From: Bacteroidota bacterium
Lineage (GTDB): Bacteria > Bacteroidota > Bacteroidia > Bacteroidales > CG2-30-32-10
Reading direction: 5' to 3'
Assembly (NCBI GenBank): GCA_013377115.1
Contig: JACAAW010000002.1
Coordinates: 2,200 to 66,199, forward strand
Length of the DNA stretch: 64,000 bases
Under the pieces are notes generated by a model that saw only the letters and a program-made list of their open reading frames with translations, ran no database searches and was not told the DNA's origin. The position numbers and the translations under genes were made by a program. This document shows positions 1 through 64,000 of the stretch, piece after piece. Position 1 is the first letter of the stretch; the number at the start of each line of letters is the position of its first letter.

Positions 1-443
1 TGTAGGGCTTCAACTAAGTTTACCTTTTCATTAACCTGAATGTCTTCAATTAAATGAATCAAAACTTCAGTATCAGTATTACTAGAAAATTGATACCCAC
101 GGTTAATCAACTCCTTTTTTAATGAGGCGTAATTTTCAATAATTCCATTATGTATTATTGCTAATTTCCTTGATTGTGAAAAGTGGGGATGAGCATTTTC
201 GTCGTTTGGTTCCCCGTGAGTCGCCCAACGTGTGTGAGCAATTCCGATGGTACCATGTAAATTCAAATCTTTAACATGATCCTCTAAATCAGAAACTTTT
301 CCTTTACATTTATAAAGGTTTAAATCACCATTTAATAATGCAATTCCAGCGCTATCGTAGCCTCTATATTCGAGTCTATGCAGTCCTTTAATAAGTATTG
401 GATACGCTTGTTTTGGTCCAATATAGGCAACTATTCCACACAT
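1..443 (-). CDS. glmS: glutamine--fructose-6-phosphate aminotransferase, N-terminal part (gene runs off the window start)
   Basis: Absent from the ORF track because it is truncated. The reverse strand from the ATG at 443..441 reads MCGIVAYIGPKQAYPILIKGLHRLEYRGYDSAGIALLNGDLNLYKCKGKVSDLEDHVKDLNLHGTIGIAHTRWATHGEPNDENAHPHF. This is the Cys2 class-II glutamine amidotransferase domain of GlmS. Confidence 0.9.
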   Translation of the reverse strand, partial: MCGIVAYIGPKQAYPILIKGLHRLEYRGYDSAGIALLNGDLNLYKCKGKVSDLEDHVKDLNLHGTIGIAHTRWATHGEPNDENAHPHFSQSRKLAIIHNGIIENYASLKKELINRGYQFSSNTDTEVLIHLIEDIQVNEKVNLVEAL

Positions 444-452
444 AATAAAAAG

Positions 453-1796
453 TTAGATTTTTGTATAGGTTAGCTTTAATTTAAATCTACCAGGATTATT
501 AATATCTGTTCCTTTAAGAATTACTCTGTTGGTATAAATTGCAGCTCCAGAAACCATCAAATACAGACCTTCGTTTGTAATTGTATTGTTCAGAATTCCT
601 TGAATATACCTGGTAATATTGAATTTATATTGTTTTGTTGTTGAATTATAAATTCCACCAAAATGAGTATCGCCTTCAAATTGATCTAAAACAAAAGTGT
701 TTATTCCATTGGCATTATTTTTCACTAATGCCATTCTTGCTGCTGGAACTAATGGAATTGTACTTAATCCCAAATCATTTACATTCATTATCAACTCTGC
801 CTTGTTTATTGCAACCTGATTATTTGTAACAAAGTTTTTTATATAAGGAAAAAATAATTTTACTTTCACTCCTGCCATTGCTTGAAGAAATAAATTTTTT
901 GTTCCAGAAGTCAAAGTGTCGGAAATAAAAGGAAATACATGTTGTTTAAATTCTGTAGAAGCATGAACGTAATTATAATGATTAAAATTATTGAAACGTG
1001 CGCAATACTCATTTACAACAAAATTAAACTGCAAAGAATCATTCAAAGCCCCACCAGTGCCACTGTTATTTTTATAGAAAAGTGTCATTCTTGATAAAGA
1101 AGAAGTTAGATCAAACATCATCAGTGCACCACCGGTATTAACAGCCTGTGATTCAATTTTTAAACCTTTAAAAAAATCAAGAAATGCATTATTATCGGCC
1201 AAGGTTGCTTGTCCTGAAGCATTAAAAAACTTTTGCGCTAATGATGCGTTCAATTTTATACGGAGATGTGGAGCGTATTTTTTTCCCAAAATTTTAACGC
1301 TATCTCTTGGATGAGGTGAAAATGTTTTCGAGCCCACTAATGTTCCTGATAATACCTTATTCGAATAATAACTTTGATCCAAAGCCAAGTTATCCGAAAG
1401 TTCGTAAACTTTTACATTTTGGATTGTTGTAGTATCTCCATAATAACCTCTATATGCTAATGAAAGCACCAAAGAATCAAGAGTTGGAGTAATTCCGAAA
1501 TTTAGATTGTTAGTTGAAATACGATATTGTGTATAAATGCTAGCAGTTGTTTTTCCAAATTCTGGGTCTAAATAACTTCCCAAAATATTGTAAGCAGTTT
1601 CATCTGTTCTCACAGAATCTTCCACTTTTGAAAATGCAATTACTGTTGAAGTATCACTAAACAAAACATTCAACTCATCAGAACCTGGTTGTTCATTAAG
1701 TCCAATTGTATCCTTATCTGTGCATGAAACAATAAACAAACAAAGGAAAACAATAGCAAAAATTGTTTTTCCTTTGAATATTGTTTTAACAGACAA
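453..1796 (-). CDS. putative lipoprotein, DUF4270-like (family assignment from memory of Bacteroidota synteny)
   Basis: The track ORF is 453..1868. The upstream ATGs overlap the 3' end of the glycogen synthase gene. A TTG at 1796 gives MSVKTIFKGKTIFAIVFLCLFIVSCTD, a lipoprotein-type signal with Cys. The gene sits between glmS and glycogen synthase. Confidence 0.55.
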   Translation of the reverse strand: MSVKTIFKGKTIFAIVFLCLFIVSCTDKDTIGLNEQPGSDELNVLFSDTSTVIAFSKVEDSVRTDETAYNILGSYLDPEFGKTTASIYTQYRISTNNLNFGITPTLDSLVLSLAYRGYYGDTTTIQNVKVYELSDNLALDQSYYSNKVLSGTLVGSKTFSPHPRDSVKILGKKYAPHLRIKLNASLAQKFFNASGQATLADNNAFLDFFKGLKIESQAVNTGGALMMFDLTSSLSRMTLFYKNNSGTGGALNDSLQFNFVVNEYCARFNNFNHYNYVHASTEFKQHVFPFISDTLTSGTKNLFLQAMAGVKVKLFFPYIKNFVTNNQVAINKAELIMNVNDLGLSTIPLVPAARMALVKNNANGINTFVLDQFEGDTHFGGIYNSTTKQYKFNITRYIQGILNNTITNEGLYLMVSGAAIYTNRVILKGTDINNPGRFKLKLTYTKI

Positions 1797-1809
1797 TTTT
1801 AGAGTTCTA

Positions 1810-2634
1810 TTAAGCAAGAACAGGCTCGTTGACCAAAATTTCATCGTAGAATTCAGAGTATGCATCAATATATTTATCCATTGGTTGAAAACCTAATACC
1901 GGTTTATTAATTTCGCTTAAATAACTTACAATTTCCGGATTTATTGTTTCACTTCCAATAATAACTGCATCTGAGAAATCTATTGCAGCTTTAGTGATAT
2001 TAGCAAAGGTTGCTTTTTTGTAGTGTTTTAAATCGGCCTCTTCAATTCCTTCTAATTTAATTTTATCAATATAGTTCTTATTAAATGCAGCAGTGAAGTC
2101 GTCATCATAAATTGAATAAACAATTTTGGTGTCAGTGAAAAGTGGATTGTCTTTAAATGCTTTTTTCAAATAAATAGGCATCAAATTTGTCATCCATCCA
2201 TGACAATGAACAACGTCAGGAGCCCAGCCAAGTTTTTTTACAGTTTCAATAACACCACGGCAGAAGAAAATAGCTCTCTCATCATTGTCGTTATAAAACT
2301 TTTCGTTTTTATCGTGAAAAACATATTTTCTTTGGAAAAAGTCTTCATTGTCGATAAAATAAATTTGCATTCTTGCACATTGGATAGAGGCAACTTTTAT
2401 TATTAGAGGATGATCTGTATCGTTAATAATTAAATTCATACCTGATAAACGAATAACTTCATGAAGCTGATTTCTTCTTTCGTTGATACATCCGTAACGC
2501 GGCATAAATGTTCTTATTTCCTTACCCCTTTCTTGAATACCTTGTGGTAAATACCTGCCAATGATTCCCATCGGACTGTCTTTTAAATAAGGAGTAATTT
2601 CTTGCTGAACAAAAAGAACTTTTGGTTTTTCCAT
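1810..2634 (-). CDS. glycogen/starch synthase-like glycosyltransferase (short Bacteroidota form)
   Basis: MEKPKVLFVQQEITPYLKDSPMGIIGRYLPQGIQERGKEIRTFMPRYG ... DVVHCHGWMT resembles the starch synthase catalytic N-domain. I prefer the second Met at 2634 over the track start at 2658. Confidence 0.75.
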   Translation of the reverse strand: MEKPKVLFVQQEITPYLKDSPMGIIGRYLPQGIQERGKEIRTFMPRYGCINERRNQLHEVIRLSGMNLIINDTDHPLIIKVASIQCARMQIYFIDNEDFFQRKYVFHDKNEKFYNDNDERAIFFCRGVIETVKKLGWAPDVVHCHGWMTNLMPIYLKKAFKDNPLFTDTKIVYSIYDDDFTAAFNKNYIDKIKLEGIEEADLKHYKKATFANITKAAIDFSDAVIIGSETINPEIVSYLSEINKPVLGFQPMDKYIDAYSEFYDEILVNEPVLA

Positions 2635-2921
2635 GTTTATTATATTTAAACTAAACATTAAATTTATAAAAAAAAAATAATTTTTTTGGGTGGTGTTTAC
2701 ACTTAAATCTTATTAGTAAAAACACTTAACCTAAAATTAATTATAACTTCTTTTTACTTTTATGCAAAATTATTAAAAAAAACAATAATATTCAAGTTTT
2801 TCGTATTAGCTTTGCGCTTTTATTTTTAAAACAAACAGTCTACACCAATTATTTTGGTCAAACACTTGTTTTTTTACGCCTAAAATGTGCTTTTTTACAA
2901 CTAAATCCCATCAGCTTTTCA

Positions 2922-3764
2922 ATGAAAATATTCAAATCTATATTGCTTCTAAATAATTTTTTGAACGAAATACGAAGTCAAAATAAGACTATTGGTTTTG
3001 TTCCAACAATGGGGGCGCTGCATAGCGGACATTTGTCTTTATTGAAAAAATCAAAATCAGAAAATGATTTTACAATCTGCAGCATTTTTGTCAATCCAAA
3101 ACAATTTAACAATAAAGAAGATTTAGAGAAATATCCTCGAAATATCGAAGACGATATCGAAATTTTAAAAACAGTAAATTGCGATATCCTTTTTTGTCCA
3201 TCTGAAGAAGAAATGTACCCAGAAAAAAATGATGAAATTTTTGACTTAGGAGGTTTGGATAAAGTAATGGAGGGGAAATATCGACCAGGGCATTTTAACG
3301 GTGTTGCAATCGTTGTAAAAAGGTTTTTTGATATCATTATGCCCAACCAGGCTTACTTTGGGGAAAAAGACTTTCAGCAAATGAGAATTATTCAGCACAT
3401 TGTTGGTTTTAATAAAATGCCAATCCAGATTGTTCCAGCTCCAATAGAACGCGAAAATGATGGTTTGGCTATGAGTTCAAGAAATGTACGCTTAAACCAA
3501 GAGGAGAGAAAAATTGCCCCCAAAATTTACCAAACACTCCTAAACGCTAAAGAAATGGCAATAAATTGTACATTTTCGGAAGTTATTAATTATGTAAATA
3601 GAGAAATAGCATCCATAAAACCCTTTAAATTGGAGTATTTCGAAATAGTAAATATTCAAAACCTAAAGTCTGTTGAAGACTTCAGTGAGAAAAAAAACTG
3701 TATTGCTTGTATTGCAGTTTATTTAGGAGATGTGAGATTGATTGATAATATAATTTTATTTTAG
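2922..3764 (+). CDS. panC: pantoate--beta-alanine ligase
   Basis: Carries the motifs GFVPTMGALHSGHLSLL, FVNPKQF and GEKDFQQ. The length (280 aa) fits, and panD follows. Confidence 0.95.
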   Translation: MKIFKSILLLNNFLNEIRSQNKTIGFVPTMGALHSGHLSLLKKSKSENDFTICSIFVNPKQFNNKEDLEKYPRNIEDDIEILKTVNCDILFCPSEEEMYPEKNDEIFDLGGLDKVMEGKYRPGHFNGVAIVVKRFFDIIMPNQAYFGEKDFQQMRIIQHIVGFNKMPIQIVPAPIERENDGLAMSSRNVRLNQEERKIAPKIYQTLLNAKEMAINCTFSEVINYVNREIASIKPFKLEYFEIVNIQNLKSVEDFSEKKNCIACIAVYLGDVRLIDNIILF

Positions 3765-3779
3765 TAATTTTGCAAAATT

Positions 3780-4127
3780 ATGCATATTCAAGTTTTAAAA
3801 TCAAAAATTCATAGGGTTGTTGTTACCCAAGCCGATATTAATTATATTGGAAGCATTACGATTGATGAAGATTTAATGAATGCTGCAAATCTTATTGAAA
3901 ACGAAAAAGTTCAGGTCATCAACCTAAACAATGGCGAAAGGCTCGAAACCTACGTTATTAAAGGCGATAGAGGAAGTGGTATTATTTGCTTAAATGGACC
4001 AGCTGCTAGAAAAGCCTTAGTTGGTGACATCGTTATTGTAATTTCTTTTGCAAGCATGGATTTCGAGGAAGCAAAAACCTTCAAGCCAACCGTCATTTTT
4101 CCCGCTGAAAATAATAAATTAAGATAA
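3780..4127 (+). CDS. panD: aspartate 1-decarboxylase
   Basis: [33 protein letters not shown] includes the pyruvoyl-forming G-S site. The protein is 115 aa. Confidence 0.95.
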
Positions 4128-4130
4128 TTC

Positions 4131-5153
4131 TTGAAAAAGAAATTAATATCTGTTTTTCAATACCTTATTTTCCTAATTATTGGAATCGGGCTTTTGTGGC
4201 TAGTTTTTCAAAAGCAGGATTTAAATAAAATCATCATTGAGTTCCAAAATGCTAACTATTTTTGGATTTTTCTTTCAATTTTAGTAGGAATATTGAGTCA
4301 TGTTTCTAGAGCAATTAGATGGAATCTCCTTATTTCCTCAATTGGTTATAAAACAAAAACCACAACCACCTTTTACGCTGTAATGATAGGCTATTTTGCA
4401 AATATGGCTATTCCAAGAATTGGAGAAATTACCCGTTGTGGAATTGTAAGCAAAAGCAACAAAATACCTTTAAACGCTGTAATCGGAACGGTTATTGCCG
4501 AACGAATTTTTGACATGCTTTGTTTGTTAATATTAATTATTGCTACCATTGCTTTTCAATTTGCATTCCTAAAGGATTTTTTGAATAAAATGCTCATTGA
4601 ACCTCTTCTCTCTAAATTCTCATTTAATACCATTTCAATAATTATTCTTTGCATTGGTATTATTATTTTGGGATTAGCTTTTTATTTTGGATACAAACTC
4701 CTTATAAAAATTTTGAAGAAAAGAAGGTTCTTTTACAAATTAAAGAGACTGGTAGTTGGGTTTATTATTGGAATAAAGTCCATAAAAAAAATAAAAAGGA
4801 AGGAATTGTTTATTTTCCACACTGTTTTTATTTGGGCAATGTATGTCCTAATGCTTTATTTATGCTTTTTTGCAATAAAATCAACATCAAACCTAACTTT
4901 TGTTGATGCAATTACAATAACAGTAATTGGAAGTCTTGGTATTGTTGCTCCTGTTCCTGGCGGAATTGGAACCTATCATTTTTTAGTTACAATAACATTG
5001 GTAGAATTGTTTAATATTGCAAAAGAATCTGCAGCTTCATTGGCAATTATTGTGCATGAATCACAAGCGGTAATGATGATTGTTTTAGGAGTAATATCAT
5101 TGATCTTAATCTTTTTTCTCAACAAAAAAAATAAAGAAAATGAAGAAATTTGA
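4131..5153 (+). CDS. flippase-like / lysylphosphatidylglycerol-synthase transmembrane-domain protein (UPF0104)
   Basis: TTG start. Polytopic membrane protein with RAIRWNLL...ANMAIPRIGEITRCG, typical of the UPF0104 family. Confidence 0.7.
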   Translation: MKKKLISVFQYLIFLIIGIGLLWLVFQKQDLNKIIIEFQNANYFWIFLSILVGILSHVSRAIRWNLLISSIGYKTKTTTTFYAVMIGYFANMAIPRIGEITRCGIVSKSNKIPLNAVIGTVIAERIFDMLCLLILIIATIAFQFAFLKDFLNKMLIEPLLSKFSFNTISIIILCIGIIILGLAFYFGYKLLIKILKKRRFFYKLKRLVVGFIIGIKSIKKIKRKELFIFHTVFIWAMYVLMLYLCFFAIKSTSNLTFVDAITITVIGSLGIVAPVPGGIGTYHFLVTITLVELFNIAKESAASLAIIVHESQAVMMIVLGVISLILIFFLNKKNKENEEI

Positions 5154-5631
5154 AATCCTTCAAGCTAAATTATTGACAGAAGAAACAATTAAAAAGCAAA
5201 TTTCTGAATGGCGTTCAGATGGTAAAAAAATAGTTTTCACCAATGGATGTTTTGATATTATACATCGTGGCCATATTGATTACCTGTCAAAAGCTGCTGA
5301 CGAAGGAAAAATTTTAATTATTGGTTTAAATACTGATAGTTCCGTTCGAAAATTAAAAGGTCCAAAAAGACCAATAAACGACGAACTTTCACGAGCACTA
5401 ATTCTTGGCTCTTTTTTCTTTGTAGATGCTATAATTCTTTTTAATGAAGAAACTCCTTTTAATTTAATTAACACAATTAAACCAGATGTGCTAATTAAAG
5501 GAAGCGATTACCAAATTGAAGAAATTGTTGGATATGATATTCTCAAATCATATGGAGGAATTGTTAAAACCATATCTTTTTTAGATGGATTTTCTACTTC
5601 TGCTATTGAAAACAAAATCAAAAATCAATAG
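5140..5631 (+). CDS. rfaE2: D-glycero-beta-D-manno-heptose 1-phosphate adenylyltransferase (cytidylyltransferase fold)
   Basis: KIVFTNGCFDIIHRGHIDYL ... GLNTDSSVRKLKGPKRPIN ... IKGSDY. It overlaps the previous gene by 14 nt. Confidence 0.85.
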   Translation: MKKFEILQAKLLTEETIKKQISEWRSDGKKIVFTNGCFDIIHRGHIDYLSKAADEGKILIIGLNTDSSVRKLKGPKRPINDELSRALILGSFFFVDAIILFNEETPFNLINTIKPDVLIKGSDYQIEEIVGYDILKSYGGIVKTISFLDGFSTSAIENKIKNQ

Positions 5632-5776
5632 TTTTCCTATTTTCTCTTCAAAATATTTGCATTTGTTTTAAGAAATTTAGCATTTATTATTAAAAACACG
5701 TAAAAATACGATTGTTTTTCAAAAAAAAAATTTCGACTTTTACAGGAAAATATTTTCTACATTATAATTTTCTGCA

Positions 5777-8700
5777 ATGCTAGAGGAACAATTGAGGGAA
5801 AAAACGGAGGCAAATATTTCTTTTAATTTACTACTGTCTAATCTAGACGGAATGGTATACCGTTGTAGAAATGATGAATTTTGGACAATGGAATTCATTA
5901 GCCAAGGTTGTTTTGAGTTAACTGGGTTTTATGATTTTGATTTTATTAAAAACCAAACCAAGACATTTATTGAAATCATTCATCCTGAAGATAGAGAAAT
6001 GGTTCGAACAACCATTAATGAAGCCATTTTAAAAAAAGAAAAATTTAAGATAATTTACCGAATAATTACTGCCACTGGTATTGAAAAATGGGTTTTGGAA
6101 AGAGGCTCGGGTGTTTGGGATAACCAGAACAATCTTCAAGCTCTTGAAGGTGTTATTGGTGATTTTTCTGACATAAAATCGGCTGAAAAAATTCAAAAAG
6201 TTATTTACAATATTTCCGATGCTGCAAATTCTTCTGAATCTTTAGAGGACTTGTACAAAACAATCCATATCGTTCTTGAGGAATTAATGAATACTGAAAA
6301 TTTCTATATCGCGTTATATGATTCCGAAAAAAACATAATCAATTTTCCATATTTTGTTGATAAATATGATGAAATACCAGAGCCTAGGCCACTAGGAAAT
6401 GGACTTACTGATCTCGTCATTAAAAAAGGAGAAGCTTTTCTGGGTGATTGGAAAGCCATAAAAAGGCTTTATGACGAAAACAAACTATCTCACATTGGTC
6501 AAGAAGCTAGTGTTTGGCTTGGGGTACCTCTAAAAGCAAAAGGAAAAATAATTGGTGTTTTAACAGTTCAAAGCTATAATAAATCTATTCATCTTGGCGA
6601 AAAGGAAAAAGAAATATTGACCTTTATTTCTGAGCAAATTGCAATGGCAATTGAACAAAAAAGAGCAGAAAAAGCATTAAAAGACAGTGAGGCAAAATAT
6701 CGACTATTAGCCGAATTATCTAACGACATTATTTGGACGGTAAGTCTTGATCTAAAATACACTTATATCAGTCCTTCAATATTTTTACAGCGGGGCTATA
6801 CTCAAGAAGAGTTTTTGAATCTTCCTTTGGAAAAAATTTATACCGAAGAATCTCTTAATTTAGTAAAAAGCACCTTTTCAAGAGAAATAGGCTATGTACT
6901 GCAAGGAATAATAACTGATAAAGATTATTCCTTTACGACAGAATTAGAAGACCTATGTAAAGATGGAACAAAAAAATGGGGAGAAGTAAATACCAGACCT
7001 ATTTGGGATGAAAATGGGAAAATTTCTGGTATTCATGGAATTACAAGAGATATTACTGAACGAAGAAAAACTCAAGATGCATTAATTGAAAGCGAACACC
7101 AGTTTAGAGTTTTAGTATCCAACCTACCCGAAGTTGTGATGGTTTATAAGAACAATACCATTGTTTTTGTAAACGATTATATGAAAGTGATTTCTGGTTA
7201 TGAACCCAAGGAACTAATTGGAGAAAATATTTTTAAATTTATCCCCAATAAATACTGGCCAATAATAAAACTTAACATTGAAAAACGGTCGAAAGGAGAG
7301 AAAATTATTCCTTATGAAATTGAAGTCATAATAAAATCTGGTGAAAAAATAATTGTTCTTATTAGTGCCGATGTTGTAAATTTAAATAATGAGCCTTCGT
7401 TTCTGGTTGTATTATCTGATATTACAAAACGTAAACTTGAAGAAGAAGATTTAAAAAGATCAAAATTGCAAGCCGAATCAGCAAATAAGGCAAAATCTGA
7501 TTTTTTAGCAATGATGAGTCATGAAATAAGAACGCCAATGAACGGAGTAATTGGTATGACTGATTTATTGCAGCGGACTCATTTAAATAATGATCAACAA
7601 GATTATGTCGAAACCATAAAAATATGCAGCGAAAGCTTACTTTCGATAATAAACGAAATTTTAGACTTTTCAAAAATTGAATACGGAAAAATGGAGCTAG
7701 ACTCCGCAGCATTTGATTTAAGTAAATGCGTTAAAGATTCCTTTGGATTATTAGAATTAAAAGCGCAGGAAAAAAACATACGTTTAGGCTATTTAATTGA
7801 CGATGAAGTATGGTCCTGCTATGAAGGCGACATTCTGCGACTCCGACAAATCCTGGTAAACATTTTAAACAACGCCATAAAATACACTGAGAAAGGCAGT
7901 ATTGAATTAAACGTCAAACTATTAAATGACAATGAGAACTTTCAAAAAATTCAATTTTCAATAAAAGACACTGGAATTGGAATTGCTCCAGATAAAAAAG
8001 AGCTCCTTTTTAATCCATTTTTTCAAATTGATTCTTCAACAACAAGAAAACACGGAGGAACAGGACTTGGCTTGGTAATCTGCCAGAGATTGGTTCGCAT
8101 GATGGACGGAGAGATTTGGGTAGAAAGCACTTTGGGCAATGGTTCTGAATTCTTTTTTACTGTTCAATTAAAAAAATCAAATCTTTGCGAATTCATCAAT
8201 TTTGAAAACGATGTAATGAGCGAATTAATTGACAAAAAAGCCCTAATTCACACTAATAGTGCATTAAATACTGACATCCTCAAAACTATTTGCACTTCAA
8301 TTGGAATGCAAATAGAAACAACCGAAGAAATAGATAATTTCGAGGAAAATCCTTTTAAGAATTTGGATCTTTTAGATCTGCTAATATTTGATTTCAGTGG
8401 ATTTTCAAATGAAAAAATTGCTTCCATTTTAGAATACACCAATAAATTTAACACTCCTATTGTTTTGGTTTCATCTTCATTTATTGAAATCGAAAATGAA
8501 AAAAATGAAAATTACCATTTTATTCAAAAACCTTTTTCTCAAATCTCTTTTAAGGAAACTCTTTTCAGAGTCTTTTCAGAAAAAGAAACTGAAATAATTG
8601 AAGATCTTGATGAAAAACTTTCTCTTCGAATACCTCTGAAAATTCTTGTTGCCGAAGACAATGTCATTAATCAAAAAATGGTTTTAAAACTTCTCCAATA

Positions 8701-9004
8701 TTTTGGATATTCTGCTGATGTTGTTGAAAATGGAGAAGACGCAATTAGGGCAATTGAAAATAATAATTTCGACATCATATTTATGGATGTTCATATGCCA
8801 ATTAAAGATGGTTTAGAAGCAACGAAAGAAATCATAAATAATCCCGAAATTATTAAAAAGCCAATTATTATTGCAATAACAGCAAATGCAATGTTTGGGG
8901 ATAGAGATATTTGTCTAAAAGCTGGAATGAGCGATTATCTTTGCAAACCTGTTAGACTGGATGAAATAAAAAGGATTTTAGAGTTTTGGGGACCAATTAA
9001 ATAA
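5777..9004 (+). CDS. cytoplasmic hybrid sensor histidine kinase/response regulator (PAS-GAF-PAS-PAS-HisKA-HATPase-REC)
   Basis: H-box [16 protein letters not shown] boxes [14 protein letters not shown] and GGTGLGL. C-terminal receiver [11 protein letters not shown]...[10 protein letters not shown]...AITANA. Several PAS-like segments are separated by coiled-coil linkers. Confidence 0.9.
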
Positions 9005-9008
9005 ATTT

Positions 9009-11636
9009 ATGCGAAGAATTCACAATCAAATAATAGCCTTAATGTTCTTTCTTATTTTAGTGACGGCTATTGGATTGGTATTTTTGAGAATCTCTGAAAA
9101 TGGAAAAATTGCTATTCTTCGAAACGATTTTAAAACTCAAAAAGAAGGTCTTTTCGAAAAAATTGTGGAACTTAAAGGTAGCTCACTACGTTCCTTTGCT
9201 TTTGACTATACTTATTGGGATGAATTAGTAAATTATATAAAAGAGGAAGAACACCACCATAAACCAAATTGGCCAAAACAACAAATTGAACCTGCAATTC
9301 CAACCTATAATTTTCAAGTAGTTTGGATTTATAACATTGATTTTAAATTAATATATTCTCTTAACTTAACTAAGATCCCAACCCTCGATAGCTTTCCTTT
9401 AAATTTGAATACATTTTTTGAGAAAAATGGCAAAATTTCTTTTGTTCATTTTTTTATTCCTACTAATAAAGGAATTGTTGAGTTTCGTTCTGCTCCAGTT
9501 CAACCAACCCTTGATAATAAAAGAATTTCTGCACCTGTAGGATTTCTATTTGCTGGAAGAATTTGGAATAACGATTATATTAAGGAAATTGAGAATCTTT
9601 GCCAAACCGAAATTTCAACTTCATATTCAAAAGAATCTGAAACAGAAAATTCGCCCGTAGGAGAAATAGAGTCCATTCGTTTTTCAAAAACCCTTAATGG
9701 TTGGGATTCAAGACCTGTTGGGCAAGTTATTGTTCAAGCAAAATCAAAATTTATTCAAACATTTAAAACTCGTTCTGAAAACACCTTTAAGTTCATTTTA
9801 ATATTTGTAATTATAGGGCTTACTGTAATCGCGTTTTTTGTATTATATTTAGTTCGAAATCCTTTGTCTATTTTAATAAAATCATTAAACTCAGAAAATG
9901 TAAATCTTTTAACAAAAATTGAAAAAAACAAAAGTGATTTCGGTCTTTTGGCAAGATTAATAAAACGGTTTTTTCATCAAAAAAGAGAATTAGAAACCGA
10001 AATAATAGAAAGAAGAAAAATTGAAAAGGAATTATTAAGAACAAAGGAAGACGCTGAAGCGGCAAATCAGGCAAAATCAGAATTCTTAGCAACGATGAGT
10101 CATGAAATCAGGACTCCAATGAATGGAGTTATTGGAATGACTGGACTTTTATTGCGAACTAATCAAACCAAAGAACAACAGAGCTTCACTGAAACAATTC
10201 GCTTAAGTGGAGAATCATTAATGGTAATTATTAATGATATTCTTGATTTTTCCAAAATTGAAGCTAATAAAGTTGAATTAGAGGAACAACCATTTGAAAT
10301 AAATAGTTTCATGGAAGAAATTTTAGATTTGCTTGCCGTAAAAACTGAAGGCAAAAAAATTGAACTTCTTTATTTTATTGATCCAAAAATTTCAAAATTC
10401 ATTATCGGTGACTTGTCAAGATTAAGGCAAATTCTAGTGAATTTAATCGGAAACTCCATTAAATTTACTGAAAAAGGCGAGATTGAAATTGATATTAAAG
10501 AAATTCGAAATAATGAAAAATCAAAGGCAATTCTTGAATTCTCAATTCGTGATACAGGAATTGGAATTCCAAAAGAAAAGCAACATTTACTTTTTAATGC
10601 TTTTTCACAAATTGATTCATCTACCCGTAGAAAATATGGTGGGACAGGTTTGGGATTAGCTATTTCTACAAAACTAATTCAACTAATGGGTGGAAATATT
10701 AGTGTGGAAAGTGATTTGGGTCTAGGTACAAAATTTTCATTTACGATTGAAGTTTCTTATGCCTTACCTATCCATGATTCTTCTATTTCAAATGATGAGA
10801 ATATTCATTTAAAAAACAAAACCATTGCTATCATTGACAATAACAAAACAAATTGTCATATTTTATCAATGCAATGCCAGCTTTGGGGAATGATTCCTCT
10901 TGTTTTTGAAAACTTGGAAAATTTTATTGTTAACGCAAAGGCAATGATTGCTCCAGATATAGCAATTCTAAATTTGGAATCTAACAAAAAGGATCCAAAA
11001 TCTATTATTAAAGAGATTCGTTATTATCCAAATTTCGAAAAACTACCTCTCGTTTTGCTCACTTCAATAGGCGAAATTGAAAATGAAAATTATCAAAATC
11101 AGGATTTTCTGAAAGCAATTAGTAAGCCAATTAAGTTTAATTTATTGCTTGACGTTTTAAAAGACTTGCTCTCTTCAATTGGAAAAACAAATATTAAAAA
11201 AATAAAGGAAATCAACACGAATGTTAACCTGCAAGAAAAATACCCTTTATCAATAATGGTTGCAGAAGACAATCCAATAAACCAAGTAGTAACCAAACGT
11301 TTTCTGGAATCGCTTGGTTATTTTCCTCAAGTTGTAAGTAATGGTATTGAGGTTTTGGAATTGCTTAAAAAACAAAGTTTTGATATTATTTTTATGGACC
11401 TGCAAATGCCTGAAATGGATGGAATAGAAACTGCTGAAAATATTTTACAAACTTCCAATTCTGAAGAAAAACCAATAATAATTGCAATGACAGCAAATGT
11501 CTTTAAGGAAGATAAAGCAAATTGTTTTAAAGTTGGAATGCAAGATTTTTTAAGCAAACCTATTCAGTTTGATGAGATTCAAAATTCGCTAATAAAATGG
11601 AGCAACTTTCTAAAACAAAAAAGAGAAAACCAATAA
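9009..11636 (+). CDS. membrane hybrid sensor histidine kinase/response regulator with periplasmic CHASE4-like sensor
   Basis: Two TM segments bracket a sensor domain of about 230 aa that contains [11 protein letters not shown] (CHASE4-like). This is followed by [34 protein letters not shown] and the receiver [11 protein letters not shown]...[10 protein letters not shown]. Confidence 0.88.
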
Positions 11637-11638
11637 AA

Positions 11639-12961
11639 CTATTTGAATAGTTTTATGATATCATTACCATTTGCAAAAATCAATAAAGCAAACAGTAGAA
11701 TCATTCCGCCAATTTGAGCATACTCTAAAAATTTGTCACTTGGTTTTCTACGAGTAATTATTTCGTAAAGTAAAAATAAAACATGACCACCATCTAAAGC
11801 TGGAATTGGAAGTACATTCATAATGGCCAAAATAATGGATAAAAATGCTGTTAAACTCCAAAAAGATTGCCAATCCCATTCAGAAGGAAAAATATTACCA
11901 ATAGCAATAAATCCACCCAAAGATTCATATGCTTTTGTTTCAGGTGAAAAAATAAGTTTTAACTGCTTAATATAACTCCCAAAACCATTAAAAGCTTTTA
12001 TTGTTCCTGCTGGTATTGCTTGTAAAAAGGTATACTCCTTTTTATTGAAGGTAAAATAGTTTTTTAAATCTTTTCTACTTGCTCCAATCATTGCATCTTC
12101 TCCAAGCTTTACTTTTGTTTTTAAAGTATCTTTTCCTCTTAGAGAAACAATGGTAACTTCTTTGTTTTTATTTTTTAAAATTTCATTTTTAAAATCATTG
12201 AAATATGGGGTTTGAACATTATTAATTCCAATCATTTTGTCATTAATTTTCGTTCCTGCTTTTTCTGCAATGGAATTCTTTGTAAAACCACCTATTTCGA
12301 ATGGAAAGCGAATTCCAATAAAATCTGGTGATTTATGCTTGATAATTTTATTTGTAAAGCCTGCTGGTATCTTTATTTCTTTTGCTGTATCATTTCTAAT
12401 AATTTGAATTGTTTTGGTTCCTTCAAGAATTATTTCGGATGGAATTTTACTAAAATCTTCTACTTTTTTATTATCAAGAGTAACTATTTTATCACCGTTT
12501 CTTAACCCCATTTCTAATGCCAAAGAATCACAAGAAATACCATATTTTACATTTGCAGTTGGCAAATACTCTTCTCCCCAAACTGTAAGCATCATAATAT
12601 AAAGAAAAACTGCAAAAATTGCATTTACCAAAACACCACCAAGCATGATAATCAAGCGTTGCCATGTTGGTTTAGAACGGAATTCCCAAGGTTGCGGTGG
12701 TTGCTTCATCAATTCTTTATCCATTGATTCGTCAATCATACCAGCTATTTTGCAATAGCCGCCCAATGGCAACCAACCAATTCCATATTCTGTATCTTTT
12801 CGTTTAAATTTAAAAAGTGAAAACCAAGGATCGAAGAAAATATAAAATTTATCAACTCTTGTTTTAAATAGTTTTGCTGGTATAAAATGTCCCAATTCAT
12901 GAACAAAAACCAATATTGATAAGCTAAGTATTAACTGTAGTGCTTTTATTAAAATTTCCAT
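11639..12961 (-). CDS. rseP: RIP metalloprotease RseP (site-2 protease)
   Basis: HELGHF zinc motif in TM1, a central PDZ-like region, and the C-terminal NVLPIPALDGGH motif. Confidence 0.9.
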   Translation of the reverse strand: MEILIKALQLILSLSILVFVHELGHFIPAKLFKTRVDKFYIFFDPWFSLFKFKRKDTEYGIGWLPLGGYCKIAGMIDESMDKELMKQPPQPWEFRSKPTWQRLIIMLGGVLVNAIFAVFLYIMMLTVWGEEYLPTANVKYGISCDSLALEMGLRNGDKIVTLDNKKVEDFSKIPSEIILEGTKTIQIIRNDTAKEIKIPAGFTNKIIKHKSPDFIGIRFPFEIGGFTKNSIAEKAGTKINDKMIGINNVQTPYFNDFKNEILKNKNKEVTIVSLRGKDTLKTKVKLGEDAMIGASRKDLKNYFTFNKKEYTFLQAIPAGTIKAFNGFGSYIKQLKLIFSPETKAYESLGGFIAIGNIFPSEWDWQSFWSLTAFLSIILAIMNVLPIPALDGGHVLFLLYEIITRRKPSDKFLEYAQIGGMILLFALLIFANGNDIIKLFK

Positions 12962-12963
12962 TA

Positions 12964-14124
12964 TTAATTTCTATTGTTAATTAATTTTTCTGCTATTTGT
13001 CTTATTTCTTTGTCCGAACTCAAATAATCTTCAAGGCTTGGTGTTTTAATAAAACTACCTAAATTCATGCATTTTTCTATAATTTCAGGCATTTGCAAAA
13101 AACCAATTTGATCCATTAAAAAATATTTAACGACTACTTCGTTGGCAGCATTTAAAATACAAGGCATATTTCCACCTAATTTTAATGCTTCAAATGCAAG
13201 TGCAAGATTACGAAAATTTTCAATATCAGGATCTTCAAATGTAAGTTGAGGATAATCTAAAAAACTAAACCTTTTTGTTTCTGATATTAATCTATTTGGA
13301 TAACTTAGAGCATATTGAATAGGCAATTTCATATCTGGCAATCCCATTTGTGCTTTCATGGAACCATCAGCAAATTGCACAATTGAATGAATTATTGATT
13401 GTGGATGAACAATTACATCAATCTGTTCTGATTTCAGGCCAAATAACCATTTTGCCTCAATCACTTCTAAGCCTTTGTTCATTAATGAAGCAGAGTCAAT
13501 GGTAATTTTATTTCCCATAACCCAATTTGGATGATTTAATGCTTGTTCCTTTTTAACATTTGCTAAAAATGCTTTATCTTTTCCTCGAAATGGACCACCC
13601 GAAGCTGTGAGATATATCTTTTCTATTGGATTGTGGAATTCGCCAGCTAAACATTGAAAAATTGCTGAATGCTCCGAATCAACAGGATAAATATTAACGC
13701 CTTTTTCCTTTGCTAAATTTGTTACCATTTCGCCAGCAACAACGAGAGTTTCTTTATTGGCCAAAGCAATATTTTTTCCATAATTAATTGCTTCTATTGT
13801 TGGTTTTAAGCCAGCGAAACCAACCATAGCCGTCAAAACGATATCAATGGTTTCCATTTGCACAATTTGGCAAAGCGATTCCTCACCAGCAAAAACCTTA
13901 ATTCCTTTGTCGAGCAAAACGTCCGCAACTTTTCTGTATTGGTTTTCGTCAGAAATTACAACTGCGTTTGGAGAAAACTTTATTGCTTGCTCAATCAACA
14001 AATCTGAATTTTGATGAGCCGTTAACACCTCCACTTCAAAATCATCAGGATGGGTTTCAATAACCTCCAATGCTTGGGTGCCAATTGAGCCCGTTGATCC
14101 TAAAATTGCTATTCTCTTTTTCAA
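12964..14124 (-). CDS. dxr: 1-deoxy-D-xylulose 5-phosphate reductoisomerase
   Basis: ILGSTGSIGTQAL, NKETLV, DSEHSAIFQC and NHPNWVMGNKITIDSA are all present. Confidence 0.95.
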   Translation of the reverse strand: MKKRIAILGSTGSIGTQALEVIETHPDDFEVEVLTAHQNSDLLIEQAIKFSPNAVVISDENQYRKVADVLLDKGIKVFAGEESLCQIVQMETIDIVLTAMVGFAGLKPTIEAINYGKNIALANKETLVVAGEMVTNLAKEKGVNIYPVDSEHSAIFQCLAGEFHNPIEKIYLTASGGPFRGKDKAFLANVKKEQALNHPNWVMGNKITIDSASLMNKGLEVIEAKWLFGLKSEQIDVIVHPQSIIHSIVQFADGSMKAQMGLPDMKLPIQYALSYPNRLISETKRFSFLDYPQLTFEDPDIENFRNLALAFEALKLGGNMPCILNAANEVVVKYFLMDQIGFLQMPEIIEKCMNLGSFIKTPSLEDYLSSDKEIRQIAEKLINNRN

Positions 14125-14130
14125 TTTATT

Positions 14131-14301
14131 TTAATTTTCAAGTGAGTCTGGTTTGATCTTCTTCGCCTTACTGCGTTTGTATTCTTTTTTTTTATCCGGT
14201 ACTACTTTGGTTTTATATCTTCCATCCTTGCCTCCAGCTTCAATGAAATCCTTTCTGACTTCTTTCAACACAGCTTTTTTAACTGGACTTTTCTTTTTCA
14301 T
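14131..14301 (-). CDS. small highly basic protein (56 aa), unannotated in the ORF track
   Basis: Reverse strand reads MKKKSPVKKAVLKEVRKDFIEAGGKDGRYKTKVVPDKKKEYKRSKAKKIKPDSLEN. Its ATG overlaps the stop of the M23 peptidase gene (TAATG), and it ends 6 nt before dxr, so it fits the operon spacing exactly. Confidence 0.4.
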   Translation of the reverse strand: MKKKSPVKKAVLKEVRKDFIEAGGKDGRYKTKVVPDKKKEYKRSKAKKIKPDSLEN

Positions 14302-15179
14302 TAAAATGCAATATAGTCTTTTGGATTCACAGCTCTGCCATTATACCAAAGTTCGAAATGTAAATGCGGACCAGTAGATTGTTCGCCTGAACTTCCGATA
14401 ATCGCAATGGCTTCACCCGATTTCACATAGCTTCCTTGTGTCTTTAGTAAACCCGAATTATGTTTATAAATTGAAATTAAATCGGAATTATGTTGAATTG
14501 CAATAACATAACCCATTTCTAAAGTCCAGGAAGTGAAAATCACAGTACCGTCTAAAGTTGCTTTAATGGCTTCATCTTTTGCTGCAACAATATCGATTCC
14601 ATAGTGCTTTTCTGAAGGATTAAAACCTCCAGTTACAATTCCTTTAATTGGACAAAAAAAGAAAAAACTACTTATTGAATAATTTGCAGGCGAATTTCCT
14701 TCTTCAGAATAAGATAAATTATATTGATTTTGCGATTCAATTTCTTGTCTTAAAGCCGCATCTTCCTTAGATTTTGAGTTTACAATATTTCCATATTTCC
14801 TTGTGCTGTCAGGTTTTTCAGGAAGTTTATCAACAATTTCTTTGCCTTCGATAATGTTTCTAATATTCAAAACGTATAAATCTTTGTCTTTTAATGCTTT
14901 CTCCATTGAATCTGCCCTGATTGTCAATTCGTCGAGTTGCCGTTTGGTTTTAAAATCACCATAACCAGGAATATACTCTCGTAACGGAGTAAAAGCTATT
15001 ATCAAGGTGGTAATAAAGATTAAAATAATTATTATCGTACCAACAACAACAAACACATTTAGTCTAGATAATCTAAATGAAATTTTTTCCTCAAAAGTAC
15101 TGTCGTTAAGAATTACAAGTCGAAATTTGTTTTTCAATCGACTTATAAAACCACTAAACCATTTTGCCTTTTTTACCAT
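14301..15179 (-). CDS. M23 family metallopeptidase
   Basis: N-terminal TM anchor and a coiled region. The C-terminal part carries HYGIDI ... GSSGEQSTGPHLHFELW (LytM/M23 motifs). Confidence 0.85.
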   Translation of the reverse strand: MVKKAKWFSGFISRLKNKFRLVILNDSTFEEKISFRLSRLNVFVVVGTIIIILIFITTLIIAFTPLREYIPGYGDFKTKRQLDELTIRADSMEKALKDKDLYVLNIRNIIEGKEIVDKLPEKPDSTRKYGNIVNSKSKEDAALRQEIESQNQYNLSYSEEGNSPANYSISSFFFFCPIKGIVTGGFNPSEKHYGIDIVAAKDEAIKATLDGTVIFTSWTLEMGYVIAIQHNSDLISIYKHNSGLLKTQGSYVKSGEAIAIIGSSGEQSTGPHLHFELWYNGRAVNPKDYIAF

Positions 15180-15302
15180 TGATAATCGATACTATTTTTT
15201 CGAATTGCAAATATCGCAAATTCTCGCCTAATTTCTAAATAAATATTAATGGTATAAACGATGTTTTTTTATTAAATTTACATTTATTTGAAAAAAATAA
15301 AA

Positions 15303-15310
15303 TATTTTTG
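15303..15310 (+). promoter_or_regulatory. candidate Bacteroidota sigma-A -7 box (TAnnTTTG)
   Basis: TATTTTTG lies 33 nt upstream of the TTG start at 15343. Confidence 0.3.
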
Positions 15311-15342
15311 TAAAATTGAAGTTATATAGCAAAATTTAAAAT

Positions 15343-18021
15343 TTGAAAAACACTATTTTTAATAAAACAATTTTTCTAAAAATTATCTTTTTTGTATTGA
15401 TAATTAGTTTTGTTGGTTGTTCAACCAAGAAAAACACATTTACACGCAGAACTTACCATAATTTAACGGCCCATTATAATGCTTTTTTCAATGGAAATGA
15501 AAGTTTAAAAGAAGGCGTTGTTGATCTTGAAAAAGCTCATGTGGATAATTATAATAAGGTCTTGCCTGTTTATAAATATGGTACTGCCCAAAATGCTCAA
15601 TCCGTTTTTCCTGCAATGGACAAAGCAATTACCAAAGCTTCGAAGGTAATATCAAAGCATTCAATCTTTATTAAAGGTAAAGAAAACGTAAAATGGATTG
15701 ACGACGCTTACTTGCTTTTAGGCAAGGCAAACTTCTATAAACAAGAGTACAAACTGGCATCCGAAACGTTTGATTTTGTTGTTAAACGTTATAAAGACGA
15801 TCCAATAAAATATGATGCAATGCTCTGGCTTTGCAAAACTTATACCCAAACCAAAAAATTTGGAAGTTCTGAATCCTTATTAGATATGATTCAGAGTAAA
15901 ATGGAAAAAGGTGATTTTAACAAAATCACGAAAAAAGAATTCCCTTTGGTTTATGCGGATTTTTATATTCAACAAGGAAATTACGCCCCAGCAATTGAAT
16001 ACTTGCTAAGCGGAATTGATTTAAACAAAAAAAAACAAGTTAAAATTCGTCTTACTTTTATTTTAGCTCAGATTTATCAACGTTCTGGAAATCTTGATAA
16101 AGCAACTCAGTATTTTAAAAAAGTCATCAGCATGAATCCACCTTACGAAATGGCTTTTTCTTCAAAAATAAATATTGCAAAATGTTATGATGCCAATGCG
16201 GGTGACAGCAAAGAAATAAAAAAGCAATTAAACAAAATGATAAAAGATATTAAGAACAAAGAATATCTTGATCAAATTTATTTTGCTTTAGCTGAGATTT
16301 ACTTAAAGGAAACAGATACTATTACTGGAATAAAACTTTTAAAACTATCCGCTAGTAATAGCATTGCCAATCCTGAACAAAAAGCAATGTCATACTTAAA
16401 ATTAGCTGATATTCATTTCATTCAGGTAGATTATGAGCCATCAGAAATGTATTACGATAGCACAGTTGCTTTTTTACCAAAAGATTATCCCACTTACGAC
16501 GAAATTGTAGCCAAAAAAACCATTTTAAATAACCTGGTAAAAAACCTTAAAATAGTTTCTCTTGAAGACAGTTTGCAAACTTTAGCAAAAATGTCCGAAA
16601 GAGAAAGAAATTCAGTTATTGATAAAGTTATAGAAAGAATTCTCGAAGAAGAACGAAAAAAACAACAAGAAGAAATTGACAGGCAGCAAAGTTTGGCCTT
16701 CCTGCAACAAAATAATCAAACCAACACAAACGCTAATAACTCTGGAGGACAATGGTACTTTTATAATACTTCAGCGGTAAGTTTTGGTTTCACTGAATTC
16801 GTAAAAAAGTGGGGAAATAGAAAATTAGAGGATAATTGGAGGCTCCTCAACAAGCAAGTTTCTATGGATTTTTCAGATGAGAATTCAACAGAGGGAGATA
16901 GTCTTGCTTCAGATAGCATAAAGAAGAATCCAAAACCGAATCTAAAAGACAGGGCTTATTATTTAAAAAATGTTCCATTAACTGCCGAAGCTGTTGACAA
17001 ATCAAATGCAAGAATTTCAGAAGCTTTATACAATATTGGATTTATTTATAGAGAAGATTTAAGGAACAATCCAAAATCCATTTTAACTTTTGAAAACCAT
17101 TTAACACGTTTTCCTGAAAACAAGTTAGATTTGAGTATTTATTATCAGCTTTATAGAATCTACCAGGAAGAAGAAAACAAACCAAAAGAGGATTATTATA
17201 AAGGATTAATTTTAAGCAAATTTCCTGATAGTGAATATGCCAAAATAATTTTGGATCCAAATTATAATAAACAAGTGGCATCCAAATCTAATGAAGTGGC
17301 ATCGCTGTATAACGAAACTTATATTGCTTATCAAAATAGGCAATATGATGTTGTAATCGCAAATTCAGACAAAGCTATTAGCACATATAAAGACAAAAAG
17401 CTCAATCCAAAATTTGATTTTTTAAAGGCACTGGCTATTGGCAAATCAACAAAAGACACCGTTTCTTTGGTGACAGCACTCAAACTTGTTATTGCAAAAT
17501 ATCCAAATAGCGATGTTAAAGAACCTGCACAAGATATTTTGGATGCCTTAAGCAATAAAAACTCAACAACAAAAACCAACGTCAATAATAATTTAAATCC
17601 TGAAAAGAAAGATTCTTTAAATAATAATAATAAAAAAATAATTCCAGTAGCCGAATATGCTTATAATCCAGATGCTTTTCATTTTTATGTTTTAATTGTT
17701 GATGTCAAAACCAGCAATATCAATGATTTAAAAATTAAATTTTCAAATTATAATACAAAATTTTATAGCTTGGACAAACTAAGCACATCAAACGTTTTTT
17801 TAGATGACAAACGTCAAATCTTTACTGTTTCGAAATTTGAAAATCAACAAAAAGGAACGATTTATTATAACGCATTAAAAAACAATAAGGACATATTCTC
17901 GGGTTTAAGTCCTGGAACCTTTCAATACCTATTAATTTCAGCAGAAAATTATCCTATTTTTTACAAAAGCAAAGACATAAGCAAATACCTTAGCTTTTAC
18001 AGTAAAAATTATAAAAATTAA
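15343..18021 (+). CDS. TPR-repeat lipoprotein, SprE/PorW-like (type IX secretion/gliding associated)
   Basis: TTG start and a lipoprotein signal (...SFVGCSTKKN). YHNLTAHYNAFFNG is followed by many TPR-like repeats, for 892 aa in total. The family call is from memory of SprE/PorW architecture. Confidence 0.5.
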   Translation: MKNTIFNKTIFLKIIFFVLIISFVGCSTKKNTFTRRTYHNLTAHYNAFFNGNESLKEGVVDLEKAHVDNYNKVLPVYKYGTAQNAQSVFPAMDKAITKASKVISKHSIFIKGKENVKWIDDAYLLLGKANFYKQEYKLASETFDFVVKRYKDDPIKYDAMLWLCKTYTQTKKFGSSESLLDMIQSKMEKGDFNKITKKEFPLVYADFYIQQGNYAPAIEYLLSGIDLNKKKQVKIRLTFILAQIYQRSGNLDKATQYFKKVISMNPPYEMAFSSKINIAKCYDANAGDSKEIKKQLNKMIKDIKNKEYLDQIYFALAEIYLKETDTITGIKLLKLSASNSIANPEQKAMSYLKLADIHFIQVDYEPSEMYYDSTVAFLPKDYPTYDEIVAKKTILNNLVKNLKIVSLEDSLQTLAKMSERERNSVIDKVIERILEEERKKQQEEIDRQQSLAFLQQNNQTNTNANNSGGQWYFYNTSAVSFGFTEFVKKWGNRKLEDNWRLLNKQVSMDFSDENSTEGDSLASDSIKKNPKPNLKDRAYYLKNVPLTAEAVDKSNARISEALYNIGFIYREDLRNNPKSILTFENHLTRFPENKLDLSIYYQLYRIYQEEENKPKEDYYKGLILSKFPDSEYAKIILDPNYNKQVASKSNEVASLYNETYIAYQNRQYDVVIANSDKAISTYKDKKLNPKFDFLKALAIGKSTKDTVSLVTALKLVIAKYPNSDVKEPAQDILDALSNKNSTTKTNVNNNLNPEKKDSLNNNNKKIIPVAEYAYNPDAFHFYVLIVDVKTSNINDLKIKFSNYNTKFYSLDKLSTSNVFLDDKRQIFTVSKFENQQKGTIYYNALKNNKDIFSGLSPGTFQYLLISAENYPIFYKSKDISKYLSFYSKNYKN

Positions 18022-18092
18022 TCCAACCTATTTGTAAGATTTTTTTCTAAATTTGTTTTTTAGAATCATGTTGAATTTATAAATTTATTACA

Positions 18093-18497
18093 ATGGCAAA
18101 AAATAACGAAGTTGAAAGCCCATCCATTAATTTAATCGGACCAGGAACAATCATAAACGGTGACATTAACTGTAATGGTGATATTAGAATAGATGGTTCG
18201 TTAATTGGTTCAATAAACTCTAAGGGAAAAATTGTTGTTGGAACAACTGGGCTAATTGAAGGAGAAATTATTTGTCAGAATGCTGATTTTTCTGGAGTAA
18301 TTAATGCAAATGTAATGGTTGGTGAATTGATTTCCTTAAAAGCGACAGCAAAATTAACTGGAGATTTAGTTACCAATAAACTAGCAATAGAGCCAGGTGC
18401 GAAATACACTGGAAAATGCAATATGTCCAGTAATCCTATTAAGGAAAATAAATTTTCGGAAATTAATGAAAAACCAAAATCCCAAGAACTCTCTTAA
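18093..18497 (+). CDS. bactofilin (polymer-forming cytoskeletal protein)
   Basis: Repetitive beta-helix pattern INGDINCNGDIRIDGSLIGSINSKGKIVVGTTGLIEGEIIC... Confidence 0.85.
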   Translation: MAKNNEVESPSINLIGPGTIINGDINCNGDIRIDGSLIGSINSKGKIVVGTTGLIEGEIICQNADFSGVINANVMVGELISLKATAKLTGDLVTNKLAIEPGAKYTGKCNMSSNPIKENKFSEINEKPKSQELS

Positions 18498-18696
18498 TTT
18501 CTATGCAAAATATTCCAGTATTGCATTCCAAATGATTGCAATAATTTTAATTGGGGTATTTGGCGGACTAAAACTTGATCAATTAATAAAACTTCCATTC
18601 CCCTTATTTACTGTTGTCCTTTCATTATTATCAGTTATTTTAGCGATGTATTATGTAGTGAAAGATTTGTTAAAAACAAATAAGCCAAAAAAATAA
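18466..18696 (+). CDS. AtpZ/AtpI family protein
   Basis: Internal Met of track ORF 18397..18696 gives MKNQNPKNSLNFYAKYSSIAFQMIAIILIGVFGGLKLDQ. There are two TM helices, and the gene sits at the head of the atp operon. Confidence 0.6.
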   Translation: MKNQNPKNSLNFYAKYSSIAFQMIAIILIGVFGGLKLDQLIKLPFPLFTVVLSLLSVILAMYYVVKDLLKTNKPKK

Positions 18697-18700
18697 TTCA

Positions 18701-19099
18701 ATGAAAAAAGTGTTTAATAAATTCTTGATAAATTTGTCTGTATTTTCAGTTGCCTTTGCCATTATTATTGCAGCAATGAATTTCATTTTGCCAGAGAAAT
18801 ATTATACTCAAACTCTTCCATATCAGTTGGTGTTCTTTTTTGCTTCAACACTTTTGGTACATAAGGTTTTATTAAATGCCTCAGAAAAAAGATTTACAAA
18901 ATTTGTCACTTATTTTATGGCCTCTACTTTTTTTAAATTAGTGTTATACATTGTTGTGATGGTAGTTTATGTTTTTGTTAATAAGCCAGATGCAATTCCA
19001 TTTATTATTAGTTTTTTCATCCTGTATTTATCCTTTACTATTTTTGAAGTGATGGCGATTCTTTCTTATAAAAAACCTGAAGATTTAATCGAAAAATAA
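18701..19099 (+). CDS. small polytopic membrane protein of the atp operon leader (function unknown)
   Basis: 132 aa with about four hydrophobic helices. It is tightly packed between atpZ and atpB. Confidence 0.5.
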   Translation: MKKVFNKFLINLSVFSVAFAIIIAAMNFILPEKYYTQTLPYQLVFFFASTLLVHKVLLNASEKRFTKFVTYFMASTFFKLVLYIVVMVVYVFVNKPDAIPFIISFFILYLSFTIFEVMAILSYKKPEDLIEK

Positions 19100-19190
19100 A
19101 CTTTAAAAAAAAAATTAAACTTTTCTAAAAAAATTCTTTTTTTATTTCTAAATTGCGATCAATTATTTTTAGATTAAAGACTGCATAGAA

Positions 19191-20366
19191 ATGAACCTAA
19201 CCTTCTGTAAAAAAGCAAATTATATCAAAACACTTTTTTTTCTTTTGTTAATTTTTGTTTACCCTTTTCAAAAAATTAGCGCTTCTGACGAAATTTCTGA
19301 AAAAAAAGAAACAAAAACTGAAGCAAAACATGAGGGAGCTTCTTCAGAAAAAGAAAAATTTAATGCAGGTAAAGTAATTATCGAACACGTTGTTGATAAT
19401 CACGAATGGCATATTGCAAAATTTGGAGAAACTCATGTTACAATTCCATTGCCTGTTATCCTTATTGACAATGGAAAATTAATTACTTTTTGCTCAAGTA
19501 ATTTTCATCATGCTACACAATCTTATAACGGATACATTATTGCAGAAGAAGGAAAACACAAAGGTAAGATTGTAAAAGTTCTTGAAGATGGCATTACTAT
19601 TGACGAATCAGCTGCGGTTCCTGTTGACTTATCCATCACAAAAAACGTAATGTCCTTATTTATTGGATTATTTGTGCTTTGCGCTATTTTCTTGAGCGTT
19701 GCCAGAAAATACAAAAAGAATAATCTTCGTGCTCCAAAAGGATTACAATCAATGGTGGAACCATTAATTATTTTTGTTAGAGACGATATTGCAAAACCAT
19801 CCATTGGCGAAAAAAGATATGGCAAATTTATGCCTTTCTTATTGACCATATTTTTCTTTATTTTTATCAATAACCTTTTGGGATTGATCCCTTTTTTCCC
19901 AGGTGGAGCCAATTTAACTGGAAACATTGCAATTACAATGGTTTTGGCGGTTTTCACTTTTTTAATTACAACTTTCAGCACTAACAAAGCTTATTGGACA
20001 CATATTATCAATACTCCTGGCGTTCCTTGGTGGTTAAAATTTCCAATTCCATTGATGCCAATCGTTGAAATTTTAGGTGTTTTTACAAAACCATTCGTAT
20101 TAATGGTGCGACTTTTTGCCAACATTACTGCTGGCCATATCATTATTCTTAGTTTTACTTCTTTGATTTTTATTTTTGCCAATATCAACATTGGAGTTGG
20201 TTATGGCGTTTCTATTATTTCAATTATTTTCAATGTGTTTATGGGACTACTAGAATTGCTAGTTGCATTTCTTCAAGCATATGTTTTCACATTATTATCA
20301 GCAATTTATTTCGGAATGGCTCAAGTGGAACATCATCACGAAGAGGCACACGATCATTCAGCTTAA
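19191..20366 (+). CDS. atpB: F0F1 ATP synthase subunit a
   Basis: Conserved C-terminal helices LMVRLFANITAGHII and LQAYVFTLLSAIYF. The long N-terminal extension is usual in this phylum. Confidence 0.9.
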   Translation: MNLTFCKKANYIKTLFFLLLIFVYPFQKISASDEISEKKETKTEAKHEGASSEKEKFNAGKVIIEHVVDNHEWHIAKFGETHVTIPLPVILIDNGKLITFCSSNFHHATQSYNGYIIAEEGKHKGKIVKVLEDGITIDESAAVPVDLSITKNVMSLFIGLFVLCAIFLSVARKYKKNNLRAPKGLQSMVEPLIIFVRDDIAKPSIGEKRYGKFMPFLLTIFFFIFINNLLGLIPFFPGGANLTGNIAITMVLAVFTFLITTFSTNKAYWTHIINTPGVPWWLKFPIPLMPIVEILGVFTKPFVLMVRLFANITAGHIIILSFTSLIFIFANINIGVGYGVSIISIIFNVFMGLLELLVAFLQAYVFTLLSAIYFGMAQVEHHHEEAHDHSA

Positions 20367-20400
20367 ATTAAACATAATTATTAACCAAATAAATCTTTAA

Positions 20401-20664
<264 letters not shown>

Positions 20665-20677
20665 GAAAAGGTATTTT

Positions 20678-20717
20678 CATTACACCTCAACGGTTGGTTG
20701 AGGTGTAATGATTTTTT
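20678..20717 (+). terminator. strong intra-operon hairpin plus T-run between atpE and atpF
   Basis: cattacacctcaa (20678..20690) pairs with ttgaggtgtaatg (20698..20710), giving a 13-bp perfect stem and a 7-nt loop. It is followed by attttttaa. Confidence 0.6.
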
Positions 20718-20750
20718 AACTGAATTAAAAATTATTATAATAAAATACAT

Positions 20751-21245
20751 ATGGAATTAGTAACTCCCGGTATAGGATTAATTTTTTGGATGACATTGTC
20801 GTTTGCTATTGTTTTATTCATTTTAGCAAAATACGCATGGAAACCAATTATGAATATGTTGCACGAAAGAGAACAATTTATTGAAAATGCTCTTTCTTCA
20901 GCCGACAAAGCAAAACAAGAAATGGCAAATCTTCAGTCTAATAACGAACAATTACTTAAAGAGGCTAAAGAAGAAAGAGACGCTTTACTTAGAGATGCTC
21001 GTAAAGTTAGAGAAAATCTAATTGAAGAAGCAAAAGGAAAAGCGCAATTGGAAGCAAATAAAATTGTTGAGCAAGCTAAAGAAAATATTCAATTCGAAAA
21101 AATGAATGCCATTACTGATTTAAAAAATCAATTGGCTTCGCTTTCGGTTGATATTGCTGAACGTATTTTAAGAGACGAATTATCTAATGTTGAAAAACAA
21201 AAAGAAGTCATTAATAATTTGCTAAAAGACATTAAATTCAATTAA
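20751..21245 (+). CDS. atpF: F0F1 ATP synthase subunit b
   Basis: N-terminal TM helix followed by a long charged coiled coil, in the expected operon position. Confidence 0.9.
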   Translation: MELVTPGIGLIFWMTLSFAIVLFILAKYAWKPIMNMLHEREQFIENALSSADKAKQEMANLQSNNEQLLKEAKEERDALLRDARKVRENLIEEAKGKAQLEANKIVEQAKENIQFEKMNAITDLKNQLASLSVDIAERILRDELSNVEKQKEVINNLLKDIKFN

Positions 21246-21283
21246 ATCTAGAAATTGCTGATAATAGGCGTTAATTTTCAATA

Positions 21284-21841
21284 ATGAGAGAAACCAGAAT
21301 AACCGCTAGATACGCAAAAGCTTTATTTGAATTGGCTTTGGAGCAGAATGTAAATGAATCTGTTTACGAAGACATGAAGCTTATTGCTGATGTTTGCAAA
21401 AGCAATAGAGATTTTAGATTGATGCTGAATAGTCCAATTATTAAAACAGACAAAAAGCAAAAAATTCTTACTGAAATCTTTGCAGCAAAAATCAATAAAC
21501 TTTCCCTCGCTTTTTTAATGATTATTATTACAAAACGCAGAGAAGTTTTTATTGAAGGCATCGCTTTACAATTCGTTGAATTATTCAAAATTCAAAAAGG
21601 AATTAAAACAGCAACCATTCAAACTGCAATTGCTGCAGATGCTGCAACTAAAGCAAAAGTTATTGAATTGCTCAAAACTTATACCACTGACCAAATTGAA
21701 TTGGTTGAAGAAACCAAAGCAGATATCATTGGAGGTTTTGTTTTAAAAGTAGACAACAAACAATTCGACAGCAGTATTTTGAATAAGATTCAGAAACTGA
21801 AAAAAGAATTCAATATTAATACTTACGATAAAAAATACTAA
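21284..21841 (+). CDS. atpH: F0F1 ATP synthase subunit delta
   Basis: ARYAKALFELA start typical of OSCP/delta, in the expected operon position. Confidence 0.85.
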   Translation: MRETRITARYAKALFELALEQNVNESVYEDMKLIADVCKSNRDFRLMLNSPIIKTDKKQKILTEIFAAKINKLSLAFLMIIITKRREVFIEGIALQFVELFKIQKGIKTATIQTAIAADAATKAKVIELLKTYTTDQIELVEETKADIIGGFVLKVDNKQFDSSILNKIQKLKKEFNINTYDKKY

Positions 21842-21862
21842 AAACTAAATAATTTAAATAAA

Positions 21863-23446
21863 ATGGCAGAAATAAAACCCGCTGAAGTATCGGCAATTTT
21901 GCGTCAACAATTAGCTGGAATAAAATTCGAAGCAGAACTAGAAGAAGTTGGTACTGTATTGCAAGTTGGTGATGGTATTGCTCGTATTTACGGATTAAAC
22001 AATGCTCAATCAGGAGAATTGGTAGAATTCGAAAAAAACGGCATCAGAGCTATCGTTTTAAACCTTGAAGAAGATAACGTTGGAGTTGTTTTACTTGGTG
22101 AATCAACAGAAATTAAAGAAGGTGACACTGTTAAACGTACTGGAAGAATTGCTTCTGTAAACGTTGGAGAAGGCGTTTTAGGTAGAGTTATCAATACTAT
22201 TGGCGATCCAATTGATGGTAAAGGTCCAATTACTGGAACAACCTACGAAATGTCATTAGAAAGAAAAGCTCCTGGAGTAATTTTCCGTCAGCCAGTTACT
22301 GAACCATTGCAAACTGGTATCAAACCAATTGATGCAATGATTCCAATTGGTAGAGGACAAAGAGAATTAATTATTGGTGACCGTCAGACCGGAAAAACCG
22401 CTATTGCAATTGACACAATTATCAATCAAAAAGAGTTTTACGAAAAAGGTGAAACTGTTTATTGTATTTATGTTGCAATCGGACAAAAAGGTTCTACAAT
22501 TGCCAATATTCAAAAAATATTAGAAGATAAAGGTGCGATGGCATATACAGTTATTGTTGCAGCTACTGCTTCTGACCCTGCAGCAATGCAGTTTTATGCT
22601 CCATTTACAGGTGCAGCGATTGGTGAATTCTTCAGAGATACTGGTAGACCAGCTTTAGTAATTTATGATGATTTATCCAAACAAGCTGTTTCTTATCGTG
22701 AAGTTTCTCTTTTATTAAGAAGACCTCCAGGACGTGAAGCATATCCTGGTGATGTATTTTATCTTCACTCAAGATTGCTTGAAAGAGCTGCAAAAATTAT
22801 CAAATCTGATGAAATTGCTGCAAAAATGAACGATTTACCAGAATCTCTTCGTCCAATTGTAAAAGGAGGTGGTTCTTTAACCGCTTTACCAATTATCGAA
22901 ACACAAGCTGGTGACGTTTCTGCATACATTCCAACCAATGTAATTTCGATTACTGATGGTCAGATTTTCCTTGAGTCGAATCTTTTTAACGCTGGTATCC
23001 GTCCTGCAATTAACGTTGGTATTTCGGTTTCTAGAGTTGGAGGTAATGCTCAAATAAAATCAATGAAAAAAGTTGCTGGTACCTTAAAATTAGACCAAGC
23101 TCAATTCCGCGAATTGGAAGCTTTCTCTAAATTCGGTTCCGACCTTGATGCAACAACCAAAGCTGTATTAGCAAAAGGTTCTAGAAATGTGGAAATTCTT
23201 AAACAAGCACAATATTCACCAATGACTGTTGAAAAACAAGTAGCTATTTTATATTGTGGTACAAAAGGTTTATTGCAAAATATTCCAATTAGAAGAATTA
23301 ACGATTTTGAGGATGAATATTTAAATTTCTTAGAAATTAATCATGCTGACGTTTTAGAATCATTACGTAAGGGTGCTCTCTCAGATGAAGCAATCAAGGT
23401 GATGGATCAAACAGCAAAAGACATATCAAGAAAATACGAAAATTAA
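21863..23446 (+). CDS. atpA: F0F1 ATP synthase subunit alpha
   Basis: Walker A GDRQTGKT, plus [27 protein letters not shown]. Confidence 0.97.
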
Positions 23447-23458
23447 GCTAATTCATTA

Positions 23459-24340
23459 ATGGCCAATTTAAAAGAAGTTAGATATAGAATTACCTCTGTT
23501 AATTCAACTCAACAGATTACGAGTGCCATGAAAATGGTTTCGGCATCTAAGTTGAGGCGTGCACAGGATGCAATTATAAAATTGCGTCCTTATGCCAATA
23601 AACTGAAGGAAATTCTGCAGAATCTTAGCTCAAATCTAGATAATAGTAGTGAAGGAGCTTATTCTAAACAAAGAAAAGTTCAAAAAGTTTTGTTAATTGC
23701 TATTTCTTCGAATCGTGGACTTTGCGGAGCCTTTAATTCGAATGTTATTAAAGCAACGAATGTTTTAATTAACACAACTTTTGCTGAACAATTTAAAAGT
23801 AATAATGGTTCGATCATGACTTTCGGGAAAAAAGTTTCCGAATTTTATGCAAAAAGACCATATCCAATTTTCGAATCAAACAATCAGATTTTTGATCATC
23901 TTACATTTAATAATGTTGCACCTTTGGCAGAAAAAGTGATGAAAGCTTTTGCTACTGGTAATTTTGACAAGGTTGTTATCATTTACAATCAATTCAAAAA
24001 TGCTGCAGTACAAATTTTGTCAACTGAAGATTATTTGCCAATAGTTCCTCAGGAAAATGAAGTTGTAAAAAAATCGAAAATGGATTATATTTTCGAACCA
24101 AACAAAGAGGAAATTGTAAGCGAATTAATTCCTAAATCCTTAAAAATTCAACTTTATAAAGCATTATTAGATTCTCACGCTGCAGAACACGGTGCACGTA
24201 TGACTGCAATGCATAAAGCTACAGATAATGCACAGGAATTATTAAAGGAATTACGTCTTACTTACAATAAAGCACGTCAGGCAGCTATTACCAACGAAAT
24301 TTTGGAAATTGTTGGTGGAGCTGAAGCATTAAAAGGTTAA
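23459..24340 (+). CDS. atpG: F0F1 ATP synthase subunit gamma
   Basis: ITSAMKMVSASKLRRAQ at the N-terminus and RQAAITNEILEIVGGAEAL at the C-terminus. Confidence 0.95.
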   Translation: MANLKEVRYRITSVNSTQQITSAMKMVSASKLRRAQDAIIKLRPYANKLKEILQNLSSNLDNSSEGAYSKQRKVQKVLLIAISSNRGLCGAFNSNVIKATNVLINTTFAEQFKSNNGSIMTFGKKVSEFYAKRPYPIFESNNQIFDHLTFNNVAPLAEKVMKAFATGNFDKVVIIYNQFKNAAVQILSTEDYLPIVPQENEVVKKSKMDYIFEPNKEEIVSELIPKSLKIQLYKALLDSHAAEHGARMTAMHKATDNAQELLKELRLTYNKARQAAITNEILEIVGGAEALKG

Positions 24341-24381
24341 TATTTATTAATGGTAAGTTAAACATAATTGGCATTGACGTC

Positions 24382-24412
24382 ATTGCGATTCGCCATTAGG
24401 CGAAGAAGCAAT
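24382..24412 (+). terminator. imperfect hairpin downstream of atpG
   Basis: attgc-ga-ttcgcc-atta-ggcgaa-gaa-gcaat. The T-run is weak, so this is only a possible terminator. Confidence 0.3.
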
Positions 24413-24450
24413 CTAAAATTCGGTTTTAACAATTACAAAAATATTGTACC

Positions 24451-24963
24451 ATGATTTCAAACAAAATAGAAGACATCATTAACATCCAAATTGAAAAAGA
24501 AGGTTATTCTTCTAATTTATATTTGGCTATGGCATCTTGGGCCGAAAACCAAGGTTTTGCGGGAACTGCAGAATGGCTTCATGCACAAGCAGAAGAAGAA
24601 CGCTCTCATATGCTAAAATTTATTGCTTATGTAAACGATCGTGGCGGAAAAGCAATTATTCCTGATTTTAAAAAACCGCCTTCAGATTTTGTTGACATCA
24701 GTACCTGTTTTAAACAAGTAATGGAACACGAGCGTTATATTACCAATTCAATCAATGAAATTGTTGCTCTTTGCGCTCAAGAAAGAGATTTTACGACACA
24801 AAACTGGGTGCAATGGTTTGTAAACGAGCAAATACAAGAAGAAAAATCGGTACAAGGCATTCTCGATAAATTGAGACTACTCGGACCTGGTAATCTTTAT
24901 ATGTTCGACAGAGATGTTTTGGCTATGCGTCAGGCAGAAGCAGCTCCTGCGAAAACTGCATAA
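24451..24963 (+). CDS. ftnA: non-heme ferritin
   Basis: Ferroxidase-centre pattern EKEGYSSNLYLAMASW...EEERSHMLKF...QEEKS. The protein is 170 aa. Confidence 0.9.
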   Translation: MISNKIEDIINIQIEKEGYSSNLYLAMASWAENQGFAGTAEWLHAQAEEERSHMLKFIAYVNDRGGKAIIPDFKKPPSDFVDISTCFKQVMEHERYITNSINEIVALCAQERDFTTQNWVQWFVNEQIQEEKSVQGILDKLRLLGPGNLYMFDRDVLAMRQAEAAPAKTA

Positions 24964-24986
24964 AATAATTTTAATCTATTTTGAAT

Positions 24987-25013
24987 GCTCAGGAAAATTT
25001 CTGAGCTTTTTTT
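24987..25013 (+). terminator. rho-independent terminator after ferritin
   Basis: gctcag / ctgagc stem followed by a T7 run. Confidence 0.55.
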
Positions 25014-25215
25014 ATTGTTTTTATAGACAAAGTTCAAAACTTAGAAGACATAAATAAAATTTTTACATTTACACCTTCTAACTTTAACAAAACCCCCTAA
25101 CCATGAAAAAATTAGCCACATTACTTGCTTTTATTTTTTTGATGAATTACATTGTAAAAGCAAAAATGGAAAATGGGGTTGTTGTTAAGAGGTTTATAAA
25201 GGAATAATAAAATTG

Positions 25216-25248
25216 AGACCTAACAGGTTTATGAAACCTTTTAGGTCT
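25216..25248 (+). terminator. hairpin after the 34-codon ORF at 25103
   Basis: agacctaa..aggttt atg aaacct..ttaggtct forms an interrupted stem of about 14 bp. Confidence 0.4.
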
Positions 25249-25363
25249 TTAATAATTATATAATATCCTATTTTTATTTCCGTAAAATCACGTATATTAA
25301 ATAAGTATTTCTACTATTTTTTAATGATTTTCAATTGATTAACTTTAAAAAAAGAAAATCATT

Positions 25364-25546
25364 ATGGAAAATCAAAACAATTACTCCCTGAAAATCAAGA
25401 AAATCAGCAAAACCAGTATTTCAATTAAATTAATTAACGAAGTGGATGGTAAGGAAAACGTAATTTTCGAAATAGAAAGCAAACGAATTGTTCCTGCAAC
25501 TGATATGATTAAACGCTATAAACAGAATTTGGGAATGTCTGCCTAA
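25364..25546 (+). CDS. hypothetical protein (60 aa)
   Basis: The ORF has normal composition and no recognisable motif. It ends abutting the convergent DUF3109-like gene. Confidence 0.3.
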   Translation: MENQNNYSLKIKKISKTSISIKLINEVDGKENVIFEIESKRIVPATDMIKRYKQNLGMSA

Positions 25547-26119
25547 TTATTTCTTAACATTCGTATTAAATTCATATTCCAAAGCCTGATACCATTCTTC
25601 TCCGTATTTCCTTAATAATGGTTCTTTCAAAAATTGAAAGACCCTAACATTTAATTTTTTCCCATTTTCGCATGCAGCATAACAAATTGGCCAGCGATGA
25701 TAATTTACTGCATCAAAAGTAGAATAATCTGTAATTCTCACAGGATAGAGGTGACAAGAAATTGGCTTCTTAAAATCTATTTTTCCTTCCAGAAATGCTT
25801 TTTCAATGGCACATTTTGCAATATTATTATGATCGAAAAAAGTATAAACACAATATTTTCCCTCATATAAAGGTGTTAAATAATCGCCACCTTCATCAAC
25901 AACCCACAACCCATTTTTTTCCACAGCTTCAATACATTCTGTAATCATATAAGGTTTAACTTTGTCGAATACCGACTGAAGTTTTTTTAGCTCTGCTTCT
26001 TCTAATGGTGCACCAGCATCACCTTCAACACAGCAAGCACCCATGCATCTTTTTAAATCACAAACGAAACATACATCAAGAAGGCTCTCAGAAACAATGG
26101 TATTTTGAATTACAATCAT
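25547..26119 (-). CDS. Cys-rich DUF3109-like protein
   Basis: CFVCDLKRCMGACCVEGDAGAPL near the N-terminus plus further conserved Cys residues. At 190 aa it is a size typical in Bacteroidota. The family is named from memory. Confidence 0.65.
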   Translation of the reverse strand: MIVIQNTIVSESLLDVCFVCDLKRCMGACCVEGDAGAPLEEAELKKLQSVFDKVKPYMITECIEAVEKNGLWVVDEGGDYLTPLYEGKYCVYTFFDHNNIAKCAIEKAFLEGKIDFKKPISCHLYPVRITDYSTFDAVNYHRWPICYAACENGKKLNVRVFQFLKEPLLRKYGEEWYQALEYEFNTNVKK

Positions 26120-26238
26120 GATGCAAAGTTAATGTTTTAAAGTTTTTTTTTAATTAAAATCAATCTCAAAATAATTTTATTGGAATTAATATTTTTACTA
26201 AATTTACCATTCTACAATTAATTAAAAATTATTGATAC

Positions 26239-26676
26239 ATGAAAAAAGCAGAAATACACACCGAAAAAGGTGTAATGTATGTTGAGTTTTACGAAAAAGA
26301 CGCGCCAAACACTGTTAAAAACTTTACGGATTTAGCAAAAAAAGGATTTTATGATGGATTAACTTTTCATAGAGTAATTCCTGATTTTGTAATTCAAGGT
26401 GGATGCCCTCAAGGAACAGGCGTTGGAGGCCCTGGTTACAAAATCAAATGCGAATTAGATGGAGGAAATCAATATCACGATCGTGGTGTTTTATCAATGG
26501 CTCACGCTGGTCGAGATACAGGTGGTTCTCAGTTTTTTGTTTGTCATAGCCGCCAAAACACTAGCCATCTAGATAGAGTTCACACTTGTTTTGGTAAAGT
26601 TTACGATGGTTTAGACGTAATCGATGCTATTCGTACTGATGACGAAATTACCAAAATTGTTATTATCGAAGAATAA
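26239..26676 (+). CDS. peptidylprolyl isomerase, cyclophilin type
   Basis: [13 protein letters not shown]...GGPGY...[16 protein letters not shown]. Confidence 0.95.
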
Positions 26677-26700
26677 ATTATTAACTAAACAACATAAAAC

Positions 26701-27636
26701 ATGGAAGTTCAACAAATAGTTATGTATGTAATAATAGGATTGGTTGTCCTATTGTTTCTAGGCTCCTTCGTTACAGTTAAACAAGGATCTATTGCTGTTA
26801 TCACTATTTTTGGTAAATACAGAAGGATTTTAATGCCAGGTTTAAGTTTGAAAATTCCTTTCATTGAAAGTATTTACAGACGAGTTTCGATTCAAAATCG
26901 TTCGATCGAATTAGAATTTCAGGCAACAACGCAAGACCAGGCAAATGTTTATTTTAAAGCAATGCTTGTTTATGCGGTTATTAACCACGAAGAAGAAAAC
27001 ATTAAAAGTGTGGCTTTTAAATTCGTAGATGATCGGAATTTTATGCAGGCGTTAATTAGAACAATTGAAGGAACCATTCGTGGTTATGTTTCAACAAAAA
27101 AACAAGCAGAGGTTCTTTCTCTTAGAAGTGAAATCGTTGCTGAAGTTAAAGAAAATATTGACGTAACTCTTGCAGGCTGGGGATATCACTTAATTGATTT
27201 ACAATTAAACGATATTACATTCGACGAAGAAATTATGAAATCAATGGCAAGGGTGGTTGCTTCTTCAAATTTAAAAGCTGCTGCTGAAAACGAAGGACAA
27301 GCTTTATTAATTACCAAAACCAAAGCTGCCGAAGCTGAGGGAAATGCAATTAAAATTTCTGCTGGTGCAGAAAGAGAAGCTGCTCAACTTCGCGGACAAG
27401 GGGTTGCCTTATTTAGAGAAGAAGTGGCGAGAGGTATGGCAAGTGCAGCAAAAGAAATGCAAGATGCAAGTTTAGATTCTTCATTTTTATTATTTTCCAT
27501 GTGGACAGAAGCTATTAAACATTTTGCTGAACAAGGAAAAGGAAATGTTATCTTCTTGGATGGATCAACAGACAACATGAAAAGAACAATGGAAGAAGTG
27601 ATGTCTCTTAACGTCATGGACCAGATTAAAAAATAA
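26701..27636 (+). CDS. SPFH/Band 7 domain protein
   Basis: N-terminal TM helix, then the VKQGSIAVITIFGKYRRILMPGLSLKIPF prohibitin-homology domain, then an Ala/Glu-rich coiled coil. Confidence 0.9.
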   Translation: MEVQQIVMYVIIGLVVLLFLGSFVTVKQGSIAVITIFGKYRRILMPGLSLKIPFIESIYRRVSIQNRSIELEFQATTQDQANVYFKAMLVYAVINHEEENIKSVAFKFVDDRNFMQALIRTIEGTIRGYVSTKKQAEVLSLRSEIVAEVKENIDVTLAGWGYHLIDLQLNDITFDEEIMKSMARVVASSNLKAAAENEGQALLITKTKAAEAEGNAIKISAGAEREAAQLRGQGVALFREEVARGMASAAKEMQDASLDSSFLLFSMWTEAIKHFAEQGKGNVIFLDGSTDNMKRTMEEVMSLNVMDQIKK

Positions 27637-27655
27637 TTATTCAATTTTTTTAAAA

Positions 27656-27690
27656 ATAATCCATTCCTTTCGAATGGATTATTTTTTTTT
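27656..27690 (+). terminator. rho-independent terminator after the SPFH gene
   Basis: ataatccattc / gaatggattat stem (11 bp), a 5-nt loop and a T-run. Confidence 0.65.
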
Positions 27691-27780
27691 ATCAAATTCG
27701 AAGAATTTTCAGATGTTATTTCTGTCATAGAAATTTCAATATGGTTTGTGTTTTTTAAAAAAATCCCGTAGGTTTGCAAT

Positions 27781-29307
27781 ATGGCAAATAACGAAGAAAT
27801 TTTCAAGAAAATTATTGCCCATTCAAAAGAATATGGGTTTATATTTCCATCAAGTGAAATTTATGATGGACTAGCTGCGGTGTATGACTATGGTCAATAC
27901 GGCGTTGAATTAAAAAACAACATTAAAAGCTATTGGTGGAAATCGATGGTTCAATATCATGAAAATATTGTTGGAATTGATACCGCTATTTTTATGCATC
28001 CTACCATCTGGAAAGCTTCCGGACATGTTGATGCTTTCAACGATCCTTTAATCGACAACAAAGACTCTAAAAAACGCTATAGAGCAGATGTTTTAATTGA
28101 AGATCATGTTGAGAAAATTGAAGAAAAAATACAGAAAGAAGTAAAAAAAGCCGCCGAACGTTTTGGTGATACTTTTGACGAACAACAATACAGAACAACC
28201 AACCAAAGAGTTGTTGAATATCAAGAAAAAATAACGTCCATTAAAAACAGATTTGTTGATTCTCTTGAAAAAGGAGATCTAGCTGATATAAAAACTCTTA
28301 TTGAAGAATGTGGAATCGTTTGTCCTGTTTCTGGCTCAAAAAACTGGACAGAAGTTCGCCAATTTAATTTGATGTTTTCTACTCAAATGGGTTCGGTTAG
28401 TGAAGATTCCAATCAAATTTTCCTACGCCCAGAAACCGCTCAAGGAATTTTTGTAAACTACCTAAATGTCCAAAAATCTGGAAGAATGAAACTTCCTTTT
28501 GGAATTGCTCAAATTGGAAAAGCTTTCCGTAACGAAATCGTTGCTCGTCAATTTATTTTCAGAATGCGTGAATTTGAACAAATGGAAATGCAATATTTTG
28601 TTAAACCAGGCGAAGAATTAAAATGGTTCGAGTTCTGGAAAGATGCACGCATAAAATGGCATACTTCTCTAGGAATTCCAAGAGAAAAATATCGTTTTCA
28701 TGACCACGACAAACTAGCTCATTACGCCAATGCTGCGGCTGACATAGAATTTGAATTCCCATTTGGATTTAAAGAATTAGAAGGAATTCACTCCAGAACG
28801 GATTTCGATTTAAGTGCACATCAAAAATATTCAGGAAAAAAACTTCAGTTTTTCGATCCGGAAACCAACGAAAGCTACGTTCCTTATGTTGTTGAAACTT
28901 CAATTGGTGTTGATAGAATGTTCTTAGCTGTTTTAAGTAATGCATACAATGAAGAAAAGCTTGACGACGGTTCAATAAGAGTAGTACTAAATATTCCACC
29001 AGTTTTGGCTCCAATAAAAGCAGCCATTTTTCCACTGGTAAAAAAAGATGGATTGCCAGAAAAAGCAAGAGAAATAATGGATTTATTGAAGTATGATTAT
29101 ATGTGTCAATACGACGAAAAAGATGCTATTGGTAAGCGCTATCGTCGCCAAGATGCGATTGGAACTCCATATTGTATTACAATTGATCATCAAACCCTAG
29201 AAGATAACATGGTTACTATTCGTGAAAGAGATACCATGACACAAGAAAGAATTGAAATTTCGAAAATATCCGAAATTATTAGCAGTAAAATGAAAAAAAA
29301 CTTTTAA
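27781..29307 (+). CDS. glyQS: glycine--tRNA ligase (homodimeric class II type)
   Basis: YGFIFPSSEIYDGLAAVYDYG, LRPETAQGIFVN, FRNEI..R.FIFRMREFEQMEMQYF. Confidence 0.95.
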   Translation: MANNEEIFKKIIAHSKEYGFIFPSSEIYDGLAAVYDYGQYGVELKNNIKSYWWKSMVQYHENIVGIDTAIFMHPTIWKASGHVDAFNDPLIDNKDSKKRYRADVLIEDHVEKIEEKIQKEVKKAAERFGDTFDEQQYRTTNQRVVEYQEKITSIKNRFVDSLEKGDLADIKTLIEECGIVCPVSGSKNWTEVRQFNLMFSTQMGSVSEDSNQIFLRPETAQGIFVNYLNVQKSGRMKLPFGIAQIGKAFRNEIVARQFIFRMREFEQMEMQYFVKPGEELKWFEFWKDARIKWHTSLGIPREKYRFHDHDKLAHYANAAADIEFEFPFGFKELEGIHSRTDFDLSAHQKYSGKKLQFFDPETNESYVPYVVETSIGVDRMFLAVLSNAYNEEKLDDGSIRVVLNIPPVLAPIKAAIFPLVKKDGLPEKAREIMDLLKYDYMCQYDEKDAIGKRYRRQDAIGTPYCITIDHQTLEDNMVTIRERDTMTQERIEISKISEIISSKMKKNF

Positions 29308-29340
29308 TTTAATGGAATTATTCTTTCTTAAATCTGATAG

Positions 29341-31968
29341 ATGAATATTTATTCTGTTTTATCTTTTTTTGCTTTTATTACCTATATAAGCATTGGGCTT
29401 TTTGTTCTTTTACAAAATAAAAAGGCCAAGCTTAATTGGTTCTTTTTTCTCACATGCTGTAGTTTAGCCATTTGGTCCTTTTGCTACTCAATACACATTA
29501 ATGCTGCATCAAAGGAAGAGGCGATGATGTGGCGAAGGCTGTCCGCTATTGGCTGGAGTTTTCTACCAGTATTCTTAACAGCTTTTTTATATGTTTTAAG
29601 TAATACTCAAATAAAATTCTTTAAATATTTTTTAATGCCTTCCTTTTATGTCGCAGCATTAATTTTTATGACAAGAGCCCTTACTGGGAGTTTATTAATT
29701 TCTGATATTTATAAGATTGGAGACATTTGGTTTGTTATCGACAATAAAGAATCATGGTGGTTCTATGCATGGAATATTTATTTTACAATTACTTTTTTTG
29801 TCTCACTTGGGCTTATTTTTTATATCAATTTTAAAGCAAATTTTTTAAATTTAAAAAAAACCTCTAGGATTTTCCTTACAACGTTTCTATTACTTACTGT
29901 TAGTGGCTCTCTAACAGACATTGTTTTTCCTTTTTTTGGCATTCTTTATCTTCCAGATATTGGTCAAATAATCTGCACCATATGGATTTCAGGGATTGCA
30001 TGGGCTGTAATAAGGTTCAAATTCATGATTTTAAATAGCAGAACAGCATCCGAAGAAATTATTGCAAATATGAATGAATTGGTGTTCTTTTTGGATCACA
30101 ATAATAAAATAATAAGATCCAATAAATACACTGAGGAAATTAGTGGATATAGGCTAACCGATTATTATGACAAGCACCTATCCTCTTTTTTTGTTGAAAA
30201 AGAACTTCTTAATAAATACATTGAAAACAAAAACAAATCGAATACTTACAATGTATCTTTCGATGTCACTTTAATAACTAAAGAAAACAATAACATTCCT
30301 ATTAACATTTCCTATTCAGTAATTAACGATAAGCGTGGGAATAATTTTGGTGCAGTTGTGGTTGGCCATGATATAAGGCAAACAAATTTGTTACGCAACG
30401 AAATAAATGAAAGAAGAGTAGTTGAAGAAAAACTTCGCCATGCATATGACGACCTTGAAAACAGAGTTAAAGAAAGAACTAAAGAGTTAAGCGATTTAAA
30501 TATTTCGCTTCAAAATGAAATTTCTAGCCGAGCAGAAATTGAAACGGCATTGAGAGAAAGTGAAAATAAATATCAATTTATTGTTGAGAATACTGAAGAT
30601 GTATTATGGACAATGGATAGGAACTTAAAAATTGACTATACCTCTCCTTCAGTTCAAAGTCTTCTGGGTTACACTCCTGAGGAACATATGAAACAAACCT
30701 TAGAAGATTTTTTAACACCTGCATCTGCAAAAATGGTAATTGATGAATTTACCCAAGGTATGATTCATTTACAAAAAAGAGAATATGATAAATTAAGAAG
30801 CTCTGCTACCCTAGAAGTTGAGCTTCTTAGAAAAGATAAAACTATCCGATTTGGCCGAATTACCATTGTTAATATTCGAGATGAAAATCACCAGATAATA
30901 AAAATGAGAGGAGTTACCACAGATATTACCGAACAAAAATTGGCAAAAATAGCTCTTCAAAAAAGCGAAGAAAAATATCGTTCATTGGTAGAAAACATTT
31001 CGGATGTTATTTACACTCAAGATCTAAATGGAAAATTTACTTATATTTCACCAGCTATAATGCAAATAAGCAAATTTAAACCTGAAGAATTAATCGGAAA
31101 ACCATTTTTAGATTTTATTTATCCCGATGATATTCCAGCTCTTTTAGAAAGCTATCAAGAAACACTTCAGGGAAAATCTTCTCCAACAGAATTTAGAGTA
31201 ATTGATAAAGATGGAATTGTAAAATACGGTAGAACTTCGAGTAAACTCATATATGAAAATAATGTCCCTGTTGGAGTAAATGGAATTTTAACTGATATTA
31301 CCAACAAGAAAATTGCCGAAGAAAAGATAAAATCTGCATTGGCAGAAAAAGAGGTTTTATTAAGAGAGGTACATCACCGGGTAAAAAACAATATGCAGGT
31401 CATTCTCTCTTTGATCAATATGCAGGCTATTGACATTAAAGATTTGTCAATGCTTTCAAAATACAGAGAATTACAGGAAAGAGTGAGAACAATGTCAATG
31501 GTACATGAAGATTTGTACATCTCTGATGATCTCTCAAAAATAGATTTTGCAAATTATTTAAAGAAATTAACAAAAAATCTTTTCAGGGTTTATGGTCACA
31601 AAGAGGATATTCAGTACGAATTTAATTTATCTGAAGACGTATTTTTAACTCTTGAAACTGCCATTCCATGCGGTCTTATTGTAAATGAATTATTGAGCAA
31701 TTCTCTAAAATATGGATTTTCTACAAACACCTTTAAGGAAAAAAGAGAAAAAATAATTTCCCTAGAACTTGTTTTAAAAGACAATGAATATCTGCTAAAA
31801 GTAAGCGATAATGGAGTTGGTCTTCATGAAACTTTCGATCTAGCAACCACAAGAACAATGGGGCTAAGATTGGTAAATATCCTTGTTAAAGATCAAATAA
31901 ATGGAAACATTAATTATTACAATAATCCTGGCGCAAGTTTCGAAATTACTTTTCCAAAAAAATCTTAA
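29341..31968 (+). CDS. membrane PAS-domain sensor histidine kinase, HisKA_2 type, with N-terminal 7TM sensor module
   Basis: About seven N-terminal hydrophobic helices and three PAS-like blocks. H-box EVHHRVKNNMQVILSLI, then NELLSNSLKYGF and DNGVGL (HATPase). Confidence 0.85.
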   Translation: MNIYSVLSFFAFITYISIGLFVLLQNKKAKLNWFFFLTCCSLAIWSFCYSIHINAASKEEAMMWRRLSAIGWSFLPVFLTAFLYVLSNTQIKFFKYFLMPSFYVAALIFMTRALTGSLLISDIYKIGDIWFVIDNKESWWFYAWNIYFTITFFVSLGLIFYINFKANFLNLKKTSRIFLTTFLLLTVSGSLTDIVFPFFGILYLPDIGQIICTIWISGIAWAVIRFKFMILNSRTASEEIIANMNELVFFLDHNNKIIRSNKYTEEISGYRLTDYYDKHLSSFFVEKELLNKYIENKNKSNTYNVSFDVTLITKENNNIPINISYSVINDKRGNNFGAVVVGHDIRQTNLLRNEINERRVVEEKLRHAYDDLENRVKERTKELSDLNISLQNEISSRAEIETALRESENKYQFIVENTEDVLWTMDRNLKIDYTSPSVQSLLGYTPEEHMKQTLEDFLTPASAKMVIDEFTQGMIHLQKREYDKLRSSATLEVELLRKDKTIRFGRITIVNIRDENHQIIKMRGVTTDITEQKLAKIALQKSEEKYRSLVENISDVIYTQDLNGKFTYISPAIMQISKFKPEELIGKPFLDFIYPDDIPALLESYQETLQGKSSPTEFRVIDKDGIVKYGRTSSKLIYENNVPVGVNGILTDITNKKIAEEKIKSALAEKEVLLREVHHRVKNNMQVILSLINMQAIDIKDLSMLSKYRELQERVRTMSMVHEDLYISDDLSKIDFANYLKKLTKNLFRVYGHKEDIQYEFNLSEDVFLTLETAIPCGLIVNELLSNSLKYGFSTNTFKEKREKIISLELVLKDNEYLLKVSDNGVGLHETFDLATTRTMGLRLVNILVKDQINGNINYYNNPGASFEITFPKKS

Positions 31969-31978
31969 ATAAACTTAA

Positions 31979-34900
31979 ATGGATCTTTTAAAACTTATAA
32001 AGAAAATTGAAGATCTTAAGAGATACAAGATTCCTGAGAAGGAAATTGCCGAATTATTAAATTTGGCAAACACAAATTTTGATAATAATTTCAAAGATAA
32101 ATTTCAATCTGATTTCAATTTAGGCAATTATTCTCAAATTTTCAATCTCTTTTCTGAGAATGTTTCGGAAATGCTCTATTTTAAAGACATTAATTTAAAA
32201 TACATTTATTGTAATGTTTCTTTTTCCTCACGATTCTACAATACTGATGATAATAACTTTTTTGGCTTTACAGATAAAGAACTTATTTCTAAGTACCATT
32301 TGCATAAAAACAAACAGTTTCTGAACATATTAAATGCCAACGACATCTCAGTTTTAGAAACAAAAAAACAGGATCATTTTATTGAAGAAATTGACTTAAA
32401 TGAAGTTTCTTTTGTTTTTGAAATTTTTAAAACTCCTGTTTTCGATTCGCAGAACAATTTTATTGGAATAATTGCTTGCATTAAAGATATTTCTCGATTT
32501 CGTTTTAATGAAGATAACGAAAAAAAGAATTTGAAAAACTTGGAATTTCTTTCAAAATCTGCAATGGATTTTGTAGAAATAAATCAAAACGAGAATATTT
32601 ATGATTCTATTTGTGAAAAACTTTCAAGAATTACTGAAAATTGTTTTTTAATAATTAATTCTTATGATCCGGATCGCGAAATAGCCACTGTTCGAGCACT
32701 TCATGGCTTGGGAAAAAATGCTGAATTTATTTTCAATTTACTTGGTTACAACCCAATTGGATTAGAAATAAAATTAGGATCTAGAAACCAGGAAATTTTA
32801 TTTTCCGGGAAATTAGAATTATTTGATGACGGCCTTTATGAAATTTCTGAAAATATTGTTCCAAAAATCATTTCAAATTCAATCGAGACATTTCTTGGTC
32901 TAAAAGAGTTTTATATAATCGGATTTCTAAGAAAAAACGTATTGTTTGGAAGTGCTGTAATTATTACACAAAAAAACACCCCAAAACTTAATAAGCCTTT
33001 AATAGAGACATTTATCAAACAGGCCTCAGTTGCTGTTCAAAGGAAACTTGTTGAAACAGAATTATCAAACGAAAGAAACAGGCTCGAAAAAATTATTGAA
33101 CTTAATCCTTTTTCAATGGTCATTTGCAATGAAAATGGAGAAGTAATAAAATATAACAACGCATACATAGAGCTTTTCGGCGCTCCCCCCAAAAAAAATT
33201 ATAACTGCTTCAATGATGCTTTATTTTTAAATTCCGGATACAAAAATGAACTAGAAAATTTACAAAAAGGAAATACTTTTTTCTTCGATGAATTATTTTT
33301 CAGTCCAAAGTCTTATAATCCAAAATGGACAGAAAAGTCCCTTTATTTAACAGGTGTCGTTTTCCCTATAAAAAGTGAAACTGGCAAAATTCTAAACTTT
33401 GTTCAAATATATGATGATATTACTCTTCGCAAAAACTTTGAACGAAATCTAAAAGAGAAAGAAGAATTATACAGAACACTGGTAGACCAGCTTCCAGACA
33501 TGGTAATAATTCACATTAATGGGAACATTATTTTTGGAAATGCTGCATTTGAAAATATTTTAGGGTATTCGAAAGAAGAGTATATTGGGGAAAATTTCTC
33601 CTTTTTTATTAAAGATAACTTCAAAAAATTAGCTTTTAATAATTTCAAAAAAAGAATAAAAGGTGTGGCTTTTAATGAATATGATCTTGAAATTGTAAAC
33701 AAAAGAAAAGAAGTATTAATTGTTTCTGTTAAAGCTGAAAAAATCAATTATAATAATCAAACAGCAGTATTGACAGTTTTAACCGAAATTACTCAAAGAA
33801 AAAAAGCAGAAGAAGATTTAATAGAAAGCAGGAAAAGATATCAAGATGTAATTGAAAATATTGGCGAAGGAATTGGAGTGGCCGACTATAAAGAGTTCTT
33901 CAAAATGGTAAACCCCGCTGCAGAATCAATTTTTGGAGTTGAAGGAGGTAAGCTTGTTGGGAGAAATTTAAATGAATTCCTTTCCCCTGATCAAAGAATG
34001 CTTGTTGGTTCTCAAACTGATACACGCAAAAAGGGGCAAAAAAGCATCTATGAATTATCTATAATTAGGCCTGATGGAGAAAAAAGAATTATTTCTGTCA
34101 CAGCAACTCCAAGGTTTGACAAAACAGGTGTTTTTATTGGAACATTTGGAATTTTTCATGACATTACAGAACAACTTAAAGTTATTAATGCCCTTACAAA
34201 AAGTGAAGAACATTATAGAGAGCTTTTTGAAAATGCAAATGACATGGTTTTTACTTCTGATTTTGAAGGAAATATCACATCGGCAAATCCAATTGCTGAA
34301 AAAATTCTAGGCTATAAAATAGATTTAGAAAAAGGATTTAATATTAGAAATTTTGTTTCGCCAGAATCTTTCCAAATTGCAATGGAAAAAATAAAACAAA
34401 AATTAGAGAAGAAAAACGATTTTACATCTTACGAAATAACTGCCTTTACAAAAGACGGAGAACAAGTAGTTTTCGAAATAAATAGTTTTTTACGTTTCAA
34501 AGACGGCCTTCCTAATGAAATATTTGGAATCGCAAGAAACATAACCGAACGAAAAATTGCAGAAGAAGCTTTGAGAATTGAAGAAGAAAAATATCGTTTG
34601 CTTTTTGAAGATGCTCCGCTTGGTATTATTACCGTTAATACGAATGGTAAAATTATTGAAGTAAATGAATCTCTCATTAAAATTCTTGCTTCCCCTTCAG
34701 CAGAAAAAACAAAGGAAATTAACTTCTTCGAATTTAAACCTCTCATTGATTCAGGAATTACAGAAGACTTTAAAAGCTGCATTCAAAGTGGAATAAATTT
34801 TTCTTCAGAGCGGTCTTATACCACGCTTTGGGGAAAGCCATTAGATTTAAGGATAAATTTAAAACCAATCCGAAATGCTTTAAATGAAATTACAGGAGCA

Positions 34901-35593
34901 CAAGGAACTGTTGAAGATGTTAGTGAACAAAAAAAGGCTCAAGACCAAATAAAGTCTGCTCTTGAAGAAAAAGAAGTTTTATTAAGAGAGGTGCATCATA
35001 GGGTGAAAAATAATATGCAAGTTATTCTTTCATTAATAAATATGCAAAAACTAAGCATTACCGACCTCGATGTTTTAAATAAATTTCGCGAACTACAAGA
35101 AAGGGTAAGAACGATGTCTATGGTTCATGAGGATTTGTATATTTCTGATGATCTTTCAAAAATTGAATTCGGAAATTATCTAATAAATTTAACCAATAAC
35201 CTTTTTAGAGTTTATGGATCAAGGAAAGATATTTTTATTCAATTTGATATTCAGGAAAATATCTTTTTGTCTCTTGATTTTTCTATTCCCTGTGGATTAA
35301 TTGTTAATGAAATACTAAGCAATGCTCTGAAATATGCTTTCCCAGAGAATTTTTCCCAAAAATCTCAAAAAACAATAAGCGTAAAACTTTCTAGCGAATC
35401 TAATGAAATTAAATTGGAAATTTCGGATAACGGAATGGGACTTCCTCCAGATTTTAATTTTTCGAAATCAAAAACAATGGGAATACGCCTTATAAATGTA
35501 CTAGCAAACGATCAACTAAATGGAAAAATAAGCGTTCTAAATAAAAATGGAACTCATTACGAAATCACTTTTCAAACAAAAGAAAATGCATAA
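31979..35593 (+). CDS. cytoplasmic multi-PAS/GAF sensor histidine kinase, HisKA_2 type
   Basis: 1204 aa with repeated PAS blocks, each ending in DIT(E/Q)RK-type linkers. The same transmitter is present: [17 protein letters not shown] ... [12 protein letters not shown] ... DNGMGL. Confidence 0.85.
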   Translation: [1204 protein letters not shown]

Positions 35594-35596
35594 AAA

Positions 35597-35632
35597 AGCC
35601 TGACTCAAAATATTAAGCCAGGCTTTTTTTTA
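35597..35632. terminator. hairpin with flanking A/T runs between convergent genes
   Basis: agcctg (35597..35602) pairs with caggct (35619..35624), followed by a T8 run. The loop is rather long at 16 nt. Confidence 0.45.
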
Positions 35633-35643
35633 ATATCTAGAAA

Positions 35644-36678
35644 TTAAATTTCCCAAGTATCTCCACTATTTAGTAAATCATCAACAGATAATATTGAAGA
35701 ATTCTCTTTTGCGTAAGCAATTTGTTCTACTACCATATCATCATAAGTAGAAAATTTTGCAGAACGTATAACACCAAGTGCTACAGGAAATTCTGGTGGA
35801 TTCATTTTTGCCAACATTAAGTGAATTCCAGGATCTTGTGCATATTGATCATGAACCAAAATGTCTTTTAAAGTAATTCCGTTTTCACCAATTTTTACAA
35901 CTTTTAAACCTGTCGCAGTTAGCATAATACCTTTTTCTTTTTCTTTTCCAAACAACATTGGTTCTCCATTTTTCAAATGAAGTTGATGGTCGTCTCTTAA
36001 ATCTCTTGAAGTAATAGTATTATGCGTTTTATCTGCAAAAATTACACAGTTTTGTAAAATTTCCACTACAGATGTTCCATCATGTTTTGCTGCTTCAAAC
36101 ATTACCTCCGTCATCATTTTAGGGTTCGTATCAGCAACGCGAGCGAAAAAGGTACCTTGTGCACCTAAAATAAGTTCGCCTGGATTAAAAGGTTGTTCTA
36201 TCGTTCCTTGTGGAGATGTTTTTGTAACACTTCCTTGAGGAGTAGTTGGAGAAAATTGTCCTTTGGTTAAACCATAAATCTGGTTATTAAAAAGCATAAT
36301 ATTTAAATCAACATTTCTTCTGATGATATGAATAAAATGATTTCCACCAATTGCCATTGAATCACCATCTCCAGTTGCAATCCAAACACTTAAATGTGGA
36401 TTTGCAATTTTCACACCTGTGGCAATAGCATTTGCTCTACCATGAATTCCGTGGAATCCATAAGTATTAACATAATATGGAAAACGAGAAGAACATCCAA
36501 TACCAGAAACTAAACAAAAATTTTCTTTTTTATATCCGATTTTTGGAAATACATTGGCTACTGAACTTAAAATTGCATGAGCACCGCATCCAGCACACCA
36601 TTTAACCATTTGGTCACTAACAAAATCTTCTTTTGTTAATGGAACACTTGATCTATCTACAGTTAAATTCTCTTTCAT
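35644..36678 (-). CDS. korB: 2-oxoglutarate/2-oxoacid:ferredoxin oxidoreductase subunit beta (TPP-binding)
   Basis: WCAGCGAHAIL ... GIGCSSRFPYY ... ATGDGDSMAIGGNHF (TPP motif). Confidence 0.9.
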   Translation of the reverse strand: MKENLTVDRSSVPLTKEDFVSDQMVKWCAGCGAHAILSSVANVFPKIGYKKENFCLVSGIGCSSRFPYYVNTYGFHGIHGRANAIATGVKIANPHLSVWIATGDGDSMAIGGNHFIHIIRRNVDLNIMLFNNQIYGLTKGQFSPTTPQGSVTKTSPQGTIEQPFNPGELILGAQGTFFARVADTNPKMMTEVMFEAAKHDGTSVVEILQNCVIFADKTHNTITSRDLRDDHQLHLKNGEPMLFGKEKEKGIMLTATGLKVVKIGENGITLKDILVHDQYAQDPGIHLMLAKMNPPEFPVALGVIRSAKFSTYDDMVVEQIAYAKENSSILSVDDLLNSGDTWEI

Positions 36679-36680
36679 TA

Positions 36681-38528
36681 CTATACCTCCTTTAAAATTT
36701 GGTTAAATTTTTGAGTTAATTCAGAAACAACAAATGGTAAGCCCTGCACTTTGTTATATTGCATGTACTGGTATTGAGGAAATTTCATTCTCAAATAATT
36801 TACCATTTGTCCAGAGTTTAATTCACAAACAAGAATTTTCTTAAATCCTTTGAAAATTTCTGCTGTGTTTTTTGGGAAAGGCATAATATAATTAAAATGT
36901 GTTTGGCTAACTTTTAATCCTTGTTTTTGCATGGCATTAACAGCATCATAAATAGCTCCATGAGTACTACCCCATCCAACAACTAATAAATCACCTTCTT
37001 TTTCGCCGATAATTTCCTGTAAAGGAATAAAGTCTGCAACTTTTTCAACTTTCGCAGCTCTCAAATCAGTCATAATTTGGTGGTTCATAGGATCCATCGA
37101 AACATTTCCAATTCCGTTTTCTTTTTCTAAACCGCCAATTCTATGTCTCAAACCTTCAGTTCCTGGAACAGCCCAACTTCTTACTAAGTTTTCGTCTCTG
37201 TTATATGGTTTGTAATTTGCATCGTTCGCCTTTGCAATAGGAGGAGTAATTGATGGTAAATCTGCAACTTTTGGTATTTTCAATAATTCAGAGCCAAGAC
37301 CCAAGCAACCTTCTGTAAGAAGAATAACAGGAGTCATATGTTCCATAGAAAGTTTTGCTGCTTCATAGGCATAGAAAAAGCAATTTGCTGGAGTAGAAGC
37401 AGCAATGATAATAACTGGAGCTTCACCATTTCTTCCATACAATGCTTGCATTAAATCAGATTGTTCAGATTTGGTTGGCAATCCAGTTGATGGACCACCT
37501 CTTTGAACATTAACAATAACTAAAGGAAGTTCTGTAATAACAGCAAGCCCAATTGCCTCACTTTTTAACGATAAACCAGGACCAGATGTTGTTGTACAGG
37601 CCATTGAACCAGCGAAACTAGCACCAATTGCAGAACAAATACCAGCAATTTCGTCTTCAGCTTGAAAAACCTTAGCTCCTAATGATTTCCACTTAGAAAG
37701 TTCCATTAAAATTTCAGTAGCTGGAGTTATAGGATAAGAACCTAAAAATAATGGTCTTTTTGATTTTTCAGCTGCAGCTAATAAACCCCAAGCAACAGCA
37801 ACGTTTCCGGTAATATTTCTATATCTGCCTTTTTCTAACTTTGCAGCTGGAACCACAAAAGTACTTTTTATAGCTTCAACAGTTTCTGCATAATTAAAGC
37901 CTTCTTTAACCGTAATTTTATTTACTTCGACCAACAATGGTTTTTTCTTGAATTTTATTTCAAGATATTTAAACGTTGATTCTAAGTCTCTATTAAATAA
38001 GTAATAAACAATACCTAACGCGAACATGTTTTTGCTTTTCTCAGCAGTTTTTATGTCAACATTTAATGGTTTTAATCCTTCTTTGGTAAGAGTAGTAATC
38101 GGGGCGCTAATTACATTATAACCATTTAAACTTCCATCACTCAATGGGTTGGTCTTGTAGCCAGCTTTTTCAATGGCTTTTTCATCGAAAATATCATTAT
38201 CGACAATAATTGTTGCACCTAACTTTGCCCATTTAAGATTTGATTTTAAAGAAGCAGGGTTCATTGCAACTAAAACGTCACATAAATCTCCCGAAGTATT
38301 TACTTTTTCTTTCCCAATGTGAACTTGAAACCCAGAAACTCCCGCAATCGTATTGTGTGGAGCCCTAATTTCTGCTGGGTAATCGGGAAATGTAGCTAAA
38401 TCGTTTCCCTCAATTGCTGCCGTATCTGAAAACAAAGTACCGATAAGTTGCATTCCGTCACCAGAATCACCAACAAACTTAACGACTGCGTCTTCTAATT
38501 CTACAACATTGTTCTTATTATTTGCCAT
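36681..38528 (-). CDS. korA: 2-oxoglutarate/2-oxoacid:ferredoxin oxidoreductase subunit alpha
   Basis: FVGDSGDGMQL near the N-terminus and YPITPATEI. The protein is 615 aa and lies 2 nt upstream of korB. Confidence 0.9.
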   Translation of the reverse strand: MANNKNNVVELEDAVVKFVGDSGDGMQLIGTLFSDTAAIEGNDLATFPDYPAEIRAPHNTIAGVSGFQVHIGKEKVNTSGDLCDVLVAMNPASLKSNLKWAKLGATIIVDNDIFDEKAIEKAGYKTNPLSDGSLNGYNVISAPITTLTKEGLKPLNVDIKTAEKSKNMFALGIVYYLFNRDLESTFKYLEIKFKKKPLLVEVNKITVKEGFNYAETVEAIKSTFVVPAAKLEKGRYRNITGNVAVAWGLLAAAEKSKRPLFLGSYPITPATEILMELSKWKSLGAKVFQAEDEIAGICSAIGASFAGSMACTTTSGPGLSLKSEAIGLAVITELPLVIVNVQRGGPSTGLPTKSEQSDLMQALYGRNGEAPVIIIAASTPANCFFYAYEAAKLSMEHMTPVILLTEGCLGLGSELLKIPKVADLPSITPPIAKANDANYKPYNRDENLVRSWAVPGTEGLRHRIGGLEKENGIGNVSMDPMNHQIMTDLRAAKVEKVADFIPLQEIIGEKEGDLLVVGWGSTHGAIYDAVNAMQKQGLKVSQTHFNYIMPFPKNTAEIFKGFKKILVCELNSGQMVNYLRMKFPQYQYMQYNKVQGLPFVVSELTQKFNQILKEV

Positions 38529-38553
38529 AGTTTTAAGTTTTTTAATAACATCG

Positions 38554-38561
38554 CAAAAATA
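38554..38561 (-). promoter_or_regulatory. candidate -7 box TAnnTTTG for korAB
   Basis: The minus strand reads TATTTTTG, 25 nt upstream of the korA ATG. Confidence 0.3.
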
Positions 38562-38746
38562 ATTCTTTTACCGAAAACTTATGGTTTTTTTTTCTTAAAA
38601 ATTACTATTTCTTTTTTCTTAAAAATCTACATATTATTTTTATAGCTAACTAGCTGTTTATCTTGACTTAACAATCGCCAGACTATTTAGTTTCTATTTT
38701 ATTTAAAAAAAAATGAAAAATTTTGTTGAAAATATTACAGATTAAA

Positions 38747-38754
38747 TAAATTTG
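38747..38754 (+). promoter_or_regulatory. candidate -7 box TAnnTTTG for the small ferredoxin
   Basis: TAAATTTG lies 33 nt upstream of the ATG at 38788. Confidence 0.3.
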
Positions 38755-38787
38755 CACAAGAATTATTAACATTTTAAAATTAACACT

Positions 38788-38955
38788 ATGTCATACAAAA
38801 TTACTGACGATTGTACTGCTTGCGGAACTTGCATTGATGAATGTCCAGTTGACGCTATAAAAGAAGGTGAAATCTATTCAATTGATGCTGATGTTTGCAC
38901 TGATTGCGGATCTTGCGCTGATGTTTGTCCTGTTGAAGCAATTCTTCCAGAATAA
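38788..38955 (+). CDS. 2x[4Fe-4S] clostridial-type ferredoxin (55 aa; below the ORF-track size cut-off)
   Basis: MSYKITDDCTACGTCIDECPVDAIKEGEIYSIDADVCTDCGSCADVCPVEAILPE carries two CxxCxxCxxxCP motifs. Confidence 0.85.
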   Translation: MSYKITDDCTACGTCIDECPVDAIKEGEIYSIDADVCTDCGSCADVCPVEAILPE

Positions 38956-39009
38956 TATCAACCTTCACAAAGAATTATTAAGCAATAGCTTAAAATGAGT
39001 ACATGATAA

Positions 39010-39036
39010 AAGCCTACCTTTGAGTAGGCTTTTTTA
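39010..39036 (+). terminator. rho-independent terminator after the small ferredoxin
   Basis: aagcctac / gtaggctt stem followed by a T-run. Confidence 0.6.
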
Positions 39037-39052
39037 TATCTAAAATATTTCT

Positions 39053-39060
39053 TAATTTTG
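39053..39060 (+). promoter_or_regulatory. candidate -7 box TAnnTTTG for the fdx-sucAB unit
   Basis: TAATTTTG lies 21 nt upstream of the ATG at 39082. Confidence 0.3.
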
Positions 39061-39081
39061 TTAAAGAAATTATAATACCCT

Positions 39082-39393
39082 ATGCCAAATATTATTAACG
39101 ATAATTGTATAAGTTGCCATTCATGTATTCCTGTTTGCCCAACCAATGCAATTTATAAAGCAGGTGAAAATTGGTCTTTGGCAGATGGTACAATTTCAAA
39201 AAACAATCAAAAACATTTAGCTTTATCTGGTTCAATAACTTTTATTGTCCCTGAAAAATGCACTGAATGTGTTGGTTCTTTTGATAACCCTATTTGTTCT
39301 GAAGTCTGTCCAGTTAGCGCTAGTGTAATTGACGAAAATTATTTTGAAACCAAAGAACAATTATTAAATAAAAAGAATCAACTTATTGGTTAA
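39082..39393 (+). CDS. 4Fe-4S dicluster ferredoxin-like protein (103 aa)
   Basis: CISCHSCIPVCP, and after an insertion of about 40 aa, CTECVGSFDNPICSEVCP (CxxCx8Cx3CP). Confidence 0.75.
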   Translation: MPNIINDNCISCHSCIPVCPTNAIYKAGENWSLADGTISKNNQKHLALSGSITFIVPEKCTECVGSFDNPICSEVCPVSASVIDENYFETKEQLLNKKNQLIG

Positions 39394-39412
39394 CCTTTAA
39401 CTTTTATAACCA

Positions 39413-42184
39413 ATGGAAAACTATTCATACCTTGATAGCGTAAACTTATCTGAAATAGAAAATATTTATCAAATTTTTCTAAAAAATCCTGATAATGTTG
39501 AATTTGGCTGGAGGAAATTTTTTGAAGGCTTCGAGTTTGCAAGAACTGATTATAATTCAAACCCGGATAATTTAATCCCAACCGAATTTAATGTAATTAA
39601 TTTAATTAGAGCTTATCGCGAGCGAGGTCATTTGTTTACAAAAACAAATCCTGTTAGAACCAGAAGAACTTATTCCCCAACCTTAGATTTTAAAAATTTT
39701 AATCTAACTGAAAAGAATCTTACCGAAGATTTTTTTTCCGGAGAAGAAATTGGCATCGGAAAATCAAAATTAAACAATATCATTGAATTCCTTCAGCAAA
39801 CATATTGTCAATCTGTTGGGGTTGAATACATGTACATTCGAACCGTTGAAATTGTTGATTGGTTAAAACAAAAAATGGAATCGTGCAAAAACACTCCAAA
39901 TTTTGAAATAAACGAGAAAAAACATATTCTTCAAAAACTTAGCGAAGCTGTCTTTTTTGAGAAATTTTTACATAAAAAATTTCCCGGTCAAAAAAGTTTC
40001 TCATTAGATGGTGCAGAAACTCTTATTCCAGCGCTAGATGGTGTAATTGAAATGGGCTCCGAACTAGGAATTAACGAATTTGTTATTGGAATGGCTCACA
40101 GAGGACGATTAAACGTTCTTGCCAATATACTGCATAAGTCTTATAAAGAGATTTTTAGTGAATTTGAAGGAAAAGAGTACGAAGAAATATTTTTTCTTGG
40201 TGACGTAAAATACCATCTTGGCTATTCATCCGAAACAACAACCAAAAATGGAACAAAAATTAAGCTTAACCTAACTCCAAATCCATCACATCTTGAAACT
40301 GTTGGCCCTGTGGTTGAAGGTATTGTTAAAGCTAAAGCGGAAAATGATTACAATAATAATTTTAACCAAATTGTTCCAATAATAATTCATGGAGATGCCG
40401 CAATTTCTGGGCAAGGACTTATTTATGAAATGGTTCAAATGTCCCAACTAGAAGCCTTTAACAATGGTGGAACTGTCCATTTTGTTATTAATAATCAAAT
40501 TGGATTTACAACAAATTATTTGGATGGTCGATCCAGTGTCTATTGCACTGATGTTGCAAAAACAGTTCAGGTACCAATTTTTCATGTTAACGGTGATGAC
40601 GCAGAAGCTGTTGTTTATGTTGTAAAGTTAGCAATTGAATTCAGACAAAAATTTCATCGCGATGTTTTTATAGATTTACTCTGTTATAGAAAATTTGGTC
40701 ATAACGAAAGTGATGAACCTCGCTTTACTCAACCAACTTTATACAGTTTAATCGAAAAACATCCAAACCCAGAATACATCTATTTTCAAAAATTACTTTC
40801 TGAAAAAATTGTTTCCACAAACGAAGAAAAAGAATTTGAAACTTCAATTAATGAAGTTTTTGAACAAGAATTTGTGGAATCTAAACAAATAAAAAAAGGA
40901 AAAATTACTCCCTTTTTAGAAAATTATTGGACTGATATTAGAAAAGCAAAGGAGGAAGACTTTTCCAATTCCCCAAAAACCGGCATTTCAAAAAATCTTG
41001 CCTTGGAAATTACCAACAGCATAACCTCAATTCCAGAGGGAATTAATCTTTTCAAAAAAATGCAAAAGATAATTCAGGATAGGAAGGATATGGTTTTTTC
41101 CAACGACAGGCTTGATTGGGGAATGTGTGAAGCTCTGGCAATAGGAAGTTTATTGATGGAAAATCATCCAGTTAGATTTTGCGGACAAGACGTGGAAAGA
41201 GGTACTTTTTCTCACAGGCATGCCGTATTGACTATTGAAGACTCAAACAATGAATATACACCATTAAATAATATTTCTAAAAATCAGGCGCAATTAAGCA
41301 TTTATAATTCATTATTATCCGAATATGCTGTTTTAGGTTTTGAATATGGATACGCAATGGTTTTACCAGAAACGCTAACAATTTGGGAAGCACAGTTTGG
41401 TGATTTTGCAAACGGAGCACAAATAATAATTGACCAGTATATATCGAGTGCTGAAGACAAGTGGAAACTTATGAATGGCTTGGTGGTATTACTTCCCCAC
41501 GGTTTTGAAGGTCAAGGTCCAGAACATTCGAGTGCGAGGATGGAAAGATATTTAACGCTTTGTGCTGATAATAATATGCAAGTGGCAAATTGCTCAACTC
41601 CAGCAAACTTTTTCCACATTCTAAGAAGACAAATTCATCGCGAATTTAGAAAACCACTATTTGTTTTCACACCAAAAAGTCTATTAAGATTGCCTTCTTG
41701 CACATCATCTCTAAATGATTTGATTGAAGGTGGTTTTAAAGAAGTAATTGATGACGAATTAGAAAACAAAACCGAAGTCTCAAAACTTGTATTCTGCACC
41801 GGAAAAATCTTCTATGAGCTTTTTGAAGAAAGAAAAAACAGGGAAGATCAAAAAACTGCAATTATCCGAATTGAACAAATTTATCCTTTCCCAGTTAACC
41901 AAATAGAAGAGATTCTATTAAAGTATCCTTCTGCTGATAAATTTATTTGGGTTCAGGAAGAGCCTGAAAATATGGGTGCCTGGCCATTTATCCATGGGGT
42001 ATTCACCCAAAAACCATTAAAAGTAATTTCCCGACCACCAAGTGGCAGTCCGGCAACTGGTTCAAGTAAATTTCACGTAATGCAGCAGAAAAAAATAATA
42101 GAAAAAACTTTTGAAGATTGTGATTGTGTGAATGTTTGCGAAAATTGTAAAATGCTTTGTGTTACAAAATTAATGGACAAATAA
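39413..42184 (+). CDS. sucA: 2-oxoglutarate dehydrogenase E1 component
   Basis: AYRERGHLFTKTNP, GMAHRGRLNVL, HGDAAISGQG, LLPHGFEGQGPEHSSARMERYL and WVQEEPENMGAW are all present. Confidence 0.95.
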   Translation: MENYSYLDSVNLSEIENIYQIFLKNPDNVEFGWRKFFEGFEFARTDYNSNPDNLIPTEFNVINLIRAYRERGHLFTKTNPVRTRRTYSPTLDFKNFNLTEKNLTEDFFSGEEIGIGKSKLNNIIEFLQQTYCQSVGVEYMYIRTVEIVDWLKQKMESCKNTPNFEINEKKHILQKLSEAVFFEKFLHKKFPGQKSFSLDGAETLIPALDGVIEMGSELGINEFVIGMAHRGRLNVLANILHKSYKEIFSEFEGKEYEEIFFLGDVKYHLGYSSETTTKNGTKIKLNLTPNPSHLETVGPVVEGIVKAKAENDYNNNFNQIVPIIIHGDAAISGQGLIYEMVQMSQLEAFNNGGTVHFVINNQIGFTTNYLDGRSSVYCTDVAKTVQVPIFHVNGDDAEAVVYVVKLAIEFRQKFHRDVFIDLLCYRKFGHNESDEPRFTQPTLYSLIEKHPNPEYIYFQKLLSEKIVSTNEEKEFETSINEVFEQEFVESKQIKKGKITPFLENYWTDIRKAKEEDFSNSPKTGISKNLALEITNSITSIPEGINLFKKMQKIIQDRKDMVFSNDRLDWGMCEALAIGSLLMENHPVRFCGQDVERGTFSHRHAVLTIEDSNNEYTPLNNISKNQAQLSIYNSLLSEYAVLGFEYGYAMVLPETLTIWEAQFGDFANGAQIIIDQYISSAEDKWKLMNGLVVLLPHGFEGQGPEHSSARMERYLTLCADNNMQVANCSTPANFFHILRRQIHREFRKPLFVFTPKSLLRLPSCTSSLNDLIEGGFKEVIDDELENKTEVSKLVFCTGKIFYELFEERKNREDQKTAIIRIEQIYPFPVNQIEEILLKYPSADKFIWVQEEPENMGAWPFIHGVFTQKPLKVISRPPSGSPATGSSKFHVMQQKKIIEKTFEDCDCVNVCENCKMLCVTKLMDK

Positions 42185-42194
42185 ATTTTAAATT

Positions 42195-43400
42195 ATGATT
42201 CTTAATATAAAAGTTCCAAGCCCTGGTGAGTCAATTACTGAAGTTGAATTAGTAAGATGGCTGGTTGAGAACAACGAAATTGTTGAAAAAAATGCAGAAG
42301 TTGCTGAAATAGACTCTGATAAAGCAACATTAACAATAACAGCAGAAGAAAGCGGCAAAATTGAATTTACTGCAAAAGAGGGAGACAAAGTTAATGTAGG
42401 GGCCTCGATAGGTACAATTGATTCTGAATTTGCTTTTGTGAAAAAAGAAAACTCTGAAACCGCAAACAATTCATTTGCAAATAATTCGGAAACTCAAATT
42501 ATAGAAAAAAGCCAAGATATTGATACTTCACATCTTTCAATTACTCCGCTAGCAAAAAATATTTTAAGTGATAGCAAAATAAATCCTGATGTTTTTTCAA
42601 ATAGACATGAAAAAATAACAAAAAAAATCGTCCTCGAAGAACTAAATCAAATAACGATTCCAAATTCAAATAGGCCTGTTGATATTGTAAAAATGTCTTC
42701 TTTGAGAAAAAAACTTGCAGAGAGATTAGTTGCCGTTAAAAACCAAACTGCAATGCTTACGACTTTTAATGAGGTTGATATGACCGAAATTATTAGAATA
42801 CGAAATCTTTACAAAGAAGATTTCAAAGAAAAATATGGCTCTCATTTAGGTTTTATTTCTTTTTTCGTAAATGCAGTAGTTCAAGGCTTTCAGGATTTTC
42901 CTCAAATCAATGCATCCATCGACGGTGAAAATTTTTATTATTATAAATATGCCGATGTTGGCATTGCCGTGAGCACCCAAAAGGGACTAATGGTTCCTGT
43001 AATAAAAAATGCAAATGAACTTAATTTAAAAGAAACAGAGCTAAAATTGGCTGAATTGGCTGCAAAGGCACGTGATAATAAAATCACACTTGAAGAACTC
43101 ACAGGAGGAACGTTCACAATTACCAATGGTGGTGTTTTTGGCTCATTGATGTCAACTCCAATTCTAAATCCTCCTCAAAGTGCCATTCTTGGAATGCATA
43201 AAATTATGGACCGGGCTGTTGTTATTAATGGCAAAATTGAAATCCGACCAATGATGTACATTGCGCTTTCATATGACCACAGAATCATTGATGGAAAAGA
43301 ATCTGTTGGTTTTATTGTAAAAGTTAAGGAAATTCTAGAATCTCCTGTTGAAAAAATATTTAAAGGAGAGGCAAATATTAAAACAGTTTTAGGAATATAA
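42195..43400 (+). CDS. sucB: dihydrolipoyllysine-residue succinyltransferase (E2o)
   Basis: Lipoyl domain EIDSDKATL, a peripheral subunit-binding segment, and the catalytic tail [14 protein letters not shown]. Confidence 0.95.
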
Positions 43401-43436
43401 AAAAAGAGGCGATTTAAAAAATCGCCTCTTTTTTTG
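43401..43436. terminator. bidirectional rho-independent terminator
   Basis: agaggcgatt (43405..43414) pairs with aatcgcctct (43420..43429). It is flanked by an A-run and a T-run, between convergent sucB and the S46 peptidase. Confidence 0.75.
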
Positions 43437-43448
43437 AAAATCTATTTG

Positions 43449-45608
43449 TTATTTTTTTATTGTCATTTCGTTCAATAAATTCGTAGCTCCTGCAAATTTA
43501 TCAATAATGAAAAGCATGTATCTAATGTCAAGATTAATTGATCTTTGTAGTTCTGGGTCAAATGCTATTGGAACACTTGTTGCTTCCCAATTAATATCGA
43601 AACAAATTCCAACCAATTCGCCGTCTCCATTAATAACGGGAGCTCCTGAATTTCCTCCAGTAACATCATTGTTAGAAATAAAGCAGGTTTTCATAACACC
43701 ATTTTCACCATATCTTCCAAAATCTTTAGCTTTATAAAGCTCTTTTAATTTTGCAGGTACAGTAAAATCAGGATTATTTGTTTCACCTTTGGTTATTAAT
43801 TCATCCAATGTTGTATAATAGCTGTATTTAATATCTGCTGAAGGATTATAATCAGAAACTTTTCCGTAAGTTAATCTCATAGAAGAGTTTGCATTTGGAT
43901 AAAGTTTTTTATCCTTTTTCATTTCCATAATACCAGCAACAAATAATCTGTTTCCTCTTTCTAAATGTGTTTTTGCTGCATTATATACATCAAATATTTC
44001 TTTATATTTTGTGTAGAAAGATTGCATTGTTGTATATGCAATATCTTTTTCCATTTTCTTATAATCAGGTTTCAAAAGAAAATCTAAAATTTTATCTTTT
44101 GTAGCAAATATAGATTTTTCATAAAGTTCGTCTGCAAAAAGCTTCACATCGCCCTTGTATTTCTTTTGAATTGTTGTATAAATTTCTGGCAACTGGTCTT
44201 TTGGGACATTTTGGAAAAACATAGAGACTAATGCAATAAATTGCTTTTTGTCTGTTTCCAGATTGAAGTTTTTGAAATATTGTTTTGCCGTATAACTTAA
44301 GTTTTGATTCATTTTAAACAGTTTGTCTTCGTCAACTGAAAGCTTTAACTCTTTGCAATATTCTTCAAAACTATTGGCATAAGTGATTATTTCTGAACCT
44401 CTTGTAATTGCCTCTTTAAAATACCAGAATGACATATTGTATTTACCAATTTCATCATAGGCTTTTGAAATAATGTCTAAGGCGTTTCCATATTTTTGTT
44501 TTCTATTTGGATCTTGTTCAATCCATTTTGTAAATTCTGCTTCAATTTCCTTTTTCTTGTCGTAAACTTTCAGTTTTTGTAAAATTTGACTTTGTCCAAT
44601 ATAATACTTGTAATAATTGGCCGAAACAGCGTATTTAGAAGCATATTGAATATTGATTTCTTCTTTAGAATTCATATCTTCTTTCATCAAAGACAATTTC
44701 TTTTCTCTAATTTTAACAATAGTTGGATTGATTTGATCTAAGGCAAGTTTCACCCCAAAAGAAGTCATAAAACGATCTGTTGTTCCTGGATATCCAAGTA
44801 CCATAGTAAAATCATCCTTTTTAACACCCTTTAATGAAATAGGTAAAAAGTGTTTTGGAATGTATGGTACGTTCTTTTTTGAATAATCTGCAGGACCTCC
44901 AGAAGGAGACATATATACTCTGAAAATTGAAAAATCAGCAGTATGACGAGGCCACATCCAATTATCAGCATCAGCACCAAATCTGCCAAGTGCTTCAGGA
45001 GGTGCTCCAACTAATCTAACATCTTTGTATGTTTCATAAACGAACAAATAATATTCATTTCCTTCAAAAAAGCCAGAAACTTTTGAATTGTATGCTGTCC
45101 CTGCAATAGCCTCAGCTTCAAGCTTTGTGGCAATTTCTTCAACTTTTGCTGCTCTATCTGCATCACTCATTTCTGGAGTAATTTGAGAAAGTATCTTTTG
45201 AGTAACATCCTCCATTCTAATTAAAAAAGAAGCACTTAATTTATCGTTTTTTAGTTCTTCATTTTTATTCATAGCCCAAAAACCGTTGGCAAGAAAATCT
45301 TTTTCAACAGTACTATGCGCTTGAATGTAAGAATAACCACAATGGTGGTTGGTAAGCATTAATCCTTCACCAGAAATCATTTCTGCAGAACAAGCTCCAT
45401 TATTCAACATTACAATGGCGTCTTTTATACTCGAGTTATTAACGCTGTAAATTTCTTCAGCGGTTAAATGAAGTCCCATTTTTTGCATATCAACATAATT
45501 CAAACGGTTAATTAGCAAAGGCAACCACATTCCTTCATCGGCTTTTGCAAGAAAACTAAAGCCAAGTGTTAAATAAATGACGGAAAATAAGACCAATTTT
45601 TTTATCAT
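43449..45608 (-). CDS. S46 family dipeptidyl-peptidase (DPP7/DPP11 family), paralog 1
   Basis: Signal peptide followed by ADEGMWLP. Catalytic His in LTNHHC and Ser in TGGNSGAPV. The protein is 719 aa. Confidence 0.9.
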   Translation of the reverse strand: MIKKLVLFSVIYLTLGFSFLAKADEGMWLPLLINRLNYVDMQKMGLHLTAEEIYSVNNSSIKDAIVMLNNGACSAEMISGEGLMLTNHHCGYSYIQAHSTVEKDFLANGFWAMNKNEELKNDKLSASFLIRMEDVTQKILSQITPEMSDADRAAKVEEIATKLEAEAIAGTAYNSKVSGFFEGNEYYLFVYETYKDVRLVGAPPEALGRFGADADNWMWPRHTADFSIFRVYMSPSGGPADYSKKNVPYIPKHFLPISLKGVKKDDFTMVLGYPGTTDRFMTSFGVKLALDQINPTIVKIREKKLSLMKEDMNSKEEINIQYASKYAVSANYYKYYIGQSQILQKLKVYDKKKEIEAEFTKWIEQDPNRKQKYGNALDIISKAYDEIGKYNMSFWYFKEAITRGSEIITYANSFEEYCKELKLSVDEDKLFKMNQNLSYTAKQYFKNFNLETDKKQFIALVSMFFQNVPKDQLPEIYTTIQKKYKGDVKLFADELYEKSIFATKDKILDFLLKPDYKKMEKDIAYTTMQSFYTKYKEIFDVYNAAKTHLERGNRLFVAGIMEMKKDKKLYPNANSSMRLTYGKVSDYNPSADIKYSYYTTLDELITKGETNNPDFTVPAKLKELYKAKDFGRYGENGVMKTCFISNNDVTGGNSGAPVINGDGELVGICFDINWEATSVPIAFDPELQRSINLDIRYMLFIIDKFAGATNLLNEMTIKK

Positions 45609-46029
45609 AATTGTAAGTTTTGAATTGGGGGATGAAACTATTATTTTTGAAAAATATTCTTATATGAACCACAAAAATAAACTTTTATATTTTAATCAAA
45701 AAATTATTTGACATTTATTTCTCTTTTTTCATTAATAATTTGTTTAATACTCTTTTTTTTAACGTTTATTCTATTAATACTATTTCTTGTGAAAATATTT
45801 GTAGTTTTCCTTTTATTACTTTTCAAAAGTTTAATATATTCGCAGAATAATATTTTTTTCTGAATCTATGAAAGGATTGTCATTTTTTTAAACTTTCTTT
45901 TGATGTTAATAATTCTTTTTGAAATAATTTGCATTTTTTAAAACTATATAAGTTTTTTTGCGTATAAGTTTATTTAAATAGTCTTTTACTTTATTTTAGC
46001 CAATATTTGTTCATAATAAACAGAAAAAC

Positions 46030-48093
46030 ATGAAAAAAATTCTAATCTTTTCTATTGTCACAATCCTTTCTTTTGCTTTTACAAATACCGCAAAATCTCA
46101 AACCGAAGATTTTAAAACCAAATATGATCTTGCCGAAGGGATGATGAATGATGGAAATTACACTGCAGCTTTACAGATTTTTTTATCATTAGATTCCATT
46201 AAACCACAAAATTCAAATATTAATTTTCAAATTGGAATGTGCTATATTAATTCTACAAGCGACCAAACAAAAGCAATTCCTTATTTTGAAATGGCAAAGA
46301 AAAATGTATCAAAAAAGTATACTGGTGGTTCAAAAGAGGATCGTTGTTCTCCTTATGTATTCTATTATTTAGCAAAAGCATATCACCTTGACTATAATTT
46401 GGACAAAGCAATTGAGTATTTTAATAAATTCAAAGAGTATTTTAATTATAAAACAGATCGTGCTATCGTTGAACAAGCCGACAGACAAATAGAAATGTGC
46501 AACAATGCAAAAAAATCAATGGCAGATGCAGGTAAACTAAAAATTGAAAATTTAGGTCCCAATATTAATAGTCCTTATCGAGACTACTCTCCCGTAATTT
46601 CTTTAGATGGGTCTACTTTAATTTTTACATCACGTAGAAAAGTTGGCGAAAATCCTAAAAAAGAAAAAGATGGCAGATACTTTGAAGATATTTATATTTC
46701 AAAATATAATTCTGAGACAAAACAATGGGATCAGGCAAAAAGTATTGGAGATTCAATTAATACAAATCTTCATGAAGCCTCTATTAGCTTGTCTGCGGAT
46801 GGCAAACAATTGTTTTTATACAAAAGTGATGGAAAGGATGGAAATATATATGTAAGTAAAAACATAGATGGCAATTGGAGTTCTCCGCAAAAATTGCCCG
46901 AACCTATTAATTCAAAGGCTTGGGAAACCCATGTATTTTTAACAACCGATGGAAATACTTTATATTTTGTAAGTGATCGTTCTGGGGGTTTTGGTGGAAG
47001 AGACATTTATTCTAGCAAAAAAATATCAGAAGGTGTTTGGGATAAACCTATTAATTTAGGTCCTGTTATTAATACAAAATACGAGGAAGAATCTCCATAT
47101 ATTGTTACAGATTCTTCGGGAACAACTTTATACTTTAGTTCAAAAGGACAAGGAAGTATTGGTGGTTTCGATATTTTTACTTCCAAACAAAAAATTGATG
47201 GCACTTGGTCGGAACCAAAAAGTATGATTTATCCAATTAACACATCGGATGATGACGTTTTCTATGTTCCAACTCAAGATAAAAAACATGCCTATTATGC
47301 TTCTGGTAAATATGGAGGACTTGGTGATTTAGATTTATATTATGTAACAATTCTAAATGAAGGTAAAGCCGATTCCACAAAAATTGACACAATTGTTACA
47401 CAACCTGTCGACACCGCAAAAATTGTTAAAAATGTAATTACTCCCCAGGATACCGTTAAAAATATAGTTGTAATACCTCAAGATACTGTTAAAAATGTAG
47501 TAATTACTCAAGTGGATACTAATAAACTTAACATCTATACCGTTCAGGTTGGTGCAGGAAATATGAACTTAAGTTATTTTAGTAAAGTTAAAGATTATGA
47601 AATAAAACTCAATAAGAAAGATCTATTAAAAAGATTTATTGTAGGTCGTTTTACCAATAAAGAAGAAGCTTTTACTTTTAGACAAAAAATGGTATTTCTT
47701 GGCTATGAAGACGCCTTTGTTAGAACAATTAGTGCCACAAATGATATTGATGTAGGAGAAGGTGTTATTATGAGAAATGTATATTTTGAAAATACTACTT
47801 TAAAACCTGAGTCTAACAATGAAATAAATAAATTTATAGATTTTTTAAAATTAAACCCTAGTTTTGTAATCGAGATTTCCTGTCATACCGACAATACTGG
47901 TGATGCAGCAACTAACACTTCATTAACAGACAGTAGAGCAAAATCGGTAACAGAATACATTGTTTCGAAAGGAATTGAGCCAAGCAGATTGTCTTATAAA
48001 GGTTATGGTTCTAAGAAACCTTTTGCAACTAACTCCACAGTAGAAGGCAGAAAAACAAACTGCCGAACCGAATATTGTATTATTAAAAAATAA
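46030..48093 (+). CDS. OmpA-family protein with N-terminal TPR and TolB-like PD40 repeats
   Basis: Signal peptide, then TPR-like helices. The PD40 pattern repeats (SPVISLDGSTLIFTS, LSADGKQLFLYKS, TTDGNTLYFVSDRSGGFGGRDIY, TTLYFSSKGQGSIGGFDIF). C-terminal OmpA-like domain: HTDNTGDAATNTSLTDSRAKSV. Confidence 0.85.
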   Translation: MKKILIFSIVTILSFAFTNTAKSQTEDFKTKYDLAEGMMNDGNYTAALQIFLSLDSIKPQNSNINFQIGMCYINSTSDQTKAIPYFEMAKKNVSKKYTGGSKEDRCSPYVFYYLAKAYHLDYNLDKAIEYFNKFKEYFNYKTDRAIVEQADRQIEMCNNAKKSMADAGKLKIENLGPNINSPYRDYSPVISLDGSTLIFTSRRKVGENPKKEKDGRYFEDIYISKYNSETKQWDQAKSIGDSINTNLHEASISLSADGKQLFLYKSDGKDGNIYVSKNIDGNWSSPQKLPEPINSKAWETHVFLTTDGNTLYFVSDRSGGFGGRDIYSSKKISEGVWDKPINLGPVINTKYEEESPYIVTDSSGTTLYFSSKGQGSIGGFDIFTSKQKIDGTWSEPKSMIYPINTSDDDVFYVPTQDKKHAYYASGKYGGLGDLDLYYVTILNEGKADSTKIDTIVTQPVDTAKIVKNVITPQDTVKNIVVIPQDTVKNVVITQVDTNKLNIYTVQVGAGNMNLSYFSKVKDYEIKLNKKDLLKRFIVGRFTNKEEAFTFRQKMVFLGYEDAFVRTISATNDIDVGEGVIMRNVYFENTTLKPESNNEINKFIDFLKLNPSFVIEISCHTDNTGDAATNTSLTDSRAKSVTEYIVSKGIEPSRLSYKGYGSKKPFATNSTVEGRKTNCRTEYCIIKK
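47425..47520 (+). repeat. three tandem 30-33-nt coding repeats (VKNVITPQDT / VKNIVVIPQDT / VKNVVITQVDT)
   Basis: Read directly from the sequence. The repeats are in frame within the linker of the OmpA-family protein. Confidence 0.7.
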
Positions 48094-48123
48094 AAAAAAG
48101 GTCGAAAATTTCGACCTTTTTTT
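48094..48123. terminator. bidirectional rho-independent terminator
   Basis: ggtcga / tcgacc stem (48100..48116) sits between an A8 run and a T-run. It lies between the convergent OmpA-family and S46 genes. Confidence 0.7.
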
Positions 48124-50283
48124 TTATTTTTTTAATGAGAGCTCATTTAAAAGATATCCCGCTCCTGCATATTTTTCAATTAGGAATAAAATATATCGAA
48201 TATCAACATTGATGCACCTTTGAAGCTCTGGCTCAAAAGCGATAGAAACACTCGTGGCCTCCCAATTAATATCGAAAACTAATCCTACCAACTCTCCATT
48301 TCCATTCAAAACCGGAGCTCCAGAAGTTCCGCCTGTAATGTCATTATTTGTTATGAAGCAAACTTTAACTTTTCCATTTTCGACATAAGTCCCAAAATCA
48401 CGATCCCTGTATAATTCCTTAAGCTTTTCAGGAACATCGAAATCTTGTTTGTTTGGATCAACCCTATCCATTAATTCTTCAAAAGTTGTATAATAATTAT
48501 AGTTTTTCTGACCTGTCGGATTATAATCGGTAACTTTTCCATAAGAAAAACGCATCGTTGAATTTGCATCAGGATAAAAAGATTTTCCTTTTTCCAAACT
48601 CATTATTCCATCAATAAATAATCTTGTGTGTTCCTCTAAATCCAATTTTGCTTGATTAAATGGTTTCACAATTTCCTCATGTTTTTCAAAAAAAGAAACC
48701 ATGGTAGAATATGCAGGATCCTTTTCTATTTTTTTATAATCCGGTTTTATTAAAAACTCCAAAACCTTATCTTTGCTAGAAAAAATTGATTTTTCAAACA
48801 TGTCATTTACAAAGGATTTTACGTCACCCTTGAACTTTTTTTGAATTACTTCTTCATATATAAGTGGAAACTGATTTTTTGGAACATCCTCAAAATACAT
48901 TTCAAGCAATGCTAAAGTTATTTTCTTGTCTGTTTCTAAGTTATAACTTTTAAAATATTGTTTTGCAGCATAAATTAAATTCTGGGTTAAACTATTTATT
49001 TTTTCTTGGTTATCGCCAACTTTAAGTTCGTTATATAAATCTTTAAATTGAAATGCATAATTCAAGATCTCGCCACCTCTGTTTATTGCTTCTTTATAAT
49101 AAACTTCAGAAACATTATATTTTCTCAAATCCTCAAACGTTTTGGAAAGTTCATTCAAAACATTTCCATATATTTCTTTTCTTTTGGGAGTTTCATTTAC
49201 CCACTTCGTAAACGCTTCTTCCGTTTTTTGTTTTTTGTCTATTACATTTAGTTTTGTTAAAACTTGTATTTGACCAGTAAAATATTTCCAATAATTATCC
49301 GTGCGTGCATATTTCGATGCATACTTAATCCTTAAATCTTCGCTTTGATCCATATCTGCTTTCATTAAATCTAATTTCATTCCGCGAATTTTAACAATTG
49401 AAGGATTGGTCTGTTCTAACAACATTTTAACACCATAAGAGGACAAAAATCTATCTGTTGTTGCAGGATAACCCAAAACCATAGTAAAATCATCTTTTTT
49501 TATCCCTTTTGTAGAAATTGGAAGAAAATGCTTTGGAACATAGGGAATATTTTTCTTTGAATAATCTGCAGGCTTGCCATCAGGTGACATATATATTCTG
49601 AAAAATGCAAAATCACCAGCATGCCTTGGCCATCTCCAATTATCTGCTTGATCGGCAAAAGCCGCAATTGATTCTGGCGGAGCGCCCACTAATCTAACAT
49701 CTTTATATGTTTCATAAACAAACATATAATATTCATTTCCATTAAAAAAACTTTTAACAGTTGCTGTATAAGTGGTGTTAGATGTGGCCTCTGCAGCAAG
49801 CTTTGATGAGATTTCGTCAATTTTTGTTGATCTTTGGTTTTCCGTCATCCCTGGAGTAATCTGAGACAGAATTTTTTGAGTAATATCTTCCATCCTAATT
49901 AAAAAGGTAGCAGTTAACTTATCGTTTTTCAATTCTTCCATTTTGGACATCGCCCAAAATCCATTTTTTAAATAATCCTTTTCAACAGTGCTATGATTTT
50001 GAATAAAACCATAAGCACAATGATGATTTGTCATTAATAAGCCTTCTTTTGATATCATTTCCGCGGAGCAAAAACCATCATTTAGTGATACTATTGCATC
50101 CTTAATACTCGAATTGTTGACACTATAAATTTCTTCTGCAGTTAGTTTTAGCCCCATTTTCTGCATATCAACATAATTAAGGCGATTAATCAATAAGGGG
50201 AGCCACATTCCTTCATCTGCTTTTACAACATTTTGGTTAAAAAGAAATAAAGAAAACAATAGAAAAATACCTTTTTTTATCAT
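48124..50283 (-). CDS. S46 family dipeptidyl-peptidase, paralog 2
   Basis: Same length (719 aa) and collinear with paralog 1. Motifs: ADEGMWLP, MTNHHC, TGGTSGAPV. Confidence 0.9.
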   Translation of the reverse strand: MIKKGIFLLFSLFLFNQNVVKADEGMWLPLLINRLNYVDMQKMGLKLTAEEIYSVNNSSIKDAIVSLNDGFCSAEMISKEGLLMTNHHCAYGFIQNHSTVEKDYLKNGFWAMSKMEELKNDKLTATFLIRMEDITQKILSQITPGMTENQRSTKIDEISSKLAAEATSNTTYTATVKSFFNGNEYYMFVYETYKDVRLVGAPPESIAAFADQADNWRWPRHAGDFAFFRIYMSPDGKPADYSKKNIPYVPKHFLPISTKGIKKDDFTMVLGYPATTDRFLSSYGVKMLLEQTNPSIVKIRGMKLDLMKADMDQSEDLRIKYASKYARTDNYWKYFTGQIQVLTKLNVIDKKQKTEEAFTKWVNETPKRKEIYGNVLNELSKTFEDLRKYNVSEVYYKEAINRGGEILNYAFQFKDLYNELKVGDNQEKINSLTQNLIYAAKQYFKSYNLETDKKITLALLEMYFEDVPKNQFPLIYEEVIQKKFKGDVKSFVNDMFEKSIFSSKDKVLEFLIKPDYKKIEKDPAYSTMVSFFEKHEEIVKPFNQAKLDLEEHTRLFIDGIMSLEKGKSFYPDANSTMRFSYGKVTDYNPTGQKNYNYYTTFEELMDRVDPNKQDFDVPEKLKELYRDRDFGTYVENGKVKVCFITNNDITGGTSGAPVLNGNGELVGLVFDINWEATSVSIAFEPELQRCINVDIRYILFLIEKYAGAGYLLNELSLKK

Positions 50284-50374
50284 AGCAATAAGGGTTTAAT
50301 GACGAAAAATAAAGCAAAGATAATAAATATAATTTTAATTAATTTTTTTAACAAAAATTACATTTTTATGACAA

Positions 50375-50408
50375 CAAAAAAAGGTCACCAATTTGGTGAC
50401 CTTTTTTT
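50375..50408. terminator. bidirectional rho-independent terminator
   Basis: aggtcacc (50382..50389) pairs with ggtgacct (50395..50402). It is flanked by A7 and T7 runs and lies downstream of the 148-aa gene on the minus strand. Confidence 0.7.
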
Positions 50409-50425
50409 GTTTAATTTATGAGTGA

Positions 50426-50872
50426 CTATTTGTCTTTGTCACCACCAGCAAGCAATACAAAAGAATAAGTTCCGTTGCAGTCACCATCAGCAAACCATTC
50501 TTTAGTTTGTCCTGTTGTTATTGCATAAATGGTTTTGTAACCTGTTCTTGCTTTTACTGTTGTTTCTGCCCATGCATCTACTACGCCTTTTGATACGCCA
50601 TCAACATAAACTTCTACCATAAATCCCGTATTGTTTACAACATTGATGCTACAATCTTTTTTACCTCTGGTTTTTTGTTGATCTAAAGCTGGATCTTGTT
50701 GTGGGTTTTCATCTGTTGTTGGCATTTGCGCTTTAATATGTGGGTTTTGACCTCTTGTTTTTTCTACGCTTTTTGCTTTAATTTCTACTTTTTTTACATC
50801 TTGAGCGAATGTATTTGCTGTGAAGATTTGGCTTACAAAAGCCACCATTGCGATTACTAATAATTTTTTCAT
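50426..50872 (-). CDS. 148-aa secreted protein of unknown function, copy 1
   Basis: Signal peptide MKKLLVIAMVAFVSQIFTANTFAQD. A Pro/Gln-rich linker carries two KTRG motifs. The C-terminal beta-rich domain of about 75 aa has two Cys. I recognise no family. Confidence 0.8.
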   Translation of the reverse strand: MKKLLVIAMVAFVSQIFTANTFAQDVKKVEIKAKSVEKTRGQNPHIKAQMPTTDENPQQDPALDQQKTRGKKDCSINVVNNTGFMVEVYVDGVSKGVVDAWAETTVKARTGYKTIYAITTGQTKEWFADGDCNGTYSFVLLAGGDKDK

Positions 50873-50880
50873 TGTTTTGG
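50426..50880 (-). repeat. direct repeat, copy 1 (partner at 58294..58748)
   Basis: By eye this copy is identical to copy 2 except for about six substitutions clustered at the two ends of the CDS. Confidence 0.9.
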
Positions 50881-50935
50881 GATTTTGTTTGTTAATAATT
50901 TATTTTTTGTTTTAAATTTCCGTGATTTGAATATG

Positions 50936-50962
50936 AATAAAATAACTTTTTAAAAGGTAACC
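50936..50962 (-). promoter_or_regulatory. candidate ECF-type promoter motif GGTTACCTTTT-N8-ATTTTATT
   Basis: The minus strand reads GGTTACCTTTTAAAAAGTTATTTTATT, ending 63 nt upstream of the copy-1 ATG. The same motif with the same spacing occurs at 58791..58817 and 51219..51245. Confidence 0.4.
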
Positions 50963-51218
50963 GATAATTTTTATTTTTTTTTATTTGTTGCAAATTTAAT
51001 GTTAATTCCTTTCCAACAACCATTAATAAAACCAAAAATTAAAAAGTAACCAGGGAAAATGAAATTTGTTTACGTGGTTTTATTTTTTCTGTTGCAAAAA
51101 CCGTACAAAAAAATAAAGTATCTACTACTAAAAAATATTTTTTGTATTTTTGATTTTTAGTTTCAAATATCATTACAATATTGTATATAAGTTTTTTATT
51201 AAAAAGTTCTAAGAAGCT

Positions 51219-51245
51219 GGTTACCTTTTTATATTTAGATTTATA
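51219..51245 (+). promoter_or_regulatory. candidate autoregulated ECF promoter upstream of the sigma factor gene
   Basis: GGTTACCTTTTTATATTTAGATTTATA ends 12 nt before the ATG at 51258. No TAnnTTTG box is present here. Confidence 0.4.
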
Positions 51246-51257
51246 AATTCCCAACAA

Positions 51258-51836
51258 ATGCAAGAAGAGGAAAAAATCATTAATGATTTAAAAAATTGCA
51301 ACGAAGATGCGCTTCAGTATTTGTATGAAAATTACAGACAGCAGTTTATCAAGTGGGCGACATACAATTACCATATTGCAGTTGAAGAGGCTGAGGATAT
51401 TTATTCTGACACAATTATTGATGTTTATCAGAATATTAGAACAGAAAAATACGTAAAACAAAGTAATAGTTCTTTAAAATCTTATTTATTTGAAGTCGGG
51501 AAATATAAAATCCTAAATCTAATTAATAAAAAGAAGTTGAATGATGTTCACCATCAAAACATTTATCATTTAAATGTTGATAAGAGACAAGATTCTCCAG
51601 AAGTTAATCAGTTTAGTGAAGACTTAGCAATAAAAGTAAAAGAGTTAATGAACTTACTTGATGATAAATGTAAGGAGGTTCTCACTCTTTACTATTTTTA
51701 TAATCTTTCAATGGAAAAAATTGCTGAAAAAATGGATTTTAAAAACGACGACGTTTCAAAAAATAAGAAATTGAAATGTTTAAGAAGGCTCCAAGAGCTA
51801 ACTTTTGAACGTTATGAAAAAGCAGATTTTTTTTAA
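51258..51836 (+). CDS. ECF-type sigma-70 family RNA polymerase sigma factor
   Basis: 192 aa. A region-2-like segment (YENYRQQFIKWATYNYHIAVEEAEDIYSDTIIDVY) and a region-4 HTH (CKEVLTLYYFYNLSMEKIAEKMDFKNDDVSKNKKLKCLRRL) are present. No region 1 or 3 is visible. Confidence 0.85.
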   Translation: MQEEEKIINDLKNCNEDALQYLYENYRQQFIKWATYNYHIAVEEAEDIYSDTIIDVYQNIRTEKYVKQSNSSLKSYLFEVGKYKILNLINKKKLNDVHHQNIYHLNVDKRQDSPEVNQFSEDLAIKVKELMNLLDDKCKEVLTLYYFYNLSMEKIAEKMDFKNDDVSKNKKLKCLRRLQELTFERYEKADFF

Positions 51837-51854
51837 TAAATAAATCCAGAGATT

Positions 51855-52586
51855 ATGAATGATATAACTTATTTTGATGATTATTACCACAAGAGATTAA
51901 GTCCTGAAGAAAATTCAATCTTCGAAGAAAAGCTTGTTTCAGATTCTGAATTAAAAAGAGAATATGATATTTTTCTCAGTTTTGTAAGTGGGATCAATTT
52001 ATTTGAAAAAGAAAGACTCAAAGAATTATTTAAAGAAAAAAGAGACGAATCGCGATTTAAAATAAATCCTTATGTCAAAGCAAAATCCTTTAAAACATTC
52101 TATTTTGCGGCAGCAGCAAGTTTGATTATTCTTCTTATTCCTGGATATTTTCTTTATCAAAAATTAAATTCAAATCAAAAAATATATAACGAGTACGTTT
52201 ACCAAGATGGAGGGATTCCAGTATTAATGGGAGCCACAAACAATGTTGATTTTAATAAAGGGATGATCGAATACAAAGATCAAAAATTTGAAAAGGCGAT
52301 TGTTTATTTTAATCAGTTATTATCAACCAATCCAAATAACGACACCTTAAATTATTACGCAGGAAACTCTTATTTATATTCTGACAATTCAGAGGCCGCC
52401 ATCAGTTCGCTTTCAAAGGTTAACTCAAAGCAATCTGCATTTTATTATCCTGCAAAATATAACTTGGCACTGGCTTATATTAAAATTAAAGAAACTGATA
52501 AAGCTAAAGCCATCTTGGAAGACCTTTCTAAATCAAACGAACATTTTCTTTGTGAAAAGGCTAAAAAACTTCTTGAAGAATTATAG
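51855..52586 (+). CDS. single-pass membrane TPR protein, putative anti-sigma factor
   Basis: Lies 18 nt downstream of the sigma gene. A cytoplasmic N-terminus of about 80 aa is followed by one TM helix (FYFAAAASLIILLIPGYFLY), then an extracytoplasmic TPR region (KFEKAIVYFNQLL..., YNLALAYIKIKETDKA). The role is inferred from topology and position. Confidence 0.55.
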   Translation: MNDITYFDDYYHKRLSPEENSIFEEKLVSDSELKREYDIFLSFVSGINLFEKERLKELFKEKRDESRFKINPYVKAKSFKTFYFAAAASLIILLIPGYFLYQKLNSNQKIYNEYVYQDGGIPVLMGATNNVDFNKGMIEYKDQKFEKAIVYFNQLLSTNPNNDTLNYYAGNSYLYSDNSEAAISSLSKVNSKQSAFYYPAKYNLALAYIKIKETDKAKAILEDLSKSNEHFLCEKAKKLLEEL

Positions 52587-52587
52587 A

Positions 52588-54501
52588 TTATTGCTTTCGC
52601 ACCAAGTTTAATGAGTATCCAATAACAATTAGCAATAGAAAAATAATAATTCCAAGGTTAAACTTGCTATTATCTTCGAAAGCGTATGGACTTGGATCCC
52701 CACTAAAAACAAACCCTCCCCAAAAAAAAGGATTTGCCGTAGTTTCATTGGATTCTTTTAAATATTTGATTTTTGCTTTATGCAAAGCCTCATCTTTGTA
52801 ATGCCCAGCTAAAATTCCTTCATAAAAGTATTTTAAAAGCTTATTGGTTTCCTGTTCGTCAACCTCCCAAAGCGAATAAACAAGTGATGGGCATCCAGCA
52901 TAGCTAAAACCATGAGATAAACTCATTATGCCTTCGCATTTATTAAATTGTCCAATACCGGTTTGACAACTAGCCAAAACAACCAAAGAGGCTTTAAATT
53001 GCATATTGTATAAATCTGATGCCAGAAAAAACGGATTTTGTGTTTTTGATTTTTCAATATCCGAAAAAGCAATTTCTGTTTTCATCGGAAATTCGTCATT
53101 AACAATAGTGTGAGACGATATATGCAAAATATCAAATTTTATTGCTTCTTCCTTAAAATTATTAATTGATGCTTGCTCACGAATAAAAAAACCTCCTTCA
53201 AAAACTTTTTTAAGCTCAATTAAAAACTTCTCTGACCAGCGTTGTTCTGATAAATTCAAAAATACAGAATCTGTTAAACTGTTGCCTTTATAAAATGCTT
53301 TTAATTTAGAATCAAAAATTGGAGCAAATGCAGCAATTTTAGGGTTTTTATTATTGGACTTCAATGAAATATTTTCAAAAAGTATTGTTGCAGATGGGCT
53401 ATAGGAAAATTGATATTTATAAATTAAATAATCTAAAGACTTATAATTTGCTGAGGTTAATTTTTTATTTGTTGTTGTGAGACATTCGAAGGGAATATAT
53501 CCTAAAATTCCATCTGGAATTACAATCAATTTCTCTGTTGAGCTAAAGTACCGTTCTGTTGGCTTAATCAACGCTTCATAAAGGAGGAAAGAGGTTTTTT
53601 GATATTCATTAAAATTACTTTTTGTAATACTATTTACAAACGCTTTTAAATTTTCCTTGAATACAGAATCATTTGAAATCTTAATAAAACCATCCTTTTT
53701 CGTTCCAATAATAAAGCAATAAATTGAAGTCTCTGTGTAAAAATACTCTAAAAGAGTTGTATTTGAATTAAGCAATTTGCGTTTCACAATTTCAATGTTT
53801 GCAAAAAAACTCTTATGTTTAAGATTGTAATATTTAGGGTATTTATTTTGCATCATAAAATTCAGAGAATCTGTTTCTTGCTGCAAATAACTTAATTCCT
53901 TCTCATAAATGGCTATTTGCTTTAGATTCTGACGCTCTGGATCCTTTGCAATTTCATTATCTAAATTATTTTTACAAACAATAATTTTTGCTGAAAGGTC
54001 TTTTTCCTTTTCAAAAAGGTGAGAAGGAATTCCTGCACTGATTTTTACTTTGGCATTTTGCAATGACTCAATAAGCAATAAATTTTTGTTTTTTTCAGCG
54101 TATATGAAGGCTTTTTCCAGATATTCGGTTTTTTGGCCTTTCTGATAAAGGTCAAAAGCATTTGAAATTGCCTTTTCATAAATAGGGAAGATGAACCTTG
54201 AAAGCAATACTTTTGACCCAATATTTTTGTAATCTTTAATTATTGAATCAATTACTGCTATTGTTTTGCCAAATATTGTGAAAAGGAGTTCTGGATTTTT
54301 AGATTTTTCTAAAAGAGAAATTATTGAAAGGTAATGATTAAAGGAATTGAGATATTGTTTATCCTTTTTTAAGAATTCTGCAAATTTCAATTTACTCTCA
54401 ATATCTTCTTTACCTTGAGGATATAATACATTGCTTGCTCCAAAAGAAAAATCCTGGAGAAAAGCGATAAAAAAAACTAAAATGAAAAAAGTTTTTTTCA
54501 A
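52588..54501 (-). CDS. CHAT-domain protease with signal peptide, TPR-like helical N-region and C-terminal TM anchor
   Basis: The C-terminal third carries FDILHISSHT (His) and SLVVLASCQTG (Cys), followed by SLWEVDEQ and ANPFFWGGFVFSGDP, typical of CHAT. The final segment LGIIIFLLLIVIGYSL is hydrophobic. Confidence 0.88.
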   Translation of the reverse strand: MKKTFFILVFFIAFLQDFSFGASNVLYPQGKEDIESKLKFAEFLKKDKQYLNSFNHYLSIISLLEKSKNPELLFTIFGKTIAVIDSIIKDYKNIGSKVLLSRFIFPIYEKAISNAFDLYQKGQKTEYLEKAFIYAEKNKNLLLIESLQNAKVKISAGIPSHLFEKEKDLSAKIIVCKNNLDNEIAKDPERQNLKQIAIYEKELSYLQQETDSLNFMMQNKYPKYYNLKHKSFFANIEIVKRKLLNSNTTLLEYFYTETSIYCFIIGTKKDGFIKISNDSVFKENLKAFVNSITKSNFNEYQKTSFLLYEALIKPTERYFSSTEKLIVIPDGILGYIPFECLTTTNKKLTSANYKSLDYLIYKYQFSYSPSATILFENISLKSNNKNPKIAAFAPIFDSKLKAFYKGNSLTDSVFLNLSEQRWSEKFLIELKKVFEGGFFIREQASINNFKEEAIKFDILHISSHTIVNDEFPMKTEIAFSDIEKSKTQNPFFLASDLYNMQFKASLVVLASCQTGIGQFNKCEGIMSLSHGFSYAGCPSLVYSLWEVDEQETNKLLKYFYEGILAGHYKDEALHKAKIKYLKESNETTANPFFWGGFVFSGDPSPYAFEDNSKFNLGIIIFLLLIVIGYSLNLVRKQ

Positions 54502-54516
54502 AAAAATGAAAATTAA

Positions 54517-55218
54517 TTAATTTGTCATCAAAAGTAAATCATTTTTACTTTTCCCGACATTTTTAATTTCAATTTTATAATTTCCTGTGGTTTTTGGTGT
54601 AAAAGAAATATAGCAATTATCCGGTGTGCTGGGATTTGTTTTTATTATTGTTCCATTTTGATCATAAACAGTAAGGTTAAGAGGGGCACTTCCTTCACCC
54701 ATTACAAAAACCTCAGCTATTTCTTTAGCATTAAAAACTGTTTGCAATGCAATATTACTATTAGAATATAGGGTTATTTCTTTTACCAAAGGACTGTATT
54801 TTCTCCCTCTATTTTTTGCAACTTGATCTGAATGGGATTCTTTTTCAATTTTATACGCTAAATTAATGATTGAAGAATCATTGTCGGCGAGTTTTATTGC
54901 ATCAGCAATAAGTGAATTGATGTTTATTGAAACTTTTTTTCTTTTTGGATTCTGCGAAGAAGTATCGGCCTTACCAATAATTTCAATATTTGTTAATTTA
55001 AATTCACCTTTTATGGGGTTATCTATTAATGTTTGAGCTGCTGAAAGTAAATAAATTGGTTTATCATTTTCATAACCAAACCGAGCCAATTGCATGGCAA
55101 AAGAAACAGCAGTCATTTCTTGACTGGGCTTTTGTCCTCGTTCTTTGTTTTCCTGAGAATAGGCAGATTCCATTCCTTGAACTGACAACAAAATAAAAAT
55201 GAAAATAAAATTTCTCAT
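54517..55218 (-). CDS. 233-aa secreted protein, paralog of the 213-aa protein (unknown function)
   Basis: Signal peptide MRNFIFIFILLSVQG. An N-terminal helical part (QLARFGYENDKPIYLLSAAQTL) precedes a C-terminal beta-sandwich-like part ending GNYKIEIKNVGKSKNDLLLMTN. Confidence 0.7.
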   Translation of the reverse strand: MRNFIFIFILLSVQGMESAYSQENKERGQKPSQEMTAVSFAMQLARFGYENDKPIYLLSAAQTLIDNPIKGEFKLTNIEIIGKADTSSQNPKRKKVSININSLIADAIKLADNDSSIINLAYKIEKESHSDQVAKNRGRKYSPLVKEITLYSNSNIALQTVFNAKEIAEVFVMGEGSAPLNLTVYDQNGTIIKTNPSTPDNCYISFTPKTTGNYKIEIKNVGKSKNDLLLMTN

Positions 55219-55233
55219 GAAAATAAAATTTAA

Positions 55234-55266
55234 AAAAATACGGCTTAAAGCTTAAGCCGTATTTTT
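55234..55266 (-). terminator. palindromic hairpin between the 213-aa and 233-aa genes (terminator or attenuator)
   Basis: cggcttaa (55241..55248) pairs with ttaagccg (55252..55259), with A/T runs on both sides. Confidence 0.55.
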
Positions 55267-55290
55267 AATTATTAACAATTTTCCCAAATG

Positions 55291-55932
55291 TTAGTTAGTA
55301 ATGAAAACGCATTTCATATCATCAGTTGAAGCGTTTTTTAAAGTAATTTTATAAGATTCTGCTTTTGAAGGAGTCCAAGTAAAATAACCTTTGTCGCTAC
55401 TTTCAGATTTAACAATTTCTCCTTTTGAGTTTTCAACAATAATTTCTGGAATAGCTGCAGCACTTGATTTTACAGAAATTTCTGCTTTAGAATTAGCAAC
55501 ATAAGTGATTTGATAAACTTTTACTGCACCAGCCATAATTCTGCAATTATATGCTAAAAGTTCTGACATTGATCCTCTTGTTTTTTCTGGTTTTTGACCT
55601 TCAACTTTAGTAATCATAGCTAAAACTGCTTGATCTCCATTAGCTAATTTTTTTGCATCTTCCAATAATTGTTTTGCACTAAATTCAGCATTTTCTTCTC
55701 CAGCAACTTTCTTTTCATTTGCAGGAGTAGCGTTTAAAATAGATGCTGCAGTAATTAATGCCAAAGATGACTTGTTTTGATAACCATAATCTGCGAAATC
55801 TGCTGCTGCTGTTAAATTTGAAATTTGTTTACTTGGGGTGTTTTTTGTTGCTTGAGCGAAAACACTAGTTGTAGTAAAAATACATACAACTGCAATAATC
55901 ATTAGGTTTGTGATTTTTTTCATTTTTTTCAT
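55291..55932 (-). CDS. 213-aa secreted protein, paralog of the 233-aa protein (unknown function)
   Basis: Signal peptide ...IAVVCIFTTTSVFAQA. DFADYGYQNKSSLALITAASIL aligns with the 233-aa protein. The linker has one KTRG. The C-terminus ESYKITLKNASTDDMKCVFITN parallels its paralog. Confidence 0.7.
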   Translation of the reverse strand: MKKMKKITNLMIIAVVCIFTTTSVFAQATKNTPSKQISNLTAAADFADYGYQNKSSLALITAASILNATPANEKKVAGEENAEFSAKQLLEDAKKLANGDQAVLAMITKVEGQKPEKTRGSMSELLAYNCRIMAGAVKVYQITYVANSKAEISVKSSAAAIPEIIVENSKGEIVKSESSDKGYFTWTPSKAESYKITLKNASTDDMKCVFITN

Positions 55933-55976
55933 TTTTTAATAATTAATACTTGTTTTTAATTGTTTATGTTATTGAA

Positions 55977-58247
55977 TTATTTAGGTTTACTTGCAATCAT
56001 AACTCTGTTAATTGACCAACTTGCAGGTGTTAATAATTGTCCTCGAGTTGCGGCACCAACATTTAACAATCCTGATAAGCCACCTTTATCAATTCCTCTT
56101 GTTCTAACTCCTGTCATTTCTAAAGCTGAAGGATTTGGTAGGGGTTCATCGGTTGTAAGCATTATATAAGAGTCCATTCCAAAAGGTTCGCTGACCATTA
56201 ATTTTGTTCTTCCTAAAGCCATTTCTTTTGGAACATCCCCTTCAATAATTCTAGGGAATTGGTTTTCAACACTTCCTTGTCTTGGGTAAAGCAGGCAAGT
56301 TGTTCCTTTGCTGTCTATTACGAATACATAGATGTAGCGTTTTGAACCATCCCAGTAAGAAATATTTTCTTTATCAGAAACAAGCATTAAAGAAAGAGTG
56401 TCTCCTTTATATACTGTTCCATTTGTTAATAAATTCTTGCTAGAACCTTTTTTAATTGCTAAATTAAAAGGAAATGCGCCATCATCAGGTGGATTTGATA
56501 AAGTTAACCATGCTTTTATTTTAGCGAGTTTTAATGTGAAATCTTGCAAACTATCTGAAGTAAGATTTAATTTATTTTCTTCAGCGTTAAGCTTAATAAA
56601 ATCAGTTCTAACTGGTAATGTATTGGTTCTATTGGTGTCCAAAACAGTTACCTGAGGAATAACATAAGCATATTCTATTTGATTGTTTTCCCATCTGCCA
56701 GTTAAATAATATTGAGCATCAGTGCCACTTTGAGAAGCCTCTACAGCTGTATTAATTTTGTAACCTTCCATTATTTGGTCTTTTAAGACAGTTGTTGGTG
56801 GCAGGCTAACGAAAAGTTTATCACCATTCTTTAATTTGCTACTAACCGCTTTTTCTGTTGGAGATTTTCCTAAAGAAACATTTTTTCCATCAGGGAAACC
56901 TAACATCCATTCAGTTCCAGTATAAAAAACAGTATGAGTTGGAGCTTCGGCACTTGGATCAGAAATCCATTTTATACTTTTATTGTTTTTTAAGGTGCTT
57001 AATTGTTTTGCAATTGAAGCCAAATCATTGTAATTATAAGTGGTTTTTGGAACGTAGACTTTTAGGTTTGGACCATTTGCAGTAGACCAAGAAGCCAATT
57101 CAAACATATCCCCAGGTTTAACGTTGCCGATATCACCTTTTACCAATTGGCCAACACAACTATTAACTCCCTTCATTTGAGTAATTTTAATTTTGGCAAT
57201 GGTATCTTTATTAACCATTTTAATAAGCTCGCAATTAATATTTAATCCCGAAGCATATCCTCCTTGAAAAACAATATTGTCTTTATCCTGAGGTTTTATA
57301 ACTGGAACTAAGGTTTTTCCAGAAATAGATCCTTGAGGATATCCAAAAATGGTTTTATTTTTACGATCATCATTTCCAGCCAAAACTGGTTCTTGAGTTT
57401 TTCCGTTGTATTTCATAATAGCACGGATGCTATTAAAAATATCCGAAGTTTTTGCATTTACAGAGGCCGATTTTAATGTTTGCAATAGTGCTACAGTGAA
57501 AGCTCCGTGAGGTGAGCCGTTTTCGTCTTTTTGCTCGCTGGCAAATTCAAAATCTTGGGCTGCAGAAATAATTAAAACGCCATTATTTTCGGGTTTTGGG
57601 GAAATGCTTCCATCTTTTGCATCGGAAGGATCTGGTATCATCCAGCGCAATTTTGGTGTATCATCAGATAATTTACCTCTACCAATTGAACCACTATGAC
57701 AGCTGTCATAAATTACAGTCAAAATAACGCCTTTATCAGCAAAACTTTGAAAAATTTTTGCTAATTCTTTATCTCTAATATCTTTTGTTCCATTCCAAAC
57801 ATCGGCAGGAACCATTGTTTCGTCTTCTTTATCAGACTCGTCAGAAAGTGAATTTTTTACTTGAGATCCATGACCAGCATAATAAATTACAACCATGTCG
57901 CCTTTTTTAGAACTGTTGAGAAGTTTTTCAAACTCCCCTAAAATTCTTTCTCTTGAACATTCTTGGTTCATAATCATTGCAGTGTTTTCTTCTTTAAACT
58001 CATAACGAGACATCAGAACTTCTTTAACTGCTTTTGCATCGTTAACACAACCATCAAGATCCATCCATTCTCCCTTAGAAATACCCCTGCTATTTGAAAC
58101 CATTGCTACTGTTTCATTAGCAGGAGGATTATAAATATCAATCCCAATAAACAAGGCTCTTTTTGTTTGTGCTTTAATATTGTTTGTTGTAAAAATATTA
58201 AGGGCAATTACAAATCCTATTATTAATAATCTATTGAATTTTGTCAT
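55977..58247 (-). CDS. exported peptidase C14 (caspase-fold) protein with large beta-rich C-terminal region (DUF4384-like end)
   Basis: I start it at MTKFNRLLIIGFVIALNIFTTNNIKAQ (ATG at 58247), because the longer track ORF overlaps copy 2 of the 148-aa gene. Motifs: KRALFIGIDIY, LDGCVNDA, MVVIYYAGHGS (His), VIYDSCHSGS (Cys). The C-terminal YIYVFVIDSKGTTCLLYP resembles DUF4384. Confidence 0.88.
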   Translation of the reverse strand: MTKFNRLLIIGFVIALNIFTTNNIKAQTKRALFIGIDIYNPPANETVAMVSNSRGISKGEWMDLDGCVNDAKAVKEVLMSRYEFKEENTAMIMNQECSRERILGEFEKLLNSSKKGDMVVIYYAGHGSQVKNSLSDESDKEDETMVPADVWNGTKDIRDKELAKIFQSFADKGVILTVIYDSCHSGSIGRGKLSDDTPKLRWMIPDPSDAKDGSISPKPENNGVLIISAAQDFEFASEQKDENGSPHGAFTVALLQTLKSASVNAKTSDIFNSIRAIMKYNGKTQEPVLAGNDDRKNKTIFGYPQGSISGKTLVPVIKPQDKDNIVFQGGYASGLNINCELIKMVNKDTIAKIKITQMKGVNSCVGQLVKGDIGNVKPGDMFELASWSTANGPNLKVYVPKTTYNYNDLASIAKQLSTLKNNKSIKWISDPSAEAPTHTVFYTGTEWMLGFPDGKNVSLGKSPTEKAVSSKLKNGDKLFVSLPPTTVLKDQIMEGYKINTAVEASQSGTDAQYYLTGRWENNQIEYAYVIPQVTVLDTNRTNTLPVRTDFIKLNAEENKLNLTSDSLQDFTLKLAKIKAWLTLSNPPDDGAFPFNLAIKKGSSKNLLTNGTVYKGDTLSLMLVSDKENISYWDGSKRYIYVFVIDSKGTTCLLYPRQGSVENQFPRIIEGDVPKEMALGRTKLMVSEPFGMDSYIMLTTDEPLPNPSALEMTGVRTRGIDKGGLSGLLNVGAATRGQLLTPASWSINRVMIASKPK

Positions 58248-58293
58248 ATGGCTTGAATATTGAAATTTTATTCTTTTCTTTTTTTTATTTCTA

Positions 58294-58740
58294 TTATTTA
58301 TCTTTATCGCCACCAGCAAGTAATACAAAAGAATAAGTTCCGTTGCAGTCACCATCAGCAAACCATTCTTTAGTTTGTCCTGTTGTTATTGCATAAATGG
58401 TTTTGTAACCTGTTCTTGCTTTTACTGTTGTTTCTGCCCATGCATCTACTACGCCTTTTGATACGCCATCAACATAAACTTCTACCATAAATCCCGTATT
58501 GTTTACAACATTGATGCTACAATCTTTTTTACCTCTGGTTTTTTGTTGATCTAAAGCTGGATCTTGTTGTGGGTTTTCATCTGTTGTTGGCATTTGCGCT
58601 TTAATATGTGGGTTTTGACCTCTTGTTTTTTCTACGCTTTTTGCTTTAATTTCTACTTTTTTTACATCTTGAGCGAATGTATTTGCTGTGAAGATTTGAC
58701 TTATAAAAGCCACCATTGCGATTACTAATAATTTTTTCAT
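58294..58740 (-). CDS. 148-aa secreted protein of unknown function, copy 2 (first gene of the caspase operon)
   Basis: Its protein differs from copy 1 by a single residue (V12I). The gene lies 46 nt upstream of the C14 gene. Confidence 0.8.
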   Translation of the reverse strand: MKKLLVIAMVAFISQIFTANTFAQDVKKVEIKAKSVEKTRGQNPHIKAQMPTTDENPQQDPALDQQKTRGKKDCSINVVNNTGFMVEVYVDGVSKGVVDAWAETTVKARTGYKTIYAITTGQTKEWFADGDCNGTYSFVLLAGGDKDK

Positions 58741-58748
58741 TGTTTTTG
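58294..58748 (-). repeat. direct repeat, copy 2 (partner at 50426..50880)
   Basis: Offset of 7868 nt, same orientation. See the findings. Confidence 0.9.
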
Positions 58749-58790
58749 GTTTTATTGTTAATAATAATTTTTTTCGTTGTTATGTGGGTT

Positions 58791-58817
58791 AATAAAATCG
58801 AAAATAAAAAGGTAACC
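58791..58817 (-). promoter_or_regulatory. candidate ECF-type promoter motif GGTTACCTTTT-N8-ATTTTATT
   Basis: The minus strand reads GGTTACCTTTTTATTTTCGATTTTATT, ending 50 nt upstream of the copy-2 ATG. Confidence 0.4.
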
Positions 58818-59082
58818 GAAAAAAGATATTTTTTTTATTTATTTTTTATTTTCAGTTTTTCCTCCTCCTGGAAAAGTGATTTTTGTAAGAACATCGAAAT
58901 ATTTCTATTTGTTTTCTTTTTTAATGTTAATCTGTATGAAATTTTCGATAAAATTAATAATAATATTGTATTAAACAAAAAGGTTTGTCTAAAATTTTAA
59001 ATGGAAAACGGATTCGTATTTGAAAATTTTTCTGTGTTAGAAAAAAAGTGACTTTTTTCTTCTGACTGTTTTAGATAATCTA

Positions 59083-59090
59083 TACATTTG
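59083..59090 (+). promoter_or_regulatory. candidate -7 box TAnnTTTG for gatE-gatD
   Basis: TACATTTG lies 35 nt upstream of the ATG at 59125. Confidence 0.3.
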
Positions 59091-59124
59091 AAAAATTGTT
59101 TTTAATAATTTTCAATTTCGCAAA

Positions 59125-61095
59125 ATGAAACAAAAATTCGACCCAGGTAAGAATTATAGAGAGTCTAAAAAAGCCATAGGTTATATTACTCGTAAAAAAG
59201 CTACTCAAAAAACGTATGATGATATAGGTTTCATGTCTGGACTTGAAATTCATCAGCAACTTTTAACAAAAGAGAAGCTTTTTTGTCGTTGTCCTGCTGG
59301 AGTTTATCAAAAACCAAATCAATATGATGCAGAAGTTGTTCGTCATATGCGTCCTACGCTAAGCGAACTTGGGGAATATGATGGAACAGCATTGATGGAA
59401 TTCAAAACAAAAAAGGAAATTGTTTATAGAATAAAAAATGAAACGACTTGTACTTACGAAGTAGATGATACTCCACCATTTCCAGTGAATAGAGAGGCTT
59501 TACAAATTGCTATCGAAATCTCATTATTATCAAAACTAAGTATTGTTGGCGAAGTTCACATTACCAGAAAACAATATTTAGATGGAAGTATCCCAACAGG
59601 TTTCCAAAGAACTGCAATTATTGGTGTTGAAGGAGAAATTCCACTTAAGAATAAAAAAGTTCGATTGATACAATTGAGCATGGAAGAAGATTCTTGTAGA
59701 GAGATTTCTGATATCGGACATACAAGAATTTATAGAACAGATAGACTTGGAATGCCTTTAATTGAAACCGTTACTTATCCAGACATGACAAATCCTGATG
59801 AAGTAATGGAAGCAGCCAATTATATCCGTTTTTTAAATAGAAGTACAGGAAAAGTTCGTACCGGTATTGGCGCAGGAAGAGAAGATGTAAACGTAAGCTG
59901 CAAAGGTGGAACCCGAGTTGAAATAAAAGGTGTTGCACACAATAAATGGATTCCTGAACTTACCCATAACGAATGTTTCAGACAATGGGCCTTGCTTCAT
60001 GTAGCAAAACTTCTAAAACAAAAAGAAAAAGATTCAAAAAAATGGAATCTTTCTTATGAATATCTTGATTTCGATTCATGTAATTTTACTCATGAACCAA
60101 TCCTTGATGCCAAATCAAAAAAATACAAATTGGTTGGTGTGAATTTGCCAAATTTTCAAGGAATTTTATCTCATTTTACCCAACCTGGAAAAATGTTTGT
60201 AAATGAAATTAGCGAAAGATTAAAAGTAATTGCTTGTTTGGAATTACCAAATATGACTCATTCAGAAGAGTTTGATTTCGTGATAGCTGACGATTGTTTT
60301 GCTAAAATAAAAAAGGTTTTAAAATCAGGCGAAAATGATGCACAAATAGTTTTCTGGGGACCAGAAGACGATGTAAAAACAGCAATAGAAACCATCGAAG
60401 AACGTTGCAGAATGGCTTTTGATGGCGTTCCAAATGAAACCAGAAAAGCATTGGTAAATGGAATTAGTATTTTCGAAAGAGTATTACCTGGGGCAGACAG
60501 AATGTACCCTGATACCGATTCTAAGCCAATTCCATTGGAAGATTCCTTTATCGAAGAATTAAGAAAAACGGTTCCTTCGGATATTATTGACAGATACAAT
60601 CAATTAAAGAAATGGGGAATTCCAGAAGATACTTATACTTTCATTTTTAAGAAGAATTTGTACCCACTTATTGAACGTATCATCACAGACCTCAAGCAAA
60701 ATCCTGTTTTTGTAGGAACATTCTTTGGTCATAAATTAAAATATGTTGAAGGTCATTACACCCCATCAACAGGTTTTACATATGAAAAAATTTACGATCT
60801 ATTTAAAGAAGTTCAATCGAAAAAAATAGACGTTGCTTTAATGAAATTACTTTTACCAGTGGTTTATCAACATCCAAAAATGGATTTTGATTCCGTTTTA
60901 ACAAGCATTAATTTCAAAAAAATTTCAAAAGATAAAATTGTTTCAAACATTTCCTTTTTGAAAGAGAAGTTCGACAAAATCAGAATTTCAAAAAAAGGTC
61001 ACGTTGAATCAAAATGGATAATGGGCGAATTAAGAAAAGTTGCCATTGGAAATATTTCATTGTCAGAACTAAAAACCCAAATCGAAAAAAAATAA
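59125..61095 (+). CDS. gatE: Glu-tRNA(Gln) amidotransferase subunit E, archaeal GatDE type
   Basis: GLEIHQQLLTKEKLFCRCP, RHMRPTLSELGEYDGTALMEF, YLDGSIPTGFQRTAIIG, RTDRLGMPLIETVTYPDM and GIGAGREDVNVSCKGGTRVEIKGV are present. At 656 aa it is much longer than GatB. An inserted domain and a helical tail are present, and gatD is adjacent. Confidence 0.85.
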   Translation: MKQKFDPGKNYRESKKAIGYITRKKATQKTYDDIGFMSGLEIHQQLLTKEKLFCRCPAGVYQKPNQYDAEVVRHMRPTLSELGEYDGTALMEFKTKKEIVYRIKNETTCTYEVDDTPPFPVNREALQIAIEISLLSKLSIVGEVHITRKQYLDGSIPTGFQRTAIIGVEGEIPLKNKKVRLIQLSMEEDSCREISDIGHTRIYRTDRLGMPLIETVTYPDMTNPDEVMEAANYIRFLNRSTGKVRTGIGAGREDVNVSCKGGTRVEIKGVAHNKWIPELTHNECFRQWALLHVAKLLKQKEKDSKKWNLSYEYLDFDSCNFTHEPILDAKSKKYKLVGVNLPNFQGILSHFTQPGKMFVNEISERLKVIACLELPNMTHSEEFDFVIADDCFAKIKKVLKSGENDAQIVFWGPEDDVKTAIETIEERCRMAFDGVPNETRKALVNGISIFERVLPGADRMYPDTDSKPIPLEDSFIEELRKTVPSDIIDRYNQLKKWGIPEDTYTFIFKKNLYPLIERIITDLKQNPVFVGTFFGHKLKYVEGHYTPSTGFTYEKIYDLFKEVQSKKIDVALMKLLLPVVYQHPKMDFDSVLTSINFKKISKDKIVSNISFLKEKFDKIRISKKGHVESKWIMGELRKVAIGNISLSELKTQIEKK

Positions 61096-61117
61096 ATTAC
61101 TGTTAAAAATAATAACA

Positions 61118-62503
61118 ATGAGCGAAGATTTTTTTCAAGGATATAAAGGTGCAGCCTTAGAAGTATTAAAAAAATATTCAGTTAGAGTATGGGGGCAAAC
61201 CGTAGTTCATACCACCAGAGGTACTTTTACGGGGACCGTATTGCCTAGATCTGAAAACGACGACGACAAGCATATTGTTGTGAAGATTGCAACAGGATAC
61301 AATATTGGTGTTGATGTTGGAAACATCACTGAAATGAGTGAAACTGGCTATAAGAAAGCCAACTATCAGATTCCAGAAAAGGAATTTCCTTATACAAAAG
61401 GATTGCCAAAAGTAAAATTAATAGGAACTGGAGGAACAATTGCTTCCAGACTTGATTATAGGACAGGTGCTGTAATTCCAGCTTTTTCTCCTGGTGAACT
61501 TTATGGTGCGGTTCCTGAATTGGCAGATATTTGTAATTTAACTACTGAAAAAGTTTTCGCTGTTTTTAGTGAAAATATGGGTCCTGAGCAATACATTAAA
61601 TTGGCAATTCAAATTGGGAAAGAAATTGAAAATGGTATCGAAGGAATCGTGATTGGCCACGGAACAGACACTTTACATTATACTGCTGCTGCTTTAACAT
61701 TTATGGTTCAAAATTCTCCAATTCCAATCGTTTTGGTTGGATCTCAAAGATCTTCTGACCGCCCTTCTTCTGATGCTGCATTAAATTTAATGCATGCTTG
61801 CACTGCAGCCGGACATGGAAATATCGCAGAAGTCATGGTTTGTATGTTTGGACCAACATCTGACGAATATGGTTTTTTACACCGCGGAACAAGAGTTAGA
61901 AAAATGCATTCCTCTTATCGTTCAACCTTTAGAACAATTGGAGATACACCATTAGCAACAGTTACAAGAAAAGGAGTAAATCCAATAAAACCAGAATACA
62001 ATCATCGCAGAAAAGACAAAAATGTAATTATCAAACCATATTTCGAAGAAAAAATTGGAATGATTTATTATTATACCAATATGCAGCCAGACATGATTGA
62101 TTCTATGGTTGACAATGGTTATAAAGGAATTATAATTATTGGAACTGGTTTGGGCCACGTAAACAAACCTCTTTATCCTGCAATTGAAAGAGCAACCAAA
62201 AAGGGAGTTGCAATTTATATGACGGTACAAACTATTTGGGGTTATGTTCACATGTTTGTATACGATACAGGTCGCGATTTAATGGCAAAAGGTGTAATTC
62301 CACTAGAAAATATGTTACCTGAAGTTGCTTATATTAAATTAGGCTGGGCAATGGGACAAACAAGCGATTTGGAAGAAGTAAAGAAAATCATGCTGACGCC
62401 AATAAACGATGAAATTACGAGACGCGAACCATATAATGGATACCTAGTTTATCAAGGAGGAGTTCCCGAAATTGAAGGTTTTATTAAAGAGCATCATAAA
62501 TAA
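61118..62503 (+). CDS. gatD: Glu-tRNA(Gln) amidotransferase subunit D (asparaginase-family glutaminase), archaeal GatDE type
   Basis: An N-terminal domain of about 95 aa (HIVVKIATGYNIGVDV) is followed by GTGGTIASRLDYRTGAV, HGTDTLHYTAAALTFM, VGSQRSSDRPSSDAALNL and RVRKMHSS. Confidence 0.88.
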   Translation: MSEDFFQGYKGAALEVLKKYSVRVWGQTVVHTTRGTFTGTVLPRSENDDDKHIVVKIATGYNIGVDVGNITEMSETGYKKANYQIPEKEFPYTKGLPKVKLIGTGGTIASRLDYRTGAVIPAFSPGELYGAVPELADICNLTTEKVFAVFSENMGPEQYIKLAIQIGKEIENGIEGIVIGHGTDTLHYTAAALTFMVQNSPIPIVLVGSQRSSDRPSSDAALNLMHACTAAGHGNIAEVMVCMFGPTSDEYGFLHRGTRVRKMHSSYRSTFRTIGDTPLATVTRKGVNPIKPEYNHRRKDKNVIIKPYFEEKIGMIYYYTNMQPDMIDSMVDNGYKGIIIIGTGLGHVNKPLYPAIERATKKGVAIYMTVQTIWGYVHMFVYDTGRDLMAKGVIPLENMLPEVAYIKLGWAMGQTSDLEEVKKIMLTPINDEITRREPYNGYLVYQGGVPEIEGFIKEHHK

Positions 62504-62514
62504 GAAAACAATAT

Positions 62515-63882
62515 TTGAAAGCGACAAAACTATTAATAATTTTCCTGCTTCTTAATGTTACCGTTTTTTCACAAAATTCAGTAACAAAAACCAATATTCT
62601 AATTCCTAAAAAAAACAATCTCAATAAATACGGCTATATTGATGATAAAGGAATTCTAAAAATTGAATATCAATTTGATGTTGCAGATTCTTTTATTGGT
62701 GATCTTGCAAAAGTGAAGCAAGAGGAAAAATTTGCATTAATTGATACAACAGGAAAAGTAAAAACTTCTTGGTACAATGAAATCGGCATTTTTTGCGAAG
62801 GAATTGCCTTTGTAAGAAAAAATGAAAAATACGCCTATATAAATCAAACAGGTAAATGTTTTACGAAATGGTTTACTGATGCCGGTTCCTTTGCAAACGG
62901 AATTGCCGCTGTGGGTTTTGATGAGAAAAAAGGTTTTATCAATAAAAATGGCGAATTGATTTCTGAACTTTTTGATGGTGTTGTGCCTTTTTCAGAAAAT
63001 TTTGCAGGCGTAATGCAAGATAATAAATGGGGCTTTATTGATTCTACTGGGAAAATTGCAATAAGCGTTCAATATGATCAAATTTATCCTTTCTCTAAAG
63101 GATTAGCTGGGGTTTTATTAAATGGAAAATGGGGGTTTATTGACAATAAAGGAATTCTTGTGATTCCTGCCGATTTTGATTTTGCCTATTCGTTTGAAGG
63201 GAAATTTGCAAAAGTTCAGAAAAATTATAAATGGGGATATATTGATAAATCTGGAAAAGTTTTAATCGATTGGTTTGATGACGTGTCTGATTTTAACGAA
63301 AGTTTTTCAAAAGTAAAAAAAGATGGAAAATATAGTTTTATTAGTCAAACAGACACTCTGAAAGTTGCATGGTTTGATGAATGTGGGAATTTTTCTAATG
63401 GCTTGGCAAAAGTTTTAAGTGAAGGGAAATGGGGATATCTTGACTCTCGAGGTAATCTTGCAATAAATTATCAATTTTTAGAAGCAGATCAATTTAGTGA
63501 AGGATTTGCAAAAGTTAAGTTGACGAAAAAATGGACTTATATTAATCGTGCAGGAACTGTAATTTCTGAAAGTTTTGAGGAAGGACAGCCTTTTGCCGAA
63601 GGGATGGCGATGGTAATGCGTGATGAAAAATATGGATATATTGATAAAAACGGAGCCGTTGTTGTTCCCTTTATTTATAATTTAGGATATTCATTTGCCG
63701 AAGGATTGGCAGGCGTTATGAAAGATGGTCTTTGGGGATTTATTGATAAAACGGGGACTGCAGTTATCGATTATAAATATTCGTTTGCTTATTCTTTTTC
63801 GAAAGGCTTTGCTTTGGTGAAGAAAAACGAGGTGATGTTTTACATCAATCCGAAAGATGAGTGTATTAAAAATTGTCCTTAA
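62515..63882 (+). CDS. WG-repeat-containing secreted protein
   Basis: TTG start and a signal peptide. About a dozen repeats of roughly 35 aa follow, with KWGFID / KWGYID / KYGYID cores. Confidence 0.85.
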   Translation: MKATKLLIIFLLLNVTVFSQNSVTKTNILIPKKNNLNKYGYIDDKGILKIEYQFDVADSFIGDLAKVKQEEKFALIDTTGKVKTSWYNEIGIFCEGIAFVRKNEKYAYINQTGKCFTKWFTDAGSFANGIAAVGFDEKKGFINKNGELISELFDGVVPFSENFAGVMQDNKWGFIDSTGKIAISVQYDQIYPFSKGLAGVLLNGKWGFIDNKGILVIPADFDFAYSFEGKFAKVQKNYKWGYIDKSGKVLIDWFDDVSDFNESFSKVKKDGKYSFISQTDTLKVAWFDECGNFSNGLAKVLSEGKWGYLDSRGNLAINYQFLEADQFSEGFAKVKLTKKWTYINRAGTVISESFEEGQPFAEGMAMVMRDEKYGYIDKNGAVVVPFIYNLGYSFAEGLAGVMKDGLWGFIDKTGTAVIDYKYSFAYSFSKGFALVKKNEVMFYINPKDECIKNCP

Positions 63883-64000
63883 TTATTGTAGACAAAATTC
63901 AGCGGCACTTTCCCCTGCTACATATCCAGTAGAAAAGGCAATTTGTAAATTGTAACCTCCGGTATCTGCATCCAAATCTAAAATTTCACCAGCAACAAAA
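63883..64000 (-). CDS. C-terminal end of an HI0933/BaiN-like NAD(P)/FAD-dependent oxidoreductase (partial)
   Basis: The reverse strand reads ...[38 protein letters not shown]. This is the characteristic C-terminal GGYNLQ motif of that flavoprotein family. Confidence 0.55.

Follow-up and report, generated by a model that had tools for sequence, protein, structure and literature searches.

The closest relative of the island described here is DdvA/DdvS, a regulator of phage defence in Myxococcus published in 2024, in which a periplasmic TPR-CHAT anti-sigma factor is paired with an ECF sigma partner (PMC11506125). DdvA is a single periplasm-facing protein in which an anti-sigma domain, a transmembrane (TM) segment and TPRs are fused to a CHAT domain, and the authors proposed that this CHAT domain is the site-1 protease; the genes of the DdvA/DdvS regulon form a phage-defence island (PMC11506125). 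The original prediction for our locus had held all known CHAT and caspase systems to be cytoplasmic, which this published periplasmic, ECF-linked CHAT protease shows to be wrong.

The window (the whole 64-kb stretch of DNA analysed) contains an uncharacterised island that is a real, conserved system in Bacteroidota, comprising an ECF sigma/anti-sigma switch and two exported caspase-family proteases. Its small secreted proteins look like substrates of the two proteases. The reading preferred here, to which we give about even weight, is that an ECF sigma/anti-sigma envelope-signalling module triggered by the CHAT protease has been joined to an exported caspase-fold protease cassette.

Gene content and conservation of the island

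All eight genes were found where they had been predicted, among them a second 148-aa gene outside the array at 50426 (50426-50872), and the predicted hairpin, export signals and four catalytic motifs were likewise confirmed. The features are as follows.

50373-50411, no strand assigned: terminator-like hairpin 3' of 148-aa copy A, between copy A and the S46 peptidase gene (18-bp stem, then a T run)
50426-50872, minus: 148-aa secreted protein gene, copy A
50937-50962, minus: predicted ECF promoter of copy A, exact GGTTACC-N14-TTTAT (equivalents kept in L032 and L037)
51026-51051, minus: second motif copy, GGTTACT-N14-TTTAT, one mismatch; candidate tandem promoter of copy A
51219-51244, plus: exact motif, predicted ECF promoter for autoregulation of the sigma gene, whose start codon follows after 13 nt
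51258-51836, plus: ECF-type sigma factor, 192 aa (TIGR02937)
51855-52586, plus: single-pass TPR anti-sigma candidate, 243 aa
52588-54501, minus: exported CHAT protease, 637 aa (Pfam CHAT)
54517-55218, minus: 233-aa secreted protein gene, paralog of the 213-aa gene; the subtype found directly upstream of CHAT genes
55234-55266, minus: terminator-like hairpin separating the 213-aa gene from the 233-aa gene
55291-55932, minus: 213-aa secreted protein gene
55977-58247, minus: exported metacaspase-like C14 protease, 756 aa (Peptidase_C14)
58294-58740, minus: 148-aa secreted protein gene, copy B, leading the C14 operon
58792-58817, minus: predicted ECF promoter of the copy B/C14/213 operon, exact motif

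Copies A and B differ at 7 of 447 nt and in 1 amino acid. A start of the C14 gene at an upstream TTG was rejected, the real start being that of MTKFN at 58247.

Export signals and TM segments were judged by eye, by manual inspection of the sequences. A K/R stretch at the N terminus followed by a hydrophobic stretch was seen in all five non-regulatory proteins, bearing out the claim that each of them carries a signal peptide, and in four of the five the predicted cleavage site has Gln at +1. The predicted export thus agrees with the Q-rule of Bacteroidetes, Gln at +1 of the signal-peptide cleavage site (PMC5837995). The final site of the exported proteins could be the periplasm or the cell surface.

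At least four further metagenomic genomes contain the same set of genes, in line with the co-occurrence expected among relatives. Thus, L004/L005, L007 and L037 contain the sigma, anti-sigma, CHAT, 23x-aa, C14 and 21x-aa genes together with one to three 148-family genes, the protein identities among the conserved islands being only 40-75%. The motif GGTTACC-N14-WTTAT precedes the sigma gene and the two 148-aa genes, with three exact sites in the 64-kb window compared to 0.00 expected from shuffles, and all motif sites were correctly oriented, upstream of the sigma gene or of a 148-aa gene. Its register was kept in L004, L005, L007, L032, L033, L034 and L037. The motif of the sigma gene was present at the same position in L005, L032 and L037 (as a variant in L007), the tandem pair of copy A was also present in L032 and L037, and the motif of the copy B operon was conserved in L004, L006 and L034 (as a variant in L038). 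We predict that this sequence is an ECF promoter and that the sigma gene is autoregulated; it could instead be the binding site of another regulator.

Chance juxtaposition of unrelated genes has a negligible probability and is refuted by the synteny and the motif, since several genomes keep the gene set despite such low protein identities, the genes have a conserved promoter motif in common, and the pairings recur in remote lineages. The synteny and the motif common to the sigma and both 148-aa genes likewise support the idea of an ECF-linked extracytoplasmic proteolytic module. However, the description of this module as self-contained was too strong, as the island is made up of two modules that can also be found separately: elsewhere, the sigma/anti-sigma/CHAT module accompanies other output genes, and the pair of an exported C14 protease and a 148-family protein was also found without the sigma factor.

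The sigma, anti-sigma and CHAT genes

The predicted sigma factor was recovered by the profile TIGR02937 (sigma70-ECF) with 66.1 bits against a cutoff of 42.9, its matches to Pfam Sigma70_r2, r4_2 and ECF being weak. The anti-sigma candidate showed TPR matches at residues 131-229 (Pfam) and has a predicted layout of a cytoplasmic N-terminal domain, a TM segment at 82-100 and a periplasmic TPR domain from about 125 to 243. For its part, the CHAT protein comprises a signal peptide, a helical N-terminal region, a CHAT domain (Pfam CHAT, E = 1e-48) with His464/Cys512, and a membrane anchor formed by a C-terminal hydrophobic helix at 616-634 followed by an RKQ tail. Both of its motifs, LHISSHT and LASCQTG, are present, and the dyad and the anchor are invariant in four homologs. 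The protease is predicted to be anchored in the inner membrane and to face the periplasm, rather than being released.

The triad of sigma factor, TPR anti-sigma and exported, anchored CHAT protease recurs across distant Bacteroidota (Kordia, two Winogradskyella, Roseivirga, a Roseivirgaceae MAG and a Saprospiraceae MAG). The anti-sigma candidate aligned end to end with the anti-sigmas encoded beside the sigma genes of the distant triad loci, in an alignment that left out the Roseivirgaceae and the second Winogradskyella loci. By their coordinates, the CHAT and anti-sigma genes meet or overlap at their 3' ends in seven loci, and across several classes the CHAT gene stands tail to tail with the anti-sigma gene while the other neighbours vary. 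Roughly half of the loci with CHAT homologs (Bacteroidales and some Saprospiraceae) lacked a neighbouring sigma/anti-sigma pair. The proposal that the TPR ectodomain of the anti-sigma has CHAT as a partner is backed by the conserved triad and by the DdvA fusion.

According to the preferred mechanism, an envelope signal would cause CHAT to cut the periplasmic part of the anti-sigma, acting as a site-1 protease, the role suggested for the CHAT domain of the fused protein DdvA; release of the sigma factor would then be completed by an intramembrane protease, and the sigma factor would activate its own gene and the 148-led operons. No R-G dipeptide was found in the anti-sigma sequence, and therefore CHAT, if it cuts this protein, would use another site.

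No promoter of its own was recognised for the 233-CHAT pair, which lies downstream of the C14 operon and behind the terminator-like hairpin, and given this place CHAT could be an output instead of the trigger. A broader version of this view, which we regard as rather unlikely, is that CHAT and C14 are only regulated outputs (in nutrition, surface-protein maturation or interbacterial interactions), the anti-sigma being controlled by a generic site-1 protease or a TPR ligand. The position of CHAT as the last gene of the window array behind an ECF promoter would suit it, as would the wide use of exported clan-CD proteases by Bacteroidota and the abundance in related islands and distant triad loci of type IX secretion (T9SS) cargo, WD40 propellers and M28/S8 peptidases, all with signal peptides. 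However, the fixed and often overlapping tail-to-tail arrangement with the anti-sigma gene in several classes and the predicted anchoring of CHAT argue against it, as does the DdvA fusion, which physically links CHAT to an anti-sigma (PMC11506125).

The C14 protease and the small secreted proteins

The C14 protein matched Pfam Peptidase_C14 (E = 1e-24) and carries both YYAGHGS and YDSCHSGS, the dyad His126/Cys183 being invariant in orthologs; with both Pfam matches and both dyads in place, the CHAT and C14 assignments of the original prediction held. Its long C-terminal region contains a weak DUF4384 match and invariant VRTRG and AATRG sequences. The best PDB sequence matches were metacaspases (E about 1e-14), with which GCVND and DSCHSG align. 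This likeness extends to the metacaspase-type S1-pocket motifs, and therefore cleavage after Arg/Lys is predicted; prokaryotic orthocaspases cleave after basic residues (PMC6426788).

The small secreted proteins belong to two families rather than the three kinds initially distinguished, because BLASTP shows the 213-aa and 233-aa proteins to be paralogs (2e-15). The 148-aa family numbers about 200 representatives, its genes are amplified to two to four copies, and three remote members all adjoin Peptidase_C14 genes with signal peptides. In the 148-aa protein, a signal peptide precedes a disordered arm, which carries K-T-R-G-x-N-P-x-I-K and a further K-T-R-G, and a beta domain of some 70 aa containing two Cys forms the C-terminal part; the structural model of this protein was poor (pLDDT 53). 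The 213-aa model (pLDDT 78.9, pTM 0.74) showed a four-helix N-terminal domain, a flexible loop and a C-terminal GOLD/PPC-like beta sandwich, and Foldseek matched it to GOLD and PPC domains with a TM-score of about 0.7. Its invariant R119-G120 lies in the loop, where pLDDT was <50, between the two confidently modelled domains.

K-x-R-G in flexible regions is thus common to both families. It is nearly invariant in the 148 family and is still found in the remote members, and R-G is invariant in the 15 aligned members of the 213/233 family. In a count made once the motif had already been noticed, TRG occurred 5 times in 1,350 aa of the secreted proteins of the island versus 2 times in 16,326 aa from the remaining ORFs of the window. 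The motif in loops and the S1-pocket motifs of C14 lend support to the roles suggested for the small proteins (substrate, inhibitor or pro-effector). Following the preferred mechanism, the exported C14 protease would cut K-x-R-G behind its Arg, in the 148-aa proteins and in the 213/233-aa proteins alike, which would free or activate their beta-sandwich domains. Instead of a cleavage site, K-x-R-G could be a TPR/WD40 binding epitope or the reactive loop of an inhibitor.

Guardians of the staphostatin and ecotin types are dedicated partners encoded beside exported proteases. Similarly, the small proteins might be inhibitors or chaperones whose R-G loop serves as a reactive-site or bait loop, keeping the proteases inactive until needed, a possibility that we consider unlikely. 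Genes of the 213/233 family adjoin three kinds of protease gene, namely CHAT (window, L005, L015, L037), C14 (window, L007, L013) and M28 (L010), an exposed flexible loop between folded domains is the geometry of standard-mechanism inhibitors, the beta-sandwich fold matches include the periplasmic lysozyme inhibitor PliG, and two to four 148-family copies fit a stoichiometric partner. However, the small proteins matched no known protease-inhibitor family in sequence or fold, generic GOLD/PPC binding domains being the best matches, and in the 148-aa protein the motif is part of a long disordered arm, as is more usual for a substrate or pro-peptide. The invariant TRG sites in C14 itself also tell against inhibition, and suggest processing at such sites.

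Phage link and comparison with DdvA/DdvS

Physiologically, the island may serve to remodel the envelope, to process surface proteins or to defend against phages. A 362-kb IMG/VR contig with a T4-type portal, a prohead protease and a major head protein encodes a 148-family protein (65-68% identical) with its own signal peptide, and its gene is preceded by the exact host promoter motif. In this phage copy the first K-T-R-G, otherwise near-invariant, reads R-E-A-W. The genes around a second homolog, P0013, are of kinds typical of mobile elements.

These observations would fit an envelope anti-phage defence in which the triad senses phage attack at the envelope, as has been suggested for DdvA, and induces the exported C14 cassette as its effector, phages countering it with a 148 homolog that lacks K-T-R-G. 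The phage-defence regulon of DdvA/DdvS (PMC11506125) and the type III CRISPR accessory modules, in which pairings of CHAT with ECF sigma factors recur (PMC10028731), point in the same direction, and the idea is compatible with the preferred mechanism, since it concerns biological role. We nevertheless find it doubtful. PADLOC yielded only a generic caspase match for C14 and a marginal one for the anti-sigma (E = 0.004), with no match for CHAT, the sigma factor or the small proteins, and the neighbours of the island are the S46 peptidase gene and GatDE, with no known defence gene on either flank. In addition, 148-family homologs were absent from 50,697 GenBank phage records, the clear phage instance is a single one, and phages also carry host genes for reasons other than counter-defence. 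Finally, the output genes at other triad loci encode T9SS cargo and a subtilase, not defence proteins.

The DdvA precedent reduces the novelty of an ECF-linked periplasmic CHAT protease. The two systems differ in that DdvA carries the anti-sigma, TPR and CHAT parts on one polypeptide, whereas in the island the anti-sigma-TPR protein and the CHAT protein are separate. By analogy, the sigma/anti-sigma/CHAT triad looks like a split form of DdvA.

Gene content and predicted regulon of the island

The gene layout originally predicted for the ECF sigma-linked island was reproduced by the ORF list of the window, and the anatomy of the island is solid. The longest ORF for C14 opens at an upstream TTG; MTKFN at 58247 is a plausible start and yields a protein of 756 aa. 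The hairpin that had been placed among the minus-strand genes was found between the 213-aa and 233-aa genes.

Genes and terminator-like hairpins of the island (genes from the ORF list)
50373-50411, terminator-like hairpin 3' of copy A
50426-50872, - strand, 148-aa protein, copy A
51258-51836, + strand, ECF sigma, 192 aa
51855-52586, + strand, TPR single-pass protein, 243 aa
52588-54501, - strand, CHAT, 637 aa
54517-55218, - strand, 233-aa protein
55234-55266, terminator-like hairpin, 213/233 intergenic region
55291-55932, - strand, 213-aa protein
55977-58247, - strand, C14, 756 aa
58294-58740, - strand, 148-aa protein, copy B

The island is flanked in the window by an S46 peptidase gene and by GatD/GatE. 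A mobile island was rejected, as it contains no integrase and shows no GC shift, and Rfam and tRNA scans of the window gave no matches. The gatE and gatD genes (59125-62503), encoding an archaeal-type Glu-tRNA(Gln) amidotransferase, both scored above their NCBIfam equivalog cutoffs in this apparent Bacteroidota genome, and the pair also adjoins the island in three related loci on other contigs (L006, L034 and L038). Two 719-aa Peptidase_S46 (DPP7/DPP11-like) paralogs, 65% identical, occupy 43449-45608 and 48124-50283, with a gene for a PD40-repeat/OmpA-domain protein between them (46030-48093).

Export was judged from a hydropathy script and visual inspection. By these means all five nonregulatory proteins showed an N-terminal K/R stretch that leads into a hydrophobic segment, in accordance with the export signals previously proposed. 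The residue at +1 of the predicted cleavage site is Gln in four of the five, which agrees with the Bacteroidetes Q-rule (PMC5837995). A lipoprotein reading was rejected, as no lipobox is present. The proteins were also rejected as type IX secretion cargo, since Pfam detected no C-terminal Por_Secre_tail sorting domain in any island protein of the window; this domain is present in neighbouring genes of related loci. The original prediction held as regards anatomy (genes, motifs and export), but not in its count of three small-protein families nor in its premise that comparable systems are cytoplasmic.

The 192-aa sigma factor matched only the r2 and r4 regions, as ECF (sigma-70 group 4) factors do, and scored 66.1 bits against TIGR02937 (sigma70-ECF; curated cutoff, 42.9); against the Bacteroidetes FecI-like model TIGR02985 its score of 57 lay below the cutoff of 126. 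The gene for the single-pass protein starts 18 nt downstream of the sigma gene. This 243-aa protein has one transmembrane segment (82-100) and C-terminal TPR repeats, detected by profile search, which are predicted to lie on the outer side of the membrane. Its N-terminal domain matched the anti-sigma model NF047528 only weakly (E = 2e-5, below cutoff). There is one His but no Cys among residues 1-80, and the R-G dipeptide is absent from the sequence. Gene position and conservation across the phylum support a predicted role as the anti-sigma.

The promoter-like motif GGTTACC-N14-WTTAT has three exact sites in the 64-kb window, compared with 0.00 in shuffled sequence.

Exact motif sites in the window
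50937-50962, - strand, upstream of copy A
51219-51244, + strand, 13 nt before the sigma start codon
58792-58817, - strand, upstream of copy B

A copy with one mismatch lies 89 nt farther upstream of copy A. In five loci, the window among them, the sigma gene is directly preceded by the motif (L005, L032 and L037, with a two-mismatch variant in L007); the motif also stands before the first 148-family gene in L004, L005, L007, L032, L033, L034 and L037, with a variant in L038. Its register is kept in the related loci although the surrounding intergenic DNA has diverged. We infer that it is the autoregulated promoter of the ECF sigma, in which case the predicted regulon would comprise the sigma/anti-sigma operon and every operon led by a 148-family gene, namely copy A alone and copy B/C14/213 in the window. 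For the 233 and CHAT genes, which lie behind the hairpin, no promoter of their own was recognised in the window. A scan of the window with the sigma-70 consensus, which is uninformative for Bacteroidota, gave sites no more numerous than in shuffled sequence.

Proteases and small secreted proteins

The mechanism that we propose, whose chances we judge to be evenly balanced, has three steps. CHAT would act as a dedicated site-1 protease that cuts the TPR anti-sigma; the sigma factor, once released, would drive the exported, metacaspase-like C14; and the K-x-R-G motif found in both families of small secreted proteins would mark the C14 substrates.

Profile searches supported the earlier CHAT, C14 and sigma assignments, with a weak match for DUF4384, and all four catalytic motifs that had been quoted are present, with His and Cys invariant among orthologs. 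CHAT matched Pfam PF12770 (E = 1e-48, 166.7 bits; cutoff, 24) and so belongs to the CHAT family; its dyad, H464 and C512, is invariant in four homologs. Besides its signal peptide it has a strong helix at the C terminus (616-634), ending in an RKQ tail, so that the bulk of the protein should face the periplasm. Searches of PDB sequences, with the single sequence and with a profile, gave no match even at E = 10, which precludes a sequence-level comparison with separase or with DdvA, the periplasm-facing TPR-CHAT anti-sigma of Myxococcus.

C14 matched Peptidase_C14 in Pfam (E = 1e-24, 88 bits; cutoff, 21.4), and its dyad, H126 and C183, is invariant. Its best PDB sequence matches were the metacaspases AtMC9, AtMC4, Yca1 and TbMCA2 (E = 1e-14 to 1e-9), and its GCVND (D70) and YDSCHSG (D181) motifs align with the equivalent motifs of AtMC4 and AtMC9. 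In metacaspase structures (TbMCA2 and AtMC4) the Asp of these motifs lines the Arg/Lys-selecting S1 pocket, and acidic S1-pocket residues for such a specificity are present in C14. Prokaryotic orthocaspases have been reported to cut after basic residues (PMC6426788). Given the metacaspase-type motifs and this orthocaspase specificity, it is reasonable to predict that C14 cuts K-x-R-G after the Arg. C14 itself contains the invariant sequences VRTRGIDKGG and AATRGQLL near its C terminus.

As for the small secreted proteins, the 213-aa and 233-aa proteins turned out to be paralogs (BLASTP, 2e-15), which leaves two families in the island instead of three kinds. With 7 mismatches in 447 nt, the two 148-aa copies of the window share 98.4% identity, which breaks down immediately beyond the ends of the coding sequence. 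In L004 (1067-1498) and L005 (10001-10432) both copies encode one identical protein, these orthologs being only 68% identical to the window's. The occurrence of near-identical pairs in two lineages suggests ongoing gene conversion between the operon-leading copies, which may also serve as recombination points that reshuffle cassettes. A word-index search found 14 relatives of the 148-aa protein, and exhaustive HMMER searching gave 203 cluster representatives with E <= 1e-3, 70 of them with E <= 1e-10; the majority of the representatives are secreted proteins of 125-150 aa. The 213/233 family counted 12 proteins by word-index search, the method that undercounted the 148 family; its members lie directly beside CHAT, C14 or an M28 peptidase. 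A PHROGs search with the small proteins gave no match.

The structural model of the 213-aa protein (pLDDT 78.9, pTM 0.74) consists of a four-helix domain (35-111), a loop and an eight-stranded sandwich (126-212). The loop has a pLDDT below 50 and holds the invariant R119-G120; the sandwich resembles GOLD and pre-peptidase C-terminal/collagen-binding domains (target TM-score of about 0.7). With a pLDDT of 53, the model of the 148-aa protein is poor; it hints at a disordered arm (17-71) leading into a small beta domain that holds two invariant Cys. Giant InlB B-repeat (Flg_new_2) proteins of 1,200-1,900 aa (P0068, P0085 and P0094) also match the 148-family profile, a weak lead towards the beta domain being a distant relative of the InlB B-repeat.

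K-T-R-G-x-N-P-x-I-K is near-invariant in the 148 family, and a second K-x-R-G stands just ahead of the first Cys of the beta domain in many members, remote ones included. Across 15 aligned sequences of the 213/233 family, R-G is invariant. In a count made after the motif had been noticed, the secreted proteins of the island had 5 TRG in 1,350 aa and the remaining ORFs of the window had 2 in 16,326 aa. The small proteins may alternatively be inhibitors or partners of the proteases beside which they are encoded. If they are substrates, as in the mechanism proposed here, T-R-G-x-N-P-x-I-K and K-x-R-G would point to candidate substrates of bacterial C14 enzymes and to the sites at which they may be cut; few natural substrates of these enzymes are known.

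An unexpected find was a phage homolog of the 148-aa protein. P0004, a family member with 65-68% identity, is encoded at 9954-10426 of L001/L031 on a 362-kb contig of a T4-like jumbo phage listed in IMG/VR (IMGVR_UViG_3300045970_000794), where neighbouring genes specify a T4-type portal, a prohead protease, a major head protein and homing endonucleases. It keeps the signal peptide, and an exact GGTTACC-N14-TTTAT lies upstream of its gene. The first K-T-R-G is changed to R-E-A-W, and the following N-P-x-I-K and the second R-T-R-G are retained. The GenBank phage collection contained no 148-family homolog. As a single instance, P0004 fits a phage tapping or subverting a host pathway, and the host promoter motif in front of it hints at a phage-host conflict over that pathway.

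A role in anti-phage defence is an alternative for the system as a whole. PADLOC matched its generic caspase model to C14 and gave a marginal anti-sigma match (E = 0.004), and recognised no known defence system among the island proteins. A more far-reaching version of a defence role strikes us as improbable: the island would be the output arm of an envelope caspase-fold cascade that senses phage from the periplasm, in which the anchored CHAT would cleave the TPR anti-sigma and the sigma factor would induce the exported metacaspase and K-x-R-G pro-proteins. Jumbo phages would counter it with their own copy of the first regulon protein, devoid of the first K-T-R-G and preceded by the host ECF promoter motif. 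If true, this would represent an extracytoplasmic counterpart of cytoplasmic caspase/gasdermin immunity and the first natural anti-system protein for such immunity.

Conservation and separable modules

Relatives of the island on metagenomic contigs were located through close homologs of the 148-aa protein.

Gene content of related loci
L004/L005: GatE, 148, C14-TPR, two type IX cargo proteins, exported WD40 protein, 230-aa protein, CHAT; anti-sigma and sigma genes converge on CHAT, then a second 148 copy
L007, L037: CHAT converges on anti-sigma/sigma, with a 230-aa protein preceding CHAT in L037; divergent operon of three 148-family genes, C14-DUF4384, one or two 21x-aa proteins and a WD40 protein
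L039 (remote 148-family member): C14-WD40 fusion with a 148-family gene
L040 (remote 148-family member): two C14 genes and a CHAT gene with a 148-family gene
L043 (remote 148-family member): C14-DUF4384 gene with a 148-family gene

Protein identity of the close relatives to the window
C14: 73-75%
148-aa (closest copy): 64-68%
Sigma: 60%
213-aa: 46-48%
CHAT: 43-44%
233-aa: 42%
Anti-sigma: 40-43%

The genes travel together despite real sequence divergence, and a gene set shared at 40-75% protein identity excludes chance juxtaposition. The window island looks like a reduced form of a larger island with two ECF-driven protease operons.

A scan of species-representative genomes with the CHAT alignment yielded 15 loci (28-36% identity) across Bacteroidota. 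The triad of ECF sigma, TPR anti-sigma and exported, membrane-anchored CHAT was found in Kordia, two Winogradskyella, Roseivirga thermotolerans, a Roseivirgaceae MAG and a Saprospiraceae MAG. The CHAT homolog of these distant triads is a TPR-CHAT protein of 940-1050 aa. Where its ends are readable, a signal peptide and an anchor at the C terminus are present, the Roseivirgaceae tail being masked. Its gene lies tail to tail with that of a TPR anti-sigma (about 210-260 aa), followed by the ECF sigma gene, and the anti-sigmas of the aligned triad loci match end to end. The genes beyond sigma vary: Kordia and Winogradskyella have type IX cargo there, whereas Roseivirga has an S8 subtilase.

In seven loci (window, L005, L007, L016, L018, L026 and L029), which span several Bacteroidota classes, CHAT and anti-sigma genes meet at their 3' ends, either abutting or overlapping by at most 18 nt; a gap of about 200 nt separates them in L025 and probably L028. 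The junctions lie at 52586-52588 in the window, 8264-8279 in L005 and 4717-4732 in L007. This arrangement leaves no room for terminators, so that convergent transcription may itself be regulatory. The sigma pair is absent at about half of the CHAT loci, mainly in Bacteroidales. CHAT may alternatively be merely an output of the system. The site-1 protease role proposed here for CHAT can be tested in cultured carriers of the triad, such as Roseivirga thermotolerans and Winogradskyella.

A local profile search of the distant triad loci L016-L030 detected no member of the 148 or 213/233 family, and the notion of the whole island as one indivisible unit was rejected on these grounds. Conversely, all three remote 148-family members with usable context adjoin Peptidase_C14 genes whose products bear signal peptides. 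Since the modules also occur apart, the clade of the window would have placed the second (C14 plus 148) under the first (the triad). The recurrence of exported metacaspase-like proteases together with a small secreted family of about 200 members constitutes a new pairing, and one that offers testable natural substrates.

Several other arrangements were observed. Exported WD40 and C14 domains form single polypeptides in L022 (4334-7777, Aureispira MAG) and L039 (1670-5737). The former adjoins a TPR-CHAT-anchor gene, its C14 assignment resting on a tblastn match (E = 7e-5) and DACHSG only; the latter is about 2 kb from a 148-family gene. Such polypeptides would connect C14 with the exported WD40 proteins that related islands encode. 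The WD40 proteins of L005 (2271-5543), L007 (11613-14993) and L010 (6690-9950), of about 1,090-1,130 aa, have a common C-terminal tail, TKGAQKPTSR[KR]DNL. At L010 (10001-12907) the gene after that of a 233-type protein encodes an M28 peptidase, in the place of CHAT, and a different ECF sigma adjoins; the 213/233 family thus pairs with at least three protease families. At L020 (2348-11566, Cyclobacteriaceae MAG), whose layout is like that of the window, sigma/anti-sigma genes diverge from four ORFs (126, 141, 224 and 186 aa), of which at least the first two look secreted, followed by a PKD/DUF7619 protein and a TPR-CHAT-anchor gene; the small proteins are unrelated to the window's.

Comparison with known systems

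Like RseA/DegS/RseP, RsiW/PrsW and RsiV, the island would pair an autoregulated ECF sigma with a single-pass anti-sigma whose first cut is extracytoplasmic and depends on a signal, but its candidate site-1 protease is a membrane-anchored, caspase-fold CHAT genetically locked to the anti-sigma gene. With the gasdermin/caspase-like and NTPase-coupled conflict systems it shares clan-CD protease genes beside small, possibly cleavage-activated proteins; in contrast to them, it has no gasdermin, STAND or NTPase sensor, and its components are exported. A bacterial gasdermin system was rejected, as the island proteins had no gasdermin match in Pfam, NCBIfam or PADLOC and the 213-aa model shows a four-helix domain plus a GOLD/PPC sandwich.

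C14 resembles the metacaspases and orthocaspases (AtMC4, AtMC9, Yca1 and TbMCA2) in its His-Cys dyad, GCxND and DSCHSG, and C14 plus DUF4384 is a known orthocaspase architecture (PMC7475262, PMC8283722). It differs in having a signal peptide and, towards the C terminus, about 450 conserved residues to which no function has been assigned, and in lying behind an ECF-promoter-like motif, paired with a dedicated small secreted family.

In craspase, the TPR-CHAT protease Csx29, associated with Cas7-11, cleaves Csx30 and thereby controls the ECF sigma RpoE (PMC10028731). Both systems tie a CHAT protease to an ECF-type sigma, in craspase by cleavage of a sigma-binding partner. However, craspase is cytoplasmic, RNA guided and Cas7-11 associated, whereas the island proteases all carry an export signal. 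A type III-E craspase module was rejected: no CRISPR-Cas genes adjoin the island, and PADLOC gave no CRISPR-related match for its proteins. ECF54, an actinobacterial group, is the sole ECF group for which CHAT proteins have been reported among the neighbouring genes (PMC8999054). A literature search that took in the main text of the ECF re-classification paper, where CHAT goes unmentioned, found no published description of the Bacteroidota triad.

The closest parallel is DdvA, which renders outdated the premise of the original prediction that known CHAT and caspase-like systems are cytoplasmic (PMC11506125). In Myxococcus xanthus, DdvA is a single-pass anti-sigma with a periplasmic TPR-CHAT region of about 900 residues and a His-Cys dyad; its authors propose that signal-induced CHAT autoproteolysis provides the site-1 cut, after which RseP cleavage frees DdvS, the ECF sigma that controls a CBASS and CRISPR defence island (PMC11506125). 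The island likewise has an ECF sigma gene beside that of a single-pass anti-sigma candidate with predicted periplasmic TPRs, and its ECF-linked CHAT, which has a His-Cys dyad and is anchored in the inner membrane, faces the periplasm; in both, CHAT is proposed as the signal-activated protease that initiates anti-sigma proteolysis. Unlike in DdvA, one gene specifies the anti-sigma (243 aa, with a short TPR domain) and another, convergent with it, specifies CHAT (637 aa), CHAT has its own signal peptide and C-terminal anchor, and the cytoplasmic domain of the anti-sigma lacks an HxxxCxxC-type zinc (CHCC) motif. The host belongs to Bacteroidota, and the predicted regulon consists of an exported C14 and small secreted proteins rather than CBASS/CRISPR-Cas. 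The island is therefore not a DdvA-type member, having no fusion, no zinc motif and another regulon. Rather, the Bacteroidota triad can be viewed as the parts of DdvA divided between two membrane-anchored polypeptides, and the DdvA fusion is classic evidence that the separate parts of the triad work together. DdvA-like proteins have been reported only in Myxococcota and one Comamonas (PMC11506125). The periplasmic link between CHAT and an ECF sigma is itself already known from DdvA, and the triad, widespread in the phylum and apparently undescribed, suggests that a split DdvA-like form is common in Bacteroidota.

Follow-up and report, generated by a model that had tools for sequence, protein, structure and literature searches.

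In the textbook view, GatDE is an archaea-only enzyme for the formation of glutamine on tRNA. Reviews up to 2022 still confine it to archaea, and we found no paper that discusses a bacterial gatE-gatD pair. In the archaeal enzymes of Methanothermobacter thermautotrophicus (2D6F) and Pyrococcus abyssi (1ZQ1), GatE consists of a cradle, an inserted domain, a helical region, and a tail, while GatD combines GatD_N with a two-domain asparaginase-type glutaminase. Archaeal GatDE acts specifically on Glu-tRNA(Gln) (PMC2811023), of which it recognizes A1-U72 and the D-loop (PMC9499178; PMC2811023). In the bacterial amidotransferase GatCAB, the GatB subunit (e.g., Staphylococcus aureus 3IP4) has a homologous cradle and a YqeY-type tail, and ATP-dependent activation is likewise followed by amidation of the mischarged tRNA. 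Like GatDE, GatB recognizes the first base pair and the D-loop, and its 3-10 turn lies at the first-base-pair reading site (PMC2811023). Unlike GatE, GatB is about 480 aa long, has no inserted domain, bears a Lys-rich tail motif and the 3-10 turn (archaeal GatDE has a short basic loop instead), and is partnered by the amidase-family GatA and by GatC.

Here, we describe a gatE-gatD pair located in a 64,000-nucleotide stretch of Bacteroidota DNA (the whole analyzed stretch is referred to as the window). The features of the locus are listed in Table 1; both ORFs start with ATG. The pair resembles archaeal GatDE in both subunits, in domain order, and in the catalytic motifs, with nearly full-length identities to 2D6F and 1ZQ1 of approximately 50% for GatD and 35 to 40% for GatE.

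Table 1. Features of the gatE-gatD locus, with positions counted from the first nucleotide of the window
Feature	Position	Strand	Basis
Candidate promoter box TACATTTG	59083..59090	+	Fits Bacteroidota -7 consensus TAnnTTTG; ends 34 nt 5' of the gatE ATG
gatE, predicted kinase/transamidase subunit of GatDE, 656 aa + stop	59125..61095	+	NF003107, TIGR00134, PDB, AF2/Foldseek
GatE cradle (catalytic) domain, N-terminal part, aa 30-300	59212..60024	+	Conserved residues; identity; loop comparison
GatE inserted domain, aa 301-432	60025..60420	+	Splits GatB_N profile; site of AspRS-like insertion in archaeal GatE
GatE helical and tail domains, aa 478-656	60556..61092	+	All-helical in model, pLDDT ~90; strongly diverged
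gatE-gatD spacer, 22 nt, A/T-rich	61096..61117	+	Sequence; terminator scan
gatD, predicted glutaminase subunit, 461 aa + stop	61118..62503	+	NF003217, TIGR02153, Pfam, PDB

A previous reading of the window, made from the sequence only, had assigned the first ORF to GatE rather than GatB and the second to GatD with a small N-terminal domain and a glutaminase, and had proposed searches with profiles specific for each. These searches bore out both assignments. The first ORF product exceeded the NCBI curated equivalog thresholds of the two GatE models (NF003107, 475 bits, cut-off 456; TIGR00134, 402 bits, cut-off 320), and the NCBIfam alignment reached residue 654, whereas GatB models yielded 53 to 128 bits against cut-offs of 315 to 680 (the best, 128 bits, against 338). 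Its closest PDB chains were archaeal GatE (2d6f_C, 289 bits; 1zq1_C, 270 bits). Furthermore, the AF2 model (pLDDT 83.8) matched best 1zq1_C and 2d6f in Foldseek, with TMt values of 0.76 to 0.79 over 512 to 537 columns, compared to 0.55 to 0.69 for GatB chains; as modeled, the fold is that of the archaeal GatE chains. Its identification as the GatB of a GatCAB was ruled out by the GatB scores, the length of the protein, and the presence of the inserted domain.

For the second ORF, the equivalog thresholds of both GatD models were likewise exceeded (NF003217, 502 bits, cut-off 310; TIGR02153, 501 bits, cut-off 324). Pfam recognized GatD_N (aa 34-70), Asparaginase (aa 98-288), and Asparaginase_C (aa 312-425), and the PDB matches 1zq1_A (390 bits) and 2d6f_A (381 bits) stood well above plain asparaginases (≤133 bits). 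The subfamily model TIGR00519 was also passed (377 bits, cut-off 260.5), because the asparaginase fold is common to both. A stand-alone type I L-asparaginase was nevertheless rejected, given the higher scores of the GatD equivalogs (~501 bits), the GatD_N domain, and the neighboring gatE. The T, T-D, and K catalytic motifs GTGGTIAS, HGTDT, and RKMHSS align with 1zq1_A and 2d6f_A and are invariant in all 58 bacterial GatD sequences compared. GatD is 75 to 89% identical across Bacteroidales and 63 to 69% identical to its counterparts from other phyla.

All GatE and GatD motifs quoted in the sequence-only reading, those of GatE being GLEIHQQL...KLFCRCP, DGSIPTGFQRTAI, and DRLGMPLIE, were found in the translations, and so was the 22-nt gap between the genes. 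In the cradle, H43 (in GLEIHQQL), E187-E188-D189, R207 and E214 (both in DRLGMPLIE), R252-D254-N256-S258, and E266-K268 are invariant in 50 bacterial GatE proteins and align with the archaeal sequences. At the position of the GatB 3-10 turn (VKMEEGS in GatB), the cradle has a short basic loop, KVRTGIGA, equal in length to the KVKRGLGT of archaeal GatE. Another difference from archaeal GatE is an N-terminal extension of 29 aa. The 277 positions of the Pfam GatB_N profile spread across aa 38-477, and a search of the inserted domain with Pfam GAD gave no match. Cradle identity amounts to 66% versus other phyla and to 87% within Bacteroidales, the latter value arguing against a decaying or redundant gene.

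The pair belongs to a genuine Bacteroidota chromosome and is not chimeric. This follows from its native composition, the Bacteroidota genes in the window, and the relatives on many Bacteroidales contigs. The GC3 values of gatE (0.216) and gatD (0.234) correspond to the window mean of 0.223 ± 0.031, and the codon-usage distance of the pair is 0.19, compared to 0.24 ± 0.07 for the window. In agreement with the previously claimed uniform composition and Bacteroidota setting, the window also encodes Dxr, RseP, PanC, a Bacteroidota-type BamH, an F-ATPase operon, GlyRS, and S46 peptidases.

The search of species-representative genomes for GatE relatives gave at least 574 matching stretches. Of the 80 that were listed, nearly all are Bacteroidales metagenome-assembled genomes (MAGs), and six complete chromosomes of 3.5 to 5.5 Mb are included. 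When these 80 loci and the window were compared, gatD was directly downstream of gatE in approximately 59 of 81 Bacteroidales loci; the genes were unlinked in roughly 18 of the 80 related loci, some of the closest relatives among them. No biosynthetic neighbor was conserved across the compared loci. Many Bacteroidales copies have already been named GatE automatically at NCBI and JGI. The wider bacterial GatE clade comprises KSB1, Calditrichia, Latescibacteria, Krumholzibacteria, Aminicenantes, and others. The gatE-then-gatD order recurs in an Aminicenantes contig, a Calditrichia contig, and a 5.98-Mb chromosome, each with bacterial housekeeping neighbors. The GatDE of the five named groups shares its operon order and monophyletic clade with the window pair, but differs from it in a gatE/gatD overlap of 1 to 8 nt instead of a spacer, in an archaeal-like tail motif, and in a detectable GatB_Yqey domain. 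Thus, environmental Bacteroidales commonly carry the pair, which is already annotated there and is also present in several other bacterial phyla. Restriction to Archaea, which is a matter of distribution and not of biochemistry, does not describe a pair found on the host Bacteroidota chromosome, in Bacteroidales MAGs, and in other phyla.

The GatE tree (neighbor-joining [NJ], 432 columns, 100 bootstraps) was rooted on a distant GatB outgroup. A monophyletic bacterial clade was recovered in 95 of 100 bootstraps, and in 90 of 100 its sister group consisted solely of Asgard-type sequences. Archaeal GatE was monophyletic in just 3 of 100, with the bacterial clade nesting within archaeal diversity. 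The named members of the bacterial clade come from bacteria, and the other superclade consists of archaea; within the bacterial clade, the Bacteroidales sequences form a long-branched subclade. The nearest archaeal branches are those of Lokiarchaeum (L. ossiferum), Hodarchaeales, and Thorarchaeota, archaeal hosts whose GatE is ~34 to 38% identical to that of the window and whose genomes also show the gatE-then-gatD order. One Thermoprotei genome and one Parvarchaeota genome have the reverse order, gene order as such being unable to polarize the direction of change. The position beside Asgard sequences inside archaeal diversity, together with the common gatE-gatD order, points to one old archaea-to-bacteria transfer. 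Most likely, the bacterial GatDE clade goes back to this single event, in which an Asgard-related archaeon would have been the donor.

The phylogeny and the survey of related Bacteroidota had been suggested in the sequence-only reading, and the old interdomain transfer that it considered fits the GatB-rooted tree and the gene order. The rarity that it implied does not hold. It had conceded that the novelty would be lost if the pair were already common and annotated across the phylum, and, given the abundance of relatives, the existing NCBI and JGI names, and the occurrence in several other phyla, this is largely the case.

The most divergent part of the window GatE is its C-terminal region. 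Archaeal and other bacterial GatE proteins show the tail motif LMGxxMxxxRG(K/R)xxG in the motif alignment, whereas the window protein has WIMGELRKVAIGNISL. In the Bacteroidales subclade, A(I/T)GN(I/V)SL (A-I-G-N-I-S-L in the window) replaces RG(K/R)xxG, which reads RG(K/R)xDG in the archaeal enzymes and is retained as RG(R/K)xxG in other bacterial phyla. Of eight aligned Asgard-type tails, five contain RG(K/S)xDG and that of Lokiarchaeum KGSIPG; the motif is absent from P0194 and the Hodarchaeales sequence P0210. Tail identity is 54% within Bacteroidales and 12% versus other bacterial phyla, and the helical and tail region as a whole is 12 to 18% identical to other bacterial GatE. Judging from these alignments, the helical/tail region of Bacteroidales GatE is strongly remodeled, while the cradle and GatD are tightly conserved. 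A YqeY-like tail with the motif GXXAXGX, tied to D-loop recognition, is typical of GatE. Pfam GatB_Yqey did not match the window GatE tail, and the GatE structures in the PDB do not resolve the tails (PMC2811023). Since, in contrast to archaeal GatE, neither GAD nor YqeY was detected by Pfam, the substrate tRNA could differ.

A search for tRNA genes in the window detected none. One tRNA(Gln)(UUG), encoded on a GatE-carrying contig of the Bacteroidales clade (L018), has U1-A72 and a 7-nt D-loop. Most bacteria have U1-A72 in tRNA(Gln) and tRNA(Asn) alike. Besides its bacterial host, the window pair would thus differ from archaeal GatDE in its presumed tRNA(Gln), with U1-A72 rather than A1-U72, and the tail remodeling is plausibly an adaptation to this bacterial tRNA(Gln).

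On balance, we consider it reasonably probable that the locus encodes a working GatDE, native to a Bacteroidales-type bacterium, that makes Gln-tRNA(Gln), stems from one old Asgard-related transfer, and has a remodeled tail. Most likely, it turns Glu-tRNA(Gln) into Gln-tRNA(Gln). A nondiscriminating GluRS, the need for which we infer, would charge tRNA(Gln) with glutamate, and GatE would bind the product. GatD would hydrolyze glutamine or asparagine to release ammonia, and GatE would phosphorylate the gamma-carboxyl group with ATP and transfer the ammonia, providing Gln-tRNA(Gln) for translation.

Neither glnS, gltX, asnS, gatA, nor gatB was found in the window or the 80 related loci. According to a published survey, glnS and asnS are present in cultured Bacteroidales and gatCAB is missing (PMC4206432, Table S1), so that an amidotransferase acting on Glu-tRNA(Gln) might be redundant in Bacteroidales. 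GatDE could then operate alongside GlnRS, either as an additional, conditional way of making Gln-tRNA(Gln) or for on-tRNA glutamine synthesis under a shortage of free glutamine. In the 2014 survey, all cultured Bacteroidales genera that we found scored glnS = 1 and gatCAB = 0 (PMC4206432), and 68 genera in that survey possess AsnRS, GlnRS, and GatCAB together, demonstrating that such redundancy occurs in bacteria. However, the very strong conservation of GatD and the GatE cradle and the retention of the pair in at least about 570 species genomes both exceed what is expected of a dispensable backup, and we regard coexistence with GlnRS as unlikely.

Still less probable, in our view, is a broadened or shifted specificity, by which a GatDE that had adapted to U1-A72 and changed its tail motif could accept Asp-tRNA(Asn) as well and serve as a two-subunit GatCAB substitute or in tRNA-dependent asparagine synthesis. 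It would suit the Bacteroidales tail motif, the U1-A72 pair of the L018 tRNA(Gln), and the lack of GatCAB in cultured Bacteroidales, some of which also lack both asnA and asnB (PMC4206432), but AsnRS is found in cultured Bacteroidales (PMC4206432), archaeal GatDE is Glu-tRNA(Gln) specific (PMC2811023), and other bacterial phyla keep the archaeal-like tail. Recruitment of the pair to a nontranslational amidation, such as that of a different carboxylate bound to tRNA or activated by ATP, might explain the low identity of the helical/tail region to other bacterial GatE and the separation of gatE and gatD in some genomes. We find it very improbable, given that the cradle, insertion, and helical tail, all of them tRNA-handling modules, are kept, that the tail is still conserved within Bacteroidales, and that the loci share no biosynthetic neighbor. 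An artifact (assembly chimera, contamination with archaeal DNA, or misidentification of a GatB and a common asparaginase), favored by nothing except the general expectation that bacteria have no GatDE, was rejected because of the native codon usage and GC3, the bacterial housekeeping genes on the same contig, the relatives on many independent Bacteroidales contigs (six complete chromosomes included), most of these relatives with gatD directly downstream, the GatB scores (128 bits; cut-offs, ≥315) and plain asparaginase scores (≤133 bits; 390 for GatD in the PDB comparison), and the presence of GatD_N.

Beyond the preferred reading of a working GatDE that makes Gln-tRNA(Gln), we tentatively propose, while doubting it more than we believe it, that many environmental Bacteroidales and other bacteria of the FCB group would have neither GlnRS nor GatCAB and depend on GatDE alone for Gln-tRNA(Gln), and that this enzyme, inherited from an Asgard-related donor, was retuned in its reading of the first base pair and the D-loop from archaeal A1-U72 to bacterial U1-A72 tRNA, with the tail rebuilt in Bacteroidales. 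If true, it would constitute a third, unrecognized bacterial way of charging tRNA(Gln), overturn the view of GatDE as exclusively archaeal, and offer a natural experiment in amidotransferase-tRNA coevolution.

Finally, we looked at the transcription signals of the locus. The Bacteroidota-style box to which the sequence-only reading had pointed is present upstream of gatE, but carries no statistical weight: TAnnTTTG occurs 110 times in the window, compared to 116 ± 11 in shuffles. Since it is no commoner than by chance, the box alone is no evidence and is at most a possible gatE promoter. A scan of the spacer revealed no terminator-like site between the two genes, which suggests that gatE and gatD are probably cotranscribed as a single transcript.

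The GatE protein encoded in the window scored above the cut-off of both NCBIfam GatE equivalogs, NF003107 (475 bits; cut-off, 456) and TIGR00134 (402 bits; cut-off, 320), in alignments that spanned residues ~30 to ~654. In contrast, six NCBIfam models for GatB gave only 53 to 128 bits (cut-offs, 315 to 680), which rules out a misread GatB. The closest solved structures were archaeal GatDE chains (2d6f_C, 289 bits; 1zq1_C, 270 bits), whereas GatB chains in the PDB reached at most 78 bits. An AlphaFold2 model built from an input alignment of 50 sequences (pLDDT, 83.8; pTM, 0.81) had its best structural matches in 1ZQ1 and 2D6F (GatE chains; TMt, 0.76 to 0.79; 512 to 537 columns), and matched GatB more weakly (TMt, 0.55 to 0.69). 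Furthermore, the residues H43, E187-E188-D189, R207/E214, R252-D254-N256-S258, and E266-K268 of the cradle, the catalytic domain of GatE, were invariant in 50 of 50 bacterial GatE sequences. Cradle identity was 87% within Bacteroidales and 66% in comparison to other phyla.

The GatD protein passed both NCBIfam GatD equivalogs (502 and 501 bits; cut-offs, 310 and 324), and its Pfam architecture consists of GatD_N followed by Asparaginase and Asparaginase_C. Its closest solved structures were again chains of archaeal GatDE (1zq1_A, 390 bits; 2d6f_A, 381 bits). Since plain asparaginases in the PDB scored at most 133 bits, we dismissed the reading of GatD as a plain asparaginase. The Thr, Thr-Asp, and Lys motifs were invariant in all 58 sequences, and GatD identity was 75 to 89% within Bacteroidales and 63 to 69% in comparison to other phyla. 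In the window, gatD is separated from gatE by an A/T-rich spacer of 22 nt. The ORFs proposed by the sequence-only reading and all motifs quoted for them were present in the translations, and its calls of GatE rather than GatB and of a GatD architecture were confirmed. We conclude that the two proteins have the sequence, domain, and catalytic-residue features of GatE and GatD.

Genes and sequence features in the window
Feature	Position	Strand	Remark
gatE	59125..61095	+	656 aa, ATG start
gatD	61118..62503	+	461 aa
TAnnTTTG box	59083..59090	+	
ECF-type sigma factor	51258..51836	+	Upstream region of gatE
TPR protein	51855..52586	+	Upstream region of gatE
CHAT-domain protein	52588..54501	-	In five-gene minus-strand run
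Two small secreted proteins	54517..55218, 55291..55932	-	No family match
Caspase-domain protein	55977..58361	-	794 aa, weak 'EACC1-associated caspase' match
Secreted protein	58294..58740	-	148 aa, in five-gene minus-strand run
S46 (DPP7/DPP11-type) dipeptidyl-peptidase paralogues	43449..45608, 48124..50283	-	
OmpA/PD40/TPR protein	46030..48093	+	Between the two S46 genes
Tandem pairs of large sensor kinases	5777-11636, 29341-35593		One pair each

An assembly chimera or contamination was rejected on the basis of composition, gene neighbours, and the occurrence of GatE relatives on many independent Bacteroidales contigs. The GC3 values of gatE (0.216) and gatD (0.234) lie within the distribution of the window (0.223 ± 0.031), as does the codon-usage distance of the two genes (0.19; window, 0.24 ± 0.07), in agreement with the claim that the pair has the composition of its surroundings. 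The window also encodes bacterial housekeeping and Bacteroidota-typical proteins, namely Dxr, RseP, PanC, a Bacteroidota-type BamH, and GlgA, together with an F-type ATPase operon, a dimeric GlyRS, 2-oxoglutarate dehydrogenase, and two S46 dipeptidyl-peptidases. Thus, gatE-gatD is native to a bacterium. The TAnnTTTG box that had been offered as further support is indeed present. However, it adds no evidence, because the number of occurrences in the window (110) does not exceed that in shuffled sequences (116 ± 11). Sigma-70 promoter and terminator scans of the window yielded nothing above chance level.

The region immediately 5' of gatE (51258-58740) may be a caspase/CHAT module. Elsewhere in the window, one pair of sensor kinases consists of hybrid HK/response-regulator proteins (1075 and 875 aa) and the other of PAS-rich HisKA_2 kinases (875 and 1204 aa).

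A protein search with the window GatE returned at least 8000 matches. The best 120 of these were all full length and 69 to 76% identical, and many were already named GatE by NCBI or JGI. In a survey with one genome per GTDB species, at least 574 matches were confirmed. Nearly all of the best 80 of these were Bacteroidales MAGs (Lentimicrobiaceae, Lentimicrobium, Prolixibacteraceae, and similar labels), and six complete chromosomes of 3.5 to 5.5 Mb were among them (OY759717.1, OY787449.1, OY762280.1, OY762227.1, OY760934.1, and OY781965.2). The GatDE pair is very common, and the rarity in bacteria that the sequence-only reading had implied is contradicted by the number of matching species genomes and by their existing automatic annotation.

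In approximately 59 of the 81 compared loci (80 related loci and the window), gatD is located directly 3' of gatE, with gaps of 9 to 457 nt except in L013, which has an intervening ORF. Among loci with sufficient sequence beyond gatE, approximately 18 carry unrelated genes there, and some of these loci belong to the closest relatives of the window; therefore, the pair is often, but not always, linked. No gatD was detected in the flanks examined of L001, L002, L004, L009, L010, L015, L016, L018, L019, L020, L047, L049, L052, L066, L069, L070, and L076. Neighbour clustering of the related loci revealed clade-level synteny blocks only, with no aminoacyl-tRNA synthetase or tRNA-metabolism partner among the conserved neighbours, and tRNA scans of the window and 84 loci revealed no recurrent tRNA neighbour. 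In one Bacteroidales MAG (L004, 12251-15418, plus strand), the gene after gatE encodes a LeuRS of 1055 aa, which carries a restriction-endonuclease-like DUF559 domain (residues 327 to 431; E = 3e-36) inserted just ahead of the editing domain.

Because all features needed for the known chemistry are present and strongly constrained, the window pair is taken to be a working tRNA-dependent amidotransferase. By analogy with archaeal GatDE, its most probable substrate would be Glu-tRNA(Gln) produced by a non-discriminating GluRS (PMC9499178, PMC2811023). We used E. coli glnS, gltX, and asnS, and gatA and gatB of S. aureus, Legionella, Sinorhizobium, and Fusobacterium as tblastn queries. None of these five genes was found in the window or the 80 related loci; apart from the gatE genes, the sole match was a weak class-IIb one in the related locus L064. 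According to a survey of 547 genera, cultured Bacteroidales have glnS and asnS without gatCAB (with a gatCAB count of 0 for Bacteroides), and Cytophagales have gatCAB without glnS (PMC4206432, Table S1). Since cultured Bacteroidales have glnS and no gatCAB, GatDE in environmental Bacteroidales could be either the sole route, if GlnRS is missing, or a second route. The strong conservation would favour a non-redundant role.

In tRNA(Gln), archaeal GatDE recognizes A1-U72 and the D-loop (PMC9499178, PMC2811023), and the C-terminal helical/tail region is the D-loop recognizer in both GatB and GatE (PMC2811023). In the window GatE, the loop that replaces the 3-10 turn of GatB has the length found in archaeal GatE, but its sequence is KVRTGIGA, compared with KVKRGLGT in archaea. 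The helical/tail region has changed most; it is 54 to 60% identical within Bacteroidales but only 12 to 18% identical to other bacterial GatE. The motif RG(K/R)xxG, retained in most archaeal GatE (including 6 of 8 aligned Asgard-type sequences) and in most other bacterial phyla, is replaced in the Bacteroidales subclade by A(I/T)GN(I/V)SL. Because of this divergence, the window GatE matched neither Pfam GatB_Yqey nor GAD, even with the E-value threshold relaxed to 10. In the AlphaFold2 model, the tail is confidently predicted to be helical. A tail that is changed yet conserved points to tRNA recognition that has adapted, and may have been altered, in the Bacteroidales lineage.

Only one of the 84 scanned loci has a tRNA(Gln) gene near gatE. 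This locus, L018, belongs to the Bacteroidales GatE clade and encodes a tRNA-Gln(UUG) at 3193..3264 (minus strand), ~1.1 kb from gatE. As the sole case, its position is probably due to chance; the tRNA nevertheless provides one example of what GatDE presumably acts on. It has the bacterial U1-A72 pair, A73, G37, and A38, and its D-arm (GUGU-AACGGCA-GCAC) has a 7-nt D-loop.

When representatives of clusters at 50% identity were searched exhaustively (E <= 1e-30), 601 clusters were retrieved, which formed two superclades in a neighbour-joining tree. In the first, sequences are 40 to 61% identical to the window GatE and the named members are bacterial, comprising, besides Bacteroidales, candidate division CSSED10-310, KSB1, Calditrichia, Latescibacteria, Krumholzibacteria, Aminicenantes, Desulfaltia, and one "Clostridiales" MAG. 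The second superclade is 29 to 39% identical, and its named members are archaeal: Thermoprotei, Methanofastidiosum, Parvarchaeota, and the Asgard groups Heimdall-, Thor-, Odin-, Hod-, and Lokiarchaeota. Three non-Bacteroidales bacterial genomes have a gatE-gatD operon in which the genes overlap by 1 to 8 nt, with genes for SecA, DnaA, ribosomal protein L28, RecO, and FtsX as operon neighbours.

Four GatB sequences from PLSDB records served as the outgroup for the GatE tree. In reading it, we set aside a Natrinema GatE (also from a PLSDB record), whose translation was partly out of register. Of 100 neighbour-joining bootstrap replicates over 432 columns, 95 recovered a monophyletic bacterial clade and 90 gave it Asgard-type sequences alone as its sister, while archaeal GatE was monophyletic in only 3. 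As in bacteria, gatE precedes gatD in Lokiarchaeum ossiferum, a Hodarchaeales MAG, and a Thorarchaeota MAG, whereas the order is reversed in one Thermoprotei and one Parvarchaeota genome (archaeal loci L096, 3643-6917, and L097, 3382-6869, versus L094, L095, and L098). This pattern agrees with the rooted tree, although gene order alone cannot show the ancestral arrangement. The Parvarchaeota genome has a glutamine synthetase gene just 5' of gatD-gatE. The old inter-domain transfer proposed by the sequence-only reading thus holds up in the GatB-rooted tree and the gene order. On the simplest reading of neighbour-joining with a distant outgroup and of five archaeal gene contexts, an Asgard-type gatE-gatD unit would have entered bacteria in a single old transfer and then spread both inside and outside the FCB group.

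GatDE was stated to be exclusively archaeal in papers and reviews from 2009 to 2022 (PMC2811023, PMC8007984, PMC9499178), a distribution that does not hold for the bacterial clade. Hundreds of bacterial GatDE genes are already named by annotation pipelines, and a full-text literature search found no paper describing bacterial GatDE. As far as we found, the clade is large, annotated, and apparently unstudied; within it, the Bacteroidales subclade is distinguished at the sequence level by its tail. The window GatDE is neither unique to the window nor a new mechanism, and what the finding contributes is attention to a distribution that has gone unstudied rather than a new kind of system. An archaea-only GatDE underlies scenarios for the origin of both amidotransferases and for the failure of archaea to acquire GlnRS, and the bacterial distribution would surprise a specialist. 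Since the bacterial clade is large and strongly conserved, GatDE can apparently function alongside bacterial tRNA(Gln), or is at least kept by selection in its presence. How amidotransferases evolve and recognize tRNA thereby becomes open to clean experiments: now testable are how first-base-pair and D-loop recognition was retuned, whether GatDE displaced GatCAB or GlnRS in these lineages, and whether the Asgard-like affinity is a sign of an old archaea-to-bacteria transfer.

Two proteins of the GatE clades had unusual layouts. P0169, a 943-aa member of the bacterial clade on a 12.8-kb Logan contig, appears to be a natural GatE-GatD fusion. Its GatB_N cradle (aa 24 to 304) is followed directly by GatD_N (511 to 548) and both asparaginase domains (579 to 907), with no room for a helical/tail region. 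It could be a genuine fused enzyme that lacks the tail, or the fusion could stem from an assembly error or a frameshift. In P0186 (781 aa, archaeal clade), the normal GatB_N, GAD, and GatB_Yqey domains are preceded by ~170 additional N-terminal residues, which match AAA_18 (P-loop kinase-like) weakly.
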